A stretch of 64,000 nt of DNA, from assembly GCF_047606305.1 (NCBI RefSeq), contig NZ_JASGER010000051.1:6787-70786 (forward strand), in the 5' to 3' direction. Source of the DNA: Gordonia sp. (in: high G+C Gram-positive bacteria) (lineage in GTDB: Bacteria; Actinomycetota; Actinomycetes; Mycobacteriales; Mycobacteriaceae). The notes below the pieces were generated by a model. The model did no database searches. It was given only the letters and a program-made list of their open reading frames with translations, and was not told the origin of the DNA. Each line of letters starts with the position of its first letter. The first letter of the stretch is position 1. This document shows, piece by piece, positions 1 through 64,000 of this stretch. The position numbers and the translations under genes were made by a program.

Positions 1-21
1 AGCGATGGCGAGGAGACAACA

Positions 22-615
22 GTGGGCGACGACATGACCCCGAACGATGCTGATCGGACGGGCGCGCAGGGCTCGCTGGCCGAGGTCGAGCCGGGACTGT
101 TCCCCGACGACGTCGTGCCCGACGAGTTGGTCGGCTACCGGGTGCCCAGCGCCTGCCAGATCGCCGGCATCACCTATCGCCAGCTCGACTACTGGGCGCG
201 GACCGGCCTGGTCGTGCCGTCCATCCGCGGTGCCGCCGGATCGGGCAGCCAGCGGCTGTACTCCTTCAAGGACATCCTCGTCCTCAAGATCGTGAAGCGG
301 CTCCTCGACACCGGCATCTCGCTGCAGAACATCCGCGTCGCTGTCGACCATCTGCGCAAGCGCGGCGTCGAGGACCTGGCACGCGTCACCCTGTTCTCCG
401 ACGGCACCACCGTCTACGAGTGCACCTCGGCCGAAGAGGTCATCGACCTCCTGCAGGGCGGCCAGGGCGTCTTCGGCATCGCCGTCTCCGGTGCGATGCG
501 CGAACTGACCGGCACGATCGCCGACTTCCCCGGCGAACGGGCCGACGGCGGCGAGTCCGAGACCGCCCCCGAGGACGAGCTCGCGGCGCGACGTCGCGCG
601 CGCAAGACCGGCTAG
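22..615 (+). CDS. MerR-family transcriptional regulator (Rv1830-like)
   Basis: MerR HTH GITYRQLDYWARTGLVVPS...RLYSFKDILVLKIVKRLLDTGISLQNIR; AGGAG upstream; conserved position before gcvP. Confidence 0.92.
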   Translation: MGDDMTPNDADRTGAQGSLAEVEPGLFPDDVVPDELVGYRVPSACQIAGITYRQLDYWARTGLVVPSIRGAAGSGSQRLYSFKDILVLKIVKRLLDTGISLQNIRVAVDHLRKRGVEDLARVTLFSDGTTVYECTSAEEVIDLLQGGQGVFGIAVSGAMRELTGTIADFPGERADGGESETAPEDELAARRRARKTG

Positions 616-639
616 CGATTCCGGTACACTCATCCTCGC

Positions 640-830
640 GCCGCTACCCGGTGGGAGAGCGTCACCCTGTGCGGTGACCGCCGAAGGAGCAACACCTCTC
701 CGTCAATCTCTCAGGCACCCGGACCGCAGGGCTGACGGCGTCTCTGGAAAGTGATGGCACGTCCATCCGCCCACGGGGAAAGACCGGCACCGCCCGGTTC
801 AAACTCTCAGGCTCCATGACAGAGGGAGAG
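640..830 (+). promoter_or_regulatory. Tandem glycine riboswitch
   Basis: Two aptamers with hallmark segments GGGAGAG...CCGAAGGAGCA...CTCTCAGG and CTCTGGAAAG...GGGGAAAG...CTCTCAGG...ACAGAG, directly upstream of gcvP; ends approximate. Confidence 0.93.
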
Positions 831-856
831 GACACCCCGCGCAGAGAGCCGCCGCC

Positions 857-3711
<2,855 letters not shown>

Positions 3712-3715
<4 letters not shown>

Positions 3716-4902
3716 CGCGAATAGACCAGCTTGTCGATGGCCACCGCGGCACCGGGCGCCGCGGTGAGCGGTCGGCGCACCGGCGCGAAACGAACCGCGG
3801 CGGTGCCGGGCGGCATCGGCATGCGACCGGCCCGATAGCCCAGCGCGGTGAGCACCGCTAGTTGCGCGGGCTGCTTGGCGAAGGCGACGAAGTGGGCCAC
3901 CGCGTCGGGCAGGGCGCTGGTGGTGCCGTCATCGCCCAGCCGGAGCACCGGGTAGTCGGCCACCGGGGTCACACCGGCCGGCGAGTAGCCGCGGATCTTG
4001 TCGGCGACCTCCGGGGTCTTGGTCAGCTGGAACAGTTGCTGCTCGGTGATCGGGACCGCGTGGATACCCTTGCGCTGGTCTCCCTTGGCCATGGCCGCGA
4101 CTGCCGCCGCGGCGGAATTCTCGGGGGCCTTGGGTGCTGCGGAGAGCACGGCGTTGACGCCGCCGGTGACCGACGTCGACGTGGCCTTCGCCGCGGTCAA
4201 CCGCCCGGGCATGCGCCCGATCTGGGCGGCGATCGCCTGGGCGGCCAGTGCGGTGGCGTCCGATCCGACACCCGTCGGCATGGCCAGGCGCAGCGAGCCC
4301 CACGCGGGCAGCCCGAACTGGCCCATCGCGTCCTCGTTCTGGGTGAGCGCGGGCATCCGGCCCCAGGCCAGCTTGCGGCCGGCCTTGGCGGCCAGCGCGG
4401 TGGGCAGGGCCAGGACGACCGGCGAGGTGACCAGCGAATCCGGGGCGCCCTCGGCGGCACCGGGCTTGGCGACGGCCAGCTCGGCGGCCCACACCGACGA
4501 CTGCGGGATCCACGCCGCCGGCCGCGGGCCGAGCTTCGCGGTGTCCCACGTGCCGCGCAGGGCGTCGAGGGTGGCGCGCGACTCCTCCGGGCGCACCTGC
4601 ACGCTCACGCACTTGTCGCGCACCACCGGGTGGGTGTCGTTGTACCGCTTGGCGATCTCGCCGAGGGCCTCGGCGATGTCCGGGCTCGCGACGATCGGCA
4701 CCTGCGCCTTGCCCTCGACGCACGAGTCGGCGGCCATGTCGGTCTGCCGACCGATGTGGTCGCGGGCCTGGAACCAGCTCACCCCGAGGCCGGCGACCAG
4801 CAATACGGCCAAGACCGCGGCGATGACCGGCCGGGGCCACCGTCGCTTCGCCGCGCCGGGGACGGCGCTGGCCGGCACGTGGCCGCGGGGCTTACGCGCC
4901 AT
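3712..4902 (-). CDS. Membrane-anchored substrate-binding-domain protein (Rv1836c-like, no vWA domain)
   Basis: N-terminal TM helix, then C...C SBP-like region ([27 protein letters not shown]); syntenic between gcvP and glcB; start set at MARKPRG. Confidence 0.7.
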
Positions 4903-7075
4903 GGGCCGCTTTGTACTCGCGGCGGCGGTGGTGCAGGATCGGCTCGGTGTAGCCACTCGGCTGCTTCGCACCCTCGAGGATCAGCTCCTTGGCGGCCTGG
5001 AAGGCGATGCTGGAGTCGAAGGCGGGGGCCATCGGCGTGTAGTCGGGGTCGTCGGCGTTCTGCCGGTCGACGACCGGCGCCATCCGCTCGAGCGCGGCCG
5101 TGATGTCGTCGGCGCTCACGATGCCGTGGCGCATCCAGTTCGCCAGCAGCTGGCTGGAGATGCGCAGCGTTGCGCGGTCCTCCATCAGGGCGACGTCGTG
5201 GATGTCGGGGACCTTGGAACAGCCGACGCCGTGGTCGATCCAGCGGACGACGTAGCCCAGGATCGACTGGCAGTTGTTGTCGAGCTCCTCGCGCTTCTCG
5301 GCATCGGACCAGTCAGTCTTCGGGGCGAGCGGGATGGTCAGGATGTCGTCGACGGAGGCGGGGGAGCGCTTGGCGAGCTCGTCCTGCACCTTGAAGACGT
5401 CCACGTCGTGATAGTGCATGGCGTGCAGCGTGGCCGCGGTCGGGGACGGCACCCACGCGGTGGTCGCGCCGGCCTTGGGCTGGCCGATCTTCTGGTTCAC
5501 CATGTCGGCCATCAGGTCGGTCATGGCCCACATGCCCTTGCCGATCTGGGCCTTGTGCTGCAGGCCGGCGGCCAGACCGACGTCGACGTTGTTGTCCTCG
5601 TAGGCCTTGATCCACGTCTGCGACTTCATCTCGCCCTTGCGGATCATCGGACCGGCCTCCATCGAGGTGTGGATCTCGTCGCCGGTGCGGTCCAGGAAGC
5701 CCGTGTTGATGAACACGACGCGCTCCTGCGCGGCCTTGATCGCGGCCTTGAGGTTCACCGTCGTGCGGCGCTCCTCGTCCATGATGCCGACCTTGAGCGT
5801 GTTGCGCGGCACGCCGATGACGTCCTCGACGGCGGCGAACAGATCGCCGGTGAAGGCGACCTCGTCGGGGCCGTGCATCTTCGGCTTCACGATGTAGATC
5901 GAGCCGGTGCGCGAGTTCTGCAGACCTTCCGTGGAGAGTCCGTGCTTGCCGATCAACGACGTGACCAGCGCATCGAGGATGCCCTCGGGCACCTCGTTGC
6001 CGTCGGCGTCCAGGACGGCGGGGTTGGTCATCAGGTGCCCGACGTTGCGGACGAACAGCAGCGAGCGTCCGTGCAGCTCCAGCTCGGAGCCGTCAGGCGC
6101 CGTGTAGGTGCGGTTCGGGTTGAGCACGCGGGTGAAGGTCTTGCCGCCCTTGGCGACCTCCTCGGCGAGATCGCCGCGGTTGAGGCCCAGCCAGTTGCGG
6201 TAACCCACGACCTTGTCGTCGGCGTCGACCGCCGCGACCGAGTCCTCGAAGTCCATGATCGTGGTGATCGCGGACTCGAGCTCGACATCGGAGACACCCG
6301 CCTTGTCGGTGGAGCCGACCGGCGACGACGGGTCGAACAGGATGTCGACGTGCAGGCCGTGGTGACGCAGCAGGATCGACGTCGGCGCCAGCGCGTCGCC
6401 GCGGTAGCCGACGAAGGCGTCCGGATCGGCGAAGGTGGTGACCTGGGAGTCGTCGCCGAGGACCACGTTCACGCGGTTGCCGTCGATCACGTACTTGGTG
6501 GCGTCGGAGTGGCTGCCCTGCTCCAGCGGCACCGCGGTGTCGAGGAACTTCTTCGCGTACGCGATGACCTTGTCGCCGCGGACCTTGTTGTACGACTTGC
6601 CCTTCTCGGCGCCGTCGGTCTCCGGGATCACGTCGGTGCCGTAGAGCGCGTCGTAGAGCGAGCCCCAGCGGGCGTTCGCGGCGTTGAGCGCGAAGCGGGC
6701 GTTGAGGATGGGCACGACCAGCTGGGGGCCGGCCGTCTCGGAGATCTCCGAGTCGACCCCGGAGGTGCCGATCTGGAAGTCCTCCGGCGGCGTCACCAGG
6801 TAGCCGATCTCGGAGAGGAACTTCTTGTAGGCGTCGAAGTCGACCTTGCCGTCGGTCGCTGGGTGGTCGCGGTGCCACTGGTCGACCTTGGCCTGCAGGT
6901 CGTCGCGGACGGCGAGCAGTTCGCGGTTGCGCGGGGCGAACGTGCTGATCACATCGGCCGCACCGGCCCAGAACGCGTCCTGGTCTACACCGGTGCCGGG
7001 CAACGCCTCATTGTTGATGAAGTCGTAGAGGACCGGGGAGACCTGAAGTCCGTGGACGGTGACGCGGTCAGACAT
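4892..7075 (-). CDS. glcB: Malate synthase G
   Basis: [61 protein letters not shown]; start MSDRVTV. Confidence 0.98.
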
Positions 7076-7143
7076 GTCAGCCTTTCGTATGTGCGATATG
7101 AGGCGCATAAGCGCTGGTAGCCCGCAAATGGGCCGCACTCATG

Positions 7144-8037
7144 CTACTCCCTCGCCGGGAGCGCCCCGATCAGGTCCCCGATGACCGTGAGCAGCCGCTG
7201 GCGCAGGGCCGAACCGGCCCCGGCCACCGCCTGTTGCCGCGTGACGTATTCGGCCCGCCCGGCCGTCGTCTCGATCCGGATCGGCTCGTATCCGAGCGCC
7301 GTGAGATCGTAGGGACTGGCGCGCATGTCGATCTCGCGCGCCGTGTGGGCGAGCTCGAAGGCGTCGGCGACCAGGTCCGACGGCACGAGCGGACTGAGCT
7401 TGGCCGCCACCCGGTACAGATCCATCGTGGCGTGCAGGCAGCCGGGTTGCTCGTGGTCGAGCCGGTCATCGTGGTGCAGCCGGGTCGCGTTGCGCCCGCG
7501 CGCCGGGCCGGTGAAGAACCGAAACGCGTCGAAGTGGGTGCACACCAGCCGGTTCGCCTCCACGACGGCGTCGGTGCCCGCCGCGCCGAGCCGCAGCGGC
7601 ATCGAGTGGCGCGGGGCGCCGGTGCGGTAGACCATCGCCCATTCGTGCAGTCCGAAACACCCGTACCGGGCCGGTCGTGCCGCCGTCGCCGCCAGCAGGG
7701 CCGCCGACGTGCGCAGGGTGCGCTCCCGCTTGAGCAGATGGGCGCCGGCGACCTGGACGCCGCCGGGCACCCGCTCGTAGCCGCGTGCCTCGGCATAGGG
7801 GTGTTCACCGGTGGCCGGATCGTCCAGGATCGTGCCGAATCCCGGGTGCCACCGTCGCAGGTGCGCCGGGCGGTACGGGTAGTAGGTGAACAGGAAGTCC
7901 ACAACGGGGTGCGCCGCGCCGCGACGGCGGTCGGCCAGGTACCCGCCAATGAGTGCGTCGAGACGGTCGCGGTGCGCGTCGGCGGCCGCCTGCCACTGCG
8001 GGGCGGACAGCCGCACGGTCACGGTGGGGCAGGCCAC
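7144..8037 (-). CDS. Conserved actinobacterial protein (often auto-labelled 3-methyladenine DNA glycosylase; function unproven)
   Basis: HPVVDFLFTYY, CFGLHEWAMVY, CTHFDAFRFFT, EQPGCLHATMDLY, DMRASPYDL motifs. Confidence 0.75.
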   Translation of the reverse strand: MACPTVTVRLSAPQWQAAADAHRDRLDALIGGYLADRRRGAAHPVVDFLFTYYPYRPAHLRRWHPGFGTILDDPATGEHPYAEARGYERVPGGVQVAGAHLLKRERTLRTSAALLAATAARPARYGCFGLHEWAMVYRTGAPRHSMPLRLGAAGTDAVVEANRLVCTHFDAFRFFTGPARGRNATRLHHDDRLDHEQPGCLHATMDLYRVAAKLSPLVPSDLVADAFELAHTAREIDMRASPYDLTALGYEPIRIETTAGRAEYVTRQQAVAGAGSALRQRLLTVIGDLIGALPARE

Positions 8038-8043
8038 GGGTCT

Positions 8044-9108
8044 TTAGAGCCTGTTCGTCTCGTCCGCTACGGTGCCGAGCAGATCCTCGACGAGGTCGGC
8101 AAGTGCGGCCAGACCGATGGTGCGCCCGGAGTCGTCGACGACGGCGGCGAGGTGGGAACTGGTCCGACGCATGTCGGTCATCGCGTCGTCGAGCATCGTG
8201 GTGGCCGTGAGCACGGGCAGGGGCCTGACGTCAGCGGGGCCGATGATGGTCGCCGGACCGCGCTCGTCGTCGGCGATTGCACCGAGAACGTCTTTGAGGT
8301 GCAGATAGCCGGTGAAGATTCCGCCGGGCGCCCGCACCGGGAACCGCGAGTAGCCGGTCTCGGCGACCGCCTCCTCGACGGCGGCCAGCGTCGGACCGTC
8401 GTGGCCGGGCTCGGTGTCGATCCAGCGGACCTTGGTGAGCGGAATCATGACGTCGGCGATGGTGCGCCCGACGCTGGCGAGCGCGCGGGTGAGGCGCTGA
8501 TGCTCCTCGTCGTCGATCAGGCCCTCGTCTCGGGAGTCGCTGATCATGACGGCGAGCTCGGTCTGCGACACGGTCGAGTCGAGCTCGTCGCGGGGGGTGA
8601 CGTGCAGAACCCGCAGGGCCAGATTGGCGAGAAGGTTGTAGAACGCCAGGATCGGTCGGGTCAGCCGCACGAACAACAGATGAGCCGGTACCAGGAGCAT
8701 CGCCGAGCGTTCCGGACCGGCGAGGGCGATGTTCTTCGGCACCATTTCGCCGAGAAGGATGTGGAGCACGACCACCAGCATCAGGGACACGGTGAAGCTG
8801 ATCGGGTGCAGCAGCGAGTGCGGCACCGACGCCCAATCGAGGGGCTGCTCGAGGATGTGGGCGATGGCGGGTTCGCCGACGCGGCCGAGCAGGATCGAGC
8901 AGATGGTGATGCCCAACTGGGCGCCGGCCAACATGATCGTCAGCCGCTCGGATGCGCGGATGACGGTCCGCGCCCGCGAGTTCCCGTCGTCGGCGAGGGC
9001 CTCGAGGCGGTCGCGGCGCGCCGAGATCAGGGAGAACTCGGCGGCGACGAAGAAGGCGTTGGCGGCCAACAGGGCGATGGTGAGCACCACTCCGACCCAG
9101 GCGTTCAT
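8044..9108 (-). CDS. CNNM/CBS (hemolysin-family) membrane protein (Rv1841c-like)
   Basis: ANAFFVAAEFSLISARR, GEMVPKN, CBS pair with YSRFPV. Confidence 0.92.
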   Translation of the reverse strand: MNAWVGVVLTIALLAANAFFVAAEFSLISARRDRLEALADDGNSRARTVIRASERLTIMLAGAQLGITICSILLGRVGEPAIAHILEQPLDWASVPHSLLHPISFTVSLMLVVVLHILLGEMVPKNIALAGPERSAMLLVPAHLLFVRLTRPILAFYNLLANLALRVLHVTPRDELDSTVSQTELAVMISDSRDEGLIDDEEHQRLTRALASVGRTIADVMIPLTKVRWIDTEPGHDGPTLAAVEEAVAETGYSRFPVRAPGGIFTGYLHLKDVLGAIADDERGPATIIGPADVRPLPVLTATTMLDDAMTDMRRTSSHLAAVVDDSGRTIGLAALADLVEDLLGTVADETNRL

Positions 9109-10541
9109 GAGCGGCCTCCCGACGCGGGCGTGGTGTGGGCGTCATCCGTCGGCGGCAGCGGCTGCAGGGACACCGTGTCGATCCGGCGGCCGTCCATCGC
9201 GGTGACGCGGGCGCGCCAGCGCTGCGTGGTCGTCGGGGCGCTGCGGGAGACGGGGCGCTCGGCGGACTCGTCCTCGTCGTCGCCGGTGCGGGCGAGGGAC
9301 TCCAGGTCGACCTCGTCGCCGACGGTGGGGATGCGGCCGAGGCGGAACATCACCAGGCCGCCGAGCGTGTCGTAGGCGCCCTCGGGCGCTCGCAGGCCGG
9401 TGGCCTCGTCGAGTTCGTCCAGCCGCAGCAGCCCCGAGCAGACGAACCCGTCGCCGTCGGCGGTGACCTCGTCGTTCTCGTCGTCGTGCTCGTCGGTGAC
9501 CGAGCCGACGATCTCCTCGATGACGTCCTCGGTGGTGACGATCCCGGCGGTGCCGCCGTATTCGTCGATGACGACGCAGATCTCCAGGCCGCCGGCGGCG
9601 AGTTGATGCACCACGGCGTCGCCGTCGAGGCTTGCCGGCACGGTGGCGACCGGCCACACCAGCGTGTCCAGGCGGGTTGTGCGCAGGTGGGCGTGCGGCA
9701 CGGAGAAGGCCTGCTTGATGTGGACGATGCCGATGAGGTTGTCCAGGTCGCCCTCGTGGCAGACGGGGAAGCGGCTGTGCCCGGTGTCGGCGGCCACCCG
9801 CACGAGGTCGTCGACGGTGTCCTCGGGTCCGAGGGTGGTGACGCGGACGCGGGGGGTCATCAGATCCTCGGCGGTCAGCTCGCCGAAGCGCAGCGAGCGG
9901 TCGACGAGGACGGCGGTGTCGGCGTCGATCGAGCCGTGTCGCGCCGAGTTGCGGACCAGCGAGGCGAGCTCTTGCGGTGAGCGGGCCGAGGCGAGCTCCT
10001 CGGCCGGCTCGACACCGAGCCGGCGGACCAACCAGTTGGCGGTCCCGTTGAGGCCGTTGATCGCGGGTCGGAACAGGGCCGAGAAACCGACCATCGGCGC
10101 GGCGGTGAACCGGGCGACGGCCAGGGGGAGCGAAATGGCGAGGTTCTTCGGGATCAGCTCGCCCAGGACCATCGACAGCGAGGTCGCGAGCACCAGTGCC
10201 AAGGTCGCCGAGAGCCAACCGTGCCAACTCGCCGGCACGCCGAGAGCGGTGAGCGCCGGGTTGATGAACCGGGCGAGCACCGGTTCGGCCAGGTAACCGG
10301 TGATCAGCGTCGTGATCGTGATACCGAGCTGGGCGCCGGACAGCTGGAAGGAGAGCGTCCGGTGCGCGCGTTCCACCTGCCGTGACCGCAGGTCGCCGCG
10401 GGTGGCGACATCGTCGGTGACCGTCGAGCGCTCGAGTGCGGTGAGGGAGAACTCGGCGGCGACGAACACCGCCGTGCCGACGGTCAGGGCGATGAATCCC
10501 ACCACTGCGGCGGTCGTCGCGGCTATCGAGGCCCAGTCCAC
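9105..10541 (-). CDS. CNNM/CBS/CorC_HlyC membrane protein (Rv1842c-like)
   Basis: FVAAEFSL, AQLGIT, GELIPKN, HSRFPV, DEYGGTAGIVTTEDVIEEIVG, YDTLGGL; GTG start chosen. Confidence 0.92.
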   Translation of the reverse strand: MDWASIAATTAAVVGFIALTVGTAVFVAAEFSLTALERSTVTDDVATRGDLRSRQVERAHRTLSFQLSGAQLGITITTLITGYLAEPVLARFINPALTALGVPASWHGWLSATLALVLATSLSMVLGELIPKNLAISLPLAVARFTAAPMVGFSALFRPAINGLNGTANWLVRRLGVEPAEELASARSPQELASLVRNSARHGSIDADTAVLVDRSLRFGELTAEDLMTPRVRVTTLGPEDTVDDLVRVAADTGHSRFPVCHEGDLDNLIGIVHIKQAFSVPHAHLRTTRLDTLVWPVATVPASLDGDAVVHQLAAGGLEICVVIDEYGGTAGIVTTEDVIEEIVGSVTDEHDDENDEVTADGDGFVCSGLLRLDELDEATGLRAPEGAYDTLGGLVMFRLGRIPTVGDEVDLESLARTGDDEDESAERPVSRSAPTTTQRWRARVTAMDGRRIDTVSLQPLPPTDDAHTTPASGGRS

Positions 10542-10548
10542 GGTGGCG

Positions 10549-11988
<1,440 letters not shown>

Positions 11989-13431
11989 TCAAGCGGTGAC
12001 TTCGGAGCGGTCACCGCTCCACAGGGTGTGGAAGCTGCCCTCGGCGTCGATCCGGCGGTAGGTGTGGGCGCCGAAGTAGTCGCGCAGCCCCTGGGTGAGG
12101 GCGGCGGGCAGGCGCTCGGCGCGCAGCGCGTCGTAGTACGACAGCGACGAGCCGAAGGCCGGCACCGGGATGCCCATCGAGGCGGCGGTTGCGACGACGC
12201 GGCGCCAGGAGTCGATCCCGGACTCGACGGCGTTGCGGAAGTACGGCGCGAGCAGCAGGCTCGGCAGCTCCGGGTTCTCGGCGTAGGCCTCGCGGATGCG
12301 GTTGAGGAACTGTGCCCGGATGATGCAGCCGCCGCGCCAGATCGTGGCGAGGGCGCCCGGGTCCACGTTCCAGCCGTACTCCTTGCTGCCGGCCGCGATC
12401 TGGTCGAAACCCTGCGCGTAGGCGACGACCTTCGATGCGTACAGCGCGGCCTTGATGTCCTCGATGAAGGCGGCTGCGTCGGTGGGGGCGGCGGCGAGGT
12501 CGCCGGCGGCCAGACCGGCGGCGGCGTCACGCTGGGCCCGCGAGCTCGAGAGAGCGCGCGCGAAGACGGCCTCGGCGATACCTGTCACCGGAATACCAAG
12601 GTCGAGCGCCGATTTCACAGTCCAGCGGCCGGTGCCCTTCTGGCCCGCCTCGTCGACGATCACGTCGACCAGCGGCTTGCCGGTCTTCGCGTCGACCTGG
12701 TCGAGGACCTCGGCGGTGATCTCGATCAGATAGCTGGCGAGTTCGGTGGAGTTCCAGTCCTTGAACACCTTGCCGATGTCGGCGACCGGCATGTCCAGGG
12801 CCTTGCGCATGAGGTCGTAGGCCTCGCCGATGAGCTGCATGTCGGCGTACTCGATGCCGTTGTGGACCATCTTGACGAAGTGACCGCTGCCGTCCGGGCC
12901 GATGTGGGTGCAGCAGGGCTCGCCGTCGACCTGTGCGGCGACCTTCTCCAGCATGGGGCCGACGGCCTTGTAGGAGTCGACCGGCCCGCCGGGCATGATG
13001 GCCGGCCCGAGCAGCGCGCCCTCTTCGCCGCCGGAGATGCCGGCGCCGATGAAGAGGAGTCCACGCTCGGCGAGGCTCTTCTCGCGGCGGATGGTATCGG
13101 TGTACAGCGCGTTGCCGCCGTCGATGATGATGTCGCCCGGCTCGAAGACCGCGGCCAACTCCTCGATCACCGAGTCGGTGGCGTCACCGGCCTGAACCAT
13201 GATCAGCGCCCGGCGCGGGCGCTCGAGCGCGGCGGCGAATTCGGCCATCGTCTCGGTGCGCACGAAGTCGCCGTCACCGCCGTGATCGGCGATCAGCGCG
13301 TCGGTCTTGGCGATCGAGCGGTTGTGCAGCGCGACGGTGTAGCCGTTGCGGGCGAAGTTGCGGGCGATGTTGGAGCCCATCACGGCGAGGCCGGTGACCC
13401 CGATCTGGGCAGAGGCGGAAGACGCAGTCAT
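11989..13431 (-). CDS. gndA: 6-phosphogluconate dehydrogenase, decarboxylating
   Basis: GLAVMGSN, GISGGEEGA, VKMVHNGIEY, QKGTGRW, WRGGCIIRA, RDYFGAHTY. Confidence 0.97.
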   Translation of the reverse strand: MTASSASAQIGVTGLAVMGSNIARNFARNGYTVALHNRSIAKTDALIADHGGDGDFVRTETMAEFAAALERPRRALIMVQAGDATDSVIEELAAVFEPGDIIIDGGNALYTDTIRREKSLAERGLLFIGAGISGGEEGALLGPAIMPGGPVDSYKAVGPMLEKVAAQVDGEPCCTHIGPDGSGHFVKMVHNGIEYADMQLIGEAYDLMRKALDMPVADIGKVFKDWNSTELASYLIEITAEVLDQVDAKTGKPLVDVIVDEAGQKGTGRWTVKSALDLGIPVTGIAEAVFARALSSSRAQRDAAAGLAAGDLAAAPTDAAAFIEDIKAALYASKVVAYAQGFDQIAAGSKEYGWNVDPGALATIWRGGCIIRAQFLNRIREAYAENPELPSLLLAPYFRNAVESGIDSWRRVVATAASMGIPVPAFGSSLSYYDALRAERLPAALTQGLRDYFGAHTYRRIDAEGSFHTLWSGDRSEVTA

Positions 13432-13440
13432 GCAGTCAGC

Positions 13441-14391
13441 TTAACCGCCGAAGAAACGGGACAGCTCGACGAGCCACGGGATCACCACGGCAAGGGTCGG
13501 AACGACGAGGATGGCGGCCGCCCCGGCATAGGCGGCGGCGGCGATCGTGGTCGAGTTGGGCGATGCGAGCCGGTTGATCCGGGCGACCGTCGTCGAGCCG
13601 CCGGCGGCGAGGGCGCCACGGGGCGCCGCGGAGTCGGAAACGGCGACGAGGGCGTGGGCCAGCGTCGACGGGCTGGTGCTGCGAACGGCCTGGTCGTCGG
13701 CGAGCGCCTCGGCGAGCAGCTCGACCGAGCCCAGGGCCGAGGAACTGCGCACGAAGCGCGGGAAGGCCGCCTGCAGGGCGATGAAGGCCTCCAGCACGAG
13801 GTCGTGCCGCGCACGCAGGTGGGCGCGCTCGTGGGCCAGGACCGCGCGCAATTCGGCATCGGACAGTCGCGCAACGGCGCCGTCGGTGACGATGACGCGC
13901 TGGCGTCGACCCGGCAGACAGTAGGCGAGGGGCTGATCGAGGGCCAGGCGTCGGACGTACCGCGCCCGCAGCGGGTGCCGGTCGCCGACGACGGGGTCGT
14001 CGAGGGAGGCGATCAGGTCGACCAGCTGGCGATGGGCGGCGCGACGGGACCGGGTGCGGAAGGCGACCCGGATCGTGGTGACCACCAGCCGTGCCCCGAC
14101 GAGGAGTGTGGCGGCGAAGGCGGCGACGCTGAACAACCAGAGGGGCAGGCCGAGGCGGTCGATCTGGTCGGCGATCCGTGCGCTCGGGGTGCCGGCGGTG
14201 CCCGGGCGCAGGAGGTTGGCGGCGATCGCCAGGCCGGCGCTGAAGGCGGAGAGGACGGCCGCGAGTGCGATCGCCTGCCAGAGGGTCATGGCGGCGCGGG
14301 GGGCGCGCATCGGCCACTGTGCGCTCGACAGCCAGGCCGGCACCGGGCCGACGAGCAGCAGGCACAGGAGGCCGAACGCGACGGCGGTCAC
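13441..14391 (-). CDS. blaR: M56-family zinc metalloprotease (BlaR-like, Rv1845c)
   Basis: HERAH (HExxH), several TM helices, coupled to blaI. Confidence 0.88.
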   Translation of the reverse strand: MTAVAFGLLCLLLVGPVPAWLSSAQWPMRAPRAAMTLWQAIALAAVLSAFSAGLAIAANLLRPGTAGTPSARIADQIDRLGLPLWLFSVAAFAATLLVGARLVVTTIRVAFRTRSRRAAHRQLVDLIASLDDPVVGDRHPLRARYVRRLALDQPLAYCLPGRRQRVIVTDGAVARLSDAELRAVLAHERAHLRARHDLVLEAFIALQAAFPRFVRSSSALGSVELLAEALADDQAVRSTSPSTLAHALVAVSDSAAPRGALAAGGSTTVARINRLASPNSTTIAAAAYAGAAAILVVPTLAVVIPWLVELSRFFGG

Positions 14392-14804
14392 GTCGGATCG
14401 CTGCGCTTCTCGTCGCGGGGGCCGGACTGGGCGGCGTCGAGGTCGTCGAGGGCGGCCCGCAGAGCAGCGGCCTCGTCGGCACTCACCTGCCCGACGAAGG
14501 AGACGAGGGCGGCCTCGCGCGATCCGGGGGCGTCCGCCGAATCGAGCACGTCGACCATCAGGCTGGCGACCAGATCCTCGCGGTGGTGCGCGGCCTGGTA
14601 CTTGTGGGCGCGGTCGTCGCGGATCTGGGTGACCAGCCCCTTCTTGGCGAGGCGCTGCAGGACGGTCATCACCGTCGTGTAGGCGAGGTTGCGCGAGCGG
14701 TTCAGCGACTCGTGCACCTGGCGCACGGTCTGCGGCACGCTCGAGTCCCAGAGCGTGTCCATGACCGCCCGTTCGAGATCGCCCAACGCATTCACCTTTT
14801 TCAT
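14388..14804 (-). CDS. blaI: BlaI/MecI/CopY-family repressor
   Basis: LGDLERAVMDTLW, LAYTTVMTVLQRLAKKGLV; start at MKKVN. Confidence 0.93.
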   Translation of the reverse strand: MKKVNALGDLERAVMDTLWDSSVPQTVRQVHESLNRSRNLAYTTVMTVLQRLAKKGLVTQIRDDRAHKYQAAHHREDLVASLMVDVLDSADAPGSREAALVSFVGQVSADEAAALRAALDDLDAAQSGPRDEKRSDPT

Positions 14805-14910
14805 CTTACCGATTCGTGCCCGCGTGCTGGTGAGGGGAGTGATACGTGCGTCGATGGTGGTGGTCACTGGGTCTCCTACCGGTTGATCGAGACTTCTTCG
14901 CCCCAAGGAT

Positions 14911-14939
14911 TTGACAACTAGGTAAGGCTAGCCTACATT
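14911..14939 (+). promoter_or_regulatory. Sigma-A-type promoter
   Basis: TTGACA (14911-14916), 17-bp spacer, TACATT (14934-14939). Confidence 0.85.
14918..14936. promoter_or_regulatory. IdeR/DtxR iron box
   Basis: CTAGGTAAGGCTAGCCTAC, 16/19 match to TWAGGTWAGSCTWACCTWA; overlaps promoter spacer and -10. Confidence 0.85.
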
Positions 14940-14946
14940 ACTAATC

Positions 14947-15040
14947 ACGCGGATCGCGCGAGTGTCCTGAGGGCTGCAGAGACCCCCGATCCTCGGCACG
15001 GCAGGCCCCACGTTGTAGGAGAACGTGGGGCCTGCCGCTG
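14947..15040 (+). ncRNA. Iron-repressed small RNA, probable MrsI (ncRv11846) homologue
   Basis: Promoter plus IdeR box upstream, strong hairpin at 3' end, no credible ORF, same blaI-thioesterase intergenic position as mycobacterial MrsI; ends estimated. Confidence 0.68.
14999..15037 (+). terminator. Intrinsic terminator hairpin
   Basis: CGGCAGGCCCCACGTT-GTAGGAG-AACGTGGGGCCTGCCG, perfect 16-bp stem. Confidence 0.8.
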
Positions 15041-15079
15041 TATCCGGGGCAGGAATCGGCGTGGGGTTAACCTGGCGGT

Positions 15080-15499
15080 ATGAGCGATCACACCGTAGAA
15101 CCCGATCCGTCCCGTCCCAAGGGGTTGGACGCCGCCCTCGGAATGACGATCTCGGAGGCGGGCCCGGACGGCGTCGTGGCCCAGATCCCGATCACCGGGA
15201 CCCATCACCAACCGTTCGGCATCGTTCACGGCGGTGTCTATTGCGCGATGGCCGAGAGCGTGGCGAGCATCTCCGGATTCCTGTGGCTCGAGCACACCGG
15301 GATCGGCGGGACCGCCGTCGGGGTCAACAACAGCACGGACTTCATCAAGTCCGTGTCCGAGGGGACGATCGTGGCCCGATCGGTGCCGGTGCACCGCGGC
15401 AAGCGCCAGCAGCTCTGGCAGGTCGACATGACGCTGCCCGACGGCACGTTGCTCGCCCAGGGGCGCGTGCGACTGCAGAACGTGCCGCTGCCGTCCTGA
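15080..15499 (+). CDS. PaaI-family hotdog thioesterase (Rv1847-like)
   Basis: HQPFGIVHGGVYCAMAES, HRGKRQQLWQV; leaderless TAACCT-N6-ATG. Confidence 0.92.
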   Translation: MSDHTVEPDPSRPKGLDAALGMTISEAGPDGVVAQIPITGTHHQPFGIVHGGVYCAMAESVASISGFLWLEHTGIGGTAVGVNNSTDFIKSVSEGTIVARSVPVHRGKRQQLWQVDMTLPDGTLLAQGRVRLQNVPLPS

Positions 15500-15517
15500 C
15501 GGGCGGTCGGGAGGTGG

Positions 15518-16948
15518 CTAGGCGCCCTTCTTGGCGGCCTTGTGGCGTCGTTCGCGGGCCTTCTTCTCCTGCGCCTCTTCGGCCTCGCGGCGTTCGAGCT
15601 CGGAGAGGGCGCCCATCGCGGTGCGCGCGTAGACCTGCTGCTCGGTGACCGCCAGCTGGGTGCGACCGCGCGTGGTGAACGCGAAGAACCAATTGATGAA
15701 GGTGTTCAACCGGTTGCGGAAGCCGACGAGGTACACCAGGTGCAACGCCAGCCAACCCAGCCACGCGAAGTAGCCCTCGGTCTCGAACTTCTTCTTGGTG
15801 AAGGGGATCGGCACCTGCATCACCGCGGCGTATCGCGAGATCGTGGCCATCGAGCCCTTGTCGAAGTAGGAGAACGGCTTGCGCTGCTCGGGCGTCTGGC
15901 CGCGCAGTTCGGCCTTGATCGCATCGGCGGCGTAGCGACCGCCCTGGATCGCGCCCTGGGCCACGCCGGGTACGCCGTCGACGGCCATCATGTCGCCGAC
16001 GACGAAGACGTTCGGGTTGCCCGGCACGGTCAGATCCGCACCGACCTTCACGCGTCCGGCGCGGTCGAGTTCGACGCCGGTCTGATCGGCGAGCACCTTG
16101 CCCAGGGCACTGGCCTGCACGCCGGCGGACCACACCTTGCACTGCGCGTTGATGCGCCGCACGGTGCCGTCGGAGTCCTTGACCTCCAGGCCGTCGTAAT
16201 CGAGGTTCGTGACCATCGAGTTGAGCTGCACCTCGACGCCGAGCTTCTCCAGTCGCTGCTGCGCCTTTGCGCTGAGTTTCGGGCCGTAGGGGGCCAGGAC
16301 GGCCGGGGCCGCGTCCAGCAGGATCACTCGCGCCTGCGTCGGGTCGATGTGTCGGAACGACCCCTTCAGGGTGCGGTCGGCCATCTCTGCGATCTGCCCG
16401 GCCATTTCGACGCCGGTCGCGCCGGCGCCGACGACGACGAAGGTCAGCAGTTTCTCGCGCTCGGCCGGATCGTCGGAGAGCTCGGCCTGCTCGAAGGCGC
16501 CGAGGATGCGGCCGCGCAACTCGAGGGCGTGGTCGATGGTCTTCATGCCGGGCGCGTACTCGGCGAACTGGTCGTTGCCGAAGTAGGACTGGTCGGCGCC
16601 GGCGGCGATGATCAGGCTGTCGTACGGGGTGATGGTGACCCGTTCGAGCAACCGGGAGGTCACCGTCTGCGCCTTGACGTCGATCTCGAACACGTCGCCG
16701 AGCAGGACGGTCGCGTTCTCCTGGTCGCGCAGGATGATGCGCGTCGCCGGGGCGATCTCGCCCTCGGACACGATGCCGGTCGCGACCTGGTACAGCATCG
16801 GCTGGAACAGGTGGTGGGTGGTCCGCGCGATGAGGGTGACGTCGACGTCGGCCCGCTTCAGGCGCTGTGCGGCAAAGAGCCCGCCGAACCCGGATCCGAT
16901 GATGACGACGCGGTGGCGGGGGCTGGCTGAGGTGTCACTCGTGGTCAC
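15518..16948 (-). CDS. ndh: Type II NADH dehydrogenase
   Basis: IIGSGFGG, HHLFQPMLYQVATG, VVGAGATGVEMAG, FVVGD, YFDKGSMATI. Confidence 0.96.
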   Translation of the reverse strand: MTTSDTSASPRHRVVIIGSGFGGLFAAQRLKRADVDVTLIARTTHHLFQPMLYQVATGIVSEGEIAPATRIILRDQENATVLLGDVFEIDVKAQTVTSRLLERVTITPYDSLIIAAGADQSYFGNDQFAEYAPGMKTIDHALELRGRILGAFEQAELSDDPAEREKLLTFVVVGAGATGVEMAGQIAEMADRTLKGSFRHIDPTQARVILLDAAPAVLAPYGPKLSAKAQQRLEKLGVEVQLNSMVTNLDYDGLEVKDSDGTVRRINAQCKVWSAGVQASALGKVLADQTGVELDRAGRVKVGADLTVPGNPNVFVVGDMMAVDGVPGVAQGAIQGGRYAADAIKAELRGQTPEQRKPFSYFDKGSMATISRYAAVMQVPIPFTKKKFETEGYFAWLGWLALHLVYLVGFRNRLNTFINWFFAFTTRGRTQLAVTEQQVYARTAMGALSELERREAEEAQEKKARERRHKAAKKGA

Positions 16949-17514
16949 ACGCCAACCTTATCCCCTCGCGCCCGGGCGAGCGCGTCGGGCAAGCGATGAC
17001 GGCCGCGTCGGCGCGACCGCAGAATCTCGTACTCGACCTCGCCGGCCCCGACCGGACCCGGGGCGGCCCGCATCCCCACCTTCTCGAGCACGCGACGGGA
17101 CGCCGCGTTCTCCGGTGCGGTCCCGGCGAACACCCGCTCGGCGGGGTGTGCGGTGAAGGCGATCGCGAGGATCGCTCGGGCCGCCTCGGTGGCCAGGCCC
17201 AGGCCCCACAGGTGCCGCGGCAGCCGGTAGGACAGCTCGAGTTCCCGGCGGCGGCTGTGGCGCGGTCGGCGCAGCGCGACCCACCCCGCGAACTCGGCGG
17301 ACGGTTTCTGCACGAGCGTCCAGATCCCGGTGCCGTGGGCGGTGTACTCGGCGCGGGCCCGGGGGATGGTCCACTCGGCAATCTGGGACCGCGGCGTCGG
17401 CTCGCCGTCGCTGACGAAGCGCATCACCTGCGGGTCGGCGTCGAGGGCGACGAAGGCGTCCACGTCGTCGGGCAGCACCGGGCGCAACCACAGTCGCGGC
17501 GTGTCGACGATCAT
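16945..17514 (-). CDS. RimJ/RimL-type GNAT N-acetyltransferase
   Basis: TPRLWLRP, WGLGLATEAA, NAASRRVLEKVGM. Confidence 0.88.
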   Translation of the reverse strand: MIVDTPRLWLRPVLPDDVDAFVALDADPQVMRFVSDGEPTPRSQIAEWTIPRARAEYTAHGTGIWTLVQKPSAEFAGWVALRRPRHSRRRELELSYRLPRHLWGLGLATEAARAILAIAFTAHPAERVFAGTAPENAASRRVLEKVGMRAAPGPVGAGEVEYEILRSRRRGRHRLPDALARARGDKVGV

Positions 17515-17541
17515 CGGCCCGAGTCTAGTAGGACGATCGTC

Positions 17542-17982
17542 CTAGTCGGTGGCGCCGCGCCGCCGCCGGAAGGGCACCGGCCCACCGCGGTGGTCGGCGA
17601 GGATCGTGCGCACCTCGTCGGGGATCGGAGCGGGCTTTCCCTCGGCGGTCATGATGACGACGGTGGTCTCGGCAAGGGCGCAGACGGTGCCCTTCGGGTC
17701 GAGCAGCTCGTAGCCGAATTCGAAGGACGAGCGGCCGACGGCGCTGATCGAGCAGACGATCCGGACCGGATCGGTCGAGTAGTGCAGGATCGAGACGTAT
17801 TCGATCTCCTGGCGCGCGACCAACAGGTGGATGCCGCGCCGGGCGTTGCCGAACCACCGGTTGAAGCACTCGACGCGGGCCTGCTCGAACAGCCGCGCGA
17901 TCTGGACGTTGTTGATGTGGCCCAGGGCGTCCATGTCGCCCCAGCGCAGATGGATCTCGAAGACGTCGCCGGAATCACTCAC
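17542..17982 (-). CDS. Acyl-CoA thioesterase (4HBT-like hotdog)
   Basis: LRWGDMDALGHINNV, VGRSSFEF; GTG start with TAGGCT-N7. Confidence 0.88.
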   Translation of the reverse strand: MSDSGDVFEIHLRWGDMDALGHINNVQIARLFEQARVECFNRWFGNARRGIHLLVARQEIEYVSILHYSTDPVRIVCSISAVGRSSFEFGYELLDPKGTVCALAETTVVIMTAEGKPAPIPDEVRTILADHRGGPVPFRRRRGATD

Positions 17983-18028
17983 GAAAGCGAGCCTAGCGGT
18001 GTCGGTTCCCGGCGATAGGATCGCCGGG

Positions 18029-21000
18029 ATGCTCACCGTTCACCGCGCCGAGCGCGCCGACGCCCTCGTCGAGGTGTTGGCCGCGACGATGGCGTCGCCG
18101 CTCGCCGACCCGATGGCCGCCGAGGTCGTCGCCGTCGCGGCACACGGGGTCGAGCGGTGGCTCGCCCAGCAGCTCGCCCAGACCCTCGGTGCCGGGCCCG
18201 TCGGCGACGGGGTCGCCGCCAACATCGACTTCCTGGGGGCCACCGAGTTGGTGACACGGGTGGTCGATCCGTTCGCGCTGCCGCGGGGGGTGCGGGCACA
18301 GCTGTGGCAGCCGGAGCAGCTGCTGTGGCCGGTGTTGGCCGCACTCGAGGAGTGCATCGACGATCCTGCCCTGACCATGCTCGCGCGACACATCGACGCC
18401 GCCGGCGAGGACGCGTGGCGCGGGCGCAAACTCGCCACCGCCACGACGATCGCCCGGATGTTCGCCTCCTACGGCCGCCAGCGCCCGCAGATGGTGGCCG
18501 CCTGGGCCCGCGGGGAGGACGTCAGCGGCGCCGTCGTCGGCGGTGGTTCCCAACCCCTCGACCTCGACCAACTCTGGCAACCGCTGCTCTGGCGACGGGT
18601 GCGCGAGCAGCTCGCCGGCCCGCACCCGGCCGAGATCCTCGACGAGGTGGTCGCCGGGATCGTCGACGACCCGGGGCGGCTCGATCTGCCCGAGCGGCTG
18701 ACGATCTTCGGCCCGACGCGGATCCCGCAGATGCTGCGCGAGCTGCTCGACGGCTTGGCCCGTCACCGCGAGATCGGGCTCTACCTGGCCCATCCGAGCC
18801 CCCGCCTGTGGGAGAGGGTCGCCGCGGCTGCGACGCCGGTCGGACCCCACCCGCGCGTGCTGCGCTCCCCGCCGGCGATCGCCAACCCGTTGCTGGCGAG
18901 TCTGTCCCGGGACGTGCAGGAACTGCAGGAATCGTTGGGCGCGACGATCGGCGCCGATCAGTACCACCCCGCTCCCGCTGCGCCGGAGCGGACACTGCTG
19001 GCCGCGGTCCAGACCGCGCTGCGCGACGACGGGGACGCTCCGGTCAAGGGGTTGGCAGCGGACACGTCGCTGGAGCTGCACGCCTGCCACGGTCGGGAAC
19101 GACAGGTCGAGGTGCTGCGGGAGCGGTTGCTGCACCTGTTCGCCGACGATCCGACCCTGCAGCCGCGCGACGTGCTGATCATGTGTCCCGACATCGAGGA
19201 GTTCGCGCCGCTGATCACCGGGGCCTTCGGCCGCGAGGGAGGCGATCATCCCGCGGCCGGGCTGCGGGTGCGCCTTGCCGACCGCGGACTGCTGGCGACC
19301 AACGACGTGCTGGAGGTCGTGCTGCGGATCATCGCGCTCGGCGTCGGACGCGTGACGGTCAGCGAACTGCTCGACCTCGCCGCGCTCGAGCCGGTCCGCC
19401 GACGGTTCGGCTTCACCGACGACGACCTCGAGAACCTCGGCAGCTGGGCGGTGCGCGCCAACATCCGCTGGGGCGTGGACGCCGTGCAGCGCACCCGCTA
19501 CGAGATGGCGGGCTTCCCGCAGGGCACCGCGGAGGCCGGATTGGACCGGCTGCTGCTCTCGGTCGCGGCCGACGAGGCGGACGGGCGCTGGCTCGGCACC
19601 GCGCTGCCACTCGGCGGGATCGACTCCAGCGACACCGAGGTGGTCGGGCGCTTCGCCGAGTACGTCGAGCGGCTGCGCGGAGTCCTGGACGAGTTCGGCC
19701 GCCCGCGCCCCGCGCGGGGATGGGCCGACGTGCTGACCGGTGTCGTCGACCGGCTCACCCAGGTCGACCGCGATGCGGAATGGGAGCGGGCGCAGGCGAT
19801 CCGCCTCGTCCGCGAGGCACTGACCGACGACCTCGCCCTCACCCCCTCGGACGTCCGCGACCTCGTCGAGGACCTCGTCGCTGCGACGCCGACGCGGTCC
19901 AACTTCTGCACCGGCGAGCTCACCGTGTGCTCGATGGTCCCGATGCGGTCGGTGCCGCACCGGGCGATCGTCCTGCTCGGCATGGACGGGGAGGCGTTCC
20001 CGCGCACCCAATCGGTCGACGGCGACGACATCCTGGCCGTCGAACCACTCGTCGGCGAGCGCTCGCCACGGGACGAAGACCGGCAGGCCTTCCTCGACGC
20101 CATCACGGCGGCGCGCGAGCACCTGATCGTCTGCTACACCGGCGCCGACCCGATCACCGGCGCGCCGGTGCCGCCGTCGGTGGTGGTCAGCGAGCTACTG
20201 GACGCGGTGGGCACGTTGGCCGGCCCCGCCGTCGCAGCGGAGGTCGTACGGGCCCATCCGCTGCACGCGTTCGACGAACAGAACTTCCACCGGCCCGCGC
20301 CGTTCTCCTTCGACCGGTCGCTGCTACCCGGTGCCCGGGCCCTCGCGGAGTCGACCGCCAGCCGACGCCCCGGGGCGCGGTGGCCCACCATGGCCGGTGA
20401 CCTGCCGCCGGTTTCGGGCGGCGACATCGACCTCGCCGAACTCACGGCGTTCATCGTGAACCCGGCTGACGGATTCCTCCGGCAGCGTCTGGGGGTGAGT
20501 GTGCCGCGCACCGACGAGGGCGCCCCGGACCAGTTGTCGGTCGACCTGGGGCCGCTGGAGCGGTGGGGGGCGGGTGATCGGCTGTTGTCGGCCCTGCTGG
20601 AGGGCGCCGATCCCGCCGACGCGCGCGCGGCCGAGTTCCGTCGCGGCGCCCTGCCGCCGTTCCAGCTGGGGCTGGACGCCCTCGCGCCGATATCGGCGAA
20701 GGCGCAGGCCATCGCCGAGCGGGCCCGGGCGGCGCGCCGGGGCGAGGCACGGACCGTCGACGTCCGCGTCGAGCTGCCGGACGGCCGACGCGTCTACGGG
20801 ACGGTGCCCGACGTCTACGACGACGGCCCGGTCGCGGTCACCTATTCGAACCTGAAGGGAAAGCAGCGGCTGGAGACCTGGGTGGCGCTGCTCGCACTCA
20901 CCGCCGGTTCGGACGCCGAGGTGCGCGGCGCATGCGTCATCGGCAGCCAGGGGCAGGGCACGGCGCTGCGGCGCTATTCCACGGTTGCCGACGCCGCGGC

Positions 21001-21355
21001 GGTGCTGGGTGCGCTGGTGGCCCTGCGGGACGCCGGGCTGGCTAGCCCGTTCGCGCTGCCGCTGGACGCGGCTGAGAGCGCCGTCGCCGTCTACGACCGG
21101 ACCGGCAACCCCGTGCAGGCGATGAACCGCGCGCGCAGCCGCTTCGAATACGACCGCTTCGTGCAGAACCAGTCGGTGTCCCTGTTGCTGACCGGCGACC
21201 CCGACACCCCGGTCACCTTCGACGACTGCGTGGGATCGGTGCCCGACTCCGTGCCCACCGATGCCCCCTGGGCGCACGAGCCGGGCCTCCCCGGGTTCCT
21301 GCGCGCCGCGTTGGTCGTCTTCGCGCCGATGCTGCAACAGGAGTCGGACCGATGA
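18029..21355 (+). CDS. recC: Exodeoxyribonuclease V gamma subunit
   Basis: MLTVHRAERAD, HACHGRERQVEVLRE, LQPRDVLIMCPDIE, TVCSMVPMRSVPHR, EDRQAFLDAI. Confidence 0.95.
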   Translation: MLTVHRAERADALVEVLAATMASPLADPMAAEVVAVAAHGVERWLAQQLAQTLGAGPVGDGVAANIDFLGATELVTRVVDPFALPRGVRAQLWQPEQLLWPVLAALEECIDDPALTMLARHIDAAGEDAWRGRKLATATTIARMFASYGRQRPQMVAAWARGEDVSGAVVGGGSQPLDLDQLWQPLLWRRVREQLAGPHPAEILDEVVAGIVDDPGRLDLPERLTIFGPTRIPQMLRELLDGLARHREIGLYLAHPSPRLWERVAAAATPVGPHPRVLRSPPAIANPLLASLSRDVQELQESLGATIGADQYHPAPAAPERTLLAAVQTALRDDGDAPVKGLAADTSLELHACHGRERQVEVLRERLLHLFADDPTLQPRDVLIMCPDIEEFAPLITGAFGREGGDHPAAGLRVRLADRGLLATNDVLEVVLRIIALGVGRVTVSELLDLAALEPVRRRFGFTDDDLENLGSWAVRANIRWGVDAVQRTRYEMAGFPQGTAEAGLDRLLLSVAADEADGRWLGTALPLGGIDSSDTEVVGRFAEYVERLRGVLDEFGRPRPARGWADVLTGVVDRLTQVDRDAEWERAQAIRLVREALTDDLALTPSDVRDLVEDLVAATPTRSNFCTGELTVCSMVPMRSVPHRAIVLLGMDGEAFPRTQSVDGDDILAVEPLVGERSPRDEDRQAFLDAITAAREHLIVCYTGADPITGAPVPPSVVVSELLDAVGTLAGPAVAAEVVRAHPLHAFDEQNFHRPAPFSFDRSLLPGARALAESTASRRPGARWPTMAGDLPPVSGGDIDLAELTAFIVNPADGFLRQRLGVSVPRTDEGAPDQLSVDLGPLERWGAGDRLLSALLEGADPADARAAEFRRGALPPFQLGLDALAPISAKAQAIAERARAARRGEARTVDVRVELPDGRRVYGTVPDVYDDGPVAVTYSNLKGKQRLETWVALLALTAGSDAEVRGACVIGSQGQGTALRRYSTVADAAAVLGALVALRDAGLASPFALPLDAAESAVAVYDRTGNPVQAMNRARSRFEYDRFVQNQSVSLLLTGDPDTPVTFDDCVGSVPDSVPTDAPWAHEPGLPGFLRAALVVFAPMLQQESDR

Positions 21356-24300
21356 CCGCGACACCGTTCCGCCTCGACGACCCGCTGCCGACCGGCACCC
21401 TTGTGCTGGAGGCCAGTGCCGGCACGGGAAAGACCTACGCGATCGCCGCCCTCGCCGTCCGCTTCATCGCCGAGGGAACGCCGGTGTCGCGGCTGCTGAT
21501 GGCGACCTTCTCCAACGCCGCGTCGACCGAACTGCGCGACCGAACCCGCACGCGGTTGCGCGAGTGCGCCGACGCGCTGGTCGACCTCGACGCGGCCGCA
21601 GCGTCCGGCGATGCGCTCGTCGCCCTGCTCGCCGCCGGTTCCAGCGACGAGGCTGCGCTGCGCCGCGAGCGGCTGCTGTCCGCACTGTCGGACTTCGATG
21701 CGGCGACCATGGCCACCACCCACACGTTCTGCAACCGGATGCTGACGGTGCTCGGGTTCCTCGGCGAGCGCGACCAGCACCACACCCTCGTCGAGGACGT
21801 CGACGATCTTGCCCGTGAGGCCGGGCGGGACCTCTACCTGAAGCGTTTCGCCGGGCAACCCGACGACGACTACCCGTTCCCCACGGCGACGGAGATCGCC
21901 CGCGACGCTTTGCGCAACCCGACCACCGCTCTGGCACCGACCGGACCGGACGCCGGGGCCGGCGCCACCTGGGTACGGTTCGCCGCGGCCGTGCGCGATC
22001 GGGTGGACACCCGCAAACGCTGGTCGAGGCTGCGCACCTACGACGACCTGCAGGGCCGCCTGCACGCGATCATCACCGATCCCGAGGCCGGCGGCGCGGC
22101 GTGCGCCCGGATCCGCGGCCGCTACGACGTCGTCCTGGTCGACGAGTTCCAGGACACCGATCCCGAGCAGTGGGAGATCCTGCGGCGGTGTTTCCACGGG
22201 CATCGACCGATGGTGCTGGTCGGCGACCCGAAACAGTCGATCTACGCCTTCCGCGGCGCGGAGGTCCTGAGCTACCTGGCCGCGGCCCGCGAGGCGCAGG
22301 ATCAGCGGAACCTCACGGTGAACTGGCGGTCGGACGGACCACTCGTCGATGCCTTGGGTGCCGTGCTGGTGGACGCCGAACTCGGTGATCGGCAGATCGC
22401 CGTGCATCCCGTCCGCGCCGCCCAGGCCGACTCGCGGATCGTCGGGGCTCCGCCGCTGCGCGTGCGGTTCTTCGACCGCAGGGACTTCACCAAGCACACC
22501 AAGGACGGCTCCACCCCGCTGGTGCCCGGCGTGCGCGAGCGGGTCATCGCCGATGTCGCCGACGACATCGCCGCCACCCTCGCCTCGGGGGCGCGCATCG
22601 TCGTCGACGGGCGGGACGGACCACGGGAGCGGCCCGTGGAACCCGGCGACATCGCGGTGCTGCTGCGCACCAACAGCACCATCGAACCGTTGCAGCGCGC
22701 CCTGGGGGCCTACGGCATCGCGACGGTGGTGACCGGCGGCCAGAGCGTGTTCGCCACCGACGCGGCCCGGTACTGGTGGTACCTGCTGTCGGCCCTCGAC
22801 CGACCGTCCGACGCGCGGCGCGTGCGGTTGGCGGCGGTGACCCCGCTGGTCGGCGTCACGCCCGCGGAACTGGACGCCGCCGGGGACGCCGGGGTGGGTG
22901 CGCTGGCCGCCGACCTCGCCACCTGGGCGCGCGTCTTCGAATCCGGCGGACCGGCGGCGATGACCGCGCAGATCCTCGCCGACCGCGGCGTGGCCGGCCG
23001 GGTACTCGGCCTGGTCGACGGGGAGCGGTTGCTCACCGATCTGCTGCAGGTCGCATCGCTACTCGGGGACGAGGTCGCCGAGAACGGCAGCGGGCTCACC
23101 GGTCTGGCCGCCTGGCTGGGGGAGAACGTCGCCGACCGGGGTCGCGTCCAGCGACGCGCCAACCAGACGCGGCGACTGGACCGGGACACCGCCGCGGTCC
23201 AGCTGATGACCGTGCATGCCAGCAAAGGGCTGGAGTTCCCCATCGTGTACGTCCCGTTCGGCTGGGACGGTGTGCGACCGAGCCGGCCCACGACCTTCAC
23301 CTTCCACGACGACGCGGGGGTGCGCCACCTCGACGTCGGCGGGATGTCGGCACCGGGATACCACCAGCGCAAGGCCCGTGCCGACGCCGAGGCCGCCGGT
23401 GAGGAACTACGGCTGCTGTACGTCGCGCTCACCCGGGCCCGGTCGCAAGTGGTCGCATGGTGGGCGCCGAGTACGACGACCCCGGGCGGTGCGTTCCACC
23501 GGGTCCTGTTCACCGCCGACGAGCGGACGACCGCCATGCGCGCGGGTGGGCACCACCCGATCCCGGAGACGGTCCCGCTGACCGACGACGCGGGCGAGGC
23601 GCTGGTCCTGCAGGAGGTCGCCGGTCTGCACGAGGGGATCGTCGTCGAACACGCCGGGAAACACACCGGCGTGCCGCGGTGGCATCCACCGGCTCCGGAC
23701 GCCGGCCCGGCCGATCTGGCCGTCGCCCGATTCGACCGGGTGATCGACGAGACCTACCGACGGACGTCGTATTCGGCGATCGTCCGGGCCGCCCACGAGG
23801 CCGCGCACGCCGCCCGCGGCGCGGTATCGGGAGTCACCAGTGAGCCGGACGACGCCGTGGTCCGCGACGGCGAGGTGGCCGACGAGCCGCCCGAGGCCGA
23901 TGAGCCGGAGACGGCCGACACCGGCGGTGAGCAGACTGGCACGCCGTCGTTGATGAACGGCCTGCCGTTCGGTGCCCGGTTCGGCACCCTGGTGCACGAG
24001 GTCCTCGAGCACGTGGACACCGGCGCGGACGATCGGAGCGCCCATGTGCGCGAACTCTGCGTCGAGGGGGCGCGGCGGAGCGCCTTTGAGATCGATGTCG
24101 ACCGCCTGGCGACTGCCCTCGAGGGCGTCCTCACCACACCGATCGGGTTCGGCGATCTCTGGGACGTCAAGCCCGCCGACAGGCTCAGCGAGATGGAGTT
24201 CGAATTGCCGCTGTCCGACGCCGACGGCGGATTCCACCTGGCGGCCGTGGCCGAGCTGATGCAGCGTCACCTGCCCGACGACGATCCACTGCGACCGTAT

Positions 24301-24726
24301 GCGGACGAGGTGGCCGGGGTCTCTGACGAGCGCTTCCACGGCTTCCTCACCGGCAGCATCGACTCGGTGCTGCGGGTCCGCTCCGACGGCGAGGCCCGGT
24401 ACGTGGTCGTGGACTACAAGACCAACCGCATCCAACCGGGCGACCTGGTGGCAGAGGTGTTCTCCGCCGAGGCGATGGCCGAGGAGATGATGTCCTCGCA
24501 CTACCCGCTGCAGGCACTGCTGTACTCGGTTGCCCTGCACCGGTATCTGCGCTGGCGGCAACCGGGCTACGACCCGCGGCGCCACCTAGGCCCGGTCCAG
24601 TACCACTTCGTCCGCGGCATGGTCGGTCCAGCCACGCCGTCCGGGTGCGGGGTCTTCAGCTGGGACGTTCCGGCCGCGCTCGTCCTGGGCCTGTCGGATC
24701 TGTTGGCGGGGGTGGGTGATGACTGA
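21352..24726 (+). CDS. recB: Exodeoxyribonuclease V beta subunit (helicase-nuclease)
   Basis: EASAGTGKT, VDEFQDTD, GDPKQSIYAFRGA, MTVHASKGLEF, YVALTRA; nuclease GSID, VDYKTN, QALLY. Confidence 0.97.
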   Translation: MTATPFRLDDPLPTGTLVLEASAGTGKTYAIAALAVRFIAEGTPVSRLLMATFSNAASTELRDRTRTRLRECADALVDLDAAAASGDALVALLAAGSSDEAALRRERLLSALSDFDAATMATTHTFCNRMLTVLGFLGERDQHHTLVEDVDDLAREAGRDLYLKRFAGQPDDDYPFPTATEIARDALRNPTTALAPTGPDAGAGATWVRFAAAVRDRVDTRKRWSRLRTYDDLQGRLHAIITDPEAGGAACARIRGRYDVVLVDEFQDTDPEQWEILRRCFHGHRPMVLVGDPKQSIYAFRGAEVLSYLAAAREAQDQRNLTVNWRSDGPLVDALGAVLVDAELGDRQIAVHPVRAAQADSRIVGAPPLRVRFFDRRDFTKHTKDGSTPLVPGVRERVIADVADDIAATLASGARIVVDGRDGPRERPVEPGDIAVLLRTNSTIEPLQRALGAYGIATVVTGGQSVFATDAARYWWYLLSALDRPSDARRVRLAAVTPLVGVTPAELDAAGDAGVGALAADLATWARVFESGGPAAMTAQILADRGVAGRVLGLVDGERLLTDLLQVASLLGDEVAENGSGLTGLAAWLGENVADRGRVQRRANQTRRLDRDTAAVQLMTVHASKGLEFPIVYVPFGWDGVRPSRPTTFTFHDDAGVRHLDVGGMSAPGYHQRKARADAEAAGEELRLLYVALTRARSQVVAWWAPSTTTPGGAFHRVLFTADERTTAMRAGGHHPIPETVPLTDDAGEALVLQEVAGLHEGIVVEHAGKHTGVPRWHPPAPDAGPADLAVARFDRVIDETYRRTSYSAIVRAAHEAAHAARGAVSGVTSEPDDAVVRDGEVADEPPEADEPETADTGGEQTGTPSLMNGLPFGARFGTLVHEVLEHVDTGADDRSAHVRELCVEGARRSAFEIDVDRLATALEGVLTTPIGFGDLWDVKPADRLSEMEFELPLSDADGGFHLAAVAELMQRHLPDDDPLRPYADEVAGVSDERFHGFLTGSIDSVLRVRSDGEARYVVVDYKTNRIQPGDLVAEVFSAEAMAEEMMSSHYPLQALLYSVALHRYLRWRQPGYDPRRHLGPVQYHFVRGMVGPATPSGCGVFSWDVPAALVLGLSDLLAGVGDD

Positions 24727-26563
24727 CCAGACCACCGCGGAGGCGGCCGAGGTCGACCTCACGAGCGCCGATATCGCCATCGGCGAGACCGGGATCCTGC
24801 GCACCTTCAACGAGGCGGGCGTCCTCACCTCCGCCGACGTCCGTGTCTCTCGACGACTCTCGGCGCTGTCCGACGAGACCGCCTCCGACGAGGTGCTGCT
24901 CGCCGCAGCGCTGGCGGTGCGGGCCGTGCGCAGCGGTTCGATCTGCGTCGGCCTCGACGACCTCTCCGCCCTCGACCCCGATCCGGAGCATCCGCTGCCG
25001 TGGCCGACCATCGAGGCCATGATCGCGGCGCTGCGCGAGAGCAGCCTGGTGGTCGGCGGACGCTTCGGCCCGCTGCGCCCGCTGGCGCTGGTGGAGTCCG
25101 ACGACGGTCCGCTGCTGTACCTGCGCAAGTACTTCGAGCAGGAGCAGGTGATCCGCGAGGTCCTGCGGCGGCGCGCGGCCACGCGCCCGACCGTGGACCT
25201 GACGACCGCGGCGGCGGCGATCACCGAGGTCTTCGGCGATCGGTCCGCCGAGTACGACCGACAGCGCACGGCCGCGGCACTGGCGGCGACGTCGTGGACG
25301 ACCGTCTTGGTCGGCGGACCGGGCACCGGCAAGACGCACACGGTGGCGCGGATCCTCGCGGTGCTCGAGCGCGTCCTGGGAGCCGATACGCGGATCGGGT
25401 TGTGCGCCCCTACCGGCCGGGCGGCCGCGCAACTGCAGGCGTCGATCAACCGGTACGACGGGCTGTCCGCGGCCCCGGTGGCGCATACCGTGCACGCCCT
25501 GTTGGGCATTTGGCGCGACGGCACGGTGAGGCACGGTCCGAACAATCGGCTGCCGTACGACGTGGTGGTCGTCGACGAGACCTCGATGTTGTCGGTGACC
25601 ACGATGAGCCAGCTGCTGCGCGCGCTGCGCGACGACGCGCGTCTGGTGTTGGTCGGCGACCCACACCAGTTGGTGTCGGTCGAGGCCGGCGCGGTGCTCA
25701 CCGACCTCACCGATCGCGCGCTGCGCTCGACCGCGTCCGCACCGCCGGGTTTCGAGGAGCTGGCAGATCTGGCGTCCTCGGACTTCAGCGCCGCCGAGCA
25801 GGCGCAGTTGGGCGACGGCGTGCTCACGCTCCGTCGAGGATTCCGCTACGGGTCGACGATCGCGACGGTCGCCGAGGCCGTCAACGCGGGCGACGCGGAC
25901 CGGGTCCTGGAACTCATCGAGTCCGACGGCGGCGAACACGTCGAACTGGTTCCGCCCGAGCACCTCGAAGAGGTTCGCGCGGACACGGTCGCCTGGCTGG
26001 CGAGCCTCCGCGGGGCGGCGGCGGCCGGCGATGCGAGGGCCGCCGCCGGCGAGCTCGAGTCGTATCGCGTGCTGTGCGCCCACCGCGACGGGAGATACGG
26101 CGTCGGATGGTGGGCGCGGATGATCGACTCGTGGCGCGACGGGGGTCGGCGCGGACAGTGGGCGGTCGGCGAGCCGCTGCTGGTGACTGCTTCTGACAAG
26201 CGGGTCGGGATCTACAACGGCGATACGGGTGTGGTGATCGCCGACGGTCGCGGGGGCGTCACGGTCGCCTTCGACAAGTACGGGGAGATCGTCGAACTGC
26301 ATCCGTCCCAGTTGGCCGACGCGATGCCGGCGGCCGCCATGACGATCCACCGCAGCCAGGGCAGTCAGTTCGACGTGGTGACGGTGGTGCTGCCGAATGC
26401 CGAGTCGGCGCTGTTGACGCGGGAGCTGCTCTACACGGCGATCACCCGGGCGCGCAGTCGCGTGCGGATCGTCGGGACACCGGAGTGGCTGCGCGCCGCC
26501 GTCGACCGTCGGGTCGCCCGTGCGAGCGGCCTGCGCGGCGAGGTTCAGGAGTTCGCGCCGTAG
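24719..26563 (+). CDS. recD: Exodeoxyribonuclease V alpha subunit
   Basis: GGPGTGKT, CAPTGRAA, VDETSM, GDPHQL, NGDTG, TIHRSQGSQF, YTAITRA. Confidence 0.96.
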   Translation: MTDQTTAEAAEVDLTSADIAIGETGILRTFNEAGVLTSADVRVSRRLSALSDETASDEVLLAAALAVRAVRSGSICVGLDDLSALDPDPEHPLPWPTIEAMIAALRESSLVVGGRFGPLRPLALVESDDGPLLYLRKYFEQEQVIREVLRRRAATRPTVDLTTAAAAITEVFGDRSAEYDRQRTAAALAATSWTTVLVGGPGTGKTHTVARILAVLERVLGADTRIGLCAPTGRAAAQLQASINRYDGLSAAPVAHTVHALLGIWRDGTVRHGPNNRLPYDVVVVDETSMLSVTTMSQLLRALRDDARLVLVGDPHQLVSVEAGAVLTDLTDRALRSTASAPPGFEELADLASSDFSAAEQAQLGDGVLTLRRGFRYGSTIATVAEAVNAGDADRVLELIESDGGEHVELVPPEHLEEVRADTVAWLASLRGAAAAGDARAAAGELESYRVLCAHRDGRYGVGWWARMIDSWRDGGRRGQWAVGEPLLVTASDKRVGIYNGDTGVVIADGRGGVTVAFDKYGEIVELHPSQLADAMPAAAMTIHRSQGSQFDVVTVVLPNAESALLTRELLYTAITRARSRVRIVGTPEWLRAAVDRRVARASGLRGEVQEFAP

Positions 26564-26600
26564 CCGGTGCTAGCGTTCTCTGCAGATGTAAGGGGAGGCG

Positions 26601-27329
26601 ATGACCTACTACGGCGGGGGAAACCCGGGGCCCGACGACGGCCGACACGGGCGACACCGGTCCCCGAACGCGGGCGGCCAGCCCGAATACCCGGGTGACT
26701 ACTCGGCGCCGCCGACGCGCGCCTACAGCGACTACCCCACCGCGGGCCAGGCGTACTCGTCGGGGCAGTTCCCCGATCTCGGTGCGGAAAGCGGCTATGA
26801 CCAGGACGTTTACGCCGAGCCGGAGCCGGAGGCCAGGGGCGCCGATGTTCGTCCGCCGCGGCATCCCGCGATCCTGGCCACGCTGGTCGGGGTGACGGTC
26901 TTCCTGGCGACGTCGATCGTGGCGATCACCCTGTGGGCGCTGAACGACAGCAACGCGCGCCGCTCGGAGAACTATGCGGCCGACCATCCGTCGACGACGA
27001 CCGTGACGGTGACGGAGACGACCACGAGTACCACGACGACGACGGCGCGCCCGTCGAAGACGAGGCCGTCCTCGGCCTATGAGAGCGAGGACCCCGACGG
27101 CGGCTCCGCCGCGACGGCCACCTCCGGGTGGTACGCCCAGTACGGGTCCTTCACCAGTCTGTCCAGCGCCCAGGAGCTGGCATCGCAGACCGACGCCGAG
27201 GTGTACCGCGGTGAGGAATTCGGCCAGCCGGGCCAATACATCGTCGCGCAACGGGAGTTCACCAAGTCCGGGGCGCGGGAGGCCTGCGACATCTCCGAGA
27301 AGGCGTGCGTCGTCAAGCAGGTCGAGTGA
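26601..27329 (+). CDS. Single-pass membrane protein with Thr-rich linker and SPOR-like C-terminus
   Basis: Pro/Tyr-rich N-terminus, TM helix, T-rich stalk, WYAQYGSF...AREAC...ACVVK; GGAGG RBS. Confidence 0.6.
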   Translation: MTYYGGGNPGPDDGRHGRHRSPNAGGQPEYPGDYSAPPTRAYSDYPTAGQAYSSGQFPDLGAESGYDQDVYAEPEPEARGADVRPPRHPAILATLVGVTVFLATSIVAITLWALNDSNARRSENYAADHPSTTTVTVTETTTSTTTTTARPSKTRPSSAYESEDPDGGSAATATSGWYAQYGSFTSLSSAQELASQTDAEVYRGEEFGQPGQYIVAQREFTKSGAREACDISEKACVVKQVE

Positions 27330-27344
27330 CCGTAGGCTGAGCCC

Positions 27345-28361
27345 ATGGCGAAACGACCGGATACGGCAGCACGATTGCTGGACGCCCACGTCGAGTTCGA
27401 GGTGGGCAGGCTGCTCGACCCGGCGGCGTTCGAGGCCACCGTCGTCGAGGAGGTCGATCACTTCCTGGCCCTGGCCGATCGTCTGACGCTCGGTGAGGCG
27501 ATTTCTGCCGAGCCGGTGAAGGCCGTGGCGCAGAAGTACGCGGTCCAGGTTCCCGTCGAAGGGGCCATCCCAGAGCTGGTCGGCGAGATCGCCCGGTCGC
27601 TCTACCGCAACAGTGTCAACGACGAATACCGCCTCACCGATGTCATCGACGACCGACAGTTCGACGAATTGGCCACCGCCGTCGGCGAACTCGGCGTGAC
27701 CAAGCGCGTCCTCAAACGGGTGCTGGAAGGGCCGGCGACCATCGACACCGCCGTCGAGGCGGTGACCCGCGCGGTGGACTCCGTTCTCGAGGAGCCCGAC
27801 GAGGGGCACGAGGCCGCCGACGTCGTGAGCTGGCTGCGCGACCGCACGGCATGGGGATTGCGCACCGCGGCGCGGCCGGTCCGGCCGGTCATCGACACCG
27901 CGGTGGAGAAGGCGACGCGCACGGGTGCGTCGTTCGTGCTGCGGAGCAACGAGGATGACGCCGACGAATTGTTGCTCGAGGCTGCGCGTGAAGCGTGGCG
28001 CGACCACCGCGACGAGTCGCTGAGCGCCTACCGCGACGTGGTGACCGAGGACGACGTCGACGACATCGTCGTGCTGATCTTCGAGTTCTGGCGGGAGTTC
28101 CGCAACACCGCGTTCCTCCGGGCGCTGATCGACGAGGCCATCGACTACGTCTTCGAGAAGTACGGCGACACCCCGCTGAGCGAATTGCTCGGCGAAGTCG
28201 GCGTCTTCCGGTCCGACCTCATCGAAGAAGGCCTGCGCTTCGGCCCGCCCGTGGTGGAGCGGTTGCACGCGGACGGCTTCGTCGAGTCCGTCATCCGGCG
28301 CCGGTTGGCAGCCTTCTACGACTCGGAGGAGTTCCGAGCCGCCCTCCGACGGTGGGGATGA
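27345..28361 (+). CDS. Conserved hypothetical, mainly helical acidic protein
   Basis: 338-aa ORF with coding-like codon bias; TAGGCT-N6-ATG leaderless start. Confidence 0.75.
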   Translation: MAKRPDTAARLLDAHVEFEVGRLLDPAAFEATVVEEVDHFLALADRLTLGEAISAEPVKAVAQKYAVQVPVEGAIPELVGEIARSLYRNSVNDEYRLTDVIDDRQFDELATAVGELGVTKRVLKRVLEGPATIDTAVEAVTRAVDSVLEEPDEGHEAADVVSWLRDRTAWGLRTAARPVRPVIDTAVEKATRTGASFVLRSNEDDADELLLEAAREAWRDHRDESLSAYRDVVTEDDVDDIVVLIFEFWREFRNTAFLRALIDEAIDYVFEKYGDTPLSELLGEVGVFRSDLIEEGLRFGPPVVERLHADGFVESVIRRRLAAFYDSEEFRAALRRWG

Positions 28362-28955
28362 TCACCCGGCGCGGTGGATCACCGCAGCCTTGGCGCTCTG
28401 GAACTCCTCGTCCGTGAGCAGCCCGCGCTGGTGAAGGTCGGCGAGCTTCACCAATTCGTCGGCGATGGTTTGTTCGGTCTGGGGCCCAGGTGGGGGAGTC
28501 TTCTTGACCAGGTCCACGCCGGACTGGTGGGCCGATGGCGGCGGCGCGGCGGTGTGGCCGGACGGACCGCCGGCGGGCGGGACCGGCGGGGCCATCCGCA
28601 CGGACTGCAACAGGTACGGATCGAGGAACGTGCGATCGTCGGACAGCACGATGCCGAAGTCGAGCAGGCCCGCATCGGTGGCGCAGATCAGATAGCTGAA
28701 GACCAGCCGCTTGTCATAGCTGTACTCGCGCAACGACCCGTGCCGGAATGAGAGTTCGACCGGGTGCTCGGCGCTCTTGGGCACCCCGAGGATGCGCTGG
28801 TCGGTAACGGCCAGGCCGAGGGTCAGCGGCTTCACCGAGGTGACGTCTGCCAGGGCGAGCAACTGCTCGCCGGGTGCGAGCAGCCGGTTCATGATGGCGA
28901 TGCAGCGGGCAGCCTTCGACTGGCTGAGCATCTTCGACACTGCCGGTTGTGTCAT
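28362..28955 (-). CDS. SHOCT-domain protein with PH-like N-terminus
   Basis: C-terminal IADELVKLADLHQRGLLTDEEFQSAKA; LAVTDQRIL beta motif; Pro-rich linker. Confidence 0.78.
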   Translation of the reverse strand: MTQPAVSKMLSQSKAARCIAIMNRLLAPGEQLLALADVTSVKPLTLGLAVTDQRILGVPKSAEHPVELSFRHGSLREYSYDKRLVFSYLICATDAGLLDFGIVLSDDRTFLDPYLLQSVRMAPPVPPAGGPSGHTAAPPPSAHQSGVDLVKKTPPPGPQTEQTIADELVKLADLHQRGLLTDEEFQSAKAAVIHRAG

Positions 28956-28975
28956 CGGTTCGACTCCCGGACCCG

Positions 28976-29629
28976 TCAGCCCAGCCGCGTGCGCGCGAAC
29001 TCGGTGCGCGACAACGTGAATCCGTAGTCCTGCGGGCCGCGGCAGTACAGTGCCTCCGTCGACGAGTAGCAGGTGAACTGCGCCCCCGACACCGTGATCG
29101 AGAGGGATTCGCCGTAGCCGAGGACCGGCCCGGGATCGCGCCACACGCCCTGCAGGATCGTCGAGCACGGCGGGCTGGCGTAGTTGAACCAACCGACGAT
29201 GCGCACCGGTCTCTCGGCGCCCTCGTACAGTCCGCAGCGGGACTCTTCGGGGGAGTCGTCGGGGCCGTCGTGGATCTCACAGATGAATTCCGTGCCGGCG
29301 AAGCAGGCGATGTTGCCGCTCGGAACGGAGAAGGCGTAGGTCGCGACGCTGGTCGGCGGCGACAACAGGTATCGCGATGCGTCCACGGCGCCATACGCTC
29401 CGGGGCCGTCGGGCGGAAAGGCGCCCGGCGCCGGGGTCGGCACCGTCTGCTGCGCGGTCGTCGTCGGTTGCAGCGTCGTCGTCACCGTGGTGGTGACGCG
29501 CGCCTTGGGGTCCGGCTCCGCCTGGCCGAAGGTGATCCGGTCGCACGCGCCCAGGGCCAGGGCGGACAGCGACACCAACGCGGCGACGGCGAGCGACGTG
29601 CGGCGCACGAATCGAGCGGGACTGGTCAT
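28976..29629 (-). CDS. Putative lipoprotein (LppI-like, Cys-containing ectodomain)
   Basis: Signal peptide with lipobox LALGA-C, Thr/Pro linker, FSVPSGNIAC, FTCYSSTEALYC. Confidence 0.72.
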   Translation of the reverse strand: MTSPARFVRRTSLAVAALVSLSALALGACDRITFGQAEPDPKARVTTTVTTTLQPTTTAQQTVPTPAPGAFPPDGPGAYGAVDASRYLLSPPTSVATYAFSVPSGNIACFAGTEFICEIHDGPDDSPEESRCGLYEGAERPVRIVGWFNYASPPCSTILQGVWRDPGPVLGYGESLSITVSGAQFTCYSSTEALYCRGPQDYGFTLSRTEFARTRLG

Positions 29630-30762
29630 CGGTCCTCCCCGGAGGCGGTCGGCAGCCTGGTCAATGCATGACTGCGCAGGTTGAGGGGTTCGCATCCGTC
29701 GTCGGTCACGACGACGATGTCTTCGATCCGGGCTCCCCAGTCCCCGTCGAAATAGACGCCCGGCTCCACGCTGAACGCCATGCCCGGCGCCAACACCACG
29801 TCGTTGCCGGCGACGATGTACGGCTCCTCGTGGACCGAGAGCCCGATTCCGTGGCCGGTGCGGTGGATGAAGTGGTCGGCGAGCCCGGCCGCGGCGAGAT
29901 GGTCGCGAGCGGCGGCGTCGACGGACTCCGCGGTCACCCCCGGGCGCACCGCCGCGACGGCCGCCGCTTGGGCTTCCTCCAGCACGGCGTAGGCGCGCGC
30001 CACGTCGGCCCGCGGCTCGGTGAAGCAGTACGTGCGCGTCGAGTCGGAGTTGTAGCCCGGCTCGACCGGGCCGCCGATGTCGATCACCACGACATCGGAC
30101 TCGGTGATGACGCGGTCGGAGTGTTCGTGATGCGGGTCGGCGCCGTTCGGCCCGGATCCCACGATGACGAAGGCGGCCTCGGTGTGCCCCTCGGCGACGA
30201 TGGCCGCGGCGATATCGGCCGCTACTGCGGCCTCGGTGCGTCCCGGGCGCAGCCATTCGCCCATGCGCGCATGCACCCGATCGATCGCGGCGCCGGCACG
30301 GCGGAGCGCGGCGATCTCGTCGTCGTCTTTGATCATCCGCAACTCGCGCAGGATGTCGGTGGCCAGGAGCGGTCGGGTTTCGGTCGCCGTCATGAGGGGC
30401 ACGAGGTGGCCCGCCGGCATCGAATCGGACACCGCGACCTGCGGATTGCCCGGCAGGTGCTGCAGGGCCAATGCGTAGGGATCCTCTCCGTCGACCCACG
30501 GGACGGTGGTCAGGCCGAGTTCCGTTGCGGCGGACTCGCCGAAGGAGGCCACCTCCAGGCGCGGCACCACCAGGACCGGCCCGCCGGTGGCCGGGACGAC
30601 GAGCGCACTGAGGCGCTCGAAGGTCTGCGCGGTCGATCCGATCAGGTAGGTGAGGTCGGGTCCGGGCGTGATGATCAGCGCGTCGACACCCGATGCATCG
30701 GCCAATTCCGCCGCGCGGGCGAGGCGGTGCCGATAGACGGCGGTGGGGAAGCGGGAGGCCAT
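29626..30762 (-). CDS. pepE: M24-family Xaa-Pro dipeptidase
   Basis: IDIGG, SDSTRT, HRTGHGIG, VHEEPY, VEPG, RIED metal ligands. Confidence 0.9.
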   Translation of the reverse strand: MASRFPTAVYRHRLARAAELADASGVDALIITPGPDLTYLIGSTAQTFERLSALVVPATGGPVLVVPRLEVASFGESAATELGLTTVPWVDGEDPYALALQHLPGNPQVAVSDSMPAGHLVPLMTATETRPLLATDILRELRMIKDDDEIAALRRAGAAIDRVHARMGEWLRPGRTEAAVAADIAAAIVAEGHTEAAFVIVGSGPNGADPHHEHSDRVITESDVVVIDIGGPVEPGYNSDSTRTYCFTEPRADVARAYAVLEEAQAAAVAAVRPGVTAESVDAAARDHLAAAGLADHFIHRTGHGIGLSVHEEPYIVAGNDVVLAPGMAFSVEPGVYFDGDWGARIEDIVVVTDDGCEPLNLRSHALTRLPTASGEDR

Positions 30763-30772
30763 ATCGGCAACC

Positions 30773-31192
30773 CTAGTCGGGGCGGGCCACAGGACGGCCG
30801 AGCAAACCGCCCGAACCCATCACCCGGTCCACCGGGATCTCGATGACGACGCGTCGAGGGTTGGGCTTCGGTTCCCGGTAGCGCTGTCCGTATCGGTGCT
30901 CGGCGTCACGAATCCGCGCCGGGTCGCGCGACACGCGCACCGGTCCTTCCAGGGTCAGCCACCGCGGACCGTCGACGTGGGTGACGGCGGCGCGGGGTCC
31001 GCGCTCGGCGTTGCGGACCTTCTGGCTGCCGTCGAAGGTGATCACCCGGACGAGCCTCTCGTCGGGGTCGTAGGTGAAGCCGACGGCCACGACGTGGGGC
31101 GACCCGTCGGCCCGCGTCGTCGCGAGGGTGGCGAGGTGTCGCTCGGTCAGAAAGGAGAGTGCTTCGTCGGTCAGGTCCTCGGGTCCGCTCAC
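30773..31192 (-). CDS. PPOX-class F420-dependent reductase (Rv2074-like)
   Basis: [45 protein letters not shown]; TACCGT-N7-GTG. Confidence 0.88.
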
Positions 31193-31229
31193 GGCGTCCA
31201 CGGTAGTCGCGGATGCGATACTGGCCCCC

Positions 31230-31988
31230 ATGACACCCGAGCCCGGATCGATCCTGCTCTTCGGCGGCCGAAGCGAGATAGGCATGGCCATCGCGACCAG
31301 GATGGCCGCCGGTCGACCGGTAGTCCTCGCCGCGCGGCGCTCCACCGACCTCGCCGACCAGGTGTCGGCCCTGACGGCGGCCGGAGCGACGGCGGTTTCG
31401 TGTGTCGAGTTCGATGCACAGGACACCGACTCGCATCCCGCGCTCGTCGACGAGCTCACGGCGCGCGGACCGGTGGAAGCGGCGATCGTCGCCTTCGGCA
31501 TCCTCGGGGACGCCGCCCGTGCGGAGCGGGACGTCGAGCACGCCTTGCACATCGCGAATGTCGACTACCTGGCCCAGATCTCGATCCTCACCCTGCTCGC
31601 GAACAAGCTGCGGGAGCAGGGCAGCGGCACGATCGTGGTGTTCTCCTCGATCGCCGGCCAGCGCGTGCGACGCGCCAACTATGTCTACGGTTCGACGAAG
31701 GCCGGGCTCGACGGCTTCGCGTCGGGCCTCTCCGACGCCCTGCACGACAGCGGGGTGCGCGTCTTGCTGGTGCGGTCGGGTTTCGTCATCGGCCAGATGA
31801 CCAAGGAGCTGATGGACAGTGGTGTGAAGCCCGCGCCGATGTCCAAGACCGCCGACCAGGTCGCCGATGCCGTGGTCCGGGCCTACCGCCGCGGCAAGAC
31901 GGTCGTGTGGGTGCCCTGGGCGATCCGGCCGACGGCCTTCGTCTTTCGCCTGCTGCCGCGCCCGATCTGGCGTCGGATGCCGCGCTAG
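31230..31988 (+). CDS. Short-chain dehydrogenase (Rv2073c-like, DprE2 paralogue family)
   Basis: [23 protein letters not shown] (YxxxK); divergent from Rv2074-like gene. Confidence 0.85.
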
Positions 31989-32812
31989 GAGCCGATCCGA
32001 TCCAGGATCGCCGTCGCGATCTCGTCCGGGCGCTCCTCGGGCAACCAGTGCGATGCGCCGTTGATCTCGACGAACCTGAACGGACCGTCGACGAACTTCA
32101 CCGAGTCGGCCGCTTGGGCTCGGCCGAGTGCGGCGTCGTGGTCGCTCCACACCACCGTCGTCGGCGCCGCGATCCGGCCGACGTAGGTCGGTGGCGCAAA
32201 GGGGAGGCCGCGGTACCAGGCGAGGCCGCCGGGAAGGGCGCCGTAGTCGACGATGTCGCGGCGGAAGGCATCGACCATCTCGTCGGTCATGCCGAAGCCC
32301 TTCATGCCACGCCGAGACTGCTTGGTGTCCGCGGACAGGATGCGCTCGGGCAGTACCGGCGTCTGGAAGGCGAACATGTACCAGGACCGCAGCACCTGCC
32401 CCTTGATCGTCGATCGTAGGAACGCCGCCGGGTGGCCGACCGACACCGCAGTCAGTGACGTGACCTTGTCGGGGTGCGCGGCGGCGACCGCCCACGCGAC
32501 GATGGCGCCCCAATCGTGGCCGACGAGGTGCACGGGTCGACCGATCTCGTCGATGAGCGCAGCGACGTCGTCGGCGAGCCGGGGCACCGTGTACTGCTTG
32601 CGTCCCTTCGGGCGTGCACCGGGCGAATACCCGCGCTGATCGGGTGCGATCGTCCGGTAACCCTTGTCGTGAAGGAGGGGTGCGACCTTGTCCCACGCCG
32701 TCGCGCGCTGTGGGAAGCCGTGGAGCAGGACCACGGGTTCGCCGTCGGCGGGACCGGAATCGATGACGTCGAAGGTCAGTCCGTCGTTGCTGAACGTGGT
32801 GATGGGGGGCAC
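31985..32812 (-). CDS. Alpha/beta hydrolase (epoxide-hydrolase-like)
   Basis: LLHGFP, DQRGY, GHDWGA, SHWLPEE. Confidence 0.9.
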   Translation of the reverse strand: MPPITTFSNDGLTFDVIDSGPADGEPVVLLHGFPQRATAWDKVAPLLHDKGYRTIAPDQRGYSPGARPKGRKQYTVPRLADDVAALIDEIGRPVHLVGHDWGAIVAWAVAAAHPDKVTSLTAVSVGHPAAFLRSTIKGQVLRSWYMFAFQTPVLPERILSADTKQSRRGMKGFGMTDEMVDAFRRDIVDYGALPGGLAWYRGLPFAPPTYVGRIAAPTTVVWSDHDAALGRAQAADSVKFVDGPFRFVEINGASHWLPEERPDEIATAILDRIGS

Positions 32813-32889
32813 GGTTGTCCAAACTAGTCGTTGTCGGGAGCAAAACGGGCCGCTACGACGTTGATAGGGCAGATGGAAGGAAGTTTCCC

Positions 32890-33369
32890 ATGAGGATTCG
32901 TTGGATCCTGCTGCTGTACGCGGTGATCGAGGTCGCCGCGTTCGCCGGACTGATCGCCTGGCTCGGCGTCGGTTGGGCGCTGCTGATCACGCTGGCCACC
33001 GCTGTCGGCGGTTACCTGTTCCTGGCGGCGCGGGGACGTCGGGTCGTGTCCGACCTCCGTCGCGCAGCCCGCAACGAGATCCGTCCGACCGAGCCGCTGC
33101 CCGACACGGCGCTGCTCGGTCTGTCGTCGGTGTTGGTGATCCTGCCCGGCATCGTGAGCACCGCGCTCGGCGTGATCCTCATGGCCGGTCCCACCCGCCG
33201 TGCGGCGCGCCCGCTGGTCACGGCGTTCGGGGCCAAGCGCTTCGCCGGACTCGTCACCGCGCTCAGTGCGCGCACGGTCATCCTCGACGGGGACGTGATC
33301 GACGGCGAGGTCGTCGACGTCCCCTCCGAGGTGCCCGGCCGAGCGCACCAACTGCCTCCCGCGCACTGA
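32890..33369 (+). CDS. fxsA: FxsA-family membrane protein
   Basis: YAVIEVAAF, LVILPGIVSTALG, VIDGEVV; syntenic with lnt/ppm1. Confidence 0.85.
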   Translation: MRIRWILLLYAVIEVAAFAGLIAWLGVGWALLITLATAVGGYLFLAARGRRVVSDLRRAARNEIRPTEPLPDTALLGLSSVLVILPGIVSTALGVILMAGPTRRAARPLVTAFGAKRFAGLVTALSARTVILDGDVIDGEVVDVPSEVPGRAHQLPPAH

Positions 33370-33400
33370 TCCGGGCCGCCGACACGGCAGACTATTCGTC

Positions 33401-35047
33401 ATGTCGACGCAACTGCTCGTGGGCGGCAGTATCCACACGCCGGCCAACCCGGAGGCGACCGCGATGGCCGTCACCGACGGCACGGTGGTCTGGGTCGGCT
33501 ATGACGAGGTCGGAAAGAGCCTGCACCCCGATGCCGAGATCATCGACCTGGACGGCCGATTCGTCGGGCCCGGGTTCGTCGATTCCCATGTCCACCTGAC
33601 GGCCACCGGCCTGGCGCGCACCGGCCTGGACCTGTCCGGTGCGGTGAACCGCGACGACGTCCTGGCACGGCTGAGCGCCCACGCCGCCACCCGGCCGGCC
33701 GACGAGGCGATCTGGGGTCGTGGCTGGGACGAGTCGACGTGGGTGGCGATGGATGCCGAGGGGCGCCGACCGCCGACCGTCGCGGAGATCGACGCGGCCG
33801 TGGGTGGACGTCCGGCCTATCTGGTCCGCGTCGACGAACACTCGGCCCTCGCGTCGAGTGCCCTGCGCGCCGGCGCACCCGACCTGAACGGGATGGCCGG
33901 GTTCTCTGCGCACGGCCCGCTCACCGGCCAGGCGCACCACGCGGTTCGTCGGGTCGCGCAGTCGGCGCTGTCCGCAACGCAACGGGCCGACGCACGCCGA
34001 CTGGCCCTGGACGAGATCGCGGCACTCGGCATCGTCTCGGTCCACGAGAACGGTGGGCCCGACATCGCCGGTGCGGAGGATTTCCGCGAGGTGCTGGCCA
34101 CCGACACCGGTGTCGAGATCATCGGGCTGTGGGGGGAGACCGCGACGGGTGCCGACCACGCGACCGAGCTGCTGGCGGCCACTGGTGCGGCCGGCCTGGC
34201 CGGCGACCTGTTCGTCGACGGTGCGCTCGGGTCGCGCACTGCTTGGCTGACCGAGCCCTATGCCGACGCCCCCGACACCGCCGGCACCTCCTACCTCGAC
34301 GCCGAGGCGGTCTACACGCACCTGCGTGCGCTCACCGGCCTGCGCCGCCAGGGCGGGTTCCACGTCATCGGTGACGCGGCGATGGGTGCTGTCACCGAAG
34401 CGCTCGAGCGGTTGGCGGCAGAGGTCGGCACACCGGCCATCGCGGCCTGCGCCCACCGCGTCGAGCACGCCGAGATGGTGTCCACCGAGCAGATGGCGGT
34501 GTTGGGCCGCTGCGGGGTGATCGCCTCGATGCAGCCGGCCTTCGACGCTGCCTGGGGAGGCCCCGATGCGATGTACGCCCAGCGCCTGGGCCCGGCCCGC
34601 GCGGCGTCGATGAACGACTTCGCCGCGCTGGCCAAGGCCGGCGTGGCACTGGCCTTCTCGTCGGACTCCCCGGTCACCGCGATCTCGCCGTGGACGACGA
34701 TCGGCGCGGCGGTGGGCCACCACCGCTCAGAGTCGGCGGTGTCCGCCCGTGCGGCCTTCGGCGCGTGCACCAGAGGTGGCTGGCGCGCCGCCGGTCGCAA
34801 CGACGGTCTCAGCGGCATTCTGGTGCCCGGCGCACCGGCGAGCTACGCCGTCTTCGACGTCGACGACCTCGTCGTCGCCGGATCCGACGACAAGGTCCAG
34901 CGGTGGTCCACCGACCCGCGCTCGCGCGTCCCGGCGCTGCCCGACGTGTCGCCCGGTGCCCCGACGCCGGCATGTGTGCGGACCGTCCACCGAGGATCGG
35001 TGCTGTTCGACTCCGGTGACCTGCCCGCCCCTGCGGAGCGCGCATGA
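33401..35047 (+). CDS. Amidohydrolase_3-family metallo-hydrolase (Rv2052c-like)
   Basis: GFVDSHVH, FHVIGD, RVEHAE, SSDSP. Confidence 0.9.
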   Translation: MSTQLLVGGSIHTPANPEATAMAVTDGTVVWVGYDEVGKSLHPDAEIIDLDGRFVGPGFVDSHVHLTATGLARTGLDLSGAVNRDDVLARLSAHAATRPADEAIWGRGWDESTWVAMDAEGRRPPTVAEIDAAVGGRPAYLVRVDEHSALASSALRAGAPDLNGMAGFSAHGPLTGQAHHAVRRVAQSALSATQRADARRLALDEIAALGIVSVHENGGPDIAGAEDFREVLATDTGVEIIGLWGETATGADHATELLAATGAAGLAGDLFVDGALGSRTAWLTEPYADAPDTAGTSYLDAEAVYTHLRALTGLRRQGGFHVIGDAAMGAVTEALERLAAEVGTPAIAACAHRVEHAEMVSTEQMAVLGRCGVIASMQPAFDAAWGGPDAMYAQRLGPARAASMNDFAALAKAGVALAFSSDSPVTAISPWTTIGAAVGHHRSESAVSARAAFGACTRGGWRAAGRNDGLSGILVPGAPASYAVFDVDDLVVAGSDDKVQRWSTDPRSRVPALPDVSPGAPTPACVRTVHRGSVLFDSGDLPAPAERA

Positions 35048-36669
35048 CGAGGCTGATCCGGCCCGCGGCCGCCATCGGTGCGGGCGTCGCCATGTGGGGC
35101 GCGTTCCCGCCCAGCAATCTGTGGTTCCTCGCGGCGGTGTCACTCGGCGTCCTCGCGCTCGTCGTGGGTACCGGCGGGATTCGCACCCGCGACGGTGCGG
35201 GTTACGGATTCCTGTTCGGACTCGGCTTCTACGTCCCGTTGCTGCCGTGGATCGGCGAGTACGTCGGCCCGCTGCCGTGGTTGGCGCTGGCGGTCGTGCT
35301 CGCCGCCTACACCGCGTTGTTCGGCGCCTTGGCGACGATTGTCATGCGGCTGCCGCTACCGCCGCTGTGGTTCGCCGCCACCTGGACGCTCGTCGAAACC
35401 CTGCGGTCGATGTTCCCCTTCGGGGGCTTCCCCTGGGGGCGCACCGCGTTCAGCCAAGTGGACGGACCGCTGCTGCCCCTGGCCTCGGTGGTCGGCGCGA
35501 CGGGCCTCTCCTTCGGCGTGGCTCTGTTCGGCGCGTCGGTCGCCTGGGTGTTCGTCCTCGGTGTCCGCGCGTGGCACCGGGGCCCCAAACCGGCCACCGA
35601 GGAGCCCCACGTGCTGTCGCCGGGGGTGCTGACCGCGGTGGCCGTCGTGCTCCTGGCCCTGGCCGCCCCGCTCGTGGCGATTCTCGTCACGCCGGCCAGC
35701 CTCGATCGGGTGCTGTCGCCGTCCACGACGCGGATCGCCGTCGTCCAGGGCAACGTGCCGCGCCTCGGCCTGGAGTTCAACGCGCAGCGGCGGGCCGTCC
35801 TGGACTACCACGTGCGGCAGACCGGCGTCTTGGCCGCCGACATCGCCGCCGGCCGCGCGCCGCAGCCGGATTTCGTGGTGTGGCCGGAGAACGCGGCGGA
35901 CATCTCCCCGCTCGACAACCCGGATGCCGCCCAGGAGATCGAGTCGGCGGCGCGGGCCGTCAAGGCGCCGATCGTGCTCGGCACGATCCTGGAGGACACG
36001 CCCGGCGAGCCCACGAACACGGTCCTCGTCTGGGATCCGGCGCGCGGTGTCGTCGACCGATACGACAAGCACATCATCCAGCCGTTCGGTGAGTACCTGC
36101 CGTGGCGGGGCTTCTTCCGCCTGTTCTCGTCCTACGCCGACATGGCCGGCAACTTCCACGCCGGCAGCGGACCGTCGGTGGTGCGGGTACCGACCCGCTC
36201 GGGCCCGATCGTGGCCGGCGTCGCGACCTGCTGGGAGGTCGCCTTCGACCGCGCGGCGCGCGCCTCGGTGGATCAGGGCGCGCAGCTCCTGATCGTGCCG
36301 ACCAACAATGCGACCTTCGGCCGCACCGCGATGACCTACCAGCAACTCGCGATGTCCCAGGTGCGCGCCGTCGAACACGGGCGGTCTGTTCTCGTCGCGG
36401 CGACCTCGGGGGTCAGCGCCATCGTCGCCCCCGACGGCACGGTCACCTCGCACACGAAGATCTTCGAGCCGGCGACCCTCCTGGACGACGTGCCGCTGCG
36501 CACCGACCGGACCGTGGCGACGAGGTTGGGTGGGGCCCCTGCGATCGCACTCTGCGCGTTGGCGGTGGTGGCCCTTTTGGTCGCTTTGGCCACGCATACT
36601 AGATTCAGTCGGAACCCGGTGCGCGCCCGTGCGCGCACCGCGGACGTAGCGAAGGAGCTCGATGAGTAG
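35044..36669 (+). CDS. lnt: Apolipoprotein N-acyltransferase
   Basis: [14 protein letters not shown], catalytic triad VWPEN / YDKH..QPFGEY / TCWEV, TNNATFG. Confidence 0.95.
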
Positions 36670-37462
36670 CGGTGCACAGGGCGGATCGGCGAAGCCCGTG
36701 ATCGGCCCGACGGGGGAGAACGCCCTGGTCGTCATCCCGACGTACAACGAGCGCGAGAACCTGCCGATCATCGTCGACCGGCTGTTGACCGCCCTCGGTG
36801 GCGTCCACGTGCTGGTCGTCGACGATTCCAGCCCGGACGGCACCGGCGAGGTGGCCGACAAGCTGGCCACCGGCGACAAGGACAAGCGCATCCACGTCCT
36901 GCACCGCACCGAGAAGGACGGCCTCGGCAAGGCGTACCTCGCCGGATTCACCTGGGGACTGGCCCGCGACTACGCGGTGCTGGTCGAGATGGACGCCGAC
37001 GGCTCGCACGCCCCCGAACAGCTGCACCGGCTCTTCGACGCGGTGAACGACGGCGCCGACCTGGCCATCGGCTCGCGCTACGTGCGCGGCGGGTCGACGG
37101 TGAACTGGCCCAAACGGCGCGAGGTGCTCTCCCGCGGCGCCAACACCTACGCGCGGCTCGCGCTCGGCTCGTCGGTGCGCGACATCACCGCGGGCTTTCG
37201 CGCCTACCGACGCGCGGTGCTCGAGAGCTTCGACTTCGACTCCGTCGACTCGGCGGGCTACTGCTTCCAGATCGACTTGGCCTGGCGGGCGATCCAAGGC
37301 GGGTTCGTCGTGAAGGAAGTGCCGATCACCTTCACCGAACGCGCCATCGGCGAATCCAAGATGGACGGCGGCGTCATCACCGAAGCATTCCTTCAGGTCG
37401 CGCGCTGGGGGATCGACAGCCGTCTGGGCCGCAGCCCCAAGAACAGCAAAACGGCCGGCTGA
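36662..37462 (+). CDS. ppm1: Polyprenol-monophosphomannose synthase
   Basis: [43 protein letters not shown]. Confidence 0.95.
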
Positions 37463-37486
37463 CCCCCTTTCGGGGGGCAACCGGCC
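37453..37486. terminator. Hairpin between convergent ppm1 and rbpA
   Basis: GGCCGGCTGACCCCC-TTTC-GGGGGGCAACCGGCC, 15-bp stem with 2 mismatches. Confidence 0.6.
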
Positions 37487-37503
37487 GGTGTGCGCGGCGC
37501 GAC

Positions 37504-37839
37504 TCAGCCGCGTCGGCGCTGCTTCAGGATCTCCAGCCGCTCGTTGAGGAGCACCTCGAGCTCGTCCTCGCTGCGACGCTCCAGGAGCATGTCCCAGTGC
37601 GTGCGCGGCGGCTTGGCCTTCTTCTCCTCCGGCGCGGCACCCTCGAGGAGGGTGCCCTCCATGCCGTTCTTGCACGGCCACTTCGAGGGGATCTCGGCGT
37701 CGTCGGCGAACGGGACGTCGAAGATCTCGCCGTTGTCGGTCTTGTACTGCACGATTCGGCGCGGGGCCAGATCGTGATCGCGATCAGTCTCGTAGCTGAC
37801 CGCTCCGAGTCGGCTTCCGCGAAGCACTCGATCTGCCAT
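37504..37839 (-). CDS. rbpA: RNA polymerase-binding protein RbpA
   Basis: MADRVLRGSRLGAVSYETDR, KPPRTHWDMLLERRS. Confidence 0.97.
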   Translation of the reverse strand: MADRVLRGSRLGAVSYETDRDHDLAPRRIVQYKTDNGEIFDVPFADDAEIPSKWPCKNGMEGTLLEGAAPEEKKAKPPRTHWDMLLERRSEDELEVLLNERLEILKQRRRG

Positions 37840-37957
37840 GTGATTCCTCCCAGGTCTCGGCCTTCCAGTCTACGCGAGTCGGGCGCCAGTCTTCTAACGC
37901 CGACACGGGCGGTCGGCAGGCGTCGGCGACGCCGCTGATCGGGTAGCGTTTCCAGAC

Positions 37958-38302
37958 ATGACGACCGAGACCGTGAACCGTCGGGAACGACTGGTGTCGT
38001 GCGCGTGGTGCGGTCGCGAAATCGTCGATTCGACGCTCGGTCGCCGACGCAAATACTGCCAGCAGTCCTGCCGCCAACGCGCCTACGAACAGCGAACGCT
38101 GACGGCGGGCACGAGTATTCCCGACGACGCGGTGATCCTGCGACCCGACGAGGTCCGCGACCTCGCCGACCGACTGTTCGAGCTCCGCTGTGCCGCCGAG
38201 GATTTGCGCACCGCGCTGGCCGAGGACGCCGACGCCGCCACCCTCGCCGAGATGGCCGAGTCGGTGGTGGATCTCGCGGTGGCCGCGGAACGCGTGCGAT
38301 GA
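37958..38302 (+). CDS. Small zinc-finger-like hypothetical protein
   Basis: CAWCG...RRRKYCQQSCRQRAYE, then helical C-terminus; TAGCGT-N8-ATG. Confidence 0.75.
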   Translation: MTTETVNRRERLVSCAWCGREIVDSTLGRRRKYCQQSCRQRAYEQRTLTAGTSIPDDAVILRPDEVRDLADRLFELRCAAEDLRTALAEDADAATLAEMAESVVDLAVAAERVR

Positions 38303-39111
38303 GCGCGGCGAAACCGTCCAAGAAGCCGGGATCCAAATCGGAGGCCTCGATGGCCAAGCGGGCCGCCGAGATCCTCGCCCGCACCGATGCGAGTGAGAGC
38401 GCCGTCAGTCTGGCGCGTGCCGCCCGCAATCTGATCCCCGAACCGGCATCGGCCGGCGAGGAACGCCCGAGCGACCGGGTCGCCATGCTGATCGAACAGG
38501 CCCGGGGGCCACAGCCCAGCGCGGTCCGCGAACTGGGGTTGGCGACGGTCGAGATCTGGCAGTCACTGACGCGGCGTCGCGCGCGATCCGGGGGTGAGAA
38601 GGCCTCGGACGCCCCCGTCCCGGCGACGATCATGTTCACCGACCTGGTCAATTTCTCCACGTGGGCGCTGCGCGCCGGCGACGACCAGGTGCTCGAACTC
38701 ATCCGGGCGGTCGACGGGGCCACCGAGAAGGTCGTGCGGCGGCGCGGGGGACAGGTCGTGAAGAACCTCGGCGACGGCACGATGGCCGTCTTCACCGACG
38801 CCGAGCAGGCGATCTTGGCCGCGTTCGAGACGATCACCGCCGTCACCGCCGTCGAGGTGGGCGGCTATCGCGCCCAGCTGCGGGCCGGTTTGCACACCGG
38901 GATGCCCCGCGCCGTCGGCGACGACTATCTGGGCGTCGACGTGAACATCGCCGCCCGAGTCGGTGCGGCGGCAGGCGGGGGCGAGGTGTTCATCAGCGAC
39001 GCGGTGGTGGACGCCGTGCAGCCCGACCGATTCGTCCTGCGCCGCAAGCGGTTCCGGGCGAAGGGTGTGCCCAAGGAGCTCGTGGTCTACTCGGTCGTCC
39101 CCAAGCTGTGA
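38299..39111 (+). CDS. Soluble class III adenylate cyclase
   Basis: FTDLVNFS, VKNLGDG, GLHTG, DYLGVDVNIAAR; ATGA overlap with upstream gene. Confidence 0.9.
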   Translation: MSAAKPSKKPGSKSEASMAKRAAEILARTDASESAVSLARAARNLIPEPASAGEERPSDRVAMLIEQARGPQPSAVRELGLATVEIWQSLTRRRARSGGEKASDAPVPATIMFTDLVNFSTWALRAGDDQVLELIRAVDGATEKVVRRRGGQVVKNLGDGTMAVFTDAEQAILAAFETITAVTAVEVGGYRAQLRAGLHTGMPRAVGDDYLGVDVNIAARVGAAAGGGEVFISDAVVDAVQPDRFVLRRKRFRAKGVPKELVVYSVVPKL

Positions 39112-40559
39112 CGCCGAGCGCCGCGACCGAGGATCGACGGTTCCTCGGCCATCCCTCGGGTCTGGCGGCGCTGTTCACCGTCGAGACGTGGGAGCGCTTC
39201 TCCTTCTACGGGATGCAGGCCATCCTGGCGTACTACCTGTACTTCGCGGCGGTCGACGGCGGCCTGGGTCTGCCGCGCAAATCGGCGATGAGCGTCGTCG
39301 GCGCCTACGGTGCGCTGGTCTACCTCTCGACGGTCGTCGGCGCCTGGTTGGCCGACCGGGTCCTCGGTGCCGAGCGGACGTTGTTCGGCGGCGCGATGGT
39401 GATCATGGCCGGACACCTCTCGCTGGCGCTGGTCCCGGGCGTCTGGGGCGTCGGCGCCGGCCTGGTGCTCGTCGCCTTCGGCAGTGGTGCCCTCAAGACG
39501 AGCTCGACGGTGATGGTCGGCGAGCTGTACTCGCCGGAGGACCGTCGCCGCGATGCAGGCTTCTCGCTGTACTACATGGGTGTCAACGTCGGCGGCTTCC
39601 TCGGCCCGCTCGTCACCGGCGCGGCGCAGCAGCGCTACGGGTTCCACCTCGGCTTCGGGCTGGCGGCCGTGGGGATGGCCGCGGGCCTGTGCTGCTATGC
39701 GGTGCTGCGCCGTCGGCTCGCCGGGATCGGGACGGCGGTGCCCCATCCACTGCCGGCCGGACAGCGGGGCAGATGGGTGGCCGGCGCGGCGGGAGTCGCG
39801 TGCGTCGTAGCGCTCGCCGCGTCGACCGGGCTGCTGCGACCGTCGAATCTTGCGTCGGTGACCGCCGTCATCACCGCATTGGTCGCGGCCGGCTATTTCG
39901 CGCACATCCTGCGCAGCAGTCAGATCAGCCACGGCGAGAGGCGCCGGGTGTGGGCCTTCCTGCCGCTGTTCGCCGCGTCGGTCGTCTTCTGGTCGCTCTA
40001 CCAACAGCAGTTCACCACCGTGGCGGCCTACTCCCAGTCCAGGTTGAACCGATCGGTGTTCGGCTGGGAGGTGCCGGCGGCGTGGGTCCAGTCGATCAAC
40101 CCGGTGTTCATCATCGTGTTCGCCGGCCTCTTCGCGGCGCTGTGGACGGCACTGGGCGATCGACAGCCCTCGGCACCGGTGAAGTTCGCGCTTGGAACCG
40201 CGCTGATGGGCGTCGCGTTTCTGTGCTTTCTCCCGATGGCCGGCGGCGGTCCGGGCAGTGCACCGCTGCTCGGCCTCGTCGGGATCCTGCTGCTGTTCAG
40301 CTTCGCCGAACTGATGCTCTCACCGGTCGGATTGTCGCTCGCGACTCGCTTGGCGCCACGGGCCTTCCACTCGCAACTGGTGGCGCTGTTCTTCCTGTCG
40401 GTGGCCCTCGGCACGGCGCTGTCGGGTGTGCTGGCCGGCTTCTACGACGAGAGCCACGAGAGGCCCTACTTCCTGTCGTTGGGCCTGGCGTCGCTGGTCG
40501 CCGGTGGTGCGATCGCGGTCGCGACGCCGTGGATCACGGCGCGGATGCACGGGGACTGA
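39108..40559 (+). CDS. POT/PTR-family di/tripeptide:H+ symporter (MFS)
   Basis: ETWERFSFYGM signature, GAWLADRVLG, FSLYYMGVNVG, QSINP, ELMLSPVGLS. Confidence 0.93.
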   Translation: MTPSAATEDRRFLGHPSGLAALFTVETWERFSFYGMQAILAYYLYFAAVDGGLGLPRKSAMSVVGAYGALVYLSTVVGAWLADRVLGAERTLFGGAMVIMAGHLSLALVPGVWGVGAGLVLVAFGSGALKTSSTVMVGELYSPEDRRRDAGFSLYYMGVNVGGFLGPLVTGAAQQRYGFHLGFGLAAVGMAAGLCCYAVLRRRLAGIGTAVPHPLPAGQRGRWVAGAAGVACVVALAASTGLLRPSNLASVTAVITALVAAGYFAHILRSSQISHGERRRVWAFLPLFAASVVFWSLYQQQFTTVAAYSQSRLNRSVFGWEVPAAWVQSINPVFIIVFAGLFAALWTALGDRQPSAPVKFALGTALMGVAFLCFLPMAGGGPGSAPLLGLVGILLLFSFAELMLSPVGLSLATRLAPRAFHSQLVALFFLSVALGTALSGVLAGFYDESHERPYFLSLGLASLVAGGAIAVATPWITARMHGD

Positions 40560-40586
40560 GACTGCATCGCTGCCCGTGGGGTGCGC

Positions 40587-41654
40587 TCAGAAGCTGAAGA
40601 ACCACGGGTTGGCGGTACACACGAGCCGCGGGTAGCGCTGCGGGTTGAGGGCGCGCAGCGCGATCGAGATCGCTCGGGGGGAGTAGGCCATCGACAGATG
40701 GTCGGAGGTGTCCTGCGGGCACCCGTCCTGCAGGGTGATGTTCTTGACGCCCTTGGCGCGCAGGAAGGTCGAGTCATACGGGGTCACGACCTCGTCGTAG
40801 CGGGTGCCGACGACCGTGTACTGCACGCTGGGGTAGGTCGCGATGTAGTGGTTCAGCCTCATGACGAACGGTGATTCGACCATCTGGTCGATGGGGCCCT
40901 GTCCGTACAACCAGGAGTAGAAGCCCGTCGTGTCGATTCCTGCCTTGCGCATCTGAGTGCCGATCCAGGCGATCCCGAGCAGCGTCGTCCCGTGGTTGGG
41001 GGCTCCGAAGGTGATCAGCCGGTCGATCTTGTTCTTCTCCGGTGCGTGGAGCGAGGCGGCCTTGCCGAACTTCATCCACTGTCGGGCGACCAGGCCGCCC
41101 TGCGAGTGGGCGATGATGTCGACCTTCTGCGCCCCGGTGGCCTTGAGGACGCGGTCGATGTACTTGCCGACCTGGGTCGCCGAGCGGCCGATGTCCCCGG
41201 TCCCGGTGATCGAGGGCAGCACGACGCCCAGTCCACCGCGGTCCAGGAAGGTCGTCCGCCCGTAGTAGGGCGCGAAGACGCAGTAGCCGGCCTTCTTGAG
41301 GGCGGGGGAGAAGCCCGCCCAGGTGTTGTAACCGTTCTCGAAGGTGCCGTGCAGCAACACGACGGGGTTCTGTCCCTCGCGGGGCTTGCAGCGGAAGTCG
41401 TTGGCACCGGGCGGCGCGACGTTGGGATTGACCACCGAGTAGCCGTAGGCCGACCAGAAGCCGTCCTGCCGCGGTCCGACGCCGACGGTGTTGGGGATCG
41501 GCGGGAAGGGGCGCCCCACGTGGTCCATGCTCCCGGTGCCCCCGCTGGGCGGGGGTGCGGCGGCGGCGGGGGACGCTCCGGAGAACGCGAGGGCCGCCAT
41601 CGCCGAAAAGGCGGTGACCGCCGCGAGGGGCCGTGTGACCGTCTGATTCTTCAC
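40587..41654 (-). CDS. Secreted lipase/esterase (lipase class 2-like)
   Basis: Signal peptide ending AAA, PVVLLHGT, AHSQGG nucleophile elbow, RYDEVVTP, SDHL. Confidence 0.88.
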   Translation of the reverse strand: MKNQTVTRPLAAVTAFSAMAALAFSGASPAAAAPPPSGGTGSMDHVGRPFPPIPNTVGVGPRQDGFWSAYGYSVVNPNVAPPGANDFRCKPREGQNPVVLLHGTFENGYNTWAGFSPALKKAGYCVFAPYYGRTTFLDRGGLGVVLPSITGTGDIGRSATQVGKYIDRVLKATGAQKVDIIAHSQGGLVARQWMKFGKAASLHAPEKNKIDRLITFGAPNHGTTLLGIAWIGTQMRKAGIDTTGFYSWLYGQGPIDQMVESPFVMRLNHYIATYPSVQYTVVGTRYDEVVTPYDSTFLRAKGVKNITLQDGCPQDTSDHLSMAYSPRAISIALRALNPQRYPRLVCTANPWFFSF

Positions 41655-42808
41655 TTCATTCCACCCGTCTCCGCGATCGCTTCGCGGCTTGCAGTGTGTG
41701 CGGTGCGGAGTGCATCCAGCCAGCGCAGGGCGCCGGGCGCGGTCGCGAACTCCAGTGGCAGGTGCCATCCGAACGGCACCAACCGGTAGGTCAGCCGGGC
41801 ACCGGCCCGGCGGTAGCGGCCGACGAGCGCGGTGATGTCGTCGGCGCAGATCACCTCGTCGCGCAGTCCCTGGGTGATCAGCAGGGGCATGGTCGGGGCG
41901 GTTCCGCCGGGGCGGACGCCGTCGAGGACCTCGGCCAGGACGGGTTCGGCGAGGAAGGCCTCGAGCCCGTCGGTGAGGTGGTCGCGGACGTCTCGACGCG
42001 CCATCCGGGCGAGGGCCACGAGCGTGGTGCGACGGGTCGAGTCGTCGAGCCATTCACCGAACTCGCGGTCCACGTGGCGGTCGAGGATCGGGACCAACTG
42101 TGGATACGCACGTCGCAACCCGCCGATGAAGATGGTCGGGAAGCCGGAGAACCATCCGCCGTTGAGGCGGAGGAAGGTGGCGCGCGGATCGCCCACCGGC
42201 GCGCCGGCCGCGGCGCCGATCACGGCGAGCTCGGGGGCGTAGGCGTCAGCCACCTCGGCCGCCCACAGGGTGGCCAGACCGCCCCCGGAGTAGCCCCACA
42301 GGCCGATCGGCGTGTCGGCGGACAGCGACTCGAAATGGAGAACCGCGCGCGCCGCATCGAGCGAGCGGTAGCCGGGTTCACGGGCGGCGCCGAATTGCCC
42401 GCGCATCCCGCCGTGGTCGGGAATCGAGACCGTCCAGCCGCGACGGACGGCCGCAAGGATGAGCGGCAACTCCACCTGGCACAGCGCCCCGGTGGCGCGG
42501 GAGCCCCGACGCAAGGCGTAGGACGGCAGACATCTGGTCGACACACCGTCGATGGCCGCCTGATAGGACAACACGCCGGAACCGGCCTCGCGCGGCGCGA
42601 TCACCGTGGTGACGGCCAGGTCGGGGGCGCCGTCGAGGTCGGTGGTCCGATAGGCGAGCTGTCGCGCCTCCGCGGCGACGGGCAGCCGACCGAAAGCGGC
42701 CAGCTCGACTCGTCTCGCCCGAACGACGTCGCCGGGGGCGCATCGGGCGAGGTCGGCGGGGCGCGCGTAGAACGGGTCGTCCTCGGGCAGGAGGATCGGG
42801 CTGGGCAT
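41651..42808 (-). CDS. LIP-family lipase (Rv1592c-like)
   Basis: DDPFY, YRTTD, SYQAAID, PDHGG, GYSGGG, GLRDEVI. Confidence 0.87.
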   Translation of the reverse strand: MPSPILLPEDDPFYARPADLARCAPGDVVRARRVELAAFGRLPVAAEARQLAYRTTDLDGAPDLAVTTVIAPREAGSGVLSYQAAIDGVSTRCLPSYALRRGSRATGALCQVELPLILAAVRRGWTVSIPDHGGMRGQFGAAREPGYRSLDAARAVLHFESLSADTPIGLWGYSGGGLATLWAAEVADAYAPELAVIGAAAGAPVGDPRATFLRLNGGWFSGFPTIFIGGLRRAYPQLVPILDRHVDREFGEWLDDSTRRTTLVALARMARRDVRDHLTDGLEAFLAEPVLAEVLDGVRPGGTAPTMPLLITQGLRDEVICADDITALVGRYRRAGARLTYRLVPFGWHLPLEFATAPGALRWLDALRTAHTASREAIAETGGMK

Positions 42809-42952
42809 GGGTCAACGCTAACGGCGGTGTGTTGCGGCGGTCACTGCACGCTCGGCAGAGAAATCGCGCCCCGACTTGTCTCTGGGAACAAACCGGTGTT
42901 GGGGAAGACGCGATATTTCTCGATTCGTCTAGGCGTGCGCCACAATGGGCCG

Positions 42953-44191
42953 ATGGGAGAAGGACGTGCGAGCCTGGTGCAGCGCCTGCGGGTCCGCTGG
43001 CCGGAGATCGCCGAGCAGATGCTCGCCGACGGCCTCGCGTCGACCGCGCCCGCCGGGTTGCCGGCTGAGCATTTCACCGCCGAGGTGTTGCCGGCGATGC
43101 AGCTGTCCGGGCATGCGGTGCTGGAGGCCATCGCGGCGGATCGGGAGCTGACCTACGACGAGGTGCACGCCTTCGTCGGACCGGTCGCCGAACACCACGC
43201 CGAGGACCGACTGCCGCTGCAGGTGCTGCTGGCCGGCGTCCACGGGTCGGCGCAGGCTCTGTTGGCGACCGCGGCCGAGACGGCCGAACCCGACGAGACC
43301 GATCAGCTCATCGTCGTCGGCACGCGGTTGCTGAGCGTGCTGGGCCACATCAACCTCTCGGTGGTGTCCACCTACACCGCCGTCGAAGAGTCGATCTTCC
43401 ACTCCGAGCGCGAGGCACGCCGGGAACTGTGCGCCGCCCTGGTGCACGGTCGGCCGTACGCCGCGCTGGCGGCACGGGCCGATACCACGGTGGCCGACGC
43501 CTATCTCGTCGTCACGGTGCGCCTGTTCAGCCCGCCGGAGGAGTCGACGGCCCAGACACTGATGGCCCGACGGCGGATGCGCGTGATCCAACGCGCCCTC
43601 GACGAGCTCACCTCCACGACGACCCCGTTGCTCTTCGACGGCGTGAACGGGGTGGCACTGCTCGCCGATCCGGGGAGCGGCGAGGCGACCGCCGTCCATC
43701 GGCGACTGGACGGAGTGGCGCGCGATCTGACCGAGAGCCTGGGGGTACCGGTGTATCTCGGCTCGATCGGCACCGTCGCGCCGGTGGGGGTGCCGACCGC
43801 GGCCGGTGACGCGGCCGACCTCACCGTGCTCGCCCGTGCGCTCAAGCGCCCGCCGGGCGCCTACCGCCTCGATGATCTGTTGGTCGAATACCAGGTCACC
43901 CGGCCGAGTTCAGCCCGTGACCGACTCGCCGACCGGGTGGCGCCGTTGAACGACCAGCCGCATCTGCTCGAGGCCCTCGAGGCGCATCTGCGCCACGGGG
44001 CGAACCGGAAAGCCGCCGCCGACGAGGTGCACGTGCATCCGAACACGCTCAGCTATCGGCTGCGGCGGGTGCACGAGCTGACCGGCCACGACCCGTCGGA
44101 CCCCCATGAGTCACGGGTGCTCGCGGCGGCACTCACCGTCGCGCGCGTGCCCGACGAACGCTCACCGATGCCGGACGCGACGGCGCTCTGA
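42953..44191 (+). CDS. PucR/CdaR-family transcriptional regulator
   Basis: C-terminal HTH NRKAAADEVHVHPNTLSYRLRRV; CACAAT-N6-ATG. Confidence 0.92.
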   Translation: MGEGRASLVQRLRVRWPEIAEQMLADGLASTAPAGLPAEHFTAEVLPAMQLSGHAVLEAIAADRELTYDEVHAFVGPVAEHHAEDRLPLQVLLAGVHGSAQALLATAAETAEPDETDQLIVVGTRLLSVLGHINLSVVSTYTAVEESIFHSEREARRELCAALVHGRPYAALAARADTTVADAYLVVTVRLFSPPEESTAQTLMARRRMRVIQRALDELTSTTTPLLFDGVNGVALLADPGSGEATAVHRRLDGVARDLTESLGVPVYLGSIGTVAPVGVPTAAGDAADLTVLARALKRPPGAYRLDDLLVEYQVTRPSSARDRLADRVAPLNDQPHLLEALEAHLRHGANRKAAADEVHVHPNTLSYRLRRVHELTGHDPSDPHESRVLAAALTVARVPDERSPMPDATAL

Positions 44192-44192
44192 C

Positions 44193-44840
44193 CTAGTCGT
44201 CGGAGGACGCGGACTTCGCCTTCTGCGCCTCGAGCTTCCGACCCCGGATCTTGTACTTGATGATGAAGAACACGATCACCAGGGCGATCACGCCGCCGAT
44301 GATGGCGCCGATCAGGGTGCCGCTCTGGAAGCCGGTGACGCCGGTCAGGGTGACCTTGGCCTCGGCCTGCGGCGAACCGATCTCGGTGGGGTGGCTGCTG
44401 TTGATGGCGAGGGTCAGCAGGTTGGGCAGCGCGGTGATGATCCCGGCCAGCAGGAACAGCACGCCGAAGAAGTGCTTGAGTCGGTCCCACGAGGCGACGG
44501 CCATCGCCAGGCAGACGACCGGTACCAGGGTGAAGACGATGCCGAAGCCGATGCCGTAGGAGGTGCCGCGCACGACGCCCGGCTTCTCGTCGGGCTTCTT
44601 CTGGACGATGTCCTGGACGAAGTCGGCCCACTCGCGCGGGACCACCGAGCGCAGGAAGAAGAACAGGACGATCAGGACCGCGACGCCGATCAGCGCGAGG
44701 AGCGCCCGCTTGAGGGCGCTGCTCACGGCGTGGCCGAAGCTCGTGCCCTCGTGCTTGGGTGCGTGCTGGTGCTCCTCGCCGGGCGCGGGGACCGCGGGGT
44801 CGGCGGTGGCGGGGACGTTGGTCGTCTCGTCGTGGCTCAT
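44193..44840 (-). CDS. Hypothetical membrane protein (about 4 TM)
   Basis: Hydrophobic helices, basic C-terminus; leaderless-type start. Confidence 0.7.
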   Translation of the reverse strand: MSHDETTNVPATADPAVPAPGEEHQHAPKHEGTSFGHAVSSALKRALLALIGVAVLIVLFFFLRSVVPREWADFVQDIVQKKPDEKPGVVRGTSYGIGFGIVFTLVPVVCLAMAVASWDRLKHFFGVLFLLAGIITALPNLLTLAINSSHPTEIGSPQAEAKVTLTGVTGFQSGTLIGAIIGGVIALVIVFFIIKYKIRGRKLEAQKAKSASSDD

Positions 44841-44900
44841 GCCGATAACTTTGACACACCTTCCTACGGAAAGTGAATCAATCCCGTGCAGGTCGGCGGG

Positions 44901-45614
44901 TCAGAGCCGCCAGGCCAGGGCGGCCCCGAGCGCCCCGGTCGCGTTGAGGGCCCAATGCAGGGCGATCGACGGCAGGAGACTGTCGGTCTTGTACCGCAAC
45001 CAGCCGAACACCAGACCCGCGGCGGTCGTGGCGACCACGGCCAGGAGCACGCCGAGGATCTGCCCCGCGTCACCACTGCCGACGACGTCGCGCAGGCCCT
45101 TGTTGTCCCCGGCGAGGTTCATCGACGAGGTGATGTGCCAGAGGCCGAAGAGCACCGCGCCGACGCCGAGTGCGACCGGCACCGACCAGGTGCGCATGAG
45201 CGCTCCCTGGAGCACGCCGCGGAACAACAGCTCCTCGGGCAACACCGTCTGCAGCGGGATGACCACGAACGCGGCGAGCAGCGCGGTGCGCGGTGAGCGG
45301 AACCGCTCGTCGAGGAAGAATTCGCGCAGCGGGGGAATGGCCACCGCGACGAGGATGATCACCACCACCGCCGCGGCGACGACGGCGGCCCACGGCAGCC
45401 CGGCGCGCAGTTGGGCGGGCGTGACGCCCAGATCCCGCCAGCGCAGACCGCTGACCAGCGCCGCAGCGCCGAGCAGCAGGGCGGTCGTCGGGATCACCAG
45501 GAAGATCGCCCGGCCGTGCGCGTAGTGGGCGATGAGGTTGGCACTCGCGATGACGAAGATGATCGTCGCGATCAACGCCGGGTGGAGGCGGTCGATCGCC
45601 GTGAGTTGGGACAT
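44901..45614 (-). CDS. CPBP (CAAX/Abi) intramembrane glutamic endopeptidase
   Basis: PEELLFRG, FGLWH, LHWALN motifs; TACGAT-N6-ATG. Confidence 0.9.
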   Translation of the reverse strand: MSQLTAIDRLHPALIATIIFVIASANLIAHYAHGRAIFLVIPTTALLLGAAALVSGLRWRDLGVTPAQLRAGLPWAAVVAAAVVVIILVAVAIPPLREFFLDERFRSPRTALLAAFVVIPLQTVLPEELLFRGVLQGALMRTWSVPVALGVGAVLFGLWHITSSMNLAGDNKGLRDVVGSGDAGQILGVLLAVVATTAAGLVFGWLRYKTDSLLPSIALHWALNATGALGAALAWRL

Positions 45615-45663
45615 CCCGCGATCGTATCCGGCGGTGCCCGCGGGTGGCAGACTCGACGGTGTC

Positions 45664-45942
45664 ATGGCGGCTTTCGACGACGACGAGCTGGAGCGGTACT
45701 ACCGGCGTATCGAGGCCCGGACCGAGGCGGGTCCCGGGCCGGCGAAACAGCGCCGCGACCCGGTGGCCGACGACGGTGACGTCCTCGATTGCCCGACCCC
45801 CGGCAAGACCGGGCACCCCGGCGAGGACGCCGCGTGGCTGGCCGTCGCGGTCATCCGCGCGGGGCGGCTGCACACTCCCGATCTCGACGTCTACCGGTGC
45901 CGCTGCGGGCTCTGGCATATCACCAGTGGCGACCGCGGCTGA
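45664..45942 (+). CDS. Small hypothetical protein with C...CxC..H zinc-binding motif
   Basis: CPTPGK...AAW...VYRCRCGLWHITS; fills the gap between CPBP and WS/DGAT. Confidence 0.62.
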   Translation: MAAFDDDELERYYRRIEARTEAGPGPAKQRRDPVADDGDVLDCPTPGKTGHPGEDAAWLAVAVIRAGRLHTPDLDVYRCRCGLWHITSGDRG

Positions 45943-45960
45943 GGATTAGGCTCTGGCGGC

Positions 45961-47427
45961 ATGGAACGTCTGAGCGGGTTGGACGCCAGCTTTCTGTACC
46001 TGGAGACCCCGGAACAGATGATGCACGTCTGTGCGATCTTCGTGCTCGATCCCACGACCATTCCCGGCGGGTACACGTTCCCCAAGTTCCGCGACGCGCT
46101 CGATCTGGCCATCGCCGACATCCCACAATTCACCCAGAAGGTCCGGAAGGTCCCGTTCGACCTGGCGCACCCGGTCTGGGTGCACGACACGCATTTCGAC
46201 ATCAACCGGCACGTGCACCGAGTGGCGCTGCCCGGCGACGGCGGCTACGACGAGATGGTCGAGTTGTGCAACCACCTGGCGGCACTGCCGGTGAACCGCC
46301 ATCACCCGCTGTGGGAGATGTGGGTGATCGAGGGCTACAAGGACGCCGGGCGCGGGCCCGAAGGCGGGAAGACCGCCACCGGAGACACCGCACAGGACAA
46401 GCTCGTCGTCTTCGTCAAGATGCACCACGCCACCGTCGACGGCGCGTCGGGGGCGAGCATCGTCTCGCATTTGTGTGCCCTTGAGCCCGACGCCCAGCCC
46501 GTCGCGGCGATGACCGGTGCCGTGGCCGGGCCGCGCGACGTGCGCGAGCCGGGCACCCTGGAAATCCTCGGTCGCGGAGTGGTGGCGGGAATCCTGCACC
46601 CGCTGACACTGCCGCGGATCGTCCAGCCGTCGGTGGACGTCGTCGTCAAGACGGTCGGGCGGATCCGCAGCGGTACCGCGATGGCACCGCCGTTCCGGGC
46701 GCCGCGCACCCCCTTCAACAACAACATCACCGGCGGGCGCGCCATCGGCTTGGCGGACATGCTGCTCGACGACTTCAAGGAGATCCGCCGGGTGAGCGGT
46801 GCGACGGTCAACGACGTCGTGCTCACCGTGGCCGGCGGTGCCCTGCGGTCCTATTTGAGTGATCGGGACGAGCTTCCGGACTCACCGCTGCTGGCGACGG
46901 TTCCGGTATCGGTGCGCGAGGAGACCCAGCGCATTGACGGCATGAACAAGGTGTCGGCTATGTTCGCCCGGCTGGGCACCGACATCGACGACCCCTGGGA
47001 GCGGTTGGGGGCGATGGAGGAGGCCAACCGCAACGCCAAGGAGCATCAGAAGGCCATACCGGCCGATGCCCTGCAGGACTGGGCGGAATTCGCCCCGCCG
47101 CGGACCTTCGGCCTGGCGATGCGGACCTACGCGGCGCTGCGCGTGTCCGAGCGCGGCCCGGTGGTCCACAACCTGGTGATCTCGAACGTGCCGGGACCGC
47201 CCATGCCGCTCTACTTCATGGGTGCGAAGATCGACGCGCTGTACCCGCTCGGCCCGATCTTCCACGGCGCCGGGCTCAACATCACCGTGCTGTCCAACAA
47301 CGGGGTGGTCCACGTCGGCGTCATCGCCTGCCCCGAGGCCGTCCCGGATCCCGAACGGCTCGTCGAGTACTTCCCGTTCGAACTCGCCCGGCTCAAGTCG
47401 GCCGCCGAGCGGGCCGGCTCTGCCTAG
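45961..47427 (+). CDS. Wax ester/triacylglycerol synthase (WS/DGAT)
   Basis: MERLSGLDASFLYLET, KMHHATVDG (HHxxxDG), TVNDV, ISNVPGP. Confidence 0.95.
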   Translation: MERLSGLDASFLYLETPEQMMHVCAIFVLDPTTIPGGYTFPKFRDALDLAIADIPQFTQKVRKVPFDLAHPVWVHDTHFDINRHVHRVALPGDGGYDEMVELCNHLAALPVNRHHPLWEMWVIEGYKDAGRGPEGGKTATGDTAQDKLVVFVKMHHATVDGASGASIVSHLCALEPDAQPVAAMTGAVAGPRDVREPGTLEILGRGVVAGILHPLTLPRIVQPSVDVVVKTVGRIRSGTAMAPPFRAPRTPFNNNITGGRAIGLADMLLDDFKEIRRVSGATVNDVVLTVAGGALRSYLSDRDELPDSPLLATVPVSVREETQRIDGMNKVSAMFARLGTDIDDPWERLGAMEEANRNAKEHQKAIPADALQDWAEFAPPRTFGLAMRTYAALRVSERGPVVHNLVISNVPGPPMPLYFMGAKIDALYPLGPIFHGAGLNITVLSNNGVVHVGVIACPEAVPDPERLVEYFPFELARLKSAAERAGSA

Positions 47428-48464
47428 GCGTTCAGCACGACGTCGGCGAGCTGGTCGATGTGCTCGACGGTCTTGGCTGTGACCAACATCGTCGTCACCC
47501 CGGCGGCCTCCCATTCGCGCACCTTGGCGCGGACGTAGTCGACGTCGCCGACGATCGCCGAGTCGTCGACCACGGCGTCGGGGATGATCGCGGCGGCCTC
47601 GTCCTTGCGGTCGCTGCGGAACAGCTTGGTGACCTCGTCGACGACGTCGGAGTACCCCATCCGGCGGTATACCTCGGCGTGGAAGTTGGTGTCCTCGCTG
47701 CCCATCCCGCCCATGTAGAGCGCGAGGAAGGGCTTGATGCCGGCCATCGCGGCGTCGCGGTCGTCGGTGATGACGATCTGGGCGGTGGCACAGATCTCGA
47801 AGTCCTCGCGGGTGCGCCGGGCGCCGGGGCGCGCGAAGCCCTCGTCGAGCCACTCGTTGTACATGTCGGCCAGGCGGGGCGTGTAGAAGATCGGCAACCA
47901 GCCGTCGGCGATCTCCGCGGTGAGTGCGATGTTCTTCGGTCCCTCGGCCCCGAGGAAGATCGGGATGTCCTCCCGGAGGGGGTGCACGATCGGCTTGAGC
48001 GGCTTGCCCAGCCCGGTGGTGCCCTCGCCGGTCAGCGGCAGCGGGTAGTGCGGACCGTCATTGGTGACCGGTGCCTCGCGGGCCCACACCTGGCGCATGA
48101 TGTCGACGTATTCGCGGGTCCGGGCGAGCGGCTTGGGGAAGCGCTGTCCATACCAGCCCTCCACGACCTGCGGTCCGGACACGCCGAGGCCGACGATGTG
48201 CCGTCCGCCGGACAGGTGGTCGAGGGTCAACGCCGCCATGGCGCAGGCGGTGGGGGTGCGTGCCGAGAGCTGCAGCACCGAGGTGCCCAGACGCACCCGT
48301 TCGGTCTCCTTGCCCCACCAGGCGAGCGGTGTGTAGGCGTCCGATCCCCAGGCCTCCGCGGTGAAGATCGCGTCGAAGCCGGCGGCCTCGGCCGCCCGCG
48401 CGAGTTCGCCGTGGTTGGTTTCGGGGCCCTTGCCCCAGTACCCGAGTTGCAGACCAAGTTTCAT
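47424..48464 (-). CDS. LLM-class F420-dependent oxidoreductase
   Basis: AEAWGSDA, LDHLSGGR, GLGVSGPQVVEGWYG, GAEGPKN, ADGW. Confidence 0.92.
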   Translation of the reverse strand: MKLGLQLGYWGKGPETNHGELARAAEAAGFDAIFTAEAWGSDAYTPLAWWGKETERVRLGTSVLQLSARTPTACAMAALTLDHLSGGRHIVGLGVSGPQVVEGWYGQRFPKPLARTREYVDIMRQVWAREAPVTNDGPHYPLPLTGEGTTGLGKPLKPIVHPLREDIPIFLGAEGPKNIALTAEIADGWLPIFYTPRLADMYNEWLDEGFARPGARRTREDFEICATAQIVITDDRDAAMAGIKPFLALYMGGMGSEDTNFHAEVYRRMGYSDVVDEVTKLFRSDRKDEAAAIIPDAVVDDSAIVGDVDYVRAKVREWEAAGVTTMLVTAKTVEHIDQLADVVLNA

Positions 48465-48473
48465 AAGGGCAAC

Positions 48474-49109
48474 CTACCGCGCCCGTGCCGGGTCGAGGCT
48501 CAGCAGGGCGACGATCGCGTCGATCAGCCCCTGTCGTGCGTCGTCCAGATTGCCGTAGGTGCCCAGCATCCGCTCGGAGGTGAGGCCGCGCATGGCCGCC
48601 GGGATCAGTGCCGCCATCTGACGGATACGGGCCGGGTCGACGCCGAGGTCGGCGAAGGCACGTTCGCACGCCGCATCCCACCCGGGCTTCCACGACGCGA
48701 ATTCGGCCGCGGTGAGCGGGTATTCGCGCTCCAACTCGTCGACATCGCGGGGGAGTGCGGCGCGCAGCGTCTCGATGGCCAGTGACTCCGGCGTCCGCAG
48801 ACCGATCAGCATGTTGTCGACAAGGCCGACCACACGATCACGGAGGGTCTCACCGGGGCGGGCGGCGGCGGGCAAATCGCCGCGCAGTTCGGCGGTGTGG
48901 CGCAGTACCGCCGCCCACAGGCCGTCGATATCGCCGAATTGGTACTTGATGGCGCCCCACGTGACACCGATGTCCCGTGCGATGCGGTTTCCGGAGACGG
49001 CCGTCGGGTCTCCCGTCGCGAGGGAGGTGATGGCGGCGGCGATCATGTTCTCGCGGGTGGCGATCCCACGCTTGTTGGCGCGCCGCCTCGGTGCCGTCGT
49101 CTCGGTCAT
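48474..49109 (-). CDS. TetR-family regulator
   Basis: IARDIGVTWGAIKYQFGD HTH; TACGAT-N6-ATG; divergent from Rieske gene. Confidence 0.9.
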   Translation of the reverse strand: MTETTAPRRRANKRGIATRENMIAAAITSLATGDPTAVSGNRIARDIGVTWGAIKYQFGDIDGLWAAVLRHTAELRGDLPAAARPGETLRDRVVGLVDNMLIGLRTPESLAIETLRAALPRDVDELEREYPLTAAEFASWKPGWDAACERAFADLGVDPARIRQMAALIPAAMRGLTSERMLGTYGNLDDARQGLIDAIVALLSLDPARAR

Positions 49110-49168
49110 GCAGACATCGTAAGGAGGAAACCACCCATTTTCATAGAGGGTTCTTGTATTCTTCGGGA

Positions 49169-50284
49169 ATGGCCCGCACTCCCTTGTCGATGGAACCGAC
49201 CGGTTGGTTCCAGGTGGCCTGGTCACCGGAGATCACGGTCGGTCAGGTGCACACGATGAAGTACTTCAACCGTGAGATGGTCGCCTGGCGTTCGGCATCG
49301 GGCAAGGTGTCCGTCTTCGACGCCTACTGCGAGCACCTCGGTGCGCACCTGGGACACGGCGGGCACGTCGAGGGGGAGAACCTGGTCTGCCCGTTCCACG
49401 GGTGGGAGTGGAACGCCCAGGGGCGCAACGTCTGCATCCCCTATGAGAAGCATCCGAACAAGGGGCGCCGCATCCGCAGCTATCCGACACTCGAGCGGAA
49501 CGAGGGGGTCTGGATCTGGTTCGACGCCGATGGCCGGGAACCGTATTTCGACGTGCCGGACGTGTTCGCCGACTTCGGCGACGACAAGACCGCCGCCGAC
49601 TACTACCCGCCCATCCCCGCTGCCACTCTCTTCCGGCCCGGGTTGGAGATCCACCCGCAGTACATCATGGAGAACGGCGTCGATTTCGCCCACTTCAAGT
49701 TCGTGCACGGCACGCCCTTCATGCCGGAGTTCACCCGCCACGACTTCGCTGGGCCGGTGTCCTACGTGGACTTCACGATCGCCTTCGAAGAGGGGGCGAC
49801 ACTCGACGCCGCGACCAGCGGCGTGGAGTCGATCAACGCCGGACTGGGCTGTTCGGTGACCAAGAGCTGGGGCATGCTCGACAACCGCACCATGCCCGCG
49901 GTGACGCCGGTCGACGACCACACCTCCGATGTGCGGTTCACGGTGTGGATCGGGCGCAAGGAGGGCGAGGACGGGCCGGAGTTCGACGGTGTGATGACCG
50001 ACTACGGCGAGACGATGGCCGGCTTCGTGATCGAACAGTTCGCCAACGACATCGAGATCTGGGCGCATCAGCGCTACTCCGACCCGCCTGCGCTGTCGAA
50101 GAAGGAGTTCAAGGGCTTCAAGGCGCTGCGCGAATGGGCCGTCCAGTTCTATCCCGACGGCGGTCCGACCGGCGTCGACCCCGACCACCCCGGCAGCGGC
50201 GCGATCCTGCCCGCCACCGAGGACGGCGAATACGTGCGCATCAAACGATCCGAGCTCGAGCGACTCCGCGCCGCGGCGCGCTGA
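49169..50284 (+). CDS. Rieske non-heme iron oxygenase alpha subunit (KshA-like fold)
   Basis: CEH...CPFH Rieske ligands; ENGVDFAHFKFVH and DIEIW mononuclear Fe ligands; TATTCT-N6-ATG. Confidence 0.9.
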   Translation: MARTPLSMEPTGWFQVAWSPEITVGQVHTMKYFNREMVAWRSASGKVSVFDAYCEHLGAHLGHGGHVEGENLVCPFHGWEWNAQGRNVCIPYEKHPNKGRRIRSYPTLERNEGVWIWFDADGREPYFDVPDVFADFGDDKTAADYYPPIPAATLFRPGLEIHPQYIMENGVDFAHFKFVHGTPFMPEFTRHDFAGPVSYVDFTIAFEEGATLDAATSGVESINAGLGCSVTKSWGMLDNRTMPAVTPVDDHTSDVRFTVWIGRKEGEDGPEFDGVMTDYGETMAGFVIEQFANDIEIWAHQRYSDPPALSKKEFKGFKALREWAVQFYPDGGPTGVDPDHPGSGAILPATEDGEYVRIKRSELERLRAAAR

Positions 50285-50293
50285 AAGGACACC

Positions 50294-51379
50294 ATGACCA
50301 CCACAGACAAGGTCCGCCTCTTCCAGGTGGCGACCGGCAACCTCGGCTCCGAGATGATCGGCCGCATCCAGGCGCATCCGGACGTCGAGCTCGTCGGGCT
50401 GCACTGCTACAGCCCCGACAAGGTCGGCCGCGACGCCGGCGAGATCGTCGGCCTGGATCCGATCGGGGTGACGGCGACCGGCACCGTCGAGGAGATCATC
50501 GCCGCCAAGCCCGACGTGCTCACCTTCCACGGCGTCTTCCCCGACGAGGACCTGTACGTGAAGGTGCTCGAGGCGGGGATCAACATCGTGACCACCGCGG
50601 ACTGGATCACCGGCTTCCACCGCGACGCCAACCACCCGCACCCGTCCGGGCGCAAGGTCAGCGAGGTCATTGCCGACGCGTGCAAGCGGGGCGGGGCGAC
50701 GTTCTACGGCACGGGCATGAACCCGGGCCTGAACCAGATCCTGGGTATCGCCAACTCGGCCGATGTCGCCGACATCGAGAACATCACCGTCACCGAGTCG
50801 GTCGACGTGTCCTGCCACCATTCCGTCGACACCTGGAAGGCGGTCGGCTACGGGCGGCCCGTCGACGACCCGACGATCCCCGAATCGCTGCACAAGTACA
50901 CGGCGGTCTTCGCCGACTCGGTGTACCTGATGGCCGACGCGTTTGACCTCGAGCTCGACGAGGTGACGTTCTCCTACGAACTCGGCGCCTGCACCAAGGA
51001 CGTCGACCTCGGCTGGTATTTCCTGCCCAAGGGCTCGCTCGGCGCCAACTACATCAAGTACCAGGGCATGGTCGACGGGGTGCCGCGCGTCGAGTCCCAC
51101 CTCGAGTGGCAGATGACTCCGCACACCGATCCCGCGTGGAACATCAGGGGCTGCTACATCACGCAGATCACCGCGGATCCGATGATCTACAACAAGCACA
51201 TGGTTTTCCCCGCCAAGGGCGTCGACCTGTCGAAGCCGGAGAACTTCGCCTCCATCGGCATGACCGTCACCGGGATGCCCGCGTTGAACGCGCTCAAGGC
51301 CGTCGTCGCGGCGCCGCCGGGAATCATCACCAGCAACGACCTGCCGCTGCGGGCCTTCGCGGGGCGGTTCAAGGTCTAG
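50294..51379 (+). CDS. DapB-N / 2,4-diaminopentanoate-dehydrogenase-like NAD(P)H oxidoreductase
   Basis: ATGNLG Rossmann, KVGRDAGE, GINIVTT, FYGTGMNPG. Confidence 0.78.
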   Translation: MTTTDKVRLFQVATGNLGSEMIGRIQAHPDVELVGLHCYSPDKVGRDAGEIVGLDPIGVTATGTVEEIIAAKPDVLTFHGVFPDEDLYVKVLEAGINIVTTADWITGFHRDANHPHPSGRKVSEVIADACKRGGATFYGTGMNPGLNQILGIANSADVADIENITVTESVDVSCHHSVDTWKAVGYGRPVDDPTIPESLHKYTAVFADSVYLMADAFDLELDEVTFSYELGACTKDVDLGWYFLPKGSLGANYIKYQGMVDGVPRVESHLEWQMTPHTDPAWNIRGCYITQITADPMIYNKHMVFPAKGVDLSKPENFASIGMTVTGMPALNALKAVVAAPPGIITSNDLPLRAFAGRFKV

Positions 51380-52383
51380 TGCGCGTCCACCTGCAACTCG
51401 ACGGATCGCCGCCCGCGGCCGGCCCCCACGCCCGCGAGTTGGCGGCACTGGGGGCGGATGGAACCTTCACCTTCGAGGGACCCCACGACGTCTTCCTGCC
51501 GTTGGTCGCGGCGGCGGAGACGTCCCTGGAACTGATGACGAACGTGGCCATCGCCGGCCCGCGCAGCCCGGTCCACCTGGCACACGCCGCCTACGACCTG
51601 CAGGCGTATTCGCAGGGCCGCTTCCGCCTGGGCCTCGGCTCGCAGATCCGACCGCACATTGAAAAGCGGTACGGGGCGACCTGGCACCCGCCGGCCCGGT
51701 TCGTCGGGGAGACCGTCCGCGCGGTCAAGGCCGTGCTGGCCGCGTGGCAGGGGACCGAGCGGCTGCGGTTCGAGGGGGAGTTCCACACCCACACGCTGAT
51801 GCCGCCCAACTTCAACCCGGGGCCCAACCCGTTCGGGCCACCGCCGGTGCTGATGGGGGCCCTCGGCCCGCTCATGACGCGAACGGCCGCCGAGGTCGCC
51901 GACGGACTGCTGGTGATGCCGTTCAACAGCGCGCGGCACTTCGCCGACCGGACCGTCCCGGCCATCGAGGAGGGGTTGCGCAGGTCCCATCGCTCCCGAG
52001 GCGACCTCACCGTGATCCCGCAGGCGATGGTCGCCGTCGGGCGCACCGACGCCGAGTTGCGCGCCGCCGTCGACGGCGTGGCGTTTCTGATCGCGTTCTA
52101 CGGCTCGACGCCGGCGTATCGTCCGGTGCTCGACGCCGAGGGCTGGGGGGATCTGCACCCGGAGCTGAACCGGATGTCGAAGGTGGGTGACTACCCGGGA
52201 ATGCGCGCGCTCATCACCGACGAGGTCGTCGAGCGGATCGGCGTGGTCGGCAACCCCGCCGAGTGCGCGGCGACGATCGCCGAGCGGTTCGGCGAGTTCG
52301 CCGATGAGGCGTGCTGCTACTTCCCCGCCTATGAGCCGGCACCGGAGGCCGTCGCGCAGCTCGTCACGGAGCTGCACCGATAG
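51379..52383 (+). CDS. LLM-class probable F420-dependent oxidoreductase (TIGR03617-like)
   Basis: EGPHDVF, AYDLQAYSQGRFRLGLGSQIRPHIEKRYG, HTLMPPNF, FYGSTPAY; GTG overlaps upstream stop. Confidence 0.88.
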   Translation: MRVHLQLDGSPPAAGPHARELAALGADGTFTFEGPHDVFLPLVAAAETSLELMTNVAIAGPRSPVHLAHAAYDLQAYSQGRFRLGLGSQIRPHIEKRYGATWHPPARFVGETVRAVKAVLAAWQGTERLRFEGEFHTHTLMPPNFNPGPNPFGPPPVLMGALGPLMTRTAAEVADGLLVMPFNSARHFADRTVPAIEEGLRRSHRSRGDLTVIPQAMVAVGRTDAELRAAVDGVAFLIAFYGSTPAYRPVLDAEGWGDLHPELNRMSKVGDYPGMRALITDEVVERIGVVGNPAECAATIAERFGEFADEACCYFPAYEPAPEAVAQLVTELHR

Positions 52384-52393
52384 GTCAGATAGG

Positions 52394-52882
52394 TCAGTGG
52401 CCGGTCGGTGCCCAGCGGTTGGCGATCAGTTGCATGCCGCTGCTGCCCATCGGGGCGACCGCCTCGTAGACCCGGTAATACTCGGTGTGGCTGATGTGCC
52501 ACCGACCGTCGAGCTTCGTGTACCGGTCCGAGTAGTACGAGGTGCCGGTGATCACCGTGTCGAAGTCGGGGGCGATCACGATGTCCGACATCGACCAGCT
52601 GCCCGTCGCGGCATCACCGTCGACGCTGATCTCCGGGTTGCCGAAGGTGTGGGTGGAGACGATGCTGCCGGTCAGCGAGTTCCGCATGTAGTCGACGATC
52701 GCGTCGCGCCCGTCGAAGTGCAGCGGCTCGCCCTGGCTGACCGTGCCGTAGCGCGCCGTGGCGTCGGGCGCCAACGTCGCGCCGAAATCGTCCCACAGCC
52801 GGTTGTCCAAGCATCGTCCGTAGCGGTACTTCAGCGTGGTGATCTCGTGGATGTCGGCCAGTGCGCCGGCGTCGAGCGTCAT
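52394..52882 (-). CDS. NTF2/SnoaL-like protein
   Basis: IHEITTLKYRYGRCLDNRLW, HTFGNPEI, YYSDRY. Confidence 0.88.
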   Translation of the reverse strand: MTLDAGALADIHEITTLKYRYGRCLDNRLWDDFGATLAPDATARYGTVSQGEPLHFDGRDAIVDYMRNSLTGSIVSTHTFGNPEISVDGDAATGSWSMSDIVIAPDFDTVITGTSYYSDRYTKLDGRWHISHTEYYRVYEAVAPMGSSGMQLIANRWAPTGH

Positions 52883-52889
52883 GTGTTCC

Positions 52890-53678
52890 TCACAGGTCGG
52901 GGAGGGGGAGTTCGAAGTTGGGCGCGAGGAGTCCGCCGTCGACCTCCAGCACCTTTCCGGTCAGGTAGGCGCCGGCATCGGAGGCCAGGAAGAGGGCGGC
53001 GGCCGCCACTTCCTCGGGCTTGCCGAGACGCTGCAACGGGGTTTGGTCCTCGATGGCGCCGCGCATCGTGTCGTCGGCCGCGACGACCTCCAGTGCCGAC
53101 GTGAGGATCGACCCGGGGGCGATCGCGTTGACGCGGATGCGCGGATTCAGATCGAGGGCCGCCAGGCGTGTGTAGTGGGCCAGCGCCGCCTTGGCGGTGC
53201 CGTACATGCCGAATCCTCGGCCGGGCAGACGTCCGACGGCGGAGGTGATGTTGATGATCGAGCCGCCGTCGTCGTTCTTGAGGATCTCCGGCACTGCGGC
53301 GACGAGGATCTCGTGCGCGACGGTCACGTTGAAGTTGAAGGCCCGGTCGAGGTCCTTGCCGCGCGTGTCCATGAGCGGTTTGGGGAAGGCGCCGCCCACA
53401 TTGTTGACGAGGATGTCCAGGCGACCCAGCTCGCCCATCGCGGCGTCGACGAGCAGATTGGGCTCGGCCTTGGACAGGTCGGCGGGCACGACCACGGCGC
53501 GCCGCCCGGCCTTGCGGATGGCGTCGGCGACCGACTCCAAGTCGTCGGCGGTCCGTGCGGAGATGACGACGTCGGCGCCGGCCTCGGCGAATCCGATTGC
53601 AGTGGCCGCGCCGAGGCCGCGCCCGGCTCCGGTCACGATGGCTGTCTTTCCGTCGAGGCGGAACAGATCGAGGATCAT
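52890..53678 (-). CDS. Short-chain dehydrogenase (hydroxysteroid-dehydrogenase-like)
   Basis: [26 protein letters not shown]. Confidence 0.92.
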
Positions 53679-53763
53679 GGACTCCAGTAAACAAGACAGG
53701 TGTCCAGTGAGGGTGGGTTCGCAGAACCCGGTGCAGATCGGGCCGACATATTAGGCTCGACGC

Positions 53764-54303
53764 ATGGCTGTGAACCTCGACCCGCTGGCCGGCGACGAAT
53801 GCGTCTGCCCGTGCCATCGTGACCCGTCAATCCACCACGTGATGGCCTGCTGTGCCGATTGTGCCGACTGCGACACCCGCGTGAAGACCGCGTCTTTGGA
53901 CACCCACAAGCCGGCGCGGTGCGGAGGATTCCGGATCGGTCGGATCGCGCTGCGGGCCGACGCCGGAGTGTGCGTCCTGGCCGGCATAGCGCTCATCGTC
54001 ACCGGTTTCGTGCACGAGGTCATGCCCGTCGCCGCGCATCTGGTGATCGGCATCATCCTCGCCCTCTGGGGATTGGGTCTCTGGCTCGCACCGTCCCGGT
54101 GGCCGTTGCGGGCCGTGTTGGCAGTCGTCGTGCTCGTCAACCTCATCGCCACCATCGCACTGATCATCGTCGGTCTGATGGCGTCGGCCGACGGCACCGT
54201 GAAGCCGTTGGCGCTGATCGCCGCGGTGATCGTCATCGCCATCACCGCGTGGGAGTGGGTCGGCCTGCGCCGGACGCAGGGCGGCGTCGCTGCTGCTGTC
54301 TAG
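53764..54303 (+). CDS. Membrane protein with N-terminal Cys/His-rich domain
   Basis: CVCPCH...HH..CC..C..C followed by about 4 TM helices; TAGGCT-N6-ATG. Confidence 0.65.
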   Translation: MAVNLDPLAGDECVCPCHRDPSIHHVMACCADCADCDTRVKTASLDTHKPARCGGFRIGRIALRADAGVCVLAGIALIVTGFVHEVMPVAAHLVIGIILALWGLGLWLAPSRWPLRAVLAVVVLVNLIATIALIIVGLMASADGTVKPLALIAAVIVIAITAWEWVGLRRTQGGVAAAV

Positions 54304-55298
54304 CTCTTCGCCGGGCGCTTGGTCAGGTAGAACTTCGCCGCCTCGACGATCGACTCGGTGGTCGGCCGGGGCTGCCAGCCGAGTTCATCCACCGCCTTGG
54401 AGTGGTCCATCCGGGGCATCACGTACATCAGGCGCACCGAGGTGGGCGTCAGGTAGGGGTCCTCGCGTTTGAGCCGGGCGATCAGCGAGGCCATGACCGC
54501 CATCCGGGTGAGTTTGCCGCGCGATACCGCCTTGCGCGGCGGTTCGACGCCCACCGCTCCACAAGCGGTCGCGAAGATCTCTTTCGGCGACAGGAAGCGC
54601 TCGGCCACGATGTAGCGCTCGCCGACGCGGCCCTTCTCGCCGGCGAGGGTCATCGCCCGCGCGGCGTCGCCGATGCCGACCACCTCGGCGCCGACGCCGT
54701 CGAGGTAGAACGGCATCTTGCCGCGGACCGCCGCTTTGACCATGCCGCCGTGGGGCGTCGGCAGATAGTCGCCCTCCCCGTACGTGTTGGCCACGCACAT
54801 CGCCACGGCGGGCAGACCGCGAGTGTGGCAGTACTCCATCACCAGGTCCTCGGCCGCGACCCGCGTCCGTGCGTACTGCCCACCTTTGCGCAGCCAGTTG
54901 TTGCGCAGCTCCTCGGTGGCGAGCCCGGACTCGGGGATGCCGATGGTGACCACCGAACTGGTGAACACGAACCTATCCAGGCCGGCCTCGGCCGCGACGT
55001 CCAGCACACCGCGCAGGCCTTCGACATTGGTCCGCCACATGGGGGTGGGATCGCGCAGCCACGGCCGCGCATCCACGACGCAGTAGAAGACGACGTCGCA
55101 GCCGTCGATTGCGCGACGGATCGAGTCCACGTCGAAGATGTCGCCGTGCACCACCTCGACGTCGTCGAGTCCGTCGATGCCGCGAGTGTCGCTCGTCGCG
55201 CGGACGAGCGCGCGGACGGGTTTGCCCTGTTCGACCAGGTCGCGCACCACGTGGGCGCCGAGGAATCCACTCGCGCCGATCACCAGATTCTTGCTCAC
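54300..55298 (-). CDS. NAD-dependent epimerase/dehydratase (DFR-like extended SDR)
   Basis: GASGFLG, FTSS, YARTR, ANTYGEGD. Confidence 0.9.
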   Translation of the reverse strand: MSKNLVIGASGFLGAHVVRDLVEQGKPVRALVRATSDTRGIDGLDDVEVVHGDIFDVDSIRRAIDGCDVVFYCVVDARPWLRDPTPMWRTNVEGLRGVLDVAAEAGLDRFVFTSSVVTIGIPESGLATEELRNNWLRKGGQYARTRVAAEDLVMEYCHTRGLPAVAMCVANTYGEGDYLPTPHGGMVKAAVRGKMPFYLDGVGAEVVGIGDAARAMTLAGEKGRVGERYIVAERFLSPKEIFATACGAVGVEPPRKAVSRGKLTRMAVMASLIARLKREDPYLTPTSVRLMYVMPRMDHSKAVDELGWQPRPTTESIVEAAKFYLTKRPAKS

Positions 55299-56152
55299 GC
55301 GTTCTCCAGACGCTCGTGGGCCACTTCTTCAAACACGGTCATCGAGGCGCGGTAGGGCTCCGTCTCCCGCGGCCAGGCGACGAGGAAGTCGGTAAAACCG
55401 AGCTCGCGGGTCCGGCCGACCACCTCGTCGAAGGCCGTCAGACCCTCGAGCGGGTTCAGCGGGCTCATCGCGCCGGACACGTAGCGGGGAAAGTCGGGCT
55501 TTGCCCCGTCGAGCGTTGCCTCGAGAACATCGGCACTGCGCCGCAGGCCGTCGATCCACGACTCGAAGTCGTCGGTCACGGTGCCCGGCGTGATCCAACC
55601 GTCGCCGTGCTGGGCGGCGAAGCGCACCGACCGCGGTCCGGTCCCGGCGAGCAGGAGCGGGACGCGGTCGCGCACGGAGCCGGCGGGCAGTCTCATGTCG
55701 CGGGCGCGGTAGTACTCGCCGTCGAAGTCGACGTGGTCGTCGCGGAGCACCAGGTCGAGCAGCGTCGTGAACTCCTGGAACCGGTCGACGGTTTGCCTCG
55801 GCGTCATCGGTTCCTGACCGAGTACGCCGTTGTCCGGGGAACCGCCGGAGCCGAGACCGGCCAAGAACCTGTCACCGGAGATGTCGACGAGCGTCTCGAT
55901 CTCCCGGGACAGCGGCACCGGATGGCGGAAGTTGGGCGAGATGACGAATGATCCGAGGCACATCCGGTCGGTGACCGTCGCCGCTGCCGTGAGCGTGGGG
56001 AGGCAGGAGAACCACTGCGAATCGGGGAGGCCGCCCCACACCACGTGATCGAAGGTCCAGGCGTGGTCGAAACCCATCTCCTCGGCGCGGCGCCACCTGC
56101 GCGACGAGGACGCCCACGGTTCGTCGGGAAGGATGAACACTCCGAAGCGCAT
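55295..56152 (-). CDS. LLM-class flavin-dependent oxidoreductase
   Basis: GFDHAWTFDH, SPNFRHP, AGLGSG, AGTGP; TAGGAT-N6-ATG. Confidence 0.88.
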   Translation of the reverse strand: MRFGVFILPDEPWASSSRRWRRAEEMGFDHAWTFDHVVWGGLPDSQWFSCLPTLTAAATVTDRMCLGSFVISPNFRHPVPLSREIETLVDISGDRFLAGLGSGGSPDNGVLGQEPMTPRQTVDRFQEFTTLLDLVLRDDHVDFDGEYYRARDMRLPAGSVRDRVPLLLAGTGPRSVRFAAQHGDGWITPGTVTDDFESWIDGLRRSADVLEATLDGAKPDFPRYVSGAMSPLNPLEGLTAFDEVVGRTRELGFTDFLVAWPRETEPYRASMTVFEEVAHERLENA

Positions 56153-56213
56153 GCGGCCATCCTAGGGAAGCCCGCACTAGTATGTGATCGCGGACACGTC
56201 CGAAAGGAACGCC

Positions 56214-56852
56214 ATGAACGTGATTGGACATCGCCGATCGATCGGCATCGTTGTCGGCCTGGGCGCCGTCGCCCTGCTCGGGGCGGGCTGTGCCAGCGAG
56301 ACGGCGACGGCTCCGACGTCGTCGCAAGCGGGCGGGTACGACGGCGGCCCGTCGAGCGCGTACTACTCGGCGGCCTCGTCGTCGGCACCCGCGTGGCCGG
56401 CTCGCCCGGTCCGCCTGAAGGCTGCCGACGGCACCCCGGTCATCCTGATCGGACCGATCGCCGCCAAGTACACCCACGCGACGCCCGCCCAGAAGAAGGA
56501 CCTCGGCCTTCCGCTGAGCGGCGATCACAACTCGGGTAAACGCGCCAACGGCCTGGTGTTCCAACAGTTCAAGGGTGGTGTCATCACCGCCCGCAACGGT
56601 CATGCGGGCACGCCGGCCTACATCACCTGGGGCAAGATCCGCGACGCCTGGAATGTCGAGCGGGCGCCGGACGGCACGCCGTCGGTCAACGGCAAGAACG
56701 GCTCGGCCGGTCCGCTCGGCATGGCGACCAGCGACGAGATCACCAAGGGTGATCTGAAGGAGTCGACGTTCGCGCACGGCACGATTACGTACAACACGGT
56801 CACCCACAAGGTCACCGTGAAGGTCAACGGCAAGGTCGTCCCGACCAAGTAG
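56214..56852 (+). CDS. Lipoprotein with LGFP-like repeats
   Basis: Lipobox LGAG-C; DLGLPLS..QQFKGGVI and GPLGMATSDE..TFAHGTI repeats; AAGGA RBS. Confidence 0.8.
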   Translation: MNVIGHRRSIGIVVGLGAVALLGAGCASETATAPTSSQAGGYDGGPSSAYYSAASSSAPAWPARPVRLKAADGTPVILIGPIAAKYTHATPAQKKDLGLPLSGDHNSGKRANGLVFQQFKGGVITARNGHAGTPAYITWGKIRDAWNVERAPDGTPSVNGKNGSAGPLGMATSDEITKGDLKESTFAHGTITYNTVTHKVTVKVNGKVVPTK

Positions 56853-56859
56853 CCCGGTC

Positions 56860-58209
56860 TCAGGCCAGCGCGGACAGCACTTCCCGCGCGGCCGCGCGAC
56901 CGGAACGCACGGCGCCCTCCATGTAGCCGTTCCATTCGACGGCGTACTCGGCACCGGCCCAGTGGATGGCGGCGATGGGTTCGCGCAGCGCCGGTCCGAA
57001 GCCGGTCCAGACTCCGGGGGCGAAGTGTGCGCCGTAGCAACCGCGGGTGAACTCTTCGGTGCTCCAGTCCTTCTCGACGTAGGACATCGGTGAGGTCGCA
57101 CGATCGCCGAAGTACCGGGTGAAACAACCGATGACGTCGTCCCGGCGCTGTACGTCGTCCTGACGTTGCCACCGCAGCGCATCGGCACCCTCGACGAAGC
57201 CGAGGAGGACGCCGATCGAACCGTCCGGTGGCGACACGTCGAAGGTCACCTTGACCGGGCCGCGATCGGAGACGGCCTGTCCGTTCAGGCCGTCGTCGCG
57301 CCAGAACGGCGTCGAATAGGACGCGAAGCACTTGGCCACGGATCCGGCGGGCAGGCGCTGGGTCAGCTGGTCGCGCCACGGTGGCAGGGCCGGTTCGTAT
57401 TCGATTCGACCAGCCAAGGTCGGGGGGATGGCGACGATGACGCGACGTGCTGTGAAGGTGTTCCCGTCACGAAGTGTCACAGTGACGGAATCCGTGGTCC
57501 GGCTGATCGTGCGCACGGGGGAGCGGAACCGTATGTCGAGGTCCGCGGCGAGTCGTTCGGCAACCAAGACGGACCCGCCGACGACGCGGTCCTGCTGCGC
57601 GCCGCGATCGACGGAGACCAGGGTCTCCAGGTCGGCATTGGCCGCGGTGTAGAACAGCGCATGCAACAAGGAGAAGTCGGAGGCGTCGGCGGCATAGACG
57701 GCCTCCGCGGTGATGCGGAAGTAGGCGCGACCGGCCTCGGTGCGCAGATTCCGTCGGATCCACGTCTCGTAGGTCTGCCCATCGAGGCGTGCCGCGTGTC
57801 GGTGCTCCCACGGCCGTGCCGGATCGACGCCGTCGGAGAGCCGTTTGAACCGCGTCAATCCCTGGAACAGGTCGGCCAGAGCGAACGGATTCAACTTCGG
57901 AATCGCGCCCTTCTTGCCGGACATGCGCGAGCGCCGGCCGCCCAGCTCGACGAGGAGTTGGCCCGCATCGTTCCACGTGCGGAAGCTCTCCAGACCCAGC
58001 CGGACGACGAGATCGTGCATCTCGGTGTGGCCCTCGCCGATCCATGTTCCGCCCAGCTCGATCGGCTGACCGTCGATCACGCCGCCCTCGAGCCGACCGC
58101 CGACACGGTCGCGCGCCTCGAGCACGACGACCGAGGAACCGGCCTCGGTCAGCGCATGCGCGGCGCTCAAGCCGGCCAACCCGGCACCGATGACGAGAAC
58201 ATCCGCCAT
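56860..58209 (-). CDS. Flavin monoamine oxidase family protein
   Basis: GAGLAGL, EARDRVGGR, ELGGTWIG, WAGAE, GYMEGAVRSG. Confidence 0.93.
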   Translation of the reverse strand: MADVLVIGAGLAGLSAAHALTEAGSSVVVLEARDRVGGRLEGGVIDGQPIELGGTWIGEGHTEMHDLVVRLGLESFRTWNDAGQLLVELGGRRSRMSGKKGAIPKLNPFALADLFQGLTRFKRLSDGVDPARPWEHRHAARLDGQTYETWIRRNLRTEAGRAYFRITAEAVYAADASDFSLLHALFYTAANADLETLVSVDRGAQQDRVVGGSVLVAERLAADLDIRFRSPVRTISRTTDSVTVTLRDGNTFTARRVIVAIPPTLAGRIEYEPALPPWRDQLTQRLPAGSVAKCFASYSTPFWRDDGLNGQAVSDRGPVKVTFDVSPPDGSIGVLLGFVEGADALRWQRQDDVQRRDDVIGCFTRYFGDRATSPMSYVEKDWSTEEFTRGCYGAHFAPGVWTGFGPALREPIAAIHWAGAEYAVEWNGYMEGAVRSGRAAAREVLSALA

Positions 58210-58487
58210 GTCGCCCACACTCCGATCTGATTCCGTTGAACCGAGCGTAGGTGTCTCGATGTGGAGGTGCATCTAATCGGTCTGATAGCCGACTATCGTC
58301 ACAGTGACGTTTCCGGGTGGGGTGGCTGGAACCGGGGAAGTCACCGAATCCATTGTCCTGCAGTAACTTTCGATGCCGTCCGCGATATTCCGAGTCGTTC
58401 GAGGCGCGTAATCATTGATCGGTCGGGAGTGCGTGCACCGATTGCCGGACGTGCGTTGCGACGGCGCGCACGAAAAGGCGGTGAGCC

Positions 58488-58543
58488 GGCTGAGTGTCGG
58501 TCAACGGCGACATGTGGGCTGAGTGTCGGTCAACGGCGACATG
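58488..58543 (+). repeat. Tandem 27-bp direct repeat (period 29)
   Basis: GGCTGAGTGTCGGTCAACGGCGACATG at 58488-58514 and 58517-58543, identical. Confidence 0.92.
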
Positions 58544-58578
58544 CGGCGACAAACCCTGTTCGTGCAGCACGGTCATAT

Positions 58579-58606
58579 TGTGCCGATAAGATACATTATG
58601 TCAACT
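58579..58606 (+). other. dif-like XerC/XerD recombination site
   Basis: TGTGCCGATAA-GATACA-TTATGTCAACT, 11-6-11 layout; matches E. coli dif GGTGCGCATAA-N6-TTATGTTAAAT and the recalled actinobacterial GCCGATAA...TTATGTCAA core. Confidence 0.86.
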
Positions 58607-58628
58607 AGGCCGGCGGACTATCGCCCCA

Positions 58629-58961
58629 TCACCGCGCAAGACCGAGGAAGGCCATCAACGCCCGTTCCAGTTCGACGGTCTGCTCGCTGGTGAGGCGCCC
58701 GACCCGCTCGTCCACATTCGAACGCCGCACCGCGGTCAGCTTGTCGATCATGATGTCGCTGTCCCGCTCGAGGCCGGAGATGAGCTCGCCGCCCCCGGCT
58801 ATCCGGATGCGGATCAGCGGCGCGTCGACCAGGGTGGTCGTGAGCGGCGCGACGATCACCGACCCGGTGGCGCTGAACGCGTCATCCTGGACGATGACTG
58901 CCGGCCGCGGCTTGGTCGCATACACCCCACCGGCCACCGTCCAGATCTCGCCCCGATTCAC
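58629..58961 (-). CDS. mazF: PemK/MazF-family toxin (endoribonuclease)
   Basis: RGEIW, KPRPAVIVQ, VIVAPLT, SDIMIDKL..VRR; GTGA overlap with antitoxin. Confidence 0.92.
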   Translation of the reverse strand: MNRGEIWTVAGGVYATKPRPAVIVQDDAFSATGSVIVAPLTTTLVDAPLIRIRIAGGGELISGLERDSDIMIDKLTAVRRSNVDERVGRLTSEQTVELERALMAFLGLAR

Positions 58962-59167
58962 TCCCCGTCGTCCCAGTGCGCGGCGATCGACTCCACGAAG
59001 TCCTGCTCGTCGCGTTCAGTCTCTGAGCCCGCGACAATCGCGGACTGTCGGCGTGCCTGTGCGGCAAAGGCTTCGGTTCGCACATCGGGCACCCACATCT
59101 GCAGCGGACGCAAACCGCGCTCGCGCATCCGCCGCCGGTACTCCCCGACCCGATCCTTGACTGCCAT
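58958..59167 (-). CDS. MazE-like antitoxin (DUF3018-type)
   Basis: RVGEYRRRMRERGLRPLQMWVPDVR, acidic tail; directly upstream of toxin. Confidence 0.87.
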   Translation of the reverse strand: MAVKDRVGEYRRRMRERGLRPLQMWVPDVRTEAFAAQARRQSAIVAGSETERDEQDFVESIAAHWDDGE

Positions 59168-59176
59168 GTCACCGAT

Positions 59177-59205
59177 GTTACATGTAACGATGGGTTACAT
59201 GTAAC
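59177..59205. promoter_or_regulatory. Paired TA operator palindromes
   Basis: GTTACATGTAAC at 59177-59188 and 59194-59205; first overlaps minus-strand TAACAT-N7-ATG. Confidence 0.82.
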
Positions 59206-59322
59206 GCCCCGTGTGTTCGAACTGAATTCGGCGGACGCGATTCTTACCCCGACAAATCGGATCAAACGTGGTTACGGTGGAGTCAACCCCCGACCGTCGG
59301 GGTACGACAGAGGGAGATCATC

Positions 59323-59628
59323 ATGACTGCCATTGAAGCGACCACCGAGATTCTCGCCCGCTCGACCACGACCACCACCGTCGGCTGGTTCGGTTACATC
59401 GTCATCGGCGCGCTCGCGGGCTGGCTCGCCGGCAAGCTCGTCAAGGGTGGCGGGCAGGGCATCCTGCTGAACATCATCATCGGTATCGTCGGCGCCCTGC
59501 TGGGCGGCTGGATCCTCAGCTGGTTCGTCGACACCGCCTCGGGCGGCTGGTGGTTCACCTTCTTCACCGCGCTGGCCGGTTCGGTGATCCTGTTGTGGCT
59601 GCTGAGCCTGGTGACCAGTAAGCGCTGA
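59323..59628 (+). CDS. GlsB/YeaQ/YmgE-family stress membrane protein
   Basis: IGALAGWLAGKL, NIIIGIVGALLGG, ALAGSVILL. Confidence 0.9.
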   Translation: MTAIEATTEILARSTTTTTVGWFGYIVIGALAGWLAGKLVKGGGQGILLNIIIGIVGALLGGWILSWFVDTASGGWWFTFFTALAGSVILLWLLSLVTSKR

Positions 59629-59641
59629 CATCACGACTCCT

Positions 59642-59680
59642 CGAAACCGCCCATCGGATCTGATCTGATGGGCGGTTTCG
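59642..59680. terminator. Bidirectional terminator hairpin
   Basis: CGAAACCGCCCATCGGATC-T-GATCTGATGGGCGGTTTCG between convergent genes. Confidence 0.82.
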
Positions 59681-59688
59681 CTATACGG

Positions 59689-60072
59689 CTACTTCACCCA
59701 TTCGACGAGTTGGACGATGATTCCGTTCGGATCGGCGAATTGGCAGTATCGCTCGCCCCACGGTTCGGTCGTCGGCCTGGTGACCAGCTCGGCACCGTCC
59801 GCCTGCATCGCGGAGTAGGCCGAATCGACGTCGTCGACGACGAAGGCCAGCAGCAGTCCCTCCCCCGCGTCGCCCGCCCGGTGCGGCGGCTTGAAGCTGG
59901 GCAGGCCGGTCCGCAGAAAGATGATGTTCTCCCCCGCGCGGTCCGGATGCTCCAGGGATACGAATCCGTCGTCGGCCATGACCTCCCGGTAGCCGAGGTG
60001 GCGCCTGAAGAAGTCGGCCGACGACACGGGGTCGGCCACGTTGAGCGACACGGCCGTGGCGTTGATCTGCAT
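59689..60072 (-). CDS. VOC/glyoxalase/bleomycin-resistance-family protein
   Basis: SLNVAD...SADFF, LAFVVDDVD, TTEPWGERYCQFADPNG; AAGGAG RBS. Confidence 0.9.
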   Translation of the reverse strand: MQINATAVSLNVADPVSSADFFRRHLGYREVMADDGFVSLEHPDRAGENIIFLRTGLPSFKPPHRAGDAGEGLLLAFVVDDVDSAYSAMQADGAELVTRPTTEPWGERYCQFADPNGIIVQLVEWVK

Positions 60073-60084
60073 GGTGCTCCTTCG

Positions 60085-60147
60085 CGTATCTGGTACGGTT
60101 ATTATTACCCGTACGGCATACGGTAACACCTAATCGTACAGAATACG
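60085..60147. promoter_or_regulatory. Three phased CGTA-N5-TACG operators
   Basis: CGTATCTGGTACG 60085, CGTACGGCATACG 60110, CGTACAGAATACG 60135; exact 25-bp period. Confidence 0.8.
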
Positions 60148-60156
60148 AGAAAGCGG

Positions 60157-60891
60157 ATGATGGACACCATCGACCTTCTGTGGCGCAACGAGGTGCCCGC
60201 GAAACGGCGCGGTCGCCCTCCCCGGTTCTCGACCGATCAGGTCGTCGCCGCGGCGGTAGCCGTCGCGGATCGGGACGGATCCGGTTTCACACTGCGCGAT
60301 GTCGCCGCCGAGCTGGGGATCCCAGTGATGTCCCTCTACTCCTACGTCGACGGCCGTGAACAGTTGCTCGCGCTGATGGCCGACGACGTGCGTGCCGAGA
60401 TGCCCCGTGGCGAGCTGTCCGGTGATTGGCGCACCCGGCTGTCCGTGCTCGCCAACGACGACCTGCGTCTCTTCCTCGACCACCCTTGGCTGGCCGAACT
60501 CGAATCCGAGCGGGAGATCCTCGGTCCCGGCACCCTCGCCAAATACGAGCATGAACTGACCGTCGTCGATCCCCTCGACCTTCCGGACGTCGAGAAGGAC
60601 GCGGTCCTCACCCTCATCCACGACTTCGCCCGAGCGAACGCGCGTTCCATGGCTGCAGCACGCGTCGAGCGCGTCGAGGAGGACCCCCACGAGTGGTGGG
60701 AGCGTGAGGGCGCCAAGCTTGCGGTGCTCGGAATCGAGGCACGGTTCCCGTTGGCCACGCGAGTCGGCAGCGCCGCCGGCGAGGCCCAGGGTGCTGCACG
60801 GGATGCCGACGCCGCCTATCGATTCGGCCTCGACCTGATCCTGGACGGCATCGCCGCCCGCCTCGCCGCCTCCCCAACCACCTCAGACTGA
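60157..60891 (+). CDS. TetR/AcrR-family regulator with TetR_C-type C-terminus
   Basis: RGRPP, FTLRDVAAELGIPVMSLYSYV, FGLDLILDG. Confidence 0.92.
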   Translation: MMDTIDLLWRNEVPAKRRGRPPRFSTDQVVAAAVAVADRDGSGFTLRDVAAELGIPVMSLYSYVDGREQLLALMADDVRAEMPRGELSGDWRTRLSVLANDDLRLFLDHPWLAELESEREILGPGTLAKYEHELTVVDPLDLPDVEKDAVLTLIHDFARANARSMAAARVERVEEDPHEWWEREGAKLAVLGIEARFPLATRVGSAAGEAQGAARDADAAYRFGLDLILDGIAARLAASPTTSD

Positions 60892-60900
60892 TAGGTCCCC

Positions 60901-63087
60901 ATGTCCACTCCCCCCGTCCACCCGGCCGACTCGCACGACCTCATCCGCGTCGTGGGCGCCCGCGTGAACAACCTGCGCGACGTCAGCGTCGACCTCCCCA
61001 AGCGCCGCCTGACGGTATTCACCGGAGTCTCGGGGTCGGGCAAGAGCTCACTGGTGTTCGGCACCATCACCGACGTCAACGCGATGCTGCGGATCCTGTT
61101 CAGCCGATTGTCGACGCCGTACATCGGGGCGTCCAACGCCTTTTCGTTCAACGTCCCGTCCGTCGAGGGCTCCGGCGAAGCGGAGACGGCCAGTGGCAAG
61201 AAGACGTCGAAGACGTTCACCGTGCTCGGCGGCATGTGCCCGCGGTGCGAGGGCCTGGGCGCCGTCGCCGATATGGACCTGGACCAGCTGTACGACGACG
61301 CCAAGTCCTTGAACGAGGGCGCGCTCACCGTCCCCGGCTTCACCCCCGACGGTTGGTACGGGCGCACCTACTCCAAGAGCGGCTACTTCGACCCGGACAA
61401 GCCGATCAAGGACTTCACCGCCGCCGAGCTGGACGCGCTCCTGCACAAGGAACCCACTCGGATCAAGGTTGACGGGATCAACGTGACCTACGAAGGCCTG
61501 ATCCCGCGGATCCAGAAGTCGATGCTCGCCAAGGACATCGACTCGGTGCAGCCGCACATCCGGGCCTTCCTCGAACGGGCCGTCACCCAGACCACCTGCC
61601 CGGAGTGTGACGGCACCCGGTTGGCCGAGCCTGCCCGCACGGCGACGATCGCCGGGGTGAGCATCGCCGATGTGTGCCGGTACCAGATCACCGACGTCGC
61701 ACAGTGGCTCCGCACGATCGACGACCCGGCCGTCGCGCCCCTGATGGAGAGTCTGCGGGCGGCGGTCGACTCCTTCGTCGAGATCGGACTCGGCTACCTC
61801 AACCTGGAGCGCCCCACCGGGACGCTCTCCGGCGGCGAGGCCCAGCGCATCAAGATGATCCGGCACCTGGGTTCGTCGCTGACTGACATCACCTATGTCT
61901 TCGACGAGCCGACGGTCGGACTCCACCCCCACGACATCGCGCGCATGAACGATCTGCTGATCCGCTTGCGGGACAAGGGCAACACCGTCCTGGTGGTGGA
62001 GCACAAGCCCGAGGTCATCGCCATCGCCGACCACATCGTCGACCTGGGGCCGCGGGCGGGCTCGAACGGCGGACAGATCTGCTACGAGGGCGACATCGCG
62101 GGCCTGCGGGGCGCCGACACCCTCACCGGGCGACATCTGCACGACCGGGCGACGCTGAAGGACACCGTGCGGACGCCGACCGGGGCGCTCGAGGTGCGTG
62201 GTGCGGAGGAAAACAACCTGCGCGGCGTCGACGTCGACATCCCGCTGGGGGTCCTCGTAGCGATCACCGGCGTGGCCGGTTCCGGCAAGAGCTCGCTGAT
62301 CCATGGCTCGGTCTCCGGGCGCGACGGGGTGATCGCGATCGACCAGACGGCGATCCGCGGCTCCCGGCGCAGCAATCCGGCGACGTACACCGGTCTGCTC
62401 GATCCCATTCGCAAGGCCTTCGCCAAGGAGAACGGGGTCAAGCCGTCCCTCTTCAGCGCGAACTCCGAGGGCGCCTGCCCGACCTGCAAGGGGGCCGGGG
62501 TCATCTACACCGACCTGGTGACGATGGCCGGCGTAACGACGACGTGCGAGGACTGCGACGGCAAGCGATTCAGCCCCGATGTCCTGCACTACCGACTGGG
62601 CGGGCAGGACATCAGCGACGTCCTCGCCATGCCGGTCGAGCGGGCACGCGGGTTCTTCGGCGACGGGCCGGCCCGCACACCGGCCGCGGCGAAGATCCTG
62701 GCCCGCCTGGCCGACGTGGGCCTCGGCTACATCACCCTCGGGCAGCCGTTGACGACGCTGTCCGGCGGCGAGCGCCAACGGCTCAAGCTCGCCACGGCCA
62801 TGGCTGACAAGGCGCAGGTGTACGTCCTGGACGAACCCACCACCGGCCTGCACCTGGCGGATGTGCAACAGCTCCTCGGCATGCTCGACGGTCTCGTCGA
62901 GGCCGGGAAGTCGGTGATCGTGATCGAGCACCATCAGGCGGTGATGGCGCACGCCGACTGGGTGATCGACCTGGGTCCGGGTGCCGGTCATGATGGCGGA
63001 CGCGTGGTCTTCGAGGGCACGCCCCGGGCGATGGTGGACGCCGCGCAGACGGTGACCGGTCGTCACCTGGCCGATTACGTCGCGTAG
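60901..63087 (+). CDS. Class II UvrA-like (DrrC-type) ABC ATPase with apparent internal in-frame deletion
   Basis: Two Walker A (GVSGSGKS, GVAGSGKS), two LSGGE, DEPT Walker B, CxxC pairs; FGTI joined directly to TDVNAML. Confidence 0.88.
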   Translation: MSTPPVHPADSHDLIRVVGARVNNLRDVSVDLPKRRLTVFTGVSGSGKSSLVFGTITDVNAMLRILFSRLSTPYIGASNAFSFNVPSVEGSGEAETASGKKTSKTFTVLGGMCPRCEGLGAVADMDLDQLYDDAKSLNEGALTVPGFTPDGWYGRTYSKSGYFDPDKPIKDFTAAELDALLHKEPTRIKVDGINVTYEGLIPRIQKSMLAKDIDSVQPHIRAFLERAVTQTTCPECDGTRLAEPARTATIAGVSIADVCRYQITDVAQWLRTIDDPAVAPLMESLRAAVDSFVEIGLGYLNLERPTGTLSGGEAQRIKMIRHLGSSLTDITYVFDEPTVGLHPHDIARMNDLLIRLRDKGNTVLVVEHKPEVIAIADHIVDLGPRAGSNGGQICYEGDIAGLRGADTLTGRHLHDRATLKDTVRTPTGALEVRGAEENNLRGVDVDIPLGVLVAITGVAGSGKSSLIHGSVSGRDGVIAIDQTAIRGSRRSNPATYTGLLDPIRKAFAKENGVKPSLFSANSEGACPTCKGAGVIYTDLVTMAGVTTTCEDCDGKRFSPDVLHYRLGGQDISDVLAMPVERARGFFGDGPARTPAAAKILARLADVGLGYITLGQPLTTLSGGERQRLKLATAMADKAQVYVLDEPTTGLHLADVQQLLGMLDGLVEAGKSVIVIEHHQAVMAHADWVIDLGPGAGHDGGRVVFEGTPRAMVDAAQTVTGRHLADYVA

Positions 63088-63091
63088 CCGA

Positions 63092-64000
63092 TCAGCGCGC
63101 GCCCGCGGCGACCGGTGAATCCGCGTGGACCAGGATCCGGAAGTCCTGGAGGTCCACCCGCCGCAGCTGGTGGATGAACTGGGTCGCAAACCCCGGGTAC
63201 ATCGTGGCGTTGAAGCCGTCGTCGGTCAGGTACCAGCTCTGGCAGCCCGAGTTCCACGTCGTCCGCTTCAACCGGCGCTGGATGTCGGCGTTGAACGCCG
63301 CCTGTGCCTGTTCGCGCACCTCCAGCGCCTTCCAGCCGCCCCGCTCGAGCATCCGGATAGCACCGGTGATGAAGTCGATCTGTGCCTCGAGGTACACCAG
63401 CGCCGAGTTGTGGCCGGGACCGGAATTGGGGCCGAAGGTGAAGTAGAGGTTCGGGTAGCCGGCGGCGGCCACGCTGCGATAGGCCTGCGCTCCCCCGCGC
63501 CACTGGGTCGCCAACTCGCGACCCCCGACGCCCGTCACCGGATATGGCAGTCCCTGCTTGCCGACCTCGAATCCGGTGGCGAACACGATGCAATCGACCT
63601 GGTGCTCGATCCCCTCCACCGTCCGGATCCCGTCGGGGGCGATCCGCGCGATCGGCCAGGTGACCAGCTTGCAGTTGTCGGCCTGCAGCGCCGGGTAGTA
63701 GTCACTGGTCATCAGCAAGCGCTTACAGCCGGCCGAGAAGTCCGGGGTGAGCTGTCGACGCAGCCAGGGGTCCCGGACCTGCAGCCGCAGGTTCAGCTTG
63801 GCGACGGCCTCGACGACACGTGTGAGCGGCGTGTCCCACACGACGCCCAATGCCATCGACTCGTGGCCGAGATACCACGCGGCGCGTGCCAGCCGCTGCG
63901 CTCCCGGAACGGCGCGGAACACGCCCCTGGTGAACTCACCCGTCTGTGGATTCACCCGCGGCAGCACCCAACCCGGAGTCCGCTGGAACACCTTCACCGA
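63092..64000 (-). CDS. Flavin-containing monooxygenase (BVMO-like), 5' part outside window
   Basis: VFQRTPGWVLPR, CKRLLMTSDYY, VFATGF, FGPNSG, WNSGCQSWY. Confidence 0.9.
   Translation of the reverse strand, partial: SVKVFQRTPGWVLPRVNPQTGEFTRGVFRAVPGAQRLARAAWYLGHESMALGVVWDTPLTRVVEAVAKLNLRLQVRDPWLRRQLTPDFSAGCKRLLMTSDYYPALQADNCKLVTWPIARIAPDGIRTVEGIEHQVDCIVFATGFEVGKQGLPYPVTGVGGRELATQWRGGAQAYRSVAAAGYPNLYFTFGPNSGPGHNSALVYLEAQIDFITGAIRMLERGGWKALEVREQAQAAFNADIQRRLKRTTWNSGCQSWYLTDDGFNATMYPGFATQFIHQLRRVDLQDFRILVHADSPVAAGAR

What the first reader, a model, noticed from the sequence alone, without database searches (positions are those of the whole stretch)
14911..15040. IdeR-controlled small RNA (MrsI-like) hidden between blaI and the thioesterase
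Seen: TTGACA-N17-TACATT, a 16/19 IdeR box across the spacer and -10, about 50 nt of structured non-coding sequence, and a perfect 16-bp hairpin. The downstream gene has its own leaderless -10, so this promoter does not need to serve it. Known: mycobacterial MrsI (ncRv11846) lies between Rv1846c and Rv1847, is IdeR-repressed and spares iron by repressing targets such as bfrA. Inference: an iron-sparing sRNA exists in this non-Mycobacterium lineage and may have a different target set. The Rieske gene in this window is one iron-using candidate.
Basis: partly seen in the sequence, partly recalled or inferred. Interest (0 to 1): 0.68.

Follow-up and report, generated by a model that had tools for sequence, protein, structure and literature searches.

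The report
MrsI iron-sparing sRNA ortholog in Gordonia

Summary
Window 14911-15044 (+) carries:
- a near-consensus promoter, TTGACA-N17-TACATT;
- a 16/19 IdeR box over the spacer and -10;
- a ~95-nt RNA with a 5' hairpin whose 7-nt apical loop is AGGGCUG;
- a perfect 16-bp terminator hairpin.

GGGCUG is the published seed of mycobacterial MrsI (ncRv11846). The locus is syntenic with M. tuberculosis: gnd-blaR-blaI | sRNA | Rv1847-like thioesterase.

The element is present in all 36 Gordonia genomes searched. A model built from it hits 223 of 301 genomes (23 of 34 genera) of the family. A 25-nt core is letter-identical in named Gordonia, Williamsia, Rhodococcus, Mycolicibacterium, Mycobacteroides and Mycobacterium. 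The stems covary (15 pairs with double changes).

The genome encodes an IdeR ortholog. It holds 10 boxes at 16/19 or better against 0.37 expected, several of them next to iron-uptake genes.

On targets, this genome has no bacterioferritin (bfrA). The katG 5' region carries a perfect seed complement at -26, as do 14 of 29 Gordonia katG loci. The Rieske gene has none.

Gerrick et al. 2018 already reported conservation across Mycobacteriaceae and Nocardiaceae, so this is a new member of a known kind and of low interest.

The parts
14911..14916 (+). -35 hexamer TTGACA of the sRNA promoter
   Evidence: TTGACA in 29 of 30 Gordonia loci and TTGACT in one. Sequence conservation across the genus begins at the -35.
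14918..14936 (+). IdeR box CTAGGTAAGGCTAGCCTAC (16/19 to the degenerate consensus), overlapping the spacer and the -10
   Evidence: 10 sites at 16/19 or better against 0.37 expected. The GGTAAGGCTAGCCTAC part is nearly invariant in 30 Gordonia. An analogous box, TTAGG..AGCCTTGCCTAT, lies at the same place in named mycobacteria.
14934..14939 (+). -10 hexamer TACATT
   Evidence: Kept in 28 of 30 Gordonia loci; TACGTT in two.
14947..15044 (+). Predicted MrsI-like sRNA, about 95 nt. The 5' end is inferred from the -10 (TSS about 14946-14949) and the 3' end from the terminator. Neither end is mapped.
   Evidence: Fold -56 kcal/mol, z = -4.3. The covariance model scores 109.7 bits here and 61-112 bits across the family.
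14948..14995 (+). 5' hairpin, the functional domain
   Evidence: Pair 10:45 switches C-G to U-A in 10 of 30 sequences and pair 11:44 in one. 99.3% of cells are paired.
14970..14976 (+). 7-nt apical loop AGGGCUG holding the seed GGGCUG (14971-14976)
   Evidence: Invariant in all 30 Gordonia and in the 18 family-level hits aligned. The published MrsI seed is GGGCUG in an accessible loop (Gerrick 2018).
14999..15037 (+). Terminator hairpin, 16 bp with a 7-nt loop, followed by CUGUAU
   Evidence: -35.2 kcal/mol. 13 of its 15 alignment pairs show double (compensatory) changes across Gordonia. The G-U pairs fit the + strand only.
15068..15073 (+). TAACCT, a likely -10 for a leaderless thioesterase mRNA
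   Evidence: It lies 6 nt upstream of the ATG at 15080. TA(A/G)CCT-N6-ATG is kept in the close relatives L002-L005. This is an inference with no TSS data.
15080..15499 (+). 4HBT/hotdog thioesterase (Rv1847-like), downstream neighbour
   Evidence: Pfam PF03061, E = 1.7e-13. An ortholog lies downstream of the core in every named locus that has enough flank.
14388..14804 (-). blaI (penicillinase repressor family), divergent upstream neighbour. A GTG at 14867 is an alternative start.
   Evidence: Pfam PF03965, E = 1.9e-27. It is followed by a blaR-like M48/M56 protease (13441-14391) and gnd (11989-13431).

Best explanation
Window 14911-15044 (+) is the Gordonia ortholog of the mycobacterial iron-sparing small RNA MrsI (ncRv11846).

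Proposed mechanism:
1. With enough iron, Fe-loaded IdeR (encoded on contig C16 of this genome) binds the box that overlaps the spacer and -10 of a strong TTGACA/TACATT promoter and blocks transcription.
2. When iron is scarce, IdeR leaves. A ~95-nt RNA is made and ends at the 16-bp hairpin.
3. The RNA presents the seed GGGCUG in the 7-nt apical loop of its 5' hairpin. The seed pairs with CAGCCC motifs just upstream of the ribosome-binding sites of mRNAs for iron-using proteins and lowers their expression.
4. In this genome the best candidate target is katG. Its seed match lies 26 nt upstream of the ATG, inside the furA-katG junction.

Shown here: the sequence anatomy, synteny, homology to mycobacterial loci, stem covariation, presence of IdeR, a genome-wide excess of IdeR boxes, and the katG seed site.

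Inferred only: transcription, transcript ends, iron and IdeR control, and target repression.
For: 1. Synteny with M. tuberculosis Rv1844c-Rv1847: gnd, blaR-like, blaI on the minus strand, then the element, then a 4HBT thioesterase on the plus strand. Gerrick 2018 places MrsI about 100 bp upstream of Rv1847.
2. The apical loop is AGGGCUG. The published seed is GGGCUG, and it sits in a 7-nt apical loop.
3. The 25-mer GTCCTGAGGGCTGCAGAGACCCCCG occurs exactly in at least 120 genome records. These include named Gordonia, Williamsia, Rhodococcus ruber, Mycolicibacterium, Mycobacteroides chelonae, Mycolicibacillus and Mycobacterium. In every locus with enough flank it lies upstream of the thioesterase ortholog. 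The flanking proteins are only 62-68% (BlaI) and 44-56% (thioesterase) identical in the mycobacterial-type loci.
4. All 36 Gordonia genomes searched have the element, and conservation starts at the -35.
5. Structure: 96.7% of cells are paired, 15 pairs show double changes, 0 of 500 shuffles reach this, and the signal collapses when partners are slid.
6. Covariance model R1 hits 223 of 301 family genomes in 23 of 34 genera. It is nearly always single copy. Outside the family nothing scores above 36 bits.
7. An IdeR ortholog is present: NF053665 at 341.8 bits against a cut-off of 290, and E = 7e-103 to M. tuberculosis IdeR, PDB 1fx7.
8. Ten boxes at 16/19 or better against 0.37 expected. Others lie next to a siderophore-interacting protein, an AMP-binding enzyme, an ABC exporter-type transporter and an FTR1 iron permease.
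9. CAGCCC lies 26 nt upstream of the katG ATG here. It is within 80 nt of the start in 14 of 29 Gordonia katG loci, 11 of them at -22 to -34, against about 1 expected. This matches the MrsI-katG regulation reported for mycobacteria.
Against:
- No Rfam family exists for MrsI, so there is no curated model to score against.
- I could not fetch the H37Rv or mc2 155 MrsI sequences by name. Homology to experimentally studied MrsI rests on other named mycobacterial species plus the published seed and locus description.
- The IdeR box has 3-4 mismatches and binding was not tested.
- The archetypal target bfrA is absent from this genome.
- The katG statistic counts related genomes, which are not independent events.
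- The U-tract after the terminator is weak (CUGUAU), so some read-through into the thioesterase gene cannot be excluded.
Confidence: 0.9

Rival explanations
1. The element is an IdeR-controlled 5' leader or attenuator of the thioesterase mRNA, not an independent sRNA. The hairpin would be a conditional terminator that sets how much transcription reaches 15080.
For: It is on the same strand as the thioesterase gene and only 42 nt upstream of it. It always lies upstream of the thioesterase ortholog. The U-tract after the hairpin is weak.
Against: - The hairpin is very stable (-35.2 kcal/mol) and no alternative antiterminator pairing is conserved.
- The spacer between hairpin and thioesterase start is unconserved. 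The core-to-start distance ranges from about 100 to over 550 nt across genera.
- A conserved TANNNT-N6-ATG gives the thioesterase its own leaderless promoter in this clade.
- In M. tuberculosis Rv1847 has its own TSS and the RNA is a discrete ~100-nt Northern band (Gerrick 2018).
- The most conserved part is a loop that acts in trans in mycobacteria.
Confidence: 0.06
2. The conserved block is mainly a protein-binding control region for divergent blaI transcription (IdeR and/or BlaI operators), and the downstream hairpins are incidental.
For: The box lies about 50-115 nt from the two possible blaI starts, so the divergent promoters may overlap.
Against: - Conservation extends about 100 nt beyond the promoter into sequence that covaries as RNA stems, with G-U pairs fitting the + strand only.
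- In Mycolicibacterium and Mycobacteroides blaI is about 1 kb away, yet the element stays next to the thioesterase gene.
Confidence: 0.02
3. The transcript encodes a small protein rather than acting as a regulatory RNA.
For: A GTG-initiated open frame (15025-15648) starts inside the terminator.
Against: - That frame overlaps the thioesterase gene out of frame and starts in the 3' half of a covarying stem.
- No ATG or other usable start lies in 14947-15024. The GTG at 14963 runs into TGA after two codons.
- The substitution pattern is stem-compensatory, not codon-like.
Confidence: 0.01

Closest known systems
MrsI / ncRv11846 of Mycobacterium tuberculosis and M. smegmatis (Gerrick et al. 2018, PMC6016810; bioRxiv 10.64898/2025.12.17.694866)
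   Same: - The locus lies between blaI and the Rv1847-type thioesterase, on the thioesterase strand.
- An IdeR box sits at the promoter.
- It has a 5' hairpin with a 7-nt apical loop carrying the seed GGGCUG, then an intrinsic terminator.
- A 25-nt core is identical to that of named mycobacteria.
- A seed complement is present in the katG 5' region.
   Different: - The 5' single-stranded leader is about 10-20 nt shorter than in the aligned mycobacterial loci, giving about 95 nt in total.
- The promoter has a full TTGACA -35, against TTGTTA or TTGCTA in mycobacteria.
- blaI is directly adjacent, as in M. tuberculosis, but about 1 kb away in Mycolicibacterium and Mycobacteroides.
- This genome has no bfrA, the validated direct target.
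- Induction by iron, oxidative or membrane stress is untested.
Iron-sparing sRNAs of other phyla: RyhB (enterobacteria), PrrF (Pseudomonas), FsrA (Bacillus), IsrR (Staphylococcus)
   Same: The logic is the same. An iron-loaded repressor (Fur there, IdeR/DtxR-type here) shuts off a small RNA. That RNA, once made, pairs near ribosome-binding sites of mRNAs for iron-using proteins.
   Different: There is no sequence or structural homology. The repressor family differs. These actinobacteria have no known Hfq or ProQ. The seed is a single 6-nt loop.
Rfam F6 TB sRNA (RF01791)
   Same: It is the best Rfam match, and only over the terminator hairpin 14999-15037 (22.8 bits).
   Different: The score is far below the gathering score of 46. 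The match covers a generic G+C-rich hairpin only, so this is not a member.

Membership tests
MrsI (ncRv11846) sRNA | Encoded between the blaI ortholog (Rv1846c) and the thioesterase ortholog (Rv1847), upstream of the thioesterase gene and on its strand | tested here: met
   Pfam assignments of the neighbours. tblastn of both neighbours in 120 named loci that carry the core.
MrsI (ncRv11846) sRNA | 6-nt seed GGGCUG exposed in the 7-nt apical loop of the 5' hairpin | tested here: met
   The loop at 14970-14976 is AGGGCUG in both the single-sequence and consensus folds. It is invariant in the 30 Gordonia and 18 family-level sequences aligned. The seed sequence comes and the loop description.
MrsI (ncRv11846) sRNA | Sequence homology to mycobacterial MrsI, especially the ~30 nt before the terminator | tested here: met
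   The exact 25-mer is shared with named Mycolicibacterium, Mycobacteroides, Mycolicibacillus and Mycobacterium. Model R1 scores 61-84 bits in the genus that contains Mycolicibacterium houstonense. H37Rv and mc2 155 themselves were not compared.
MrsI (ncRv11846) sRNA | About 100 nt, highly structured, ending in an intrinsic terminator | tested here: met
   The predicted RNA is about 95 nt. z = -4.3. The terminator stem has 13 covarying pairs. The ends are not mapped.
MrsI (ncRv11846) sRNA | IdeR binding site at the transcription start | tested here: met
   A 16/19 box overlaps the spacer and -10. It is conserved across Gordonia and lies at the same place in mycobacterial loci. Binding itself was not tested.
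MrsI (ncRv11846) sRNA | A discrete small transcript induced by iron starvation | not testable with these tools
MrsI (ncRv11846) sRNA | Direct repression of bfrA through the seed | tested here: not met
   No bacterioferritin gene in this 99%-complete genome: TIGR00754 best score 22 bits against a cut-off of 125.55. The two ferritin genes have no CAGCCC near their starts. Only 1 of 12 Gordonia bfrA leaders has a perfect seed complement. This concerns the target repertoire and does not bear on the RNA's identity.
MrsI (ncRv11846) sRNA | Seed complement in the katG 5' region (reported for 86 of 96 mycobacterial species) | tested here: met
   CAGCCC at -26 of the katG ATG. Present in 14 of 29 Gordonia katG loci.
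IdeR regulon | The genome has an IdeR ortholog, and boxes are enriched next to iron genes | tested here: met
   IdeR ortholog. Box excess: 10 sites against 0.37 expected. Neighbours include a SIP siderophore-interacting protein, an AMP-binding enzyme, an ABC transporter and FTR1.
Rfam F6 (RF01791) | Score at or above the gathering threshold over the whole model | tested here: not met
   22.8 bits against 46, over the hairpin only.

The most novel reading that the evidence does not exclude
The oldest and most widely kept job of MrsI may be to lower katG (a haem catalase-peroxidase) when iron is scarce, by pairing at the furA-katG junction. bfrA control would then be a later addition in some lineages.

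- All Gordonia searched keep the RNA with an invariant seed, although nearly half, including this small-genome clade, have no bfrA.
- Those that do have bfrA mostly lack a perfect seed site in its leader (1 of 12).
- A seed site about 22-34 nt upstream of katG recurs in diverged Gordonia leaders.
Probability: 0.3. Interest if true: 0.4.

Novelty: new member of a known kind. Interest (0 to 1): 0.22.

Why it matters
This is mainly an annotation point. MrsI has no Rfam model, so it goes unannotated outside Mycobacterium. This locus and model R1 show it is a single-copy, family-wide element: 23 of 34 genera sampled, absent from the small-genome Corynebacterium-like genera.

For Gordonia it predicts an IdeR-dependent post-transcriptional layer of iron sparing. 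It also gives a natural experiment on sRNA target turnover, because the seed is invariant while bfrA is missing or unmatched and katG often keeps a site. It does not change how MrsI is understood to work.

Tried and rejected
- Rfam at a permissive E-value: no family. The F6 and miRNA hits cover only the G+C-rich hairpin.
- Supplement of Gerrick 2018, wanted for the M. tuberculosis and M. smegmatis sequences: not held. No tool returned those genomes by name.
- Second copy in the genome: the 29-bit hit at C16:23776-23855 is an ordinary terminator after a gene and has no seed loop.
- Rieske oxygenase (start about 49170) as a target: no CAGCCC in the upstream region read, 48950-49170.
- Ferritin genes as targets: none has a seed site near its start. 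The one CAGCCC, at -206 of the C35 ferritin, is too far away.
- Genome-wide search for 9 nt or more of perfect complementarity to the loop region: 93 sites, no enrichment at gene starts and no obvious iron genes. This was uninformative, as Gerrick 2018 also found for prediction tools.
- Small-ORF reading: rejected (see rivals).
- Literature search for MrsI in Gordonia: only papers on sRNA B11 mention both words. A broader second search was badly targeted.

Full report
**What is there**

Between a divergent blaI gene (14388-14804, minus strand; Pfam Penicillinase_R, E = 1.9e-27) and a 4HBT hotdog thioesterase gene (15080-15499, plus strand) lies a 275-nt spacer. Upstream of blaI come a BlaR-like M48/M56 protease and gnd. 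Downstream of the thioesterase lies an NDH-2 gene. This is the gene order of M. tuberculosis Rv1844c-Rv1847.

- TTGACA (14911-14916), a 17-nt spacer and TACATT (14934-14939). This is the only promoter-like site in 14600-15300, where shuffles give 0.1.
- CTAGGTAAGGCTAGCCTAC (14918-14936). It matches 16/19 to the degenerate IdeR consensus and 15/19 to the strict one.
- A hairpin region at 14948-14995.
- A perfect 16-bp hairpin at 14999-15037, -35.2 kcal/mol.

The 98-nt stretch 14947-15044 folds at -56 kcal/mol, z = -4.3.

**Is it more than chance?**

The base composition of this 3.2-Mb, 70% G+C genome predicts 0.37 IdeR boxes at 16/19 or better. Ten are found.

Other boxes lie next to these genes:
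- a siderophore-interacting protein;
- an AMP-binding enzyme;
- an ABC exporter-type transporter;
- an FTR1 iron permease.

The genome encodes a true IdeR ortholog. It scores 341.8 bits on NCBIfam NF053665 (cut-off 290) and E = 7e-103 to M. tuberculosis IdeR, PDB 1fx7, with a nearly identical N-terminal DNA-binding region. A second DtxR-family protein is MntR-like.

**Conservation and structure**

A 200-nt query found the element in all 36 genomes of the same genus, and the alignments begin at the -35. The nearest named relative is G. araii NBRC 100433, with BlaI 92% and the thioesterase 81% identical.

In 30 aligned loci, GGTAAGGCTAGCCTACATT is nearly invariant and GTCCTGAGGGCTGCAGAGACCCCC is invariant.

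The consensus fold has two parts:
- A 5' hairpin with a 7-nt apical loop, AGGGCUG. Its base switches GGAUCG/CGAUCC to GGACCG/CGGUCC.
- A terminator stem in which 13 of 15 pairs show double changes.

Overall 96.7% of cells are paired, 15 pairs have compensatory changes, 0 of 500 shuffles reach this, and the signal collapses when partners are slid. The many G-U pairs fit the plus strand only.

**Identity**

Rfam has no matching family. Gerrick et al. 2018 describe ncRv11846/MrsI as follows:
- about 100 nt long;
- starting about 100 bp upstream of Rv1847, which has its own TSS;
- carrying an IdeR site at the start and an intrinsic terminator;
- holding its seed in the 7-nt apical loop of the 5' hairpin;

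A 2025 preprint gives the seed as GGGCUG and finds mrsI in 99 of 115 mycobacterial species. The window's loop is AGGGCUG.

They include named Gordonia, Williamsia, Rhodococcus ruber, Mycolicibacterium, Mycobacteroides chelonae, Mycolicibacillus trivialis and Mycobacterium. In every locus with enough flank the core lies upstream of the thioesterase ortholog. blaI is directly adjacent in Gordonia and Williamsia and about 1 kb away in Mycolicibacterium and Mycobacteroides.

The RNA core is letter-identical, while BlaI and the thioesterase are only 62-68% and 44-56% identical in the mycobacterial-type loci.

Aligned with named mycobacteria, the Gordonia RNA has a 5' leader about 10-20 nt shorter and a full TTGACA -35. 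The IdeR box sits at the same place.

A covariance model built from the Gordonia alignment (R1) hits 223 of 301 genomes and 23 of 34 genera of the family, nearly always once per genome. It hits nothing above 36 bits in other families of the order. The genera without a hit include those with 1.6-2.8-Mb genomes.

**How it most likely works**

By homology, Fe-IdeR sits on the box that overlaps the -10 and represses the promoter. Under iron limitation the ~95-nt RNA is made and stops at the hairpin. Its loop seed then pairs with CAGCCC near ribosome-binding sites of mRNAs for iron-using proteins.

The thioesterase gene probably has its own leaderless promoter, TAACCT six nt before the ATG, which is conserved in the close relatives. 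The spacer after the terminator is unconserved and variable in length. Both points favour an independent sRNA over a leader.

**Targets**

- bfrA: this genome has no bacterioferritin. bfr scores over the family cut-off in 22 of 41 Gordonia genomes and is absent from this small-genome clade. Where it is present, only 1 of 12 leaders has a perfect seed complement.
- Ferritins: the two ferritin genes here have no site near their starts.
- katG: CAGCCC lies 26 nt upstream of the katG ATG, inside the end of furA and just before the Shine-Dalgarno sequence. A site within 80 nt of the start occurs in 14 of 29 Gordonia katG loci, 11 of them at -22 to -34, against about 1 expected. These genomes are related, so the statistic overstates independence, but the surrounding leaders are diverged. 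The result matches the MrsI-katG regulation reported for mycobacteria.
- Genome-wide: a search for longer complementarity was uninformative.

**Verdict**

The family and its spread beyond Mycobacterium are already published. This is therefore an unannotated new member of a known kind, with a modest lead on target turnover (katG kept, bfrA lost). Interest is low.

Noticed in passing
window 14805-14880 (minus strand): blaI may start at GTG 14867 rather than ATG 14804. AGGAGA lies 4 nt upstream of the GTG, and the 21-codon extension and its Shine-Dalgarno sequence are kept in the four closest relatives. That start would leave only about 45 nt between blaI and the sRNA -35, so the two divergent promoters may overlap.
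   Followed up: partly
window 15068-15080: The thioesterase gene looks leaderless. TAACCT lies 6 nt before the ATG with no Shine-Dalgarno sequence, and TA(A/G)CCT-N6-ATG is conserved in close relatives.
   Followed up: partly
own genome contig C67, about 2040-2200 (locus L183), upstream of a ferritin gene: Five tandem ~21-nt repeats (CTGGGCACGGTCGnCGnAAnA) lie directly upstream of a BfrB-like ferritin gene. They are followed by two copies of the inverted motif GAGTGTGCCCAG/GAGTGTGCCCGT. This looks like an array of regulator binding sites.
   Followed up: no
own genome (whole); Gordonia genomes G001-G036 and G236-G239: Bacterioferritin (TIGR00754) is absent from this genome and from 18-19 of the 40 other Gordonia sampled, including all close small-genome relatives. 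Every Gordonia searched keeps the MrsI-like RNA.
   Followed up: yes
own genome: C77:56670, C47:36278, C67:10194, C72:2248, C14:43101, C21:46535, C107:8827, C112:18057, C124:45994: These are the other nine IdeR boxes at 16/19 or better, a draft IdeR regulon. Some lie next to genes with no Pfam hit or with beta-propeller repeats, or next to an adenosine deaminase. Those could be chance sites or new iron-regulated genes.
   Followed up: partly
Gordonia genomes G030:C82, G035:C3, G003:C66, G008:C6, G002:C4: In several Gordonia the best-matching katG lies about 40 kb from the mrsI locus on the same contig. In the window's genome they are on different contigs (C62 and C51).
   Followed up: no
L164 (CAWHCK010000056.1): A MAG labelled 'uncultured Alphaproteobacteria bacterium' carries the mycobacterial-type blaI, MrsI-core and thioesterase locus. 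The contig is probably mis-binned.
   Followed up: no
own genome C35, about 18560-18720, upstream of the second ferritin gene: GGTTAGCGTAGCCAAGG and TTAGCGCAGGCAATAC resemble weak, tandem IdeR-like boxes upstream of a ferritin gene. IdeR is known to activate bfrA and bfrB in M. tuberculosis (from memory, not checked here).
   Followed up: no

Follow-up and report, generated by a model that had tools for sequence, protein, structure and literature searches.

The window, the 64-kb stretch of Gordonia DNA analyzed here, contains the chromosomal dif site and, abutting its XerD arm, an intact and apparently autoregulated MazEF toxin-antitoxin (TA) module. We estimate a probability of roughly 70% that this locus belongs to a family of small TA cassettes anchored at dif and that a Xer-like recombinase set is the likeliest catalyst of their movement. 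The whole case is comparative, and it is from sequence comparison that we infer the 11-6-11 core of the recombination site, the direction in which arrays grow, and the identity of the recombinase.

At up to 3 mismatches, dif had one match in the window and none in shuffled sequences, and across the 3.2-Mb assembly it was the single match even at up to 8 mismatches. The 28-bp site has the 11-6-11 layout, follows the XerC/XerD consensus of the clade, and is present in single copy. An identical core (GCCGATAAGATACATTATGTCAA) was found in 61 of 92 Gordonia genomes, each time as a single copy, and in most complete Gordonia chromosomes dif lay at 48 to 53% of the length, assuming that the assembly starts at dnaA. 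GC skew on the 96-kb contig was +0.029 to the left of dif and +0.008 to the right, a local maximum only and weakly informative on the terminus. The genome contained four PF00589 matches, none of them on the dif contig; two were strong (156 bits each, on contigs C9 and C105), with assignment to XerC and XerD by score only. The initial annotation had placed mazEF 22 bp from dif and had seen no integrase, no transposase, and no convincing second dif. Our analysis agrees: dif is unique, the operon is intact and stops at that distance from the XerD arm, no integrase or transposase was found near the dif-mazEF locus, and a search for a second dif-like site came up empty in the window and, beyond chance, in 20 related loci. 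A half-site scan of those 20 loci returned 23 matches, 19 of which were the true dif or dif variants; 2.4 were expected by shuffling.

Table 1. Features at the dif-mazEF locus (window coordinates)
Feature	Position	Strand	Description
Palindrome CGTCACAGTGACG	58297-58309	.	XerC-arm side, 286 nt from dif
Tandem repeat	~58488-58545	.	29-nt unit x 1.9 copies, 100% match (TRF)
Chromosomal dif	58579-58606	+	XerC arm TGTGCCGATAA, center GATACA, XerD arm TTATGTCAACT
Spacer, XerD arm to mazF stop	58607-58628	.	22 nt
mazF (PemK/MazF-family toxin, 110 aa)	58629-58961	-	PF02452 PemK_toxin, E 1.1e-20
mazE-like antitoxin (69 aa)	58958-59167	-	PF11455 MazE-like, E 7.4e-24
Palindrome GTTACATGTAAC, two copies	59177-59205	.	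Directly upstream of mazE; repeat finder
Candidate decayed left-half relic of repeat unit	59215-59260	.	gaattcggcggacgcgattcttaccccgacaaatc; position and partial likeness

The toxin and antitoxin genes (Table 1) scored 74.3 bits against a cut-off of 23.1 and 84 bits against a cut-off of 22, respectively. The 3' end of mazF faces dif, with the stop codon TCA at 58629-58631 on the plus strand, and mazE lies upstream of mazF with a 4-nt overlap with the toxin start. The closest solved structure to MazF was that of M. tuberculosis MazF9 (E 2e-5), a weak but full-length match. MazF was 75 to 79% identical to dif-linked orthologues in 17 other Gordonia genomes, and mazE orthologues of 70 to 78% identity held the equivalent position in relatives. 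The palindromes upstream of mazE are likely the MazE or MazEF operator; every orthologous cassette has the copy ATGTTACATGTAACGC at the equivalent place in front of mazE. The toxin family, the upstream antitoxin gene, and the palindromic operator are those of a type II MazEF system. As judged from these features, the genes form an ordinary MazEF pair that is probably functional.

The surroundings of dif bore out part of an earlier description, in which a segment of about 1 kb was AT-richer than its flanks and held a tandem repeat. Two non-coding stretches are indeed lower in GC (about 59%), but the TA genes, at 67 to 68%, are the same as the flanks. The 29-nt repeat is real, but it sits on the XerC-arm side of dif, outside the TA module, in non-coding DNA between an amine oxidase gene and dif, and it had no homologue in related loci. 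A terminator scan of the window locus found no terminator. Of 48 dif loci from Gordonia, Mycobacterium, Dietzia, and plasmid p174, 34 had the palindrome CGTCACAGTGACG (at most 1 mismatch) on the XerC side, at a distance of 233 to 325 nt and occasionally about 400 nt; we read it, from this conservation, as a piece of an extended dif context.

The initial annotation had raised the possibility of cargo linked to dif, to be checked by looking for variable DNA that starts exactly at the XerD arm, and this idea was supported. Of 92 Gordonia genomes, 22 had the mazF orthologue. In every genome in which dif and mazF could both be placed (19 of 19, this one included), mazF was on the XerD side and pointed its 3' end at dif, at a distance of 22 nt to 9.4 kb. 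The genes flanking dif-mazFE varied from genome to genome, and a secreted protein gene (window positions 56184-56852) changed sides relative to dif between species. Homology broke exactly between TGTCA and AGTAA in the outer XerD arm, that is, at the outer edge of the arm. A VapBC cassette of 97% nucleotide identity was first after dif in one genome (G071) and followed mazFE and a repeat unit in another (G067); its junctions read TGTCA/AGTAA and GTTACC/AGTAA in the G071/G067 comparison. Because the orthologue is limited to those 22 genomes, the cargo varies, homology breaks at the XerD arm, and homologues are dif-linked elsewhere, the TA pair is not a fixture of the genus without dif-bounded breakpoints or dif-associated homologues, the outcome that had been named as fatal to the proposal.

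The variable DNA was bounded by a conserved repeat unit of about 70 nt, made up between cassettes of an L-half and an R-half. The R-half (AGTAAAccACTGCATATTGCA plus a small hairpin) starts a cassette, and the L-half (GAATATGCAGcaatCGAATATGCAGGGTTACC) ends it. The head of an array is dif plus an R-half, with arrays beginning exactly at the outer XerD-arm edge; in relatives the R-half directly followed dif, with about 80 to 100 nt to the mazF stop. Cassettes measured 0.63 to 0.8 kb, were nearly all TA pairs (MazEF, VapBC, MNT/HEPN), and formed arrays of 1 to 6, which were present in G058, G093, G006, G067, G060, and G070. They encode no recombinase and carry their own operator and promoter region. 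Among 64 cassettes analyzed, 83 of 87 ORFs of recurrent families (PemK/MazE-like, PIN+Phd, PIN+RHH, PIN+VapB, and MNT+HEPN-like) read toward dif. Duplicated or partial mazFE copies were found in G070, G058, and G093, and unequal crossing-over between units (tandem duplication) could therefore explain some arrays. A full-text literature search that included the unit sequence, of incomplete coverage and not proof of novelty, returned no description of unit-bounded, dif-linked TA cassettes. The dif-anchored TA-cassette system appears to be undescribed.

All 55 units, from 30 non-redundant loci, lay on the XerD side in the orientation of dif, and the rule also held in 7 complete chromosomes of other genera. 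This regularity bears on the notion that a plastic, low-dosage terminus passively gathers selfish genes, the unit being a REP- or MITE-like repeat or a shared terminator or promoter module. Other mobile DNA is indeed found in these dif regions (Tn7-like elements, IS21, IS630/IS256), the R-half hairpin could serve as a terminator, and an Rfam scan of three array loci found no family matching the unit. Passive gathering nevertheless fits poorly with the common side and orientation of the units, with a core about 90% conserved across genera and units at essentially one locus in each of five named non-Gordonia records, with the recurrence of the exact unit/XerD-arm junction in Gordonia, Mycobacterium, and Dietzia, and with the enclosure of 7-kb recombinase-bearing elements by the same boundaries. 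We regard it as highly improbable. A few unit-like matches did lie far from dif (G014, G069, and one site in G162), which speaks against the dif-anchored cassette model. Carriage of mazFE as Tn7-like cargo was also considered and rejected: in G067, G094, and p174, the transposon terminates at its distal end short of the mazF stop, which places mazFE outside it.

Position beside dif might instead reflect selection without mobility, in which a TA pair penalizes deletions that remove dif by post-segregational killing, or stabilizes the replicon that carries dif, with the repeats being incidental. The adjacency of dif and mazFE outlasts rearrangement of both flanks, as the side-switching gene for the secreted protein illustrates, and the combination of dif and mazFE on p174 follows a typical stability-region logic. 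E. coli K-12 offers a parallel in hipBA, a type II TA module oriented toward dif, with 76 nt between the hipA stop and the site (NC_000913.3); it differs in lying on the XerC-arm side, in having no known repeat-bounded cassette, and in its kinase toxin family. A safeguard, however, sits badly with a pair carried by only 22 of the 92 Gordonia genomes, with the many genomes that have no TA at dif (among them G090, whose dif is identical to that of the window), and with unrelated TA families that take the same position elsewhere with precise shared boundaries. Stabilization also leaves the conserved unit and the strict orientation unexplained. As a replacement for the mobile-cassette reading it is decidedly unlikely; the two can be true side by side.

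The initial annotation had proposed, beside protection of dif from deletion, delivery of the TA cassette by XerCD, and this part was not supported. Under such IMEX- or pdif-type mobility, TA cassettes that lack a recombinase would be inserted and excised at dif by host XerC and XerD. The arrays are anchored exactly at dif, their cassettes encode no recombinase, dif plus a cassette is found on a plasmid too, and in Acinetobacter an element-encoded XerC-like protein works with host XerD (PMC11014353). However, the unit matched either dif arm at only 3 to 6 of 11 positions at most (several registers, by eye), and the cassette flanks are direct, not inverted, repeats. The crossover falls outside the dif central region, at the outer XerD-arm end, rather than where Xer strand exchange takes place. 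A host XerD arm would be expected at the distal junction and none was seen, and no second dif-like site was present in the 20 related loci. We consider host-Xer delivery unlikely.

IMEX elements (CTXphi, TLCphi, VGJphi, and the gonococcal genetic island) likewise integrate at dif, regenerate a functional dif on one side, and stack in tandem. Their att sites are dif-like, with XerC/XerD arms and a central crossover, whereas the Gordonia unit is unrelated to dif, the breakpoint lies at the outer XerD-arm edge, and a dedicated Xer-like recombinase is a candidate catalyst. The classical IMEX architecture was rejected because neither the window nor the 20 related loci held a second dif-like site beyond chance; unit matches to the arms did not exceed 6 of 11. 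Acinetobacter pdif modules are also small, often TA-encoding, bounded by short sites, and found on plasmids, as the dif and mazFE of p174 are. Their boundaries are inverted, genuine XerC/XerD sites, whereas the Gordonia-type arrays have non-Xer direct-repeat flanks, hold all 55 units in one orientation, and occur mostly on chromosomes, where the true dif is their anchor, so that an assignment to pdif modules was rejected as well. The Tn6022-associated XerC-like recombinase is a further case of a mobile element that encodes a Xer-family recombinase; the XerD half of its dif-like site in Acinetobacter is perfect, and host XerD is required (PMC11014353), whereas the Gordonia unit has no XerD arm. 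The IS1202 family is cited in PMC11014353 as targeting dif/pdif and, as far as that citation goes, shares dif targeting but consists of transposons rather than cassettes.

Some genomes contained, beside dif, elements that encode a Xer-like trio, IntA-HTH-IntB, and that are bounded by cassette sites. In G003 and G002, their boundaries were dif/R-half and L-half/R-half; these recombinase-bearing elements within cassette boundaries measure 7 kb. At least 12 Gordonia genomes had IntA on the XerD side, 200 to 300 nt from dif, and at least 7 had a subfamily of 43 to 45% identity to it on the XerC side. The best NCBIfam matches of IntA were XerA, XerD, XerC, and integron integrases, all below cut-offs, and IntB is a zinc-ribbon protein. 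Since the trio shares the cassette boundaries, delivery by host XerCD is unnecessary, and since its elements share the cassette sites and lie 200 to 300 nt from dif, the tyrosine recombinase IntA with the HTH protein and IntB would be the likeliest catalyst. Host XerCD would be the weaker alternative.

Units and IntA showed no positive association. In Gordonia, units occurred in 28 genomes and IntA in 30; the two coincided in 5, where chance alone would give about 9. In the 59 to 65% identity group, most IntA elements had no recognizable distal unit (G100 and G086 examined). A dedicated recombinase next to arrays was sought in five complete genomes with PF00589 and PF00239, and none lay near dif in G058, G083, G052, or G066; G058 carries a 5-unit array, and its only two PF00589 genes, both Xer-type, are more than 100 kb away. 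All three observations count against the dif-anchored cassette model with IntA as its catalyst, and the rare co-occurrence of arrays and IntA and the G058 array also favor the action of host XerC/XerD.

The family extended beyond Gordonia. The unit core was detected in 60 of 401 sampled genomes of the family, in 15 of 34 genera, with 0 matches in the reversed control. Cassette arrays were found in Gordonia, Mycobacterium/Mycolicibacterium, Dietzia, Rhodococcus, and other Mycobacteriales. On plasmid p174, a perfect dif core is accompanied by an R-half, a Tn7-like element, mazFE, and a unit. The mazEF homologue on p174 is thus dif-associated; the boundaries of the cassettes are neither dif nor pdif sites. 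Near the mazEF homologues on linear plasmids of Rhodococcus (69% nucleotide identity), neither dif nor a unit was found, and unit-like matches on plasmids of Mycolicibacterium rufum and Rhodococcus sp. BH4 carried no usable information.

In the mechanism that we propose, the unit would hold an 11-6-11 recombinase core, ATGCAGGGTTA-CCAGTA-AACCACTGCAT, that recombines with a chromosomal site, ATACATTATGT-CAAGTA-AACCACTGCAT, overlapping the last bases of the XerD arm. Because of this overlap, each insertion would regenerate dif and shift older cassettes outward in an integron-like manner. A broader version of the model is that Mycobacteriales own a dif-anchored integron-like system, in which IntA-HTH-IntB, possibly with XerD alongside, captures small circular TA cassettes at the XerD-arm-overlapping site and builds arrays at the terminus and on plasmids. 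We put this forward tentatively, as somewhat less than an even bet.

The likeness to integrons, particularly the TA cassettes of the Vibrio chromosomal superintegron, lies in a one-directional array of small single-operon cassettes with a recurring site-like repeat, in growth anchored at one fixed site, and in TA modules as prominent cargo. Unlike integrons, the Gordonia arrays have no intI/attI/Pc platform, and their anchor is dif. The unit is conserved in sequence, whereas attC is conserved mainly in structure, and the dif cassettes carry their own operator and promoter, whereas integron cassettes are promoterless. Identity with integrons was rejected, as the array head is dif and IntA, where present, is inside a cassette-like element. 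Integrons are not known in Actinobacteria.

The cassette of the window itself departs from its relatives at both ends. Where mazF is first after dif in relatives, the spacers are 78 to 101 nt long and start with GTAAAccACTGCATATTGCA plus a hairpin. The much shorter spacer here weakly resembles the CTAG-type R-half of G066 and G065, and we interpret it as a truncated remnant of a cassette-repeat R-half. Relatives have an intact unit about 50 to 80 nt upstream of mazE. At that place, this genome has a stretch (Table 1) that partly resembles the GAATACGGCGG...GTTACCAGTAAA unit variant, a resemblance that is not significant; it is a possible decayed relic of the left half of the unit. That this distal relic is statistically undetectable speaks against the cassette reading of the locus. 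An nhmmer profile of the unit had no match in the whole genome at E <= 10, which indicates that no active site is present there, and the IntA-HTH-IntB trio is absent. With the R-half cut short, the distal unit decayed, and no IntA gene present, the cassette would be immobilized, its present role being no more than that of a common TA addiction module next to dif. Because its recombination sites appear to be lost, we regard it as a worn-down fossil of the cassette system.

For this Gordonia genome, the result is modest: an ordinary MazEF pair, probably functional as predicted from its sequence, that appears to be a stranded relic of the cassette system. For the wider group, dif emerges as a hotspot shared by three kinds of element, TA cassettes, recombinase-trio elements, and Tn7-like transposons, and this matters for reading variation in the terminus region. 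The compact attachment site (about 28 to 70 nt) and the candidate recombinase could serve mycobacterial genetics as an integration tool. If the cassettes are mobile, they would represent site-specific cassette capture that exploits the single site no circular chromosome can do without, and they would offer a testable mechanism for the spread of VapBC and MazEF modules among Gordonia, Mycobacterium, Rhodococcus, and Dietzia and between chromosome and plasmid. If true, this would give TA modules a dedicated route of acquisition and exchange, from which the very large TA repertoires of mycobacteria might have arisen.

The window (bases 6787-70786 of contig C51) belongs to a 3.2-Mb assembly of 127 contigs with 70% GC (genome G000) and contains one dif site. 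This site was the sole match in the window at up to 3 mismatches and in the genome at up to 8. XerC/XerD-type genes are encoded elsewhere in the genome, and the GC skew of the contig weakly supports a terminus position. The same dif is present as a single copy in 61 of 92 Gordonia genomes and lies near the mid-point of most complete Gordonia chromosomes. The antitoxin gene is located upstream of the toxin gene with a 4-nt overlap, and the toxin-antitoxin (TA) pair is intact and probably functional. The initial annotation put 22 nt between the toxin stop codon and the XerD arm, which the coordinates confirm, and described the segment as AT-richer than its flanks; this applies to the noncoding parts (59% GC) but not to the genes, which at 67-68% GC equal the flanks. 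The likely mazE operator palindrome occurs once in orthologous cassettes versus twice in G000.

Coordinates of features in the window, in compared loci (L numbers) and in other genomes (genome:contig)
Feature	Location	Strand	Details
dif	window 58579-58606	+	TGTGCCGATAA-GATACA-TTATGTCAACT (XerC arm, central region, XerD arm)
PemK/MazF toxin, 110 aa	window 58629-58961	-	PF02452, E 1e-20
MazE-like antitoxin, 69 aa	window 58958-59167	-	PF11455, E 7e-24
Tandem repeat, 29 nt, two copies	window 58488-58545		XerC side of dif
mazE operator palindrome GTTACATGTAAC	window 59177-59205		Two copies 17 nt apart, directly upstream of mazE
Palindrome CGTCACnGTGACG	window 58297-58309		AT-rich flanks; XerC side of dif
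Amine oxidase	window 56860-58272	-	Flank of dif-TA locus
Transgly_assoc protein	window 59323-59628	+	Opposite flank of dif-TA locus
Secreted protein, 222 aa	window 56184-56852	+	
Recombinase trio, G003	L099:2311-5295		
Recombinase trio, G100	L096:771-1796 and 2272-5241		
Extra or partial mazE and mazF copies	L028:6169-6653 and 9090-9203; L023:9057-9358; L031:13664-13939		
Tn7-like element, G. prachuapensis	L027:1546-10851		
Tn7-like elements, G094 and plasmid p174	L029 (G094); L104 (p174)		
dif-like site, G061	L038, ~8100 of oriented locus	reverse	GCCGATAA-TAGCGA-TTATGTCAA
dif-like sites, secondary replicons of two other genera	G162:C3:93917-93938; G420:C2:108810-108831		2 mismatches to core

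A mazF orthologue was found in 22 of the 92 Gordonia genomes and is full length in 18 of these, G000 included; the 17 full-length copies from other Gordonia are 75-79% identical to that of G000. Among the 20 loci compared around mazF, every stretch that included dif had the order dif, mazF (minus strand), mazE (minus strand) on the XerD-arm side. TA-dif linkage is recurrent in Gordonia and not universal. The mazF stop is separated from dif by 78-101 nt in G083, G066, G065, G085, G023, and G056 and by 0.8 to 9.4 kb in the remaining Gordonia loci. Genes beyond dif-mazFE vary among genomes, the right flank of the window being common to G009 and G011 only. In the window and in G056, the secreted-protein gene is found on the XerC side of dif; in about nine other Gordonia it lies reversed on the XerD side. 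This difference indicates inversions or translocations around dif that left dif-mazFE intact. Canonical dif was not found in the G061 genome at up to 3 mismatches; the only dif-like site near mazFE there has perfect arms and a different central region.

In relatives, the spacer following dif opens with a conserved block, GTAAAccACTGCATATTGCA, and a small hairpin, together termed the R-half. Loci with inserts have two R-halves, one right after dif and one ~50 nt before the mazF stop, the latter preceded by an L-half, GAATATGCAGcaatCGAATATGCAGGGTTACC. Most relatives also have the resulting unit of ~70 nt, in which the L-half ends one cassette and the R-half starts the next, 50-80 nt upstream of mazE. 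Direct copies of the unit thus enclose the mazFE cassette, the alternative form of its proximal flank being dif plus R-half. Units are spaced 0.7-1.5 kb apart in arrays of five (G058), five to six (G093 and G006), or three (G067, G060, and G070). Across 30 non-redundant loci with one dif and at least one unit, 55 of 55 units lay on the XerD side and shared the orientation of dif.

Most of the 64 inter-unit segments measure 630-810 bp and typically hold two minus-strand genes, encoding an antitoxin (68-105 aa) and a toxin (110-143 aa). Clustering and Pfam searches defined the families PemK/MazF with MazE-like, PIN with Phd/YefM, PIN with FitA-like RHH, PIN with VapB, and nucleotidyltransferase with a HEPN-like partner. 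In the recurrent families, 83 of 87 open reading frames read toward dif, which on the XerD side is co-directional with replication. mazE is duplicated in the G058 array, a truncated mazF accompanies mazE in G070, and G093 has a second mazF; such copies are evidence of tandem duplication and decay inside arrays.

That cassettes are gained and lost precisely is supported by a comparison of G071 with G067, which have in common 1.55 kb at 97% identity, comprising a VapBC cassette and the next cassette. The VapBC cassette is first after dif in G071; in G067 a Tn7-like element, mazFE, and a unit precede it. The homology begins exactly at AGTAA, to the left of which G071 has dif (...TTATGTCA), whereas G067 has the L-half (...GGGTTACC). 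This junction was also seen for mazFE cassettes in first and later positions. The check proposed in the initial annotation was for cargo that varies from the XerD arm itself; the junction nearly matches, but the break falls in the outer arm and not in the central region. The anatomy, distribution, orientation, and precise breakpoints of the cassettes are shown by these comparisons.

The core site is our reading of the sequences, and the growth direction of arrays and the identity of the catalyst are likewise inferred. No convincing XerC or XerD arm can be recognized in the unit, which was rejected as a Xer site. In an 11-6-11 reading, its core would be ATGCAGGGTTA-CCAGTA-AACCACTGCAT, the two arms of which agree as inverted repeats at 8 of 11 positions, and the chromosomal counterpart would be ATACATTATGT-CAAGTA-AACCACTGCAT. 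The candidate machinery is a trio of IntA (381 aa, PF00589), an HTH_26 protein (111 aa), and IntB (~500 aa, N-terminal zinc ribbons), which starts 200-300 nt from dif on the XerD side and points away from it in G003, G002, G100, G086, G107, G059, G057, G096, G015, and G022; broken trios lie beside dif in G053 and G093. At least seven genomes carry a trio subfamily with 43-45% identity in mirrored placement on the XerC side, and G100 and G107 have both subfamilies; for the two subfamilies together, the distance to dif is 200-480 nt. In G003 and G002, the 7.5-kb elements have dif/R-half and L-half/R-half as their boundaries, the same sites as those of the TA cassettes. The nearest curated families to IntA are XerA, XerD, XerC, and integron integrases, all below cut-offs. 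As a published precedent, an element-encoded XerC-like recombinase acts with host XerD at a dif-like site (PMC11014353); that site retains the XerD arm, whereas the cassette unit lacks one. Three findings speak against IntA acting alone: only 5 genomes have both units and IntA; G058 has an array and only two tyrosine recombinase genes, both far off; and the distal unit was not recognizable in G100 and G086, the examined members of the IntA group with 59-65% identity.

Other elements also occupy this position. In G067, G094, and plasmid p174, Tn7-like transposons are found 40-60 nt outside the XerD arm; they encode a TnsA-like protein, a Mu-type transposase (TnsB), a TniB-like ATPase, and a putative TniQ. 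The tnsA-proximal end (TGTCGGATGACA...) of dif-adjacent elements always points toward dif, and remnants of it lie behind many R-halves. This pattern suggests that dif/R-half serves as an attachment site for a Tn7-like family in Actinobacteria. Their cargo includes ars genes, IS21, and a methyltransferase. On the XerC side, 34 of 48 dif loci, spanning Gordonia, Mycobacterium, Dietzia, and p174, have palindrome CGTCACnGTGACG at 233-325 nt from dif, with 2-3 copies in some; the sequence between the palindrome and dif is not conserved. The palindrome could be an accessory or regulatory site.

An exact-pattern scan of species-representative genomes found the unit in named Mycobacterium and Mycolicibacterium species (M. 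palauense, M. vanbaalenii, M. litorale, M. rhodesiae, and M. vaccae), in Dietzia and Rhodococcus, and in further Gordonia, and dif headed the array wherever the 8-kb locus included it. Seven complete chromosomes of other genera have a unit on the XerD side and the same strand, at a distance of 0.8-6.8 kb from dif. With up to 2 mismatches, the 20-nt unit core matched 60 of 401 evenly drawn family genomes (15 of 34 genera), and the reversed control pattern matched none of the 401. The R-half also follows dif in many Gordonia without arrays. The plasmid search proposed in the initial annotation was positive: on p174, the 174-kb plasmid found in G. polyisoprenivorans VH2, a perfect dif core is followed by an R-half, then by a Tn7-like element whose cargo confers arsenic resistance and by a degenerate L-half, and finally by mazFE (85% nucleotide identity to the G058 cassette) and a unit. 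Together with the dif-like sites of G162 and G420, p174 suggests that plasmid-borne chromosomal-type dif sites are common in the family.

Like the window pair, hipBA of Escherichia coli K-12 reads toward dif, and 76 nt separate the hipA stop from it, but hipBA lies on the XerC side, whereas the Gordonia cassettes are on the XerD side. Each of the known systems compared (IMEX elements, pdif modules, and integrons) has some logic in common with the dif cassettes, but in each case a defining feature does not fit. The literature searched held no earlier description of a dif-anchored cassette arrangement. The window TA pair is a stranded cassette, since its proximal R-half is cut down to 22 nt, its distal unit has decayed past detection, and both the unit and IntA are absent from the G000 genome. 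The comparative pattern appears to represent a dif-anchored variant of site-specific cassette integration that has not been described before.

Follow-up and report, generated by a model that had tools for sequence, protein, structure and literature searches.

The 28-bp sequence TGTGCCGATAAGATACATTATGTCAACT, read directly on the plus strand at positions 58579–58606 of the window, is the chromosomal XerC/XerD dif site of a Gordonia and marks the terminus region of its chromosome, with a probability that we put at about 0.95. The window is the whole 64,000-nucleotide stretch of DNA that was analyzed, corresponding to positions 6787–70786 of contig C51 in a 3.20-Mb assembly (127 contigs, 69.8% G+C, estimated completeness of 99%). 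A first-pass annotation of the window had proposed the same identity for the site, and this call was correct, the site being an ordinary feature of a well-known type. The assignment is supported by the uniqueness of the site in the genome, its conservation in every related genome searched, its distance from dnaA in relatives, synteny with a complete genome, the strand switch of a polar word and the presence of Xer and FtsK genes. The wording of that annotation had implied a Mycobacterium as the host and needs to be corrected, as the host is a Gordonia within the order Mycobacteriales and the synteny that bears on the site is with Gordonia.

The site was present on the plus strand exactly as it had been described, with the 11-6-11 layout TGTGCCGATAA-GATACA-TTATGTCAACT. 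The inner ends of the two arms are palindromic (ATAA and TTAT), giving dyad symmetry with the 6-bp center in between. The parts of the site are as follows:

58579–58589, plus strand: left (XerC-type) arm, TGTGCCGATAA, in which positions 4–11 (GCCGATAA) are conserved and positions 1–3 vary among species
58590–58595, plus strand: central (strand-exchange) region of 6 bp, GATACA, as is typical for Gordonia
58596–58606, plus strand: right (XerD-type) arm, TTATGTCAACT, with nearly invariant TTATGT-C-AA-G/C-T

The assignment of XerC to the left arm and XerD to the right arm is predicted by analogy with the dif sites of E. coli and mycobacteria (10.1101/758037). The 28-mer lies close to the right end of a 356-bp noncoding gap (58273–58628). 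The gap had been called AT-richer, in agreement with its G+C content of 58.7% compared to 69.7% for the window; the dif site itself has a G+C content of 35.7%. Two genes border the gap:

56860–58272, minus strand: flavin-containing amine oxidase (PF01593, E 9e-80), with its 5′ end facing the dif gap
58629–58961, minus strand: PemK/MazF-type toxin (PF02452, E 1e-20), with its stop codon 22 bp from the XerD arm

The occurrence of the site was assessed within the window and across the genome. With up to three mismatches allowed, the 28-mer occurs once in the window, and a match to it was found in none of 100 dinucleotide-preserving shuffles of the window. A degenerate search pattern for dif, NNNNCCGATAANNNNNNTTATGTNAANT, used with up to two mismatches, matched the 3.2-Mb assembly at the window site and nowhere else. 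The sites of 30 relatives, without that of the window, were compiled into a position weight matrix, on which the window dif scored 55.0 bits, compared to 2.7 bits for the runner-up place in the genome. The single-copy check that had been suggested for the site therefore returned one dif in the 99%-complete, 127-contig assembly, a count that covers the assembled contigs, with sequence in assembly gaps outside its scope. Neither the pattern nor the matrix search detected a second dif-like site marking an IMEX in the contig or in the rest of the assembly. Around dif, there were no XDS-like arrays of single XerD or XerC arms, and a pair of DnaA boxes bracketing dif was not found. The core of the XerD arm occurs twice in the genome, with 1.4 occurrences expected, and the XerC core is under-represented.

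The dif pattern is present in all 41 related genomes, which represent 17 genera (24 congeneric genomes, with the remainder from 16 other genera of the order), and the reversed control pattern gave about three matches across all those genomes. Information content per column was calculated from 33 related sites anchored on the 28-mer. Columns 4–11 carry 1.7–2.0 bits and columns 15–26 carry 1.1–2.0 bits, and columns 1–3 carry 0.3–0.4 bits; such variability of the outermost left-arm bases is usual for the XerC side. High information was also found at columns 4, 5 and 15–17, which the search pattern had left free, including 1.5–1.7 bits for the ACA at the end of the central region (columns 15–17). 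The 30-base flanks of dif average 0.18 and 0.34 bits in the same 33 sites, so that conservation ends at the site edges. Because the information is confined to the site and the flanks are low, selection acts on exactly these 28 bases, whichever genes adjoin them. The center is GATACA in most congeneric genomes, and TGTACA, TCGACA and similar sequences occur in the other genera of the order.

The decisive test for dif in the window's own DNA is the strand switch of the word GGGGGAG. An unguided k-mer search for strand-skewed words was performed on the 400 kb around the dif site of G009, a complete Gordonia genome, in which GGGGGAG occurs 96 times on the leading strand and once on the lagging strand; CGGGGGAG and GCGGGGGA were likewise strongly strand-skewed. 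The same words are known as AIMS ('architecture imparting sequence') in the form of the octamers G(A/T/C)GGGGGA and (T/C)GGGGGAG, which have served to locate dif in Corynebacterium (PMC3022926). In C51, all 16 copies of GGGGGAG to the left of dif are on the plus strand and all 10 copies to the right are on the minus strand, the latter run extending to the contig end. The published corynebacterial octamers are distributed 24:0 to the left and 0:15 to the right of dif. The switch takes place within a 2.3-kb interval of the window (57517–59860), inside which dif (58579) is located, and the two sides within the window can be described as follows:

1–58578, plus strand: end of one replichore, with 15 of 15 in-window copies of GGGGGAG on the plus strand, towards dif, the last at 57517–57523
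58607–64000, minus strand: end of the other replichore, with four of four in-window copies on the minus strand, towards dif, the first at 59860–59866

The window total of 19 copies compares to 17.9 expected, so the word is not over-represented, and strand polarity is its mark. Other contigs are about 90% uniform in the orientation of the word (809 versus 81), and a clean convergent switch was found on no other contig of the assembly, C51 being the sole one. The corresponding switch interval in G009 (1,839,247–1,845,574; 6.3 kb) also encloses its dif site.

Polarity of the word was also inspected on individual contigs. The largest contig, C47 (120.5 kb), is mixed, with ten plus-strand and six minus-strand copies interleaved, unlike nearly all contigs, and also encodes a tyrosine integrase of phage type (open frame 82233–83549). 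Rearrangement, a foreign origin, an element or a binning or assembly chimera may account for this contig. On the 22-kb contig C122, which contains dnaA (8901–10244, minus strand), all five copies of GGGGGAG (9780–15269) are on the minus strand, opposite to the expectation if oriC is in the dnaA–dnaN gap; with only these five copies on a single strand, no divergent switch was seen on C122.

The position of dif relative to dnaA was measured as the shorter arc in eight chromosome-scale relatives, the window's genome being in 127 contigs. The sites in these relatives are 164–179° from dnaA:

G007: dif 172° from dnaA
G009 (complete Gordonia genome): dif 177° from dnaA
G010: dif copy at 3.15 Mb, 179° from dnaA
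G040: dif 176° from dnaA (183.5° by the long way round)
G014: dif 164° from dnaA
G028: dif about 172° from dnaA
G041 (nearest Gordonia MAG, with an identical 28-mer): dif 176° from dnaA
G042 (nearest Gordonia MAG): dif 177° from dnaA

On either side of dif, contig C51 aligns collinearly with the G009 terminus region, with 73–88% nucleotide identity. Positions 770–60958 of C51 correspond to 1,936,076–1,868,839 of G009, and positions 66074–95719 correspond to 1,836,870–1,808,506, and relative to these segments dif has the same orientation in both genomes. The claim that the window holds the replication terminus was supported, as GGGGGAG converges on the site and C51 shares synteny with the terminus region of G009. 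Because dif marks the replichore junction, the window therefore spans the replication-terminus region.

The collinearity is interrupted only in the few kilobases right at dif. Compared to window positions 54172–59288, G009 has approximately 30 kb of DNA of lower G+C content (66–68%; G009:C1:1,838,357–1,868,839, loci L045–L047) that is absent here. An LGFP-repeat gene (window 56184–56852) is inverted in G009 and lies on the opposite side of dif. Variation is concentrated in the DNA immediately around dif.

Genes for the recombination machinery were identified on other contigs by profile search. XerD is encoded at C9:5533–6414 with a score of 345 bits, above the TIGR02225 equivalog cutoff. A XerC-like paralogue at C105:31633–32520 has XerC as its best family with 309 bits, which is below the strict TIGR02224 cutoff of 335 and above the NF001399 subfamily cutoff. 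The catalytic Arg, His-x-x-Arg, His and Tyr motifs appear to be present in this protein, as judged by eye from the unaligned sequence. An FtsK gamma domain is encoded on C8 (86 bits).

From the E. coli and mycobacterial systems, we infer arm-by-arm binding, steering of FtsK by GGGGGAG and recombination at the site. XerC would occupy the left arm and XerD the right one; in a dimeric chromosome, two dif sites would synapse. Exchange of strands by XerC and XerD across the 6-bp center would then resolve chromosome dimers at cell division. Septal FtsK would translocate DNA in a direction set by GGGGGAG as a KOPS/AIMS-type word pointing to dif from both sides, and FtsK reaching XerCD at dif would activate recombination. 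That FtsK reads GGGGGAG in this group is assumed by analogy.

A GC-skew switch had been predicted at 58.6 kb, and in this fragmented assembly the skew signal is too faint and noisy to settle the prediction. The skew of C51 falls from +0.029 to the left of dif to +0.008 to the right, giving a drop but not an inversion in this weak-skew genome. The mean absolute skew of contigs of at least 30 kb is 0.015, and 30 kb is short against such noise. In the 400 kb of G009, cumulative GC skew reaches a broad maximum at approximately 1.86–1.87 Mb and then declines. With dif at 1,839,701, this maximum is approximately 20–30 kb from the site, and it would map to around 52–54 kb of the window. Gene orientation in C51, derived with a simple third-position G+C gene caller, did not show a clear flip at dif.

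The skew bears on an alternative in which dif is genuine and the replication forks meet elsewhere, either tens of kilobases or more away or outside the window. Such a displacement would fit both the lack of inversion at dif in C51 and the offset of the G009 maximum, which is part of a broad plateau. No fork-trap protein is known for this group, and neither Tus/Ter nor MatP/matS is known in it. The polar word, which records long-term replichore polarity, nevertheless flips within 2.3 kb here and within 6.3 kb in G009, and even the G009 skew maximum would still fall inside the window. Termination is placed near dif in published analyses (Hendrickson and Lawrence 2007 via PMC3022926; Kono 2011, PMC3025954). 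We therefore regard a terminus away from dif as unlikely, and the only live caveat is that the forks may meet some tens of kilobases from the site.

A more distant alternative is that the site is not the chromosome's dif, and is instead an attachment or secondary dif-like site of a Xer-exploiting element (IMEX) or a plasmid cer-like site. An IMEX would have two flanking sites, leaving the chromosome without its own dif, yet no dif-like site other than that of the window occurs in this assembly, which is 99% complete. The contig is also chromosomal and shares synteny with the G009 terminus, the GATACA center is typical of the genus and the polar word converges on the site. We consider these points to outweigh the variation of dif-adjacent DNA among species (the approximately 30 kb of lower-G+C DNA in G009 is missing here), the location of a toxin gene 22 bp from the site and the situation in G008, G010 and G013, and an origin from an element or plasmid is highly improbable. 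In those three genomes, several extra dif-like sites with differing centers were found, many of them on small contigs, and these are probably involved in plasmid multimer resolution or belong to Xer-exploiting elements.

The genes that border the chromosomal dif were also considered. The closest public relatives of the amine oxidase are encoded in activated-sludge Gordonia MAGs and named Gordonia species, which places the host in this genus. A link between the oxidase and dif was rejected, with dif nearby in just 2 of 58 loci encoding an oxidase relative; because of this low frequency, the neighbors of dif are taken to be incidental. The amine oxidase is outside the dif system and forms a boundary only, and mazF is treated as a boundary gene with no sign of belonging to the system. 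No blastn match to mazF was found in the 400 kb around the G009 dif. In a search for an antitoxin, the minus-strand ORFs upstream of mazF (58882–59265 and 59272–59634) gave no Pfam match, and the first also gave no NCBIfam match. The suggestion that the 28-mer arose as a palindrome by chance or serves as a local operator (amine oxidase promoter or mazF terminator region) has in its favor that the 28-mer is upstream of the oxidase gene and just past mazF, but it can be dismissed because conservation is independent of the flanking genes, the site being kept in 41 of 41 genomes whatever the neighbors, with the oxidase so rarely adjacent, mazF unmatched around the G009 dif and no shuffle of the window matching the 28-mer.

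The site was compared to those of known systems. Mycobacterial dif sites share the 11-6-11 layout and the GCCGATAA and TTATGTCAA arms. The sites predicted for M. smegmatis (AGTACCGATAAGCTACATTATGTCAACT) and M. tuberculosis (TAAGCCGATAAGCGACATTATGTCAAGT) (Kono et al. 2011, PMC3025954 supplement) are identical to the window site at 25 of 28 and 23 of 28 positions, respectively. The right arm of the M. smegmatis site is identical to that of the window, whereas the centers are GCTACA in M. smegmatis and GCGACA in M. tuberculosis compared to GATACA here, the left arms of the mycobacterial and Gordonia sites differ in their three outer bases and the host is different. The gene set of XerC, XerD and FtsK is common to mycobacteria and this Gordonia. 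Very similar sites were predicted for Nocardia, Rhodococcus and Saccharopolyspora (Kono 2011 supplement, PMC3025954). A Frankia alni seed, CACGCCGATAATGCACATTATGTCAAGT, recovered dif in 66 of 66 actinobacterial genomes, and dif was thereby predicted in 2011 for all 66 sequenced Actinobacteria (PMC3025954). The arms GCCGATAA and TTATGTCAA of this seed are shared with the window site, while its center is TGCACA instead of GATACA and its outer left-arm bases differ. Corynebacterium has the same G-rich polar word with the same convergence on dif (PMC3022926; Hendrickson and Lawrence method); here, in contrast, the genome is a Gordonia assembly in fragments, from which the word singles out one contig with a convergent switch.

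The dif site of E. coli is likewise a single-copy 28-bp sequence opposite oriC, composed of a XerC arm, a 6-bp center and a XerD arm. E. coli likewise has G-rich polar words pointing at dif, two paralogous tyrosine recombinases and FtsK-gamma. The E. coli site is GGTGCGCATAATGTATATTATGTTAAAT, to which the window site is approximately 20/28 identical. The polar word is GGGGGAG here and GGGNAGGG in E. coli.

With dif identified, the terminus of this uncultured Gordonia, whose genome is in fragments, can be assigned to a single contig and the replichore junction is fixed, which can be used for scaffolding, for growth-rate estimates from peak-to-trough read depth and for reading gene strand bias. 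The corynebacterial word GGGGGAG is also valid in Gordonia, where it can point to the terminus of a draft assembly even if GC skew gives no answer. Mycobacterial dif works in XerCD-dependent Xer-cise cassette excision (10.1101/758037; PMC4789726), and the 28-mer could similarly serve marker-free 'Xer-cise' gene deletion in Gordonia. Current understanding is unchanged by these results, as dif, XerCD, FtsK and polar words belong to textbook knowledge.

The DNA adjoining dif contains repeats. Window positions 58488–58543, 35 bp from the XerC arm, are occupied by a perfect tandem duplication of 29 bp (100% match; 1.9 copies of the unit GGCTGAGTGTCGGTCAACGGCGACATGTG) that is unique in the genome. 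A related motif, GAGTGGGCGGTCAA, is present in four copies at the corresponding place in the nearest Gordonia MAG (L056), beside an identical dif. The 29-bp duplication could have arisen by slippage, or it could serve the amine-oxidase gene as an operator array. It is doubtful, and in our estimate very unlikely, that the few kilobases around dif, with this duplication on the XerC side and mazF on the XerD side, are Xer-linked, either through accessory protein-binding repeats (cf. plasmid cer/psi) or as captured cargo whose second site has eroded; if true, such repeats or cargo would be unusual for a chromosomal dif. Pfam searches of the ORFs adjoining dif in locus L030 gave no matches. A conserved 21-bp element, CTGCATATTGCATCAGATGCA (palindrome TGCATC-A-GATGCA), is absent from this window and occurs at a fixed distance of 6 bp past the XerD arm in 9 of 33 related dif loci (L013, L015, L016, L018, L020, L021, L027, L030 and L031). 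These nine loci include variant-center dif sites in two genomes.
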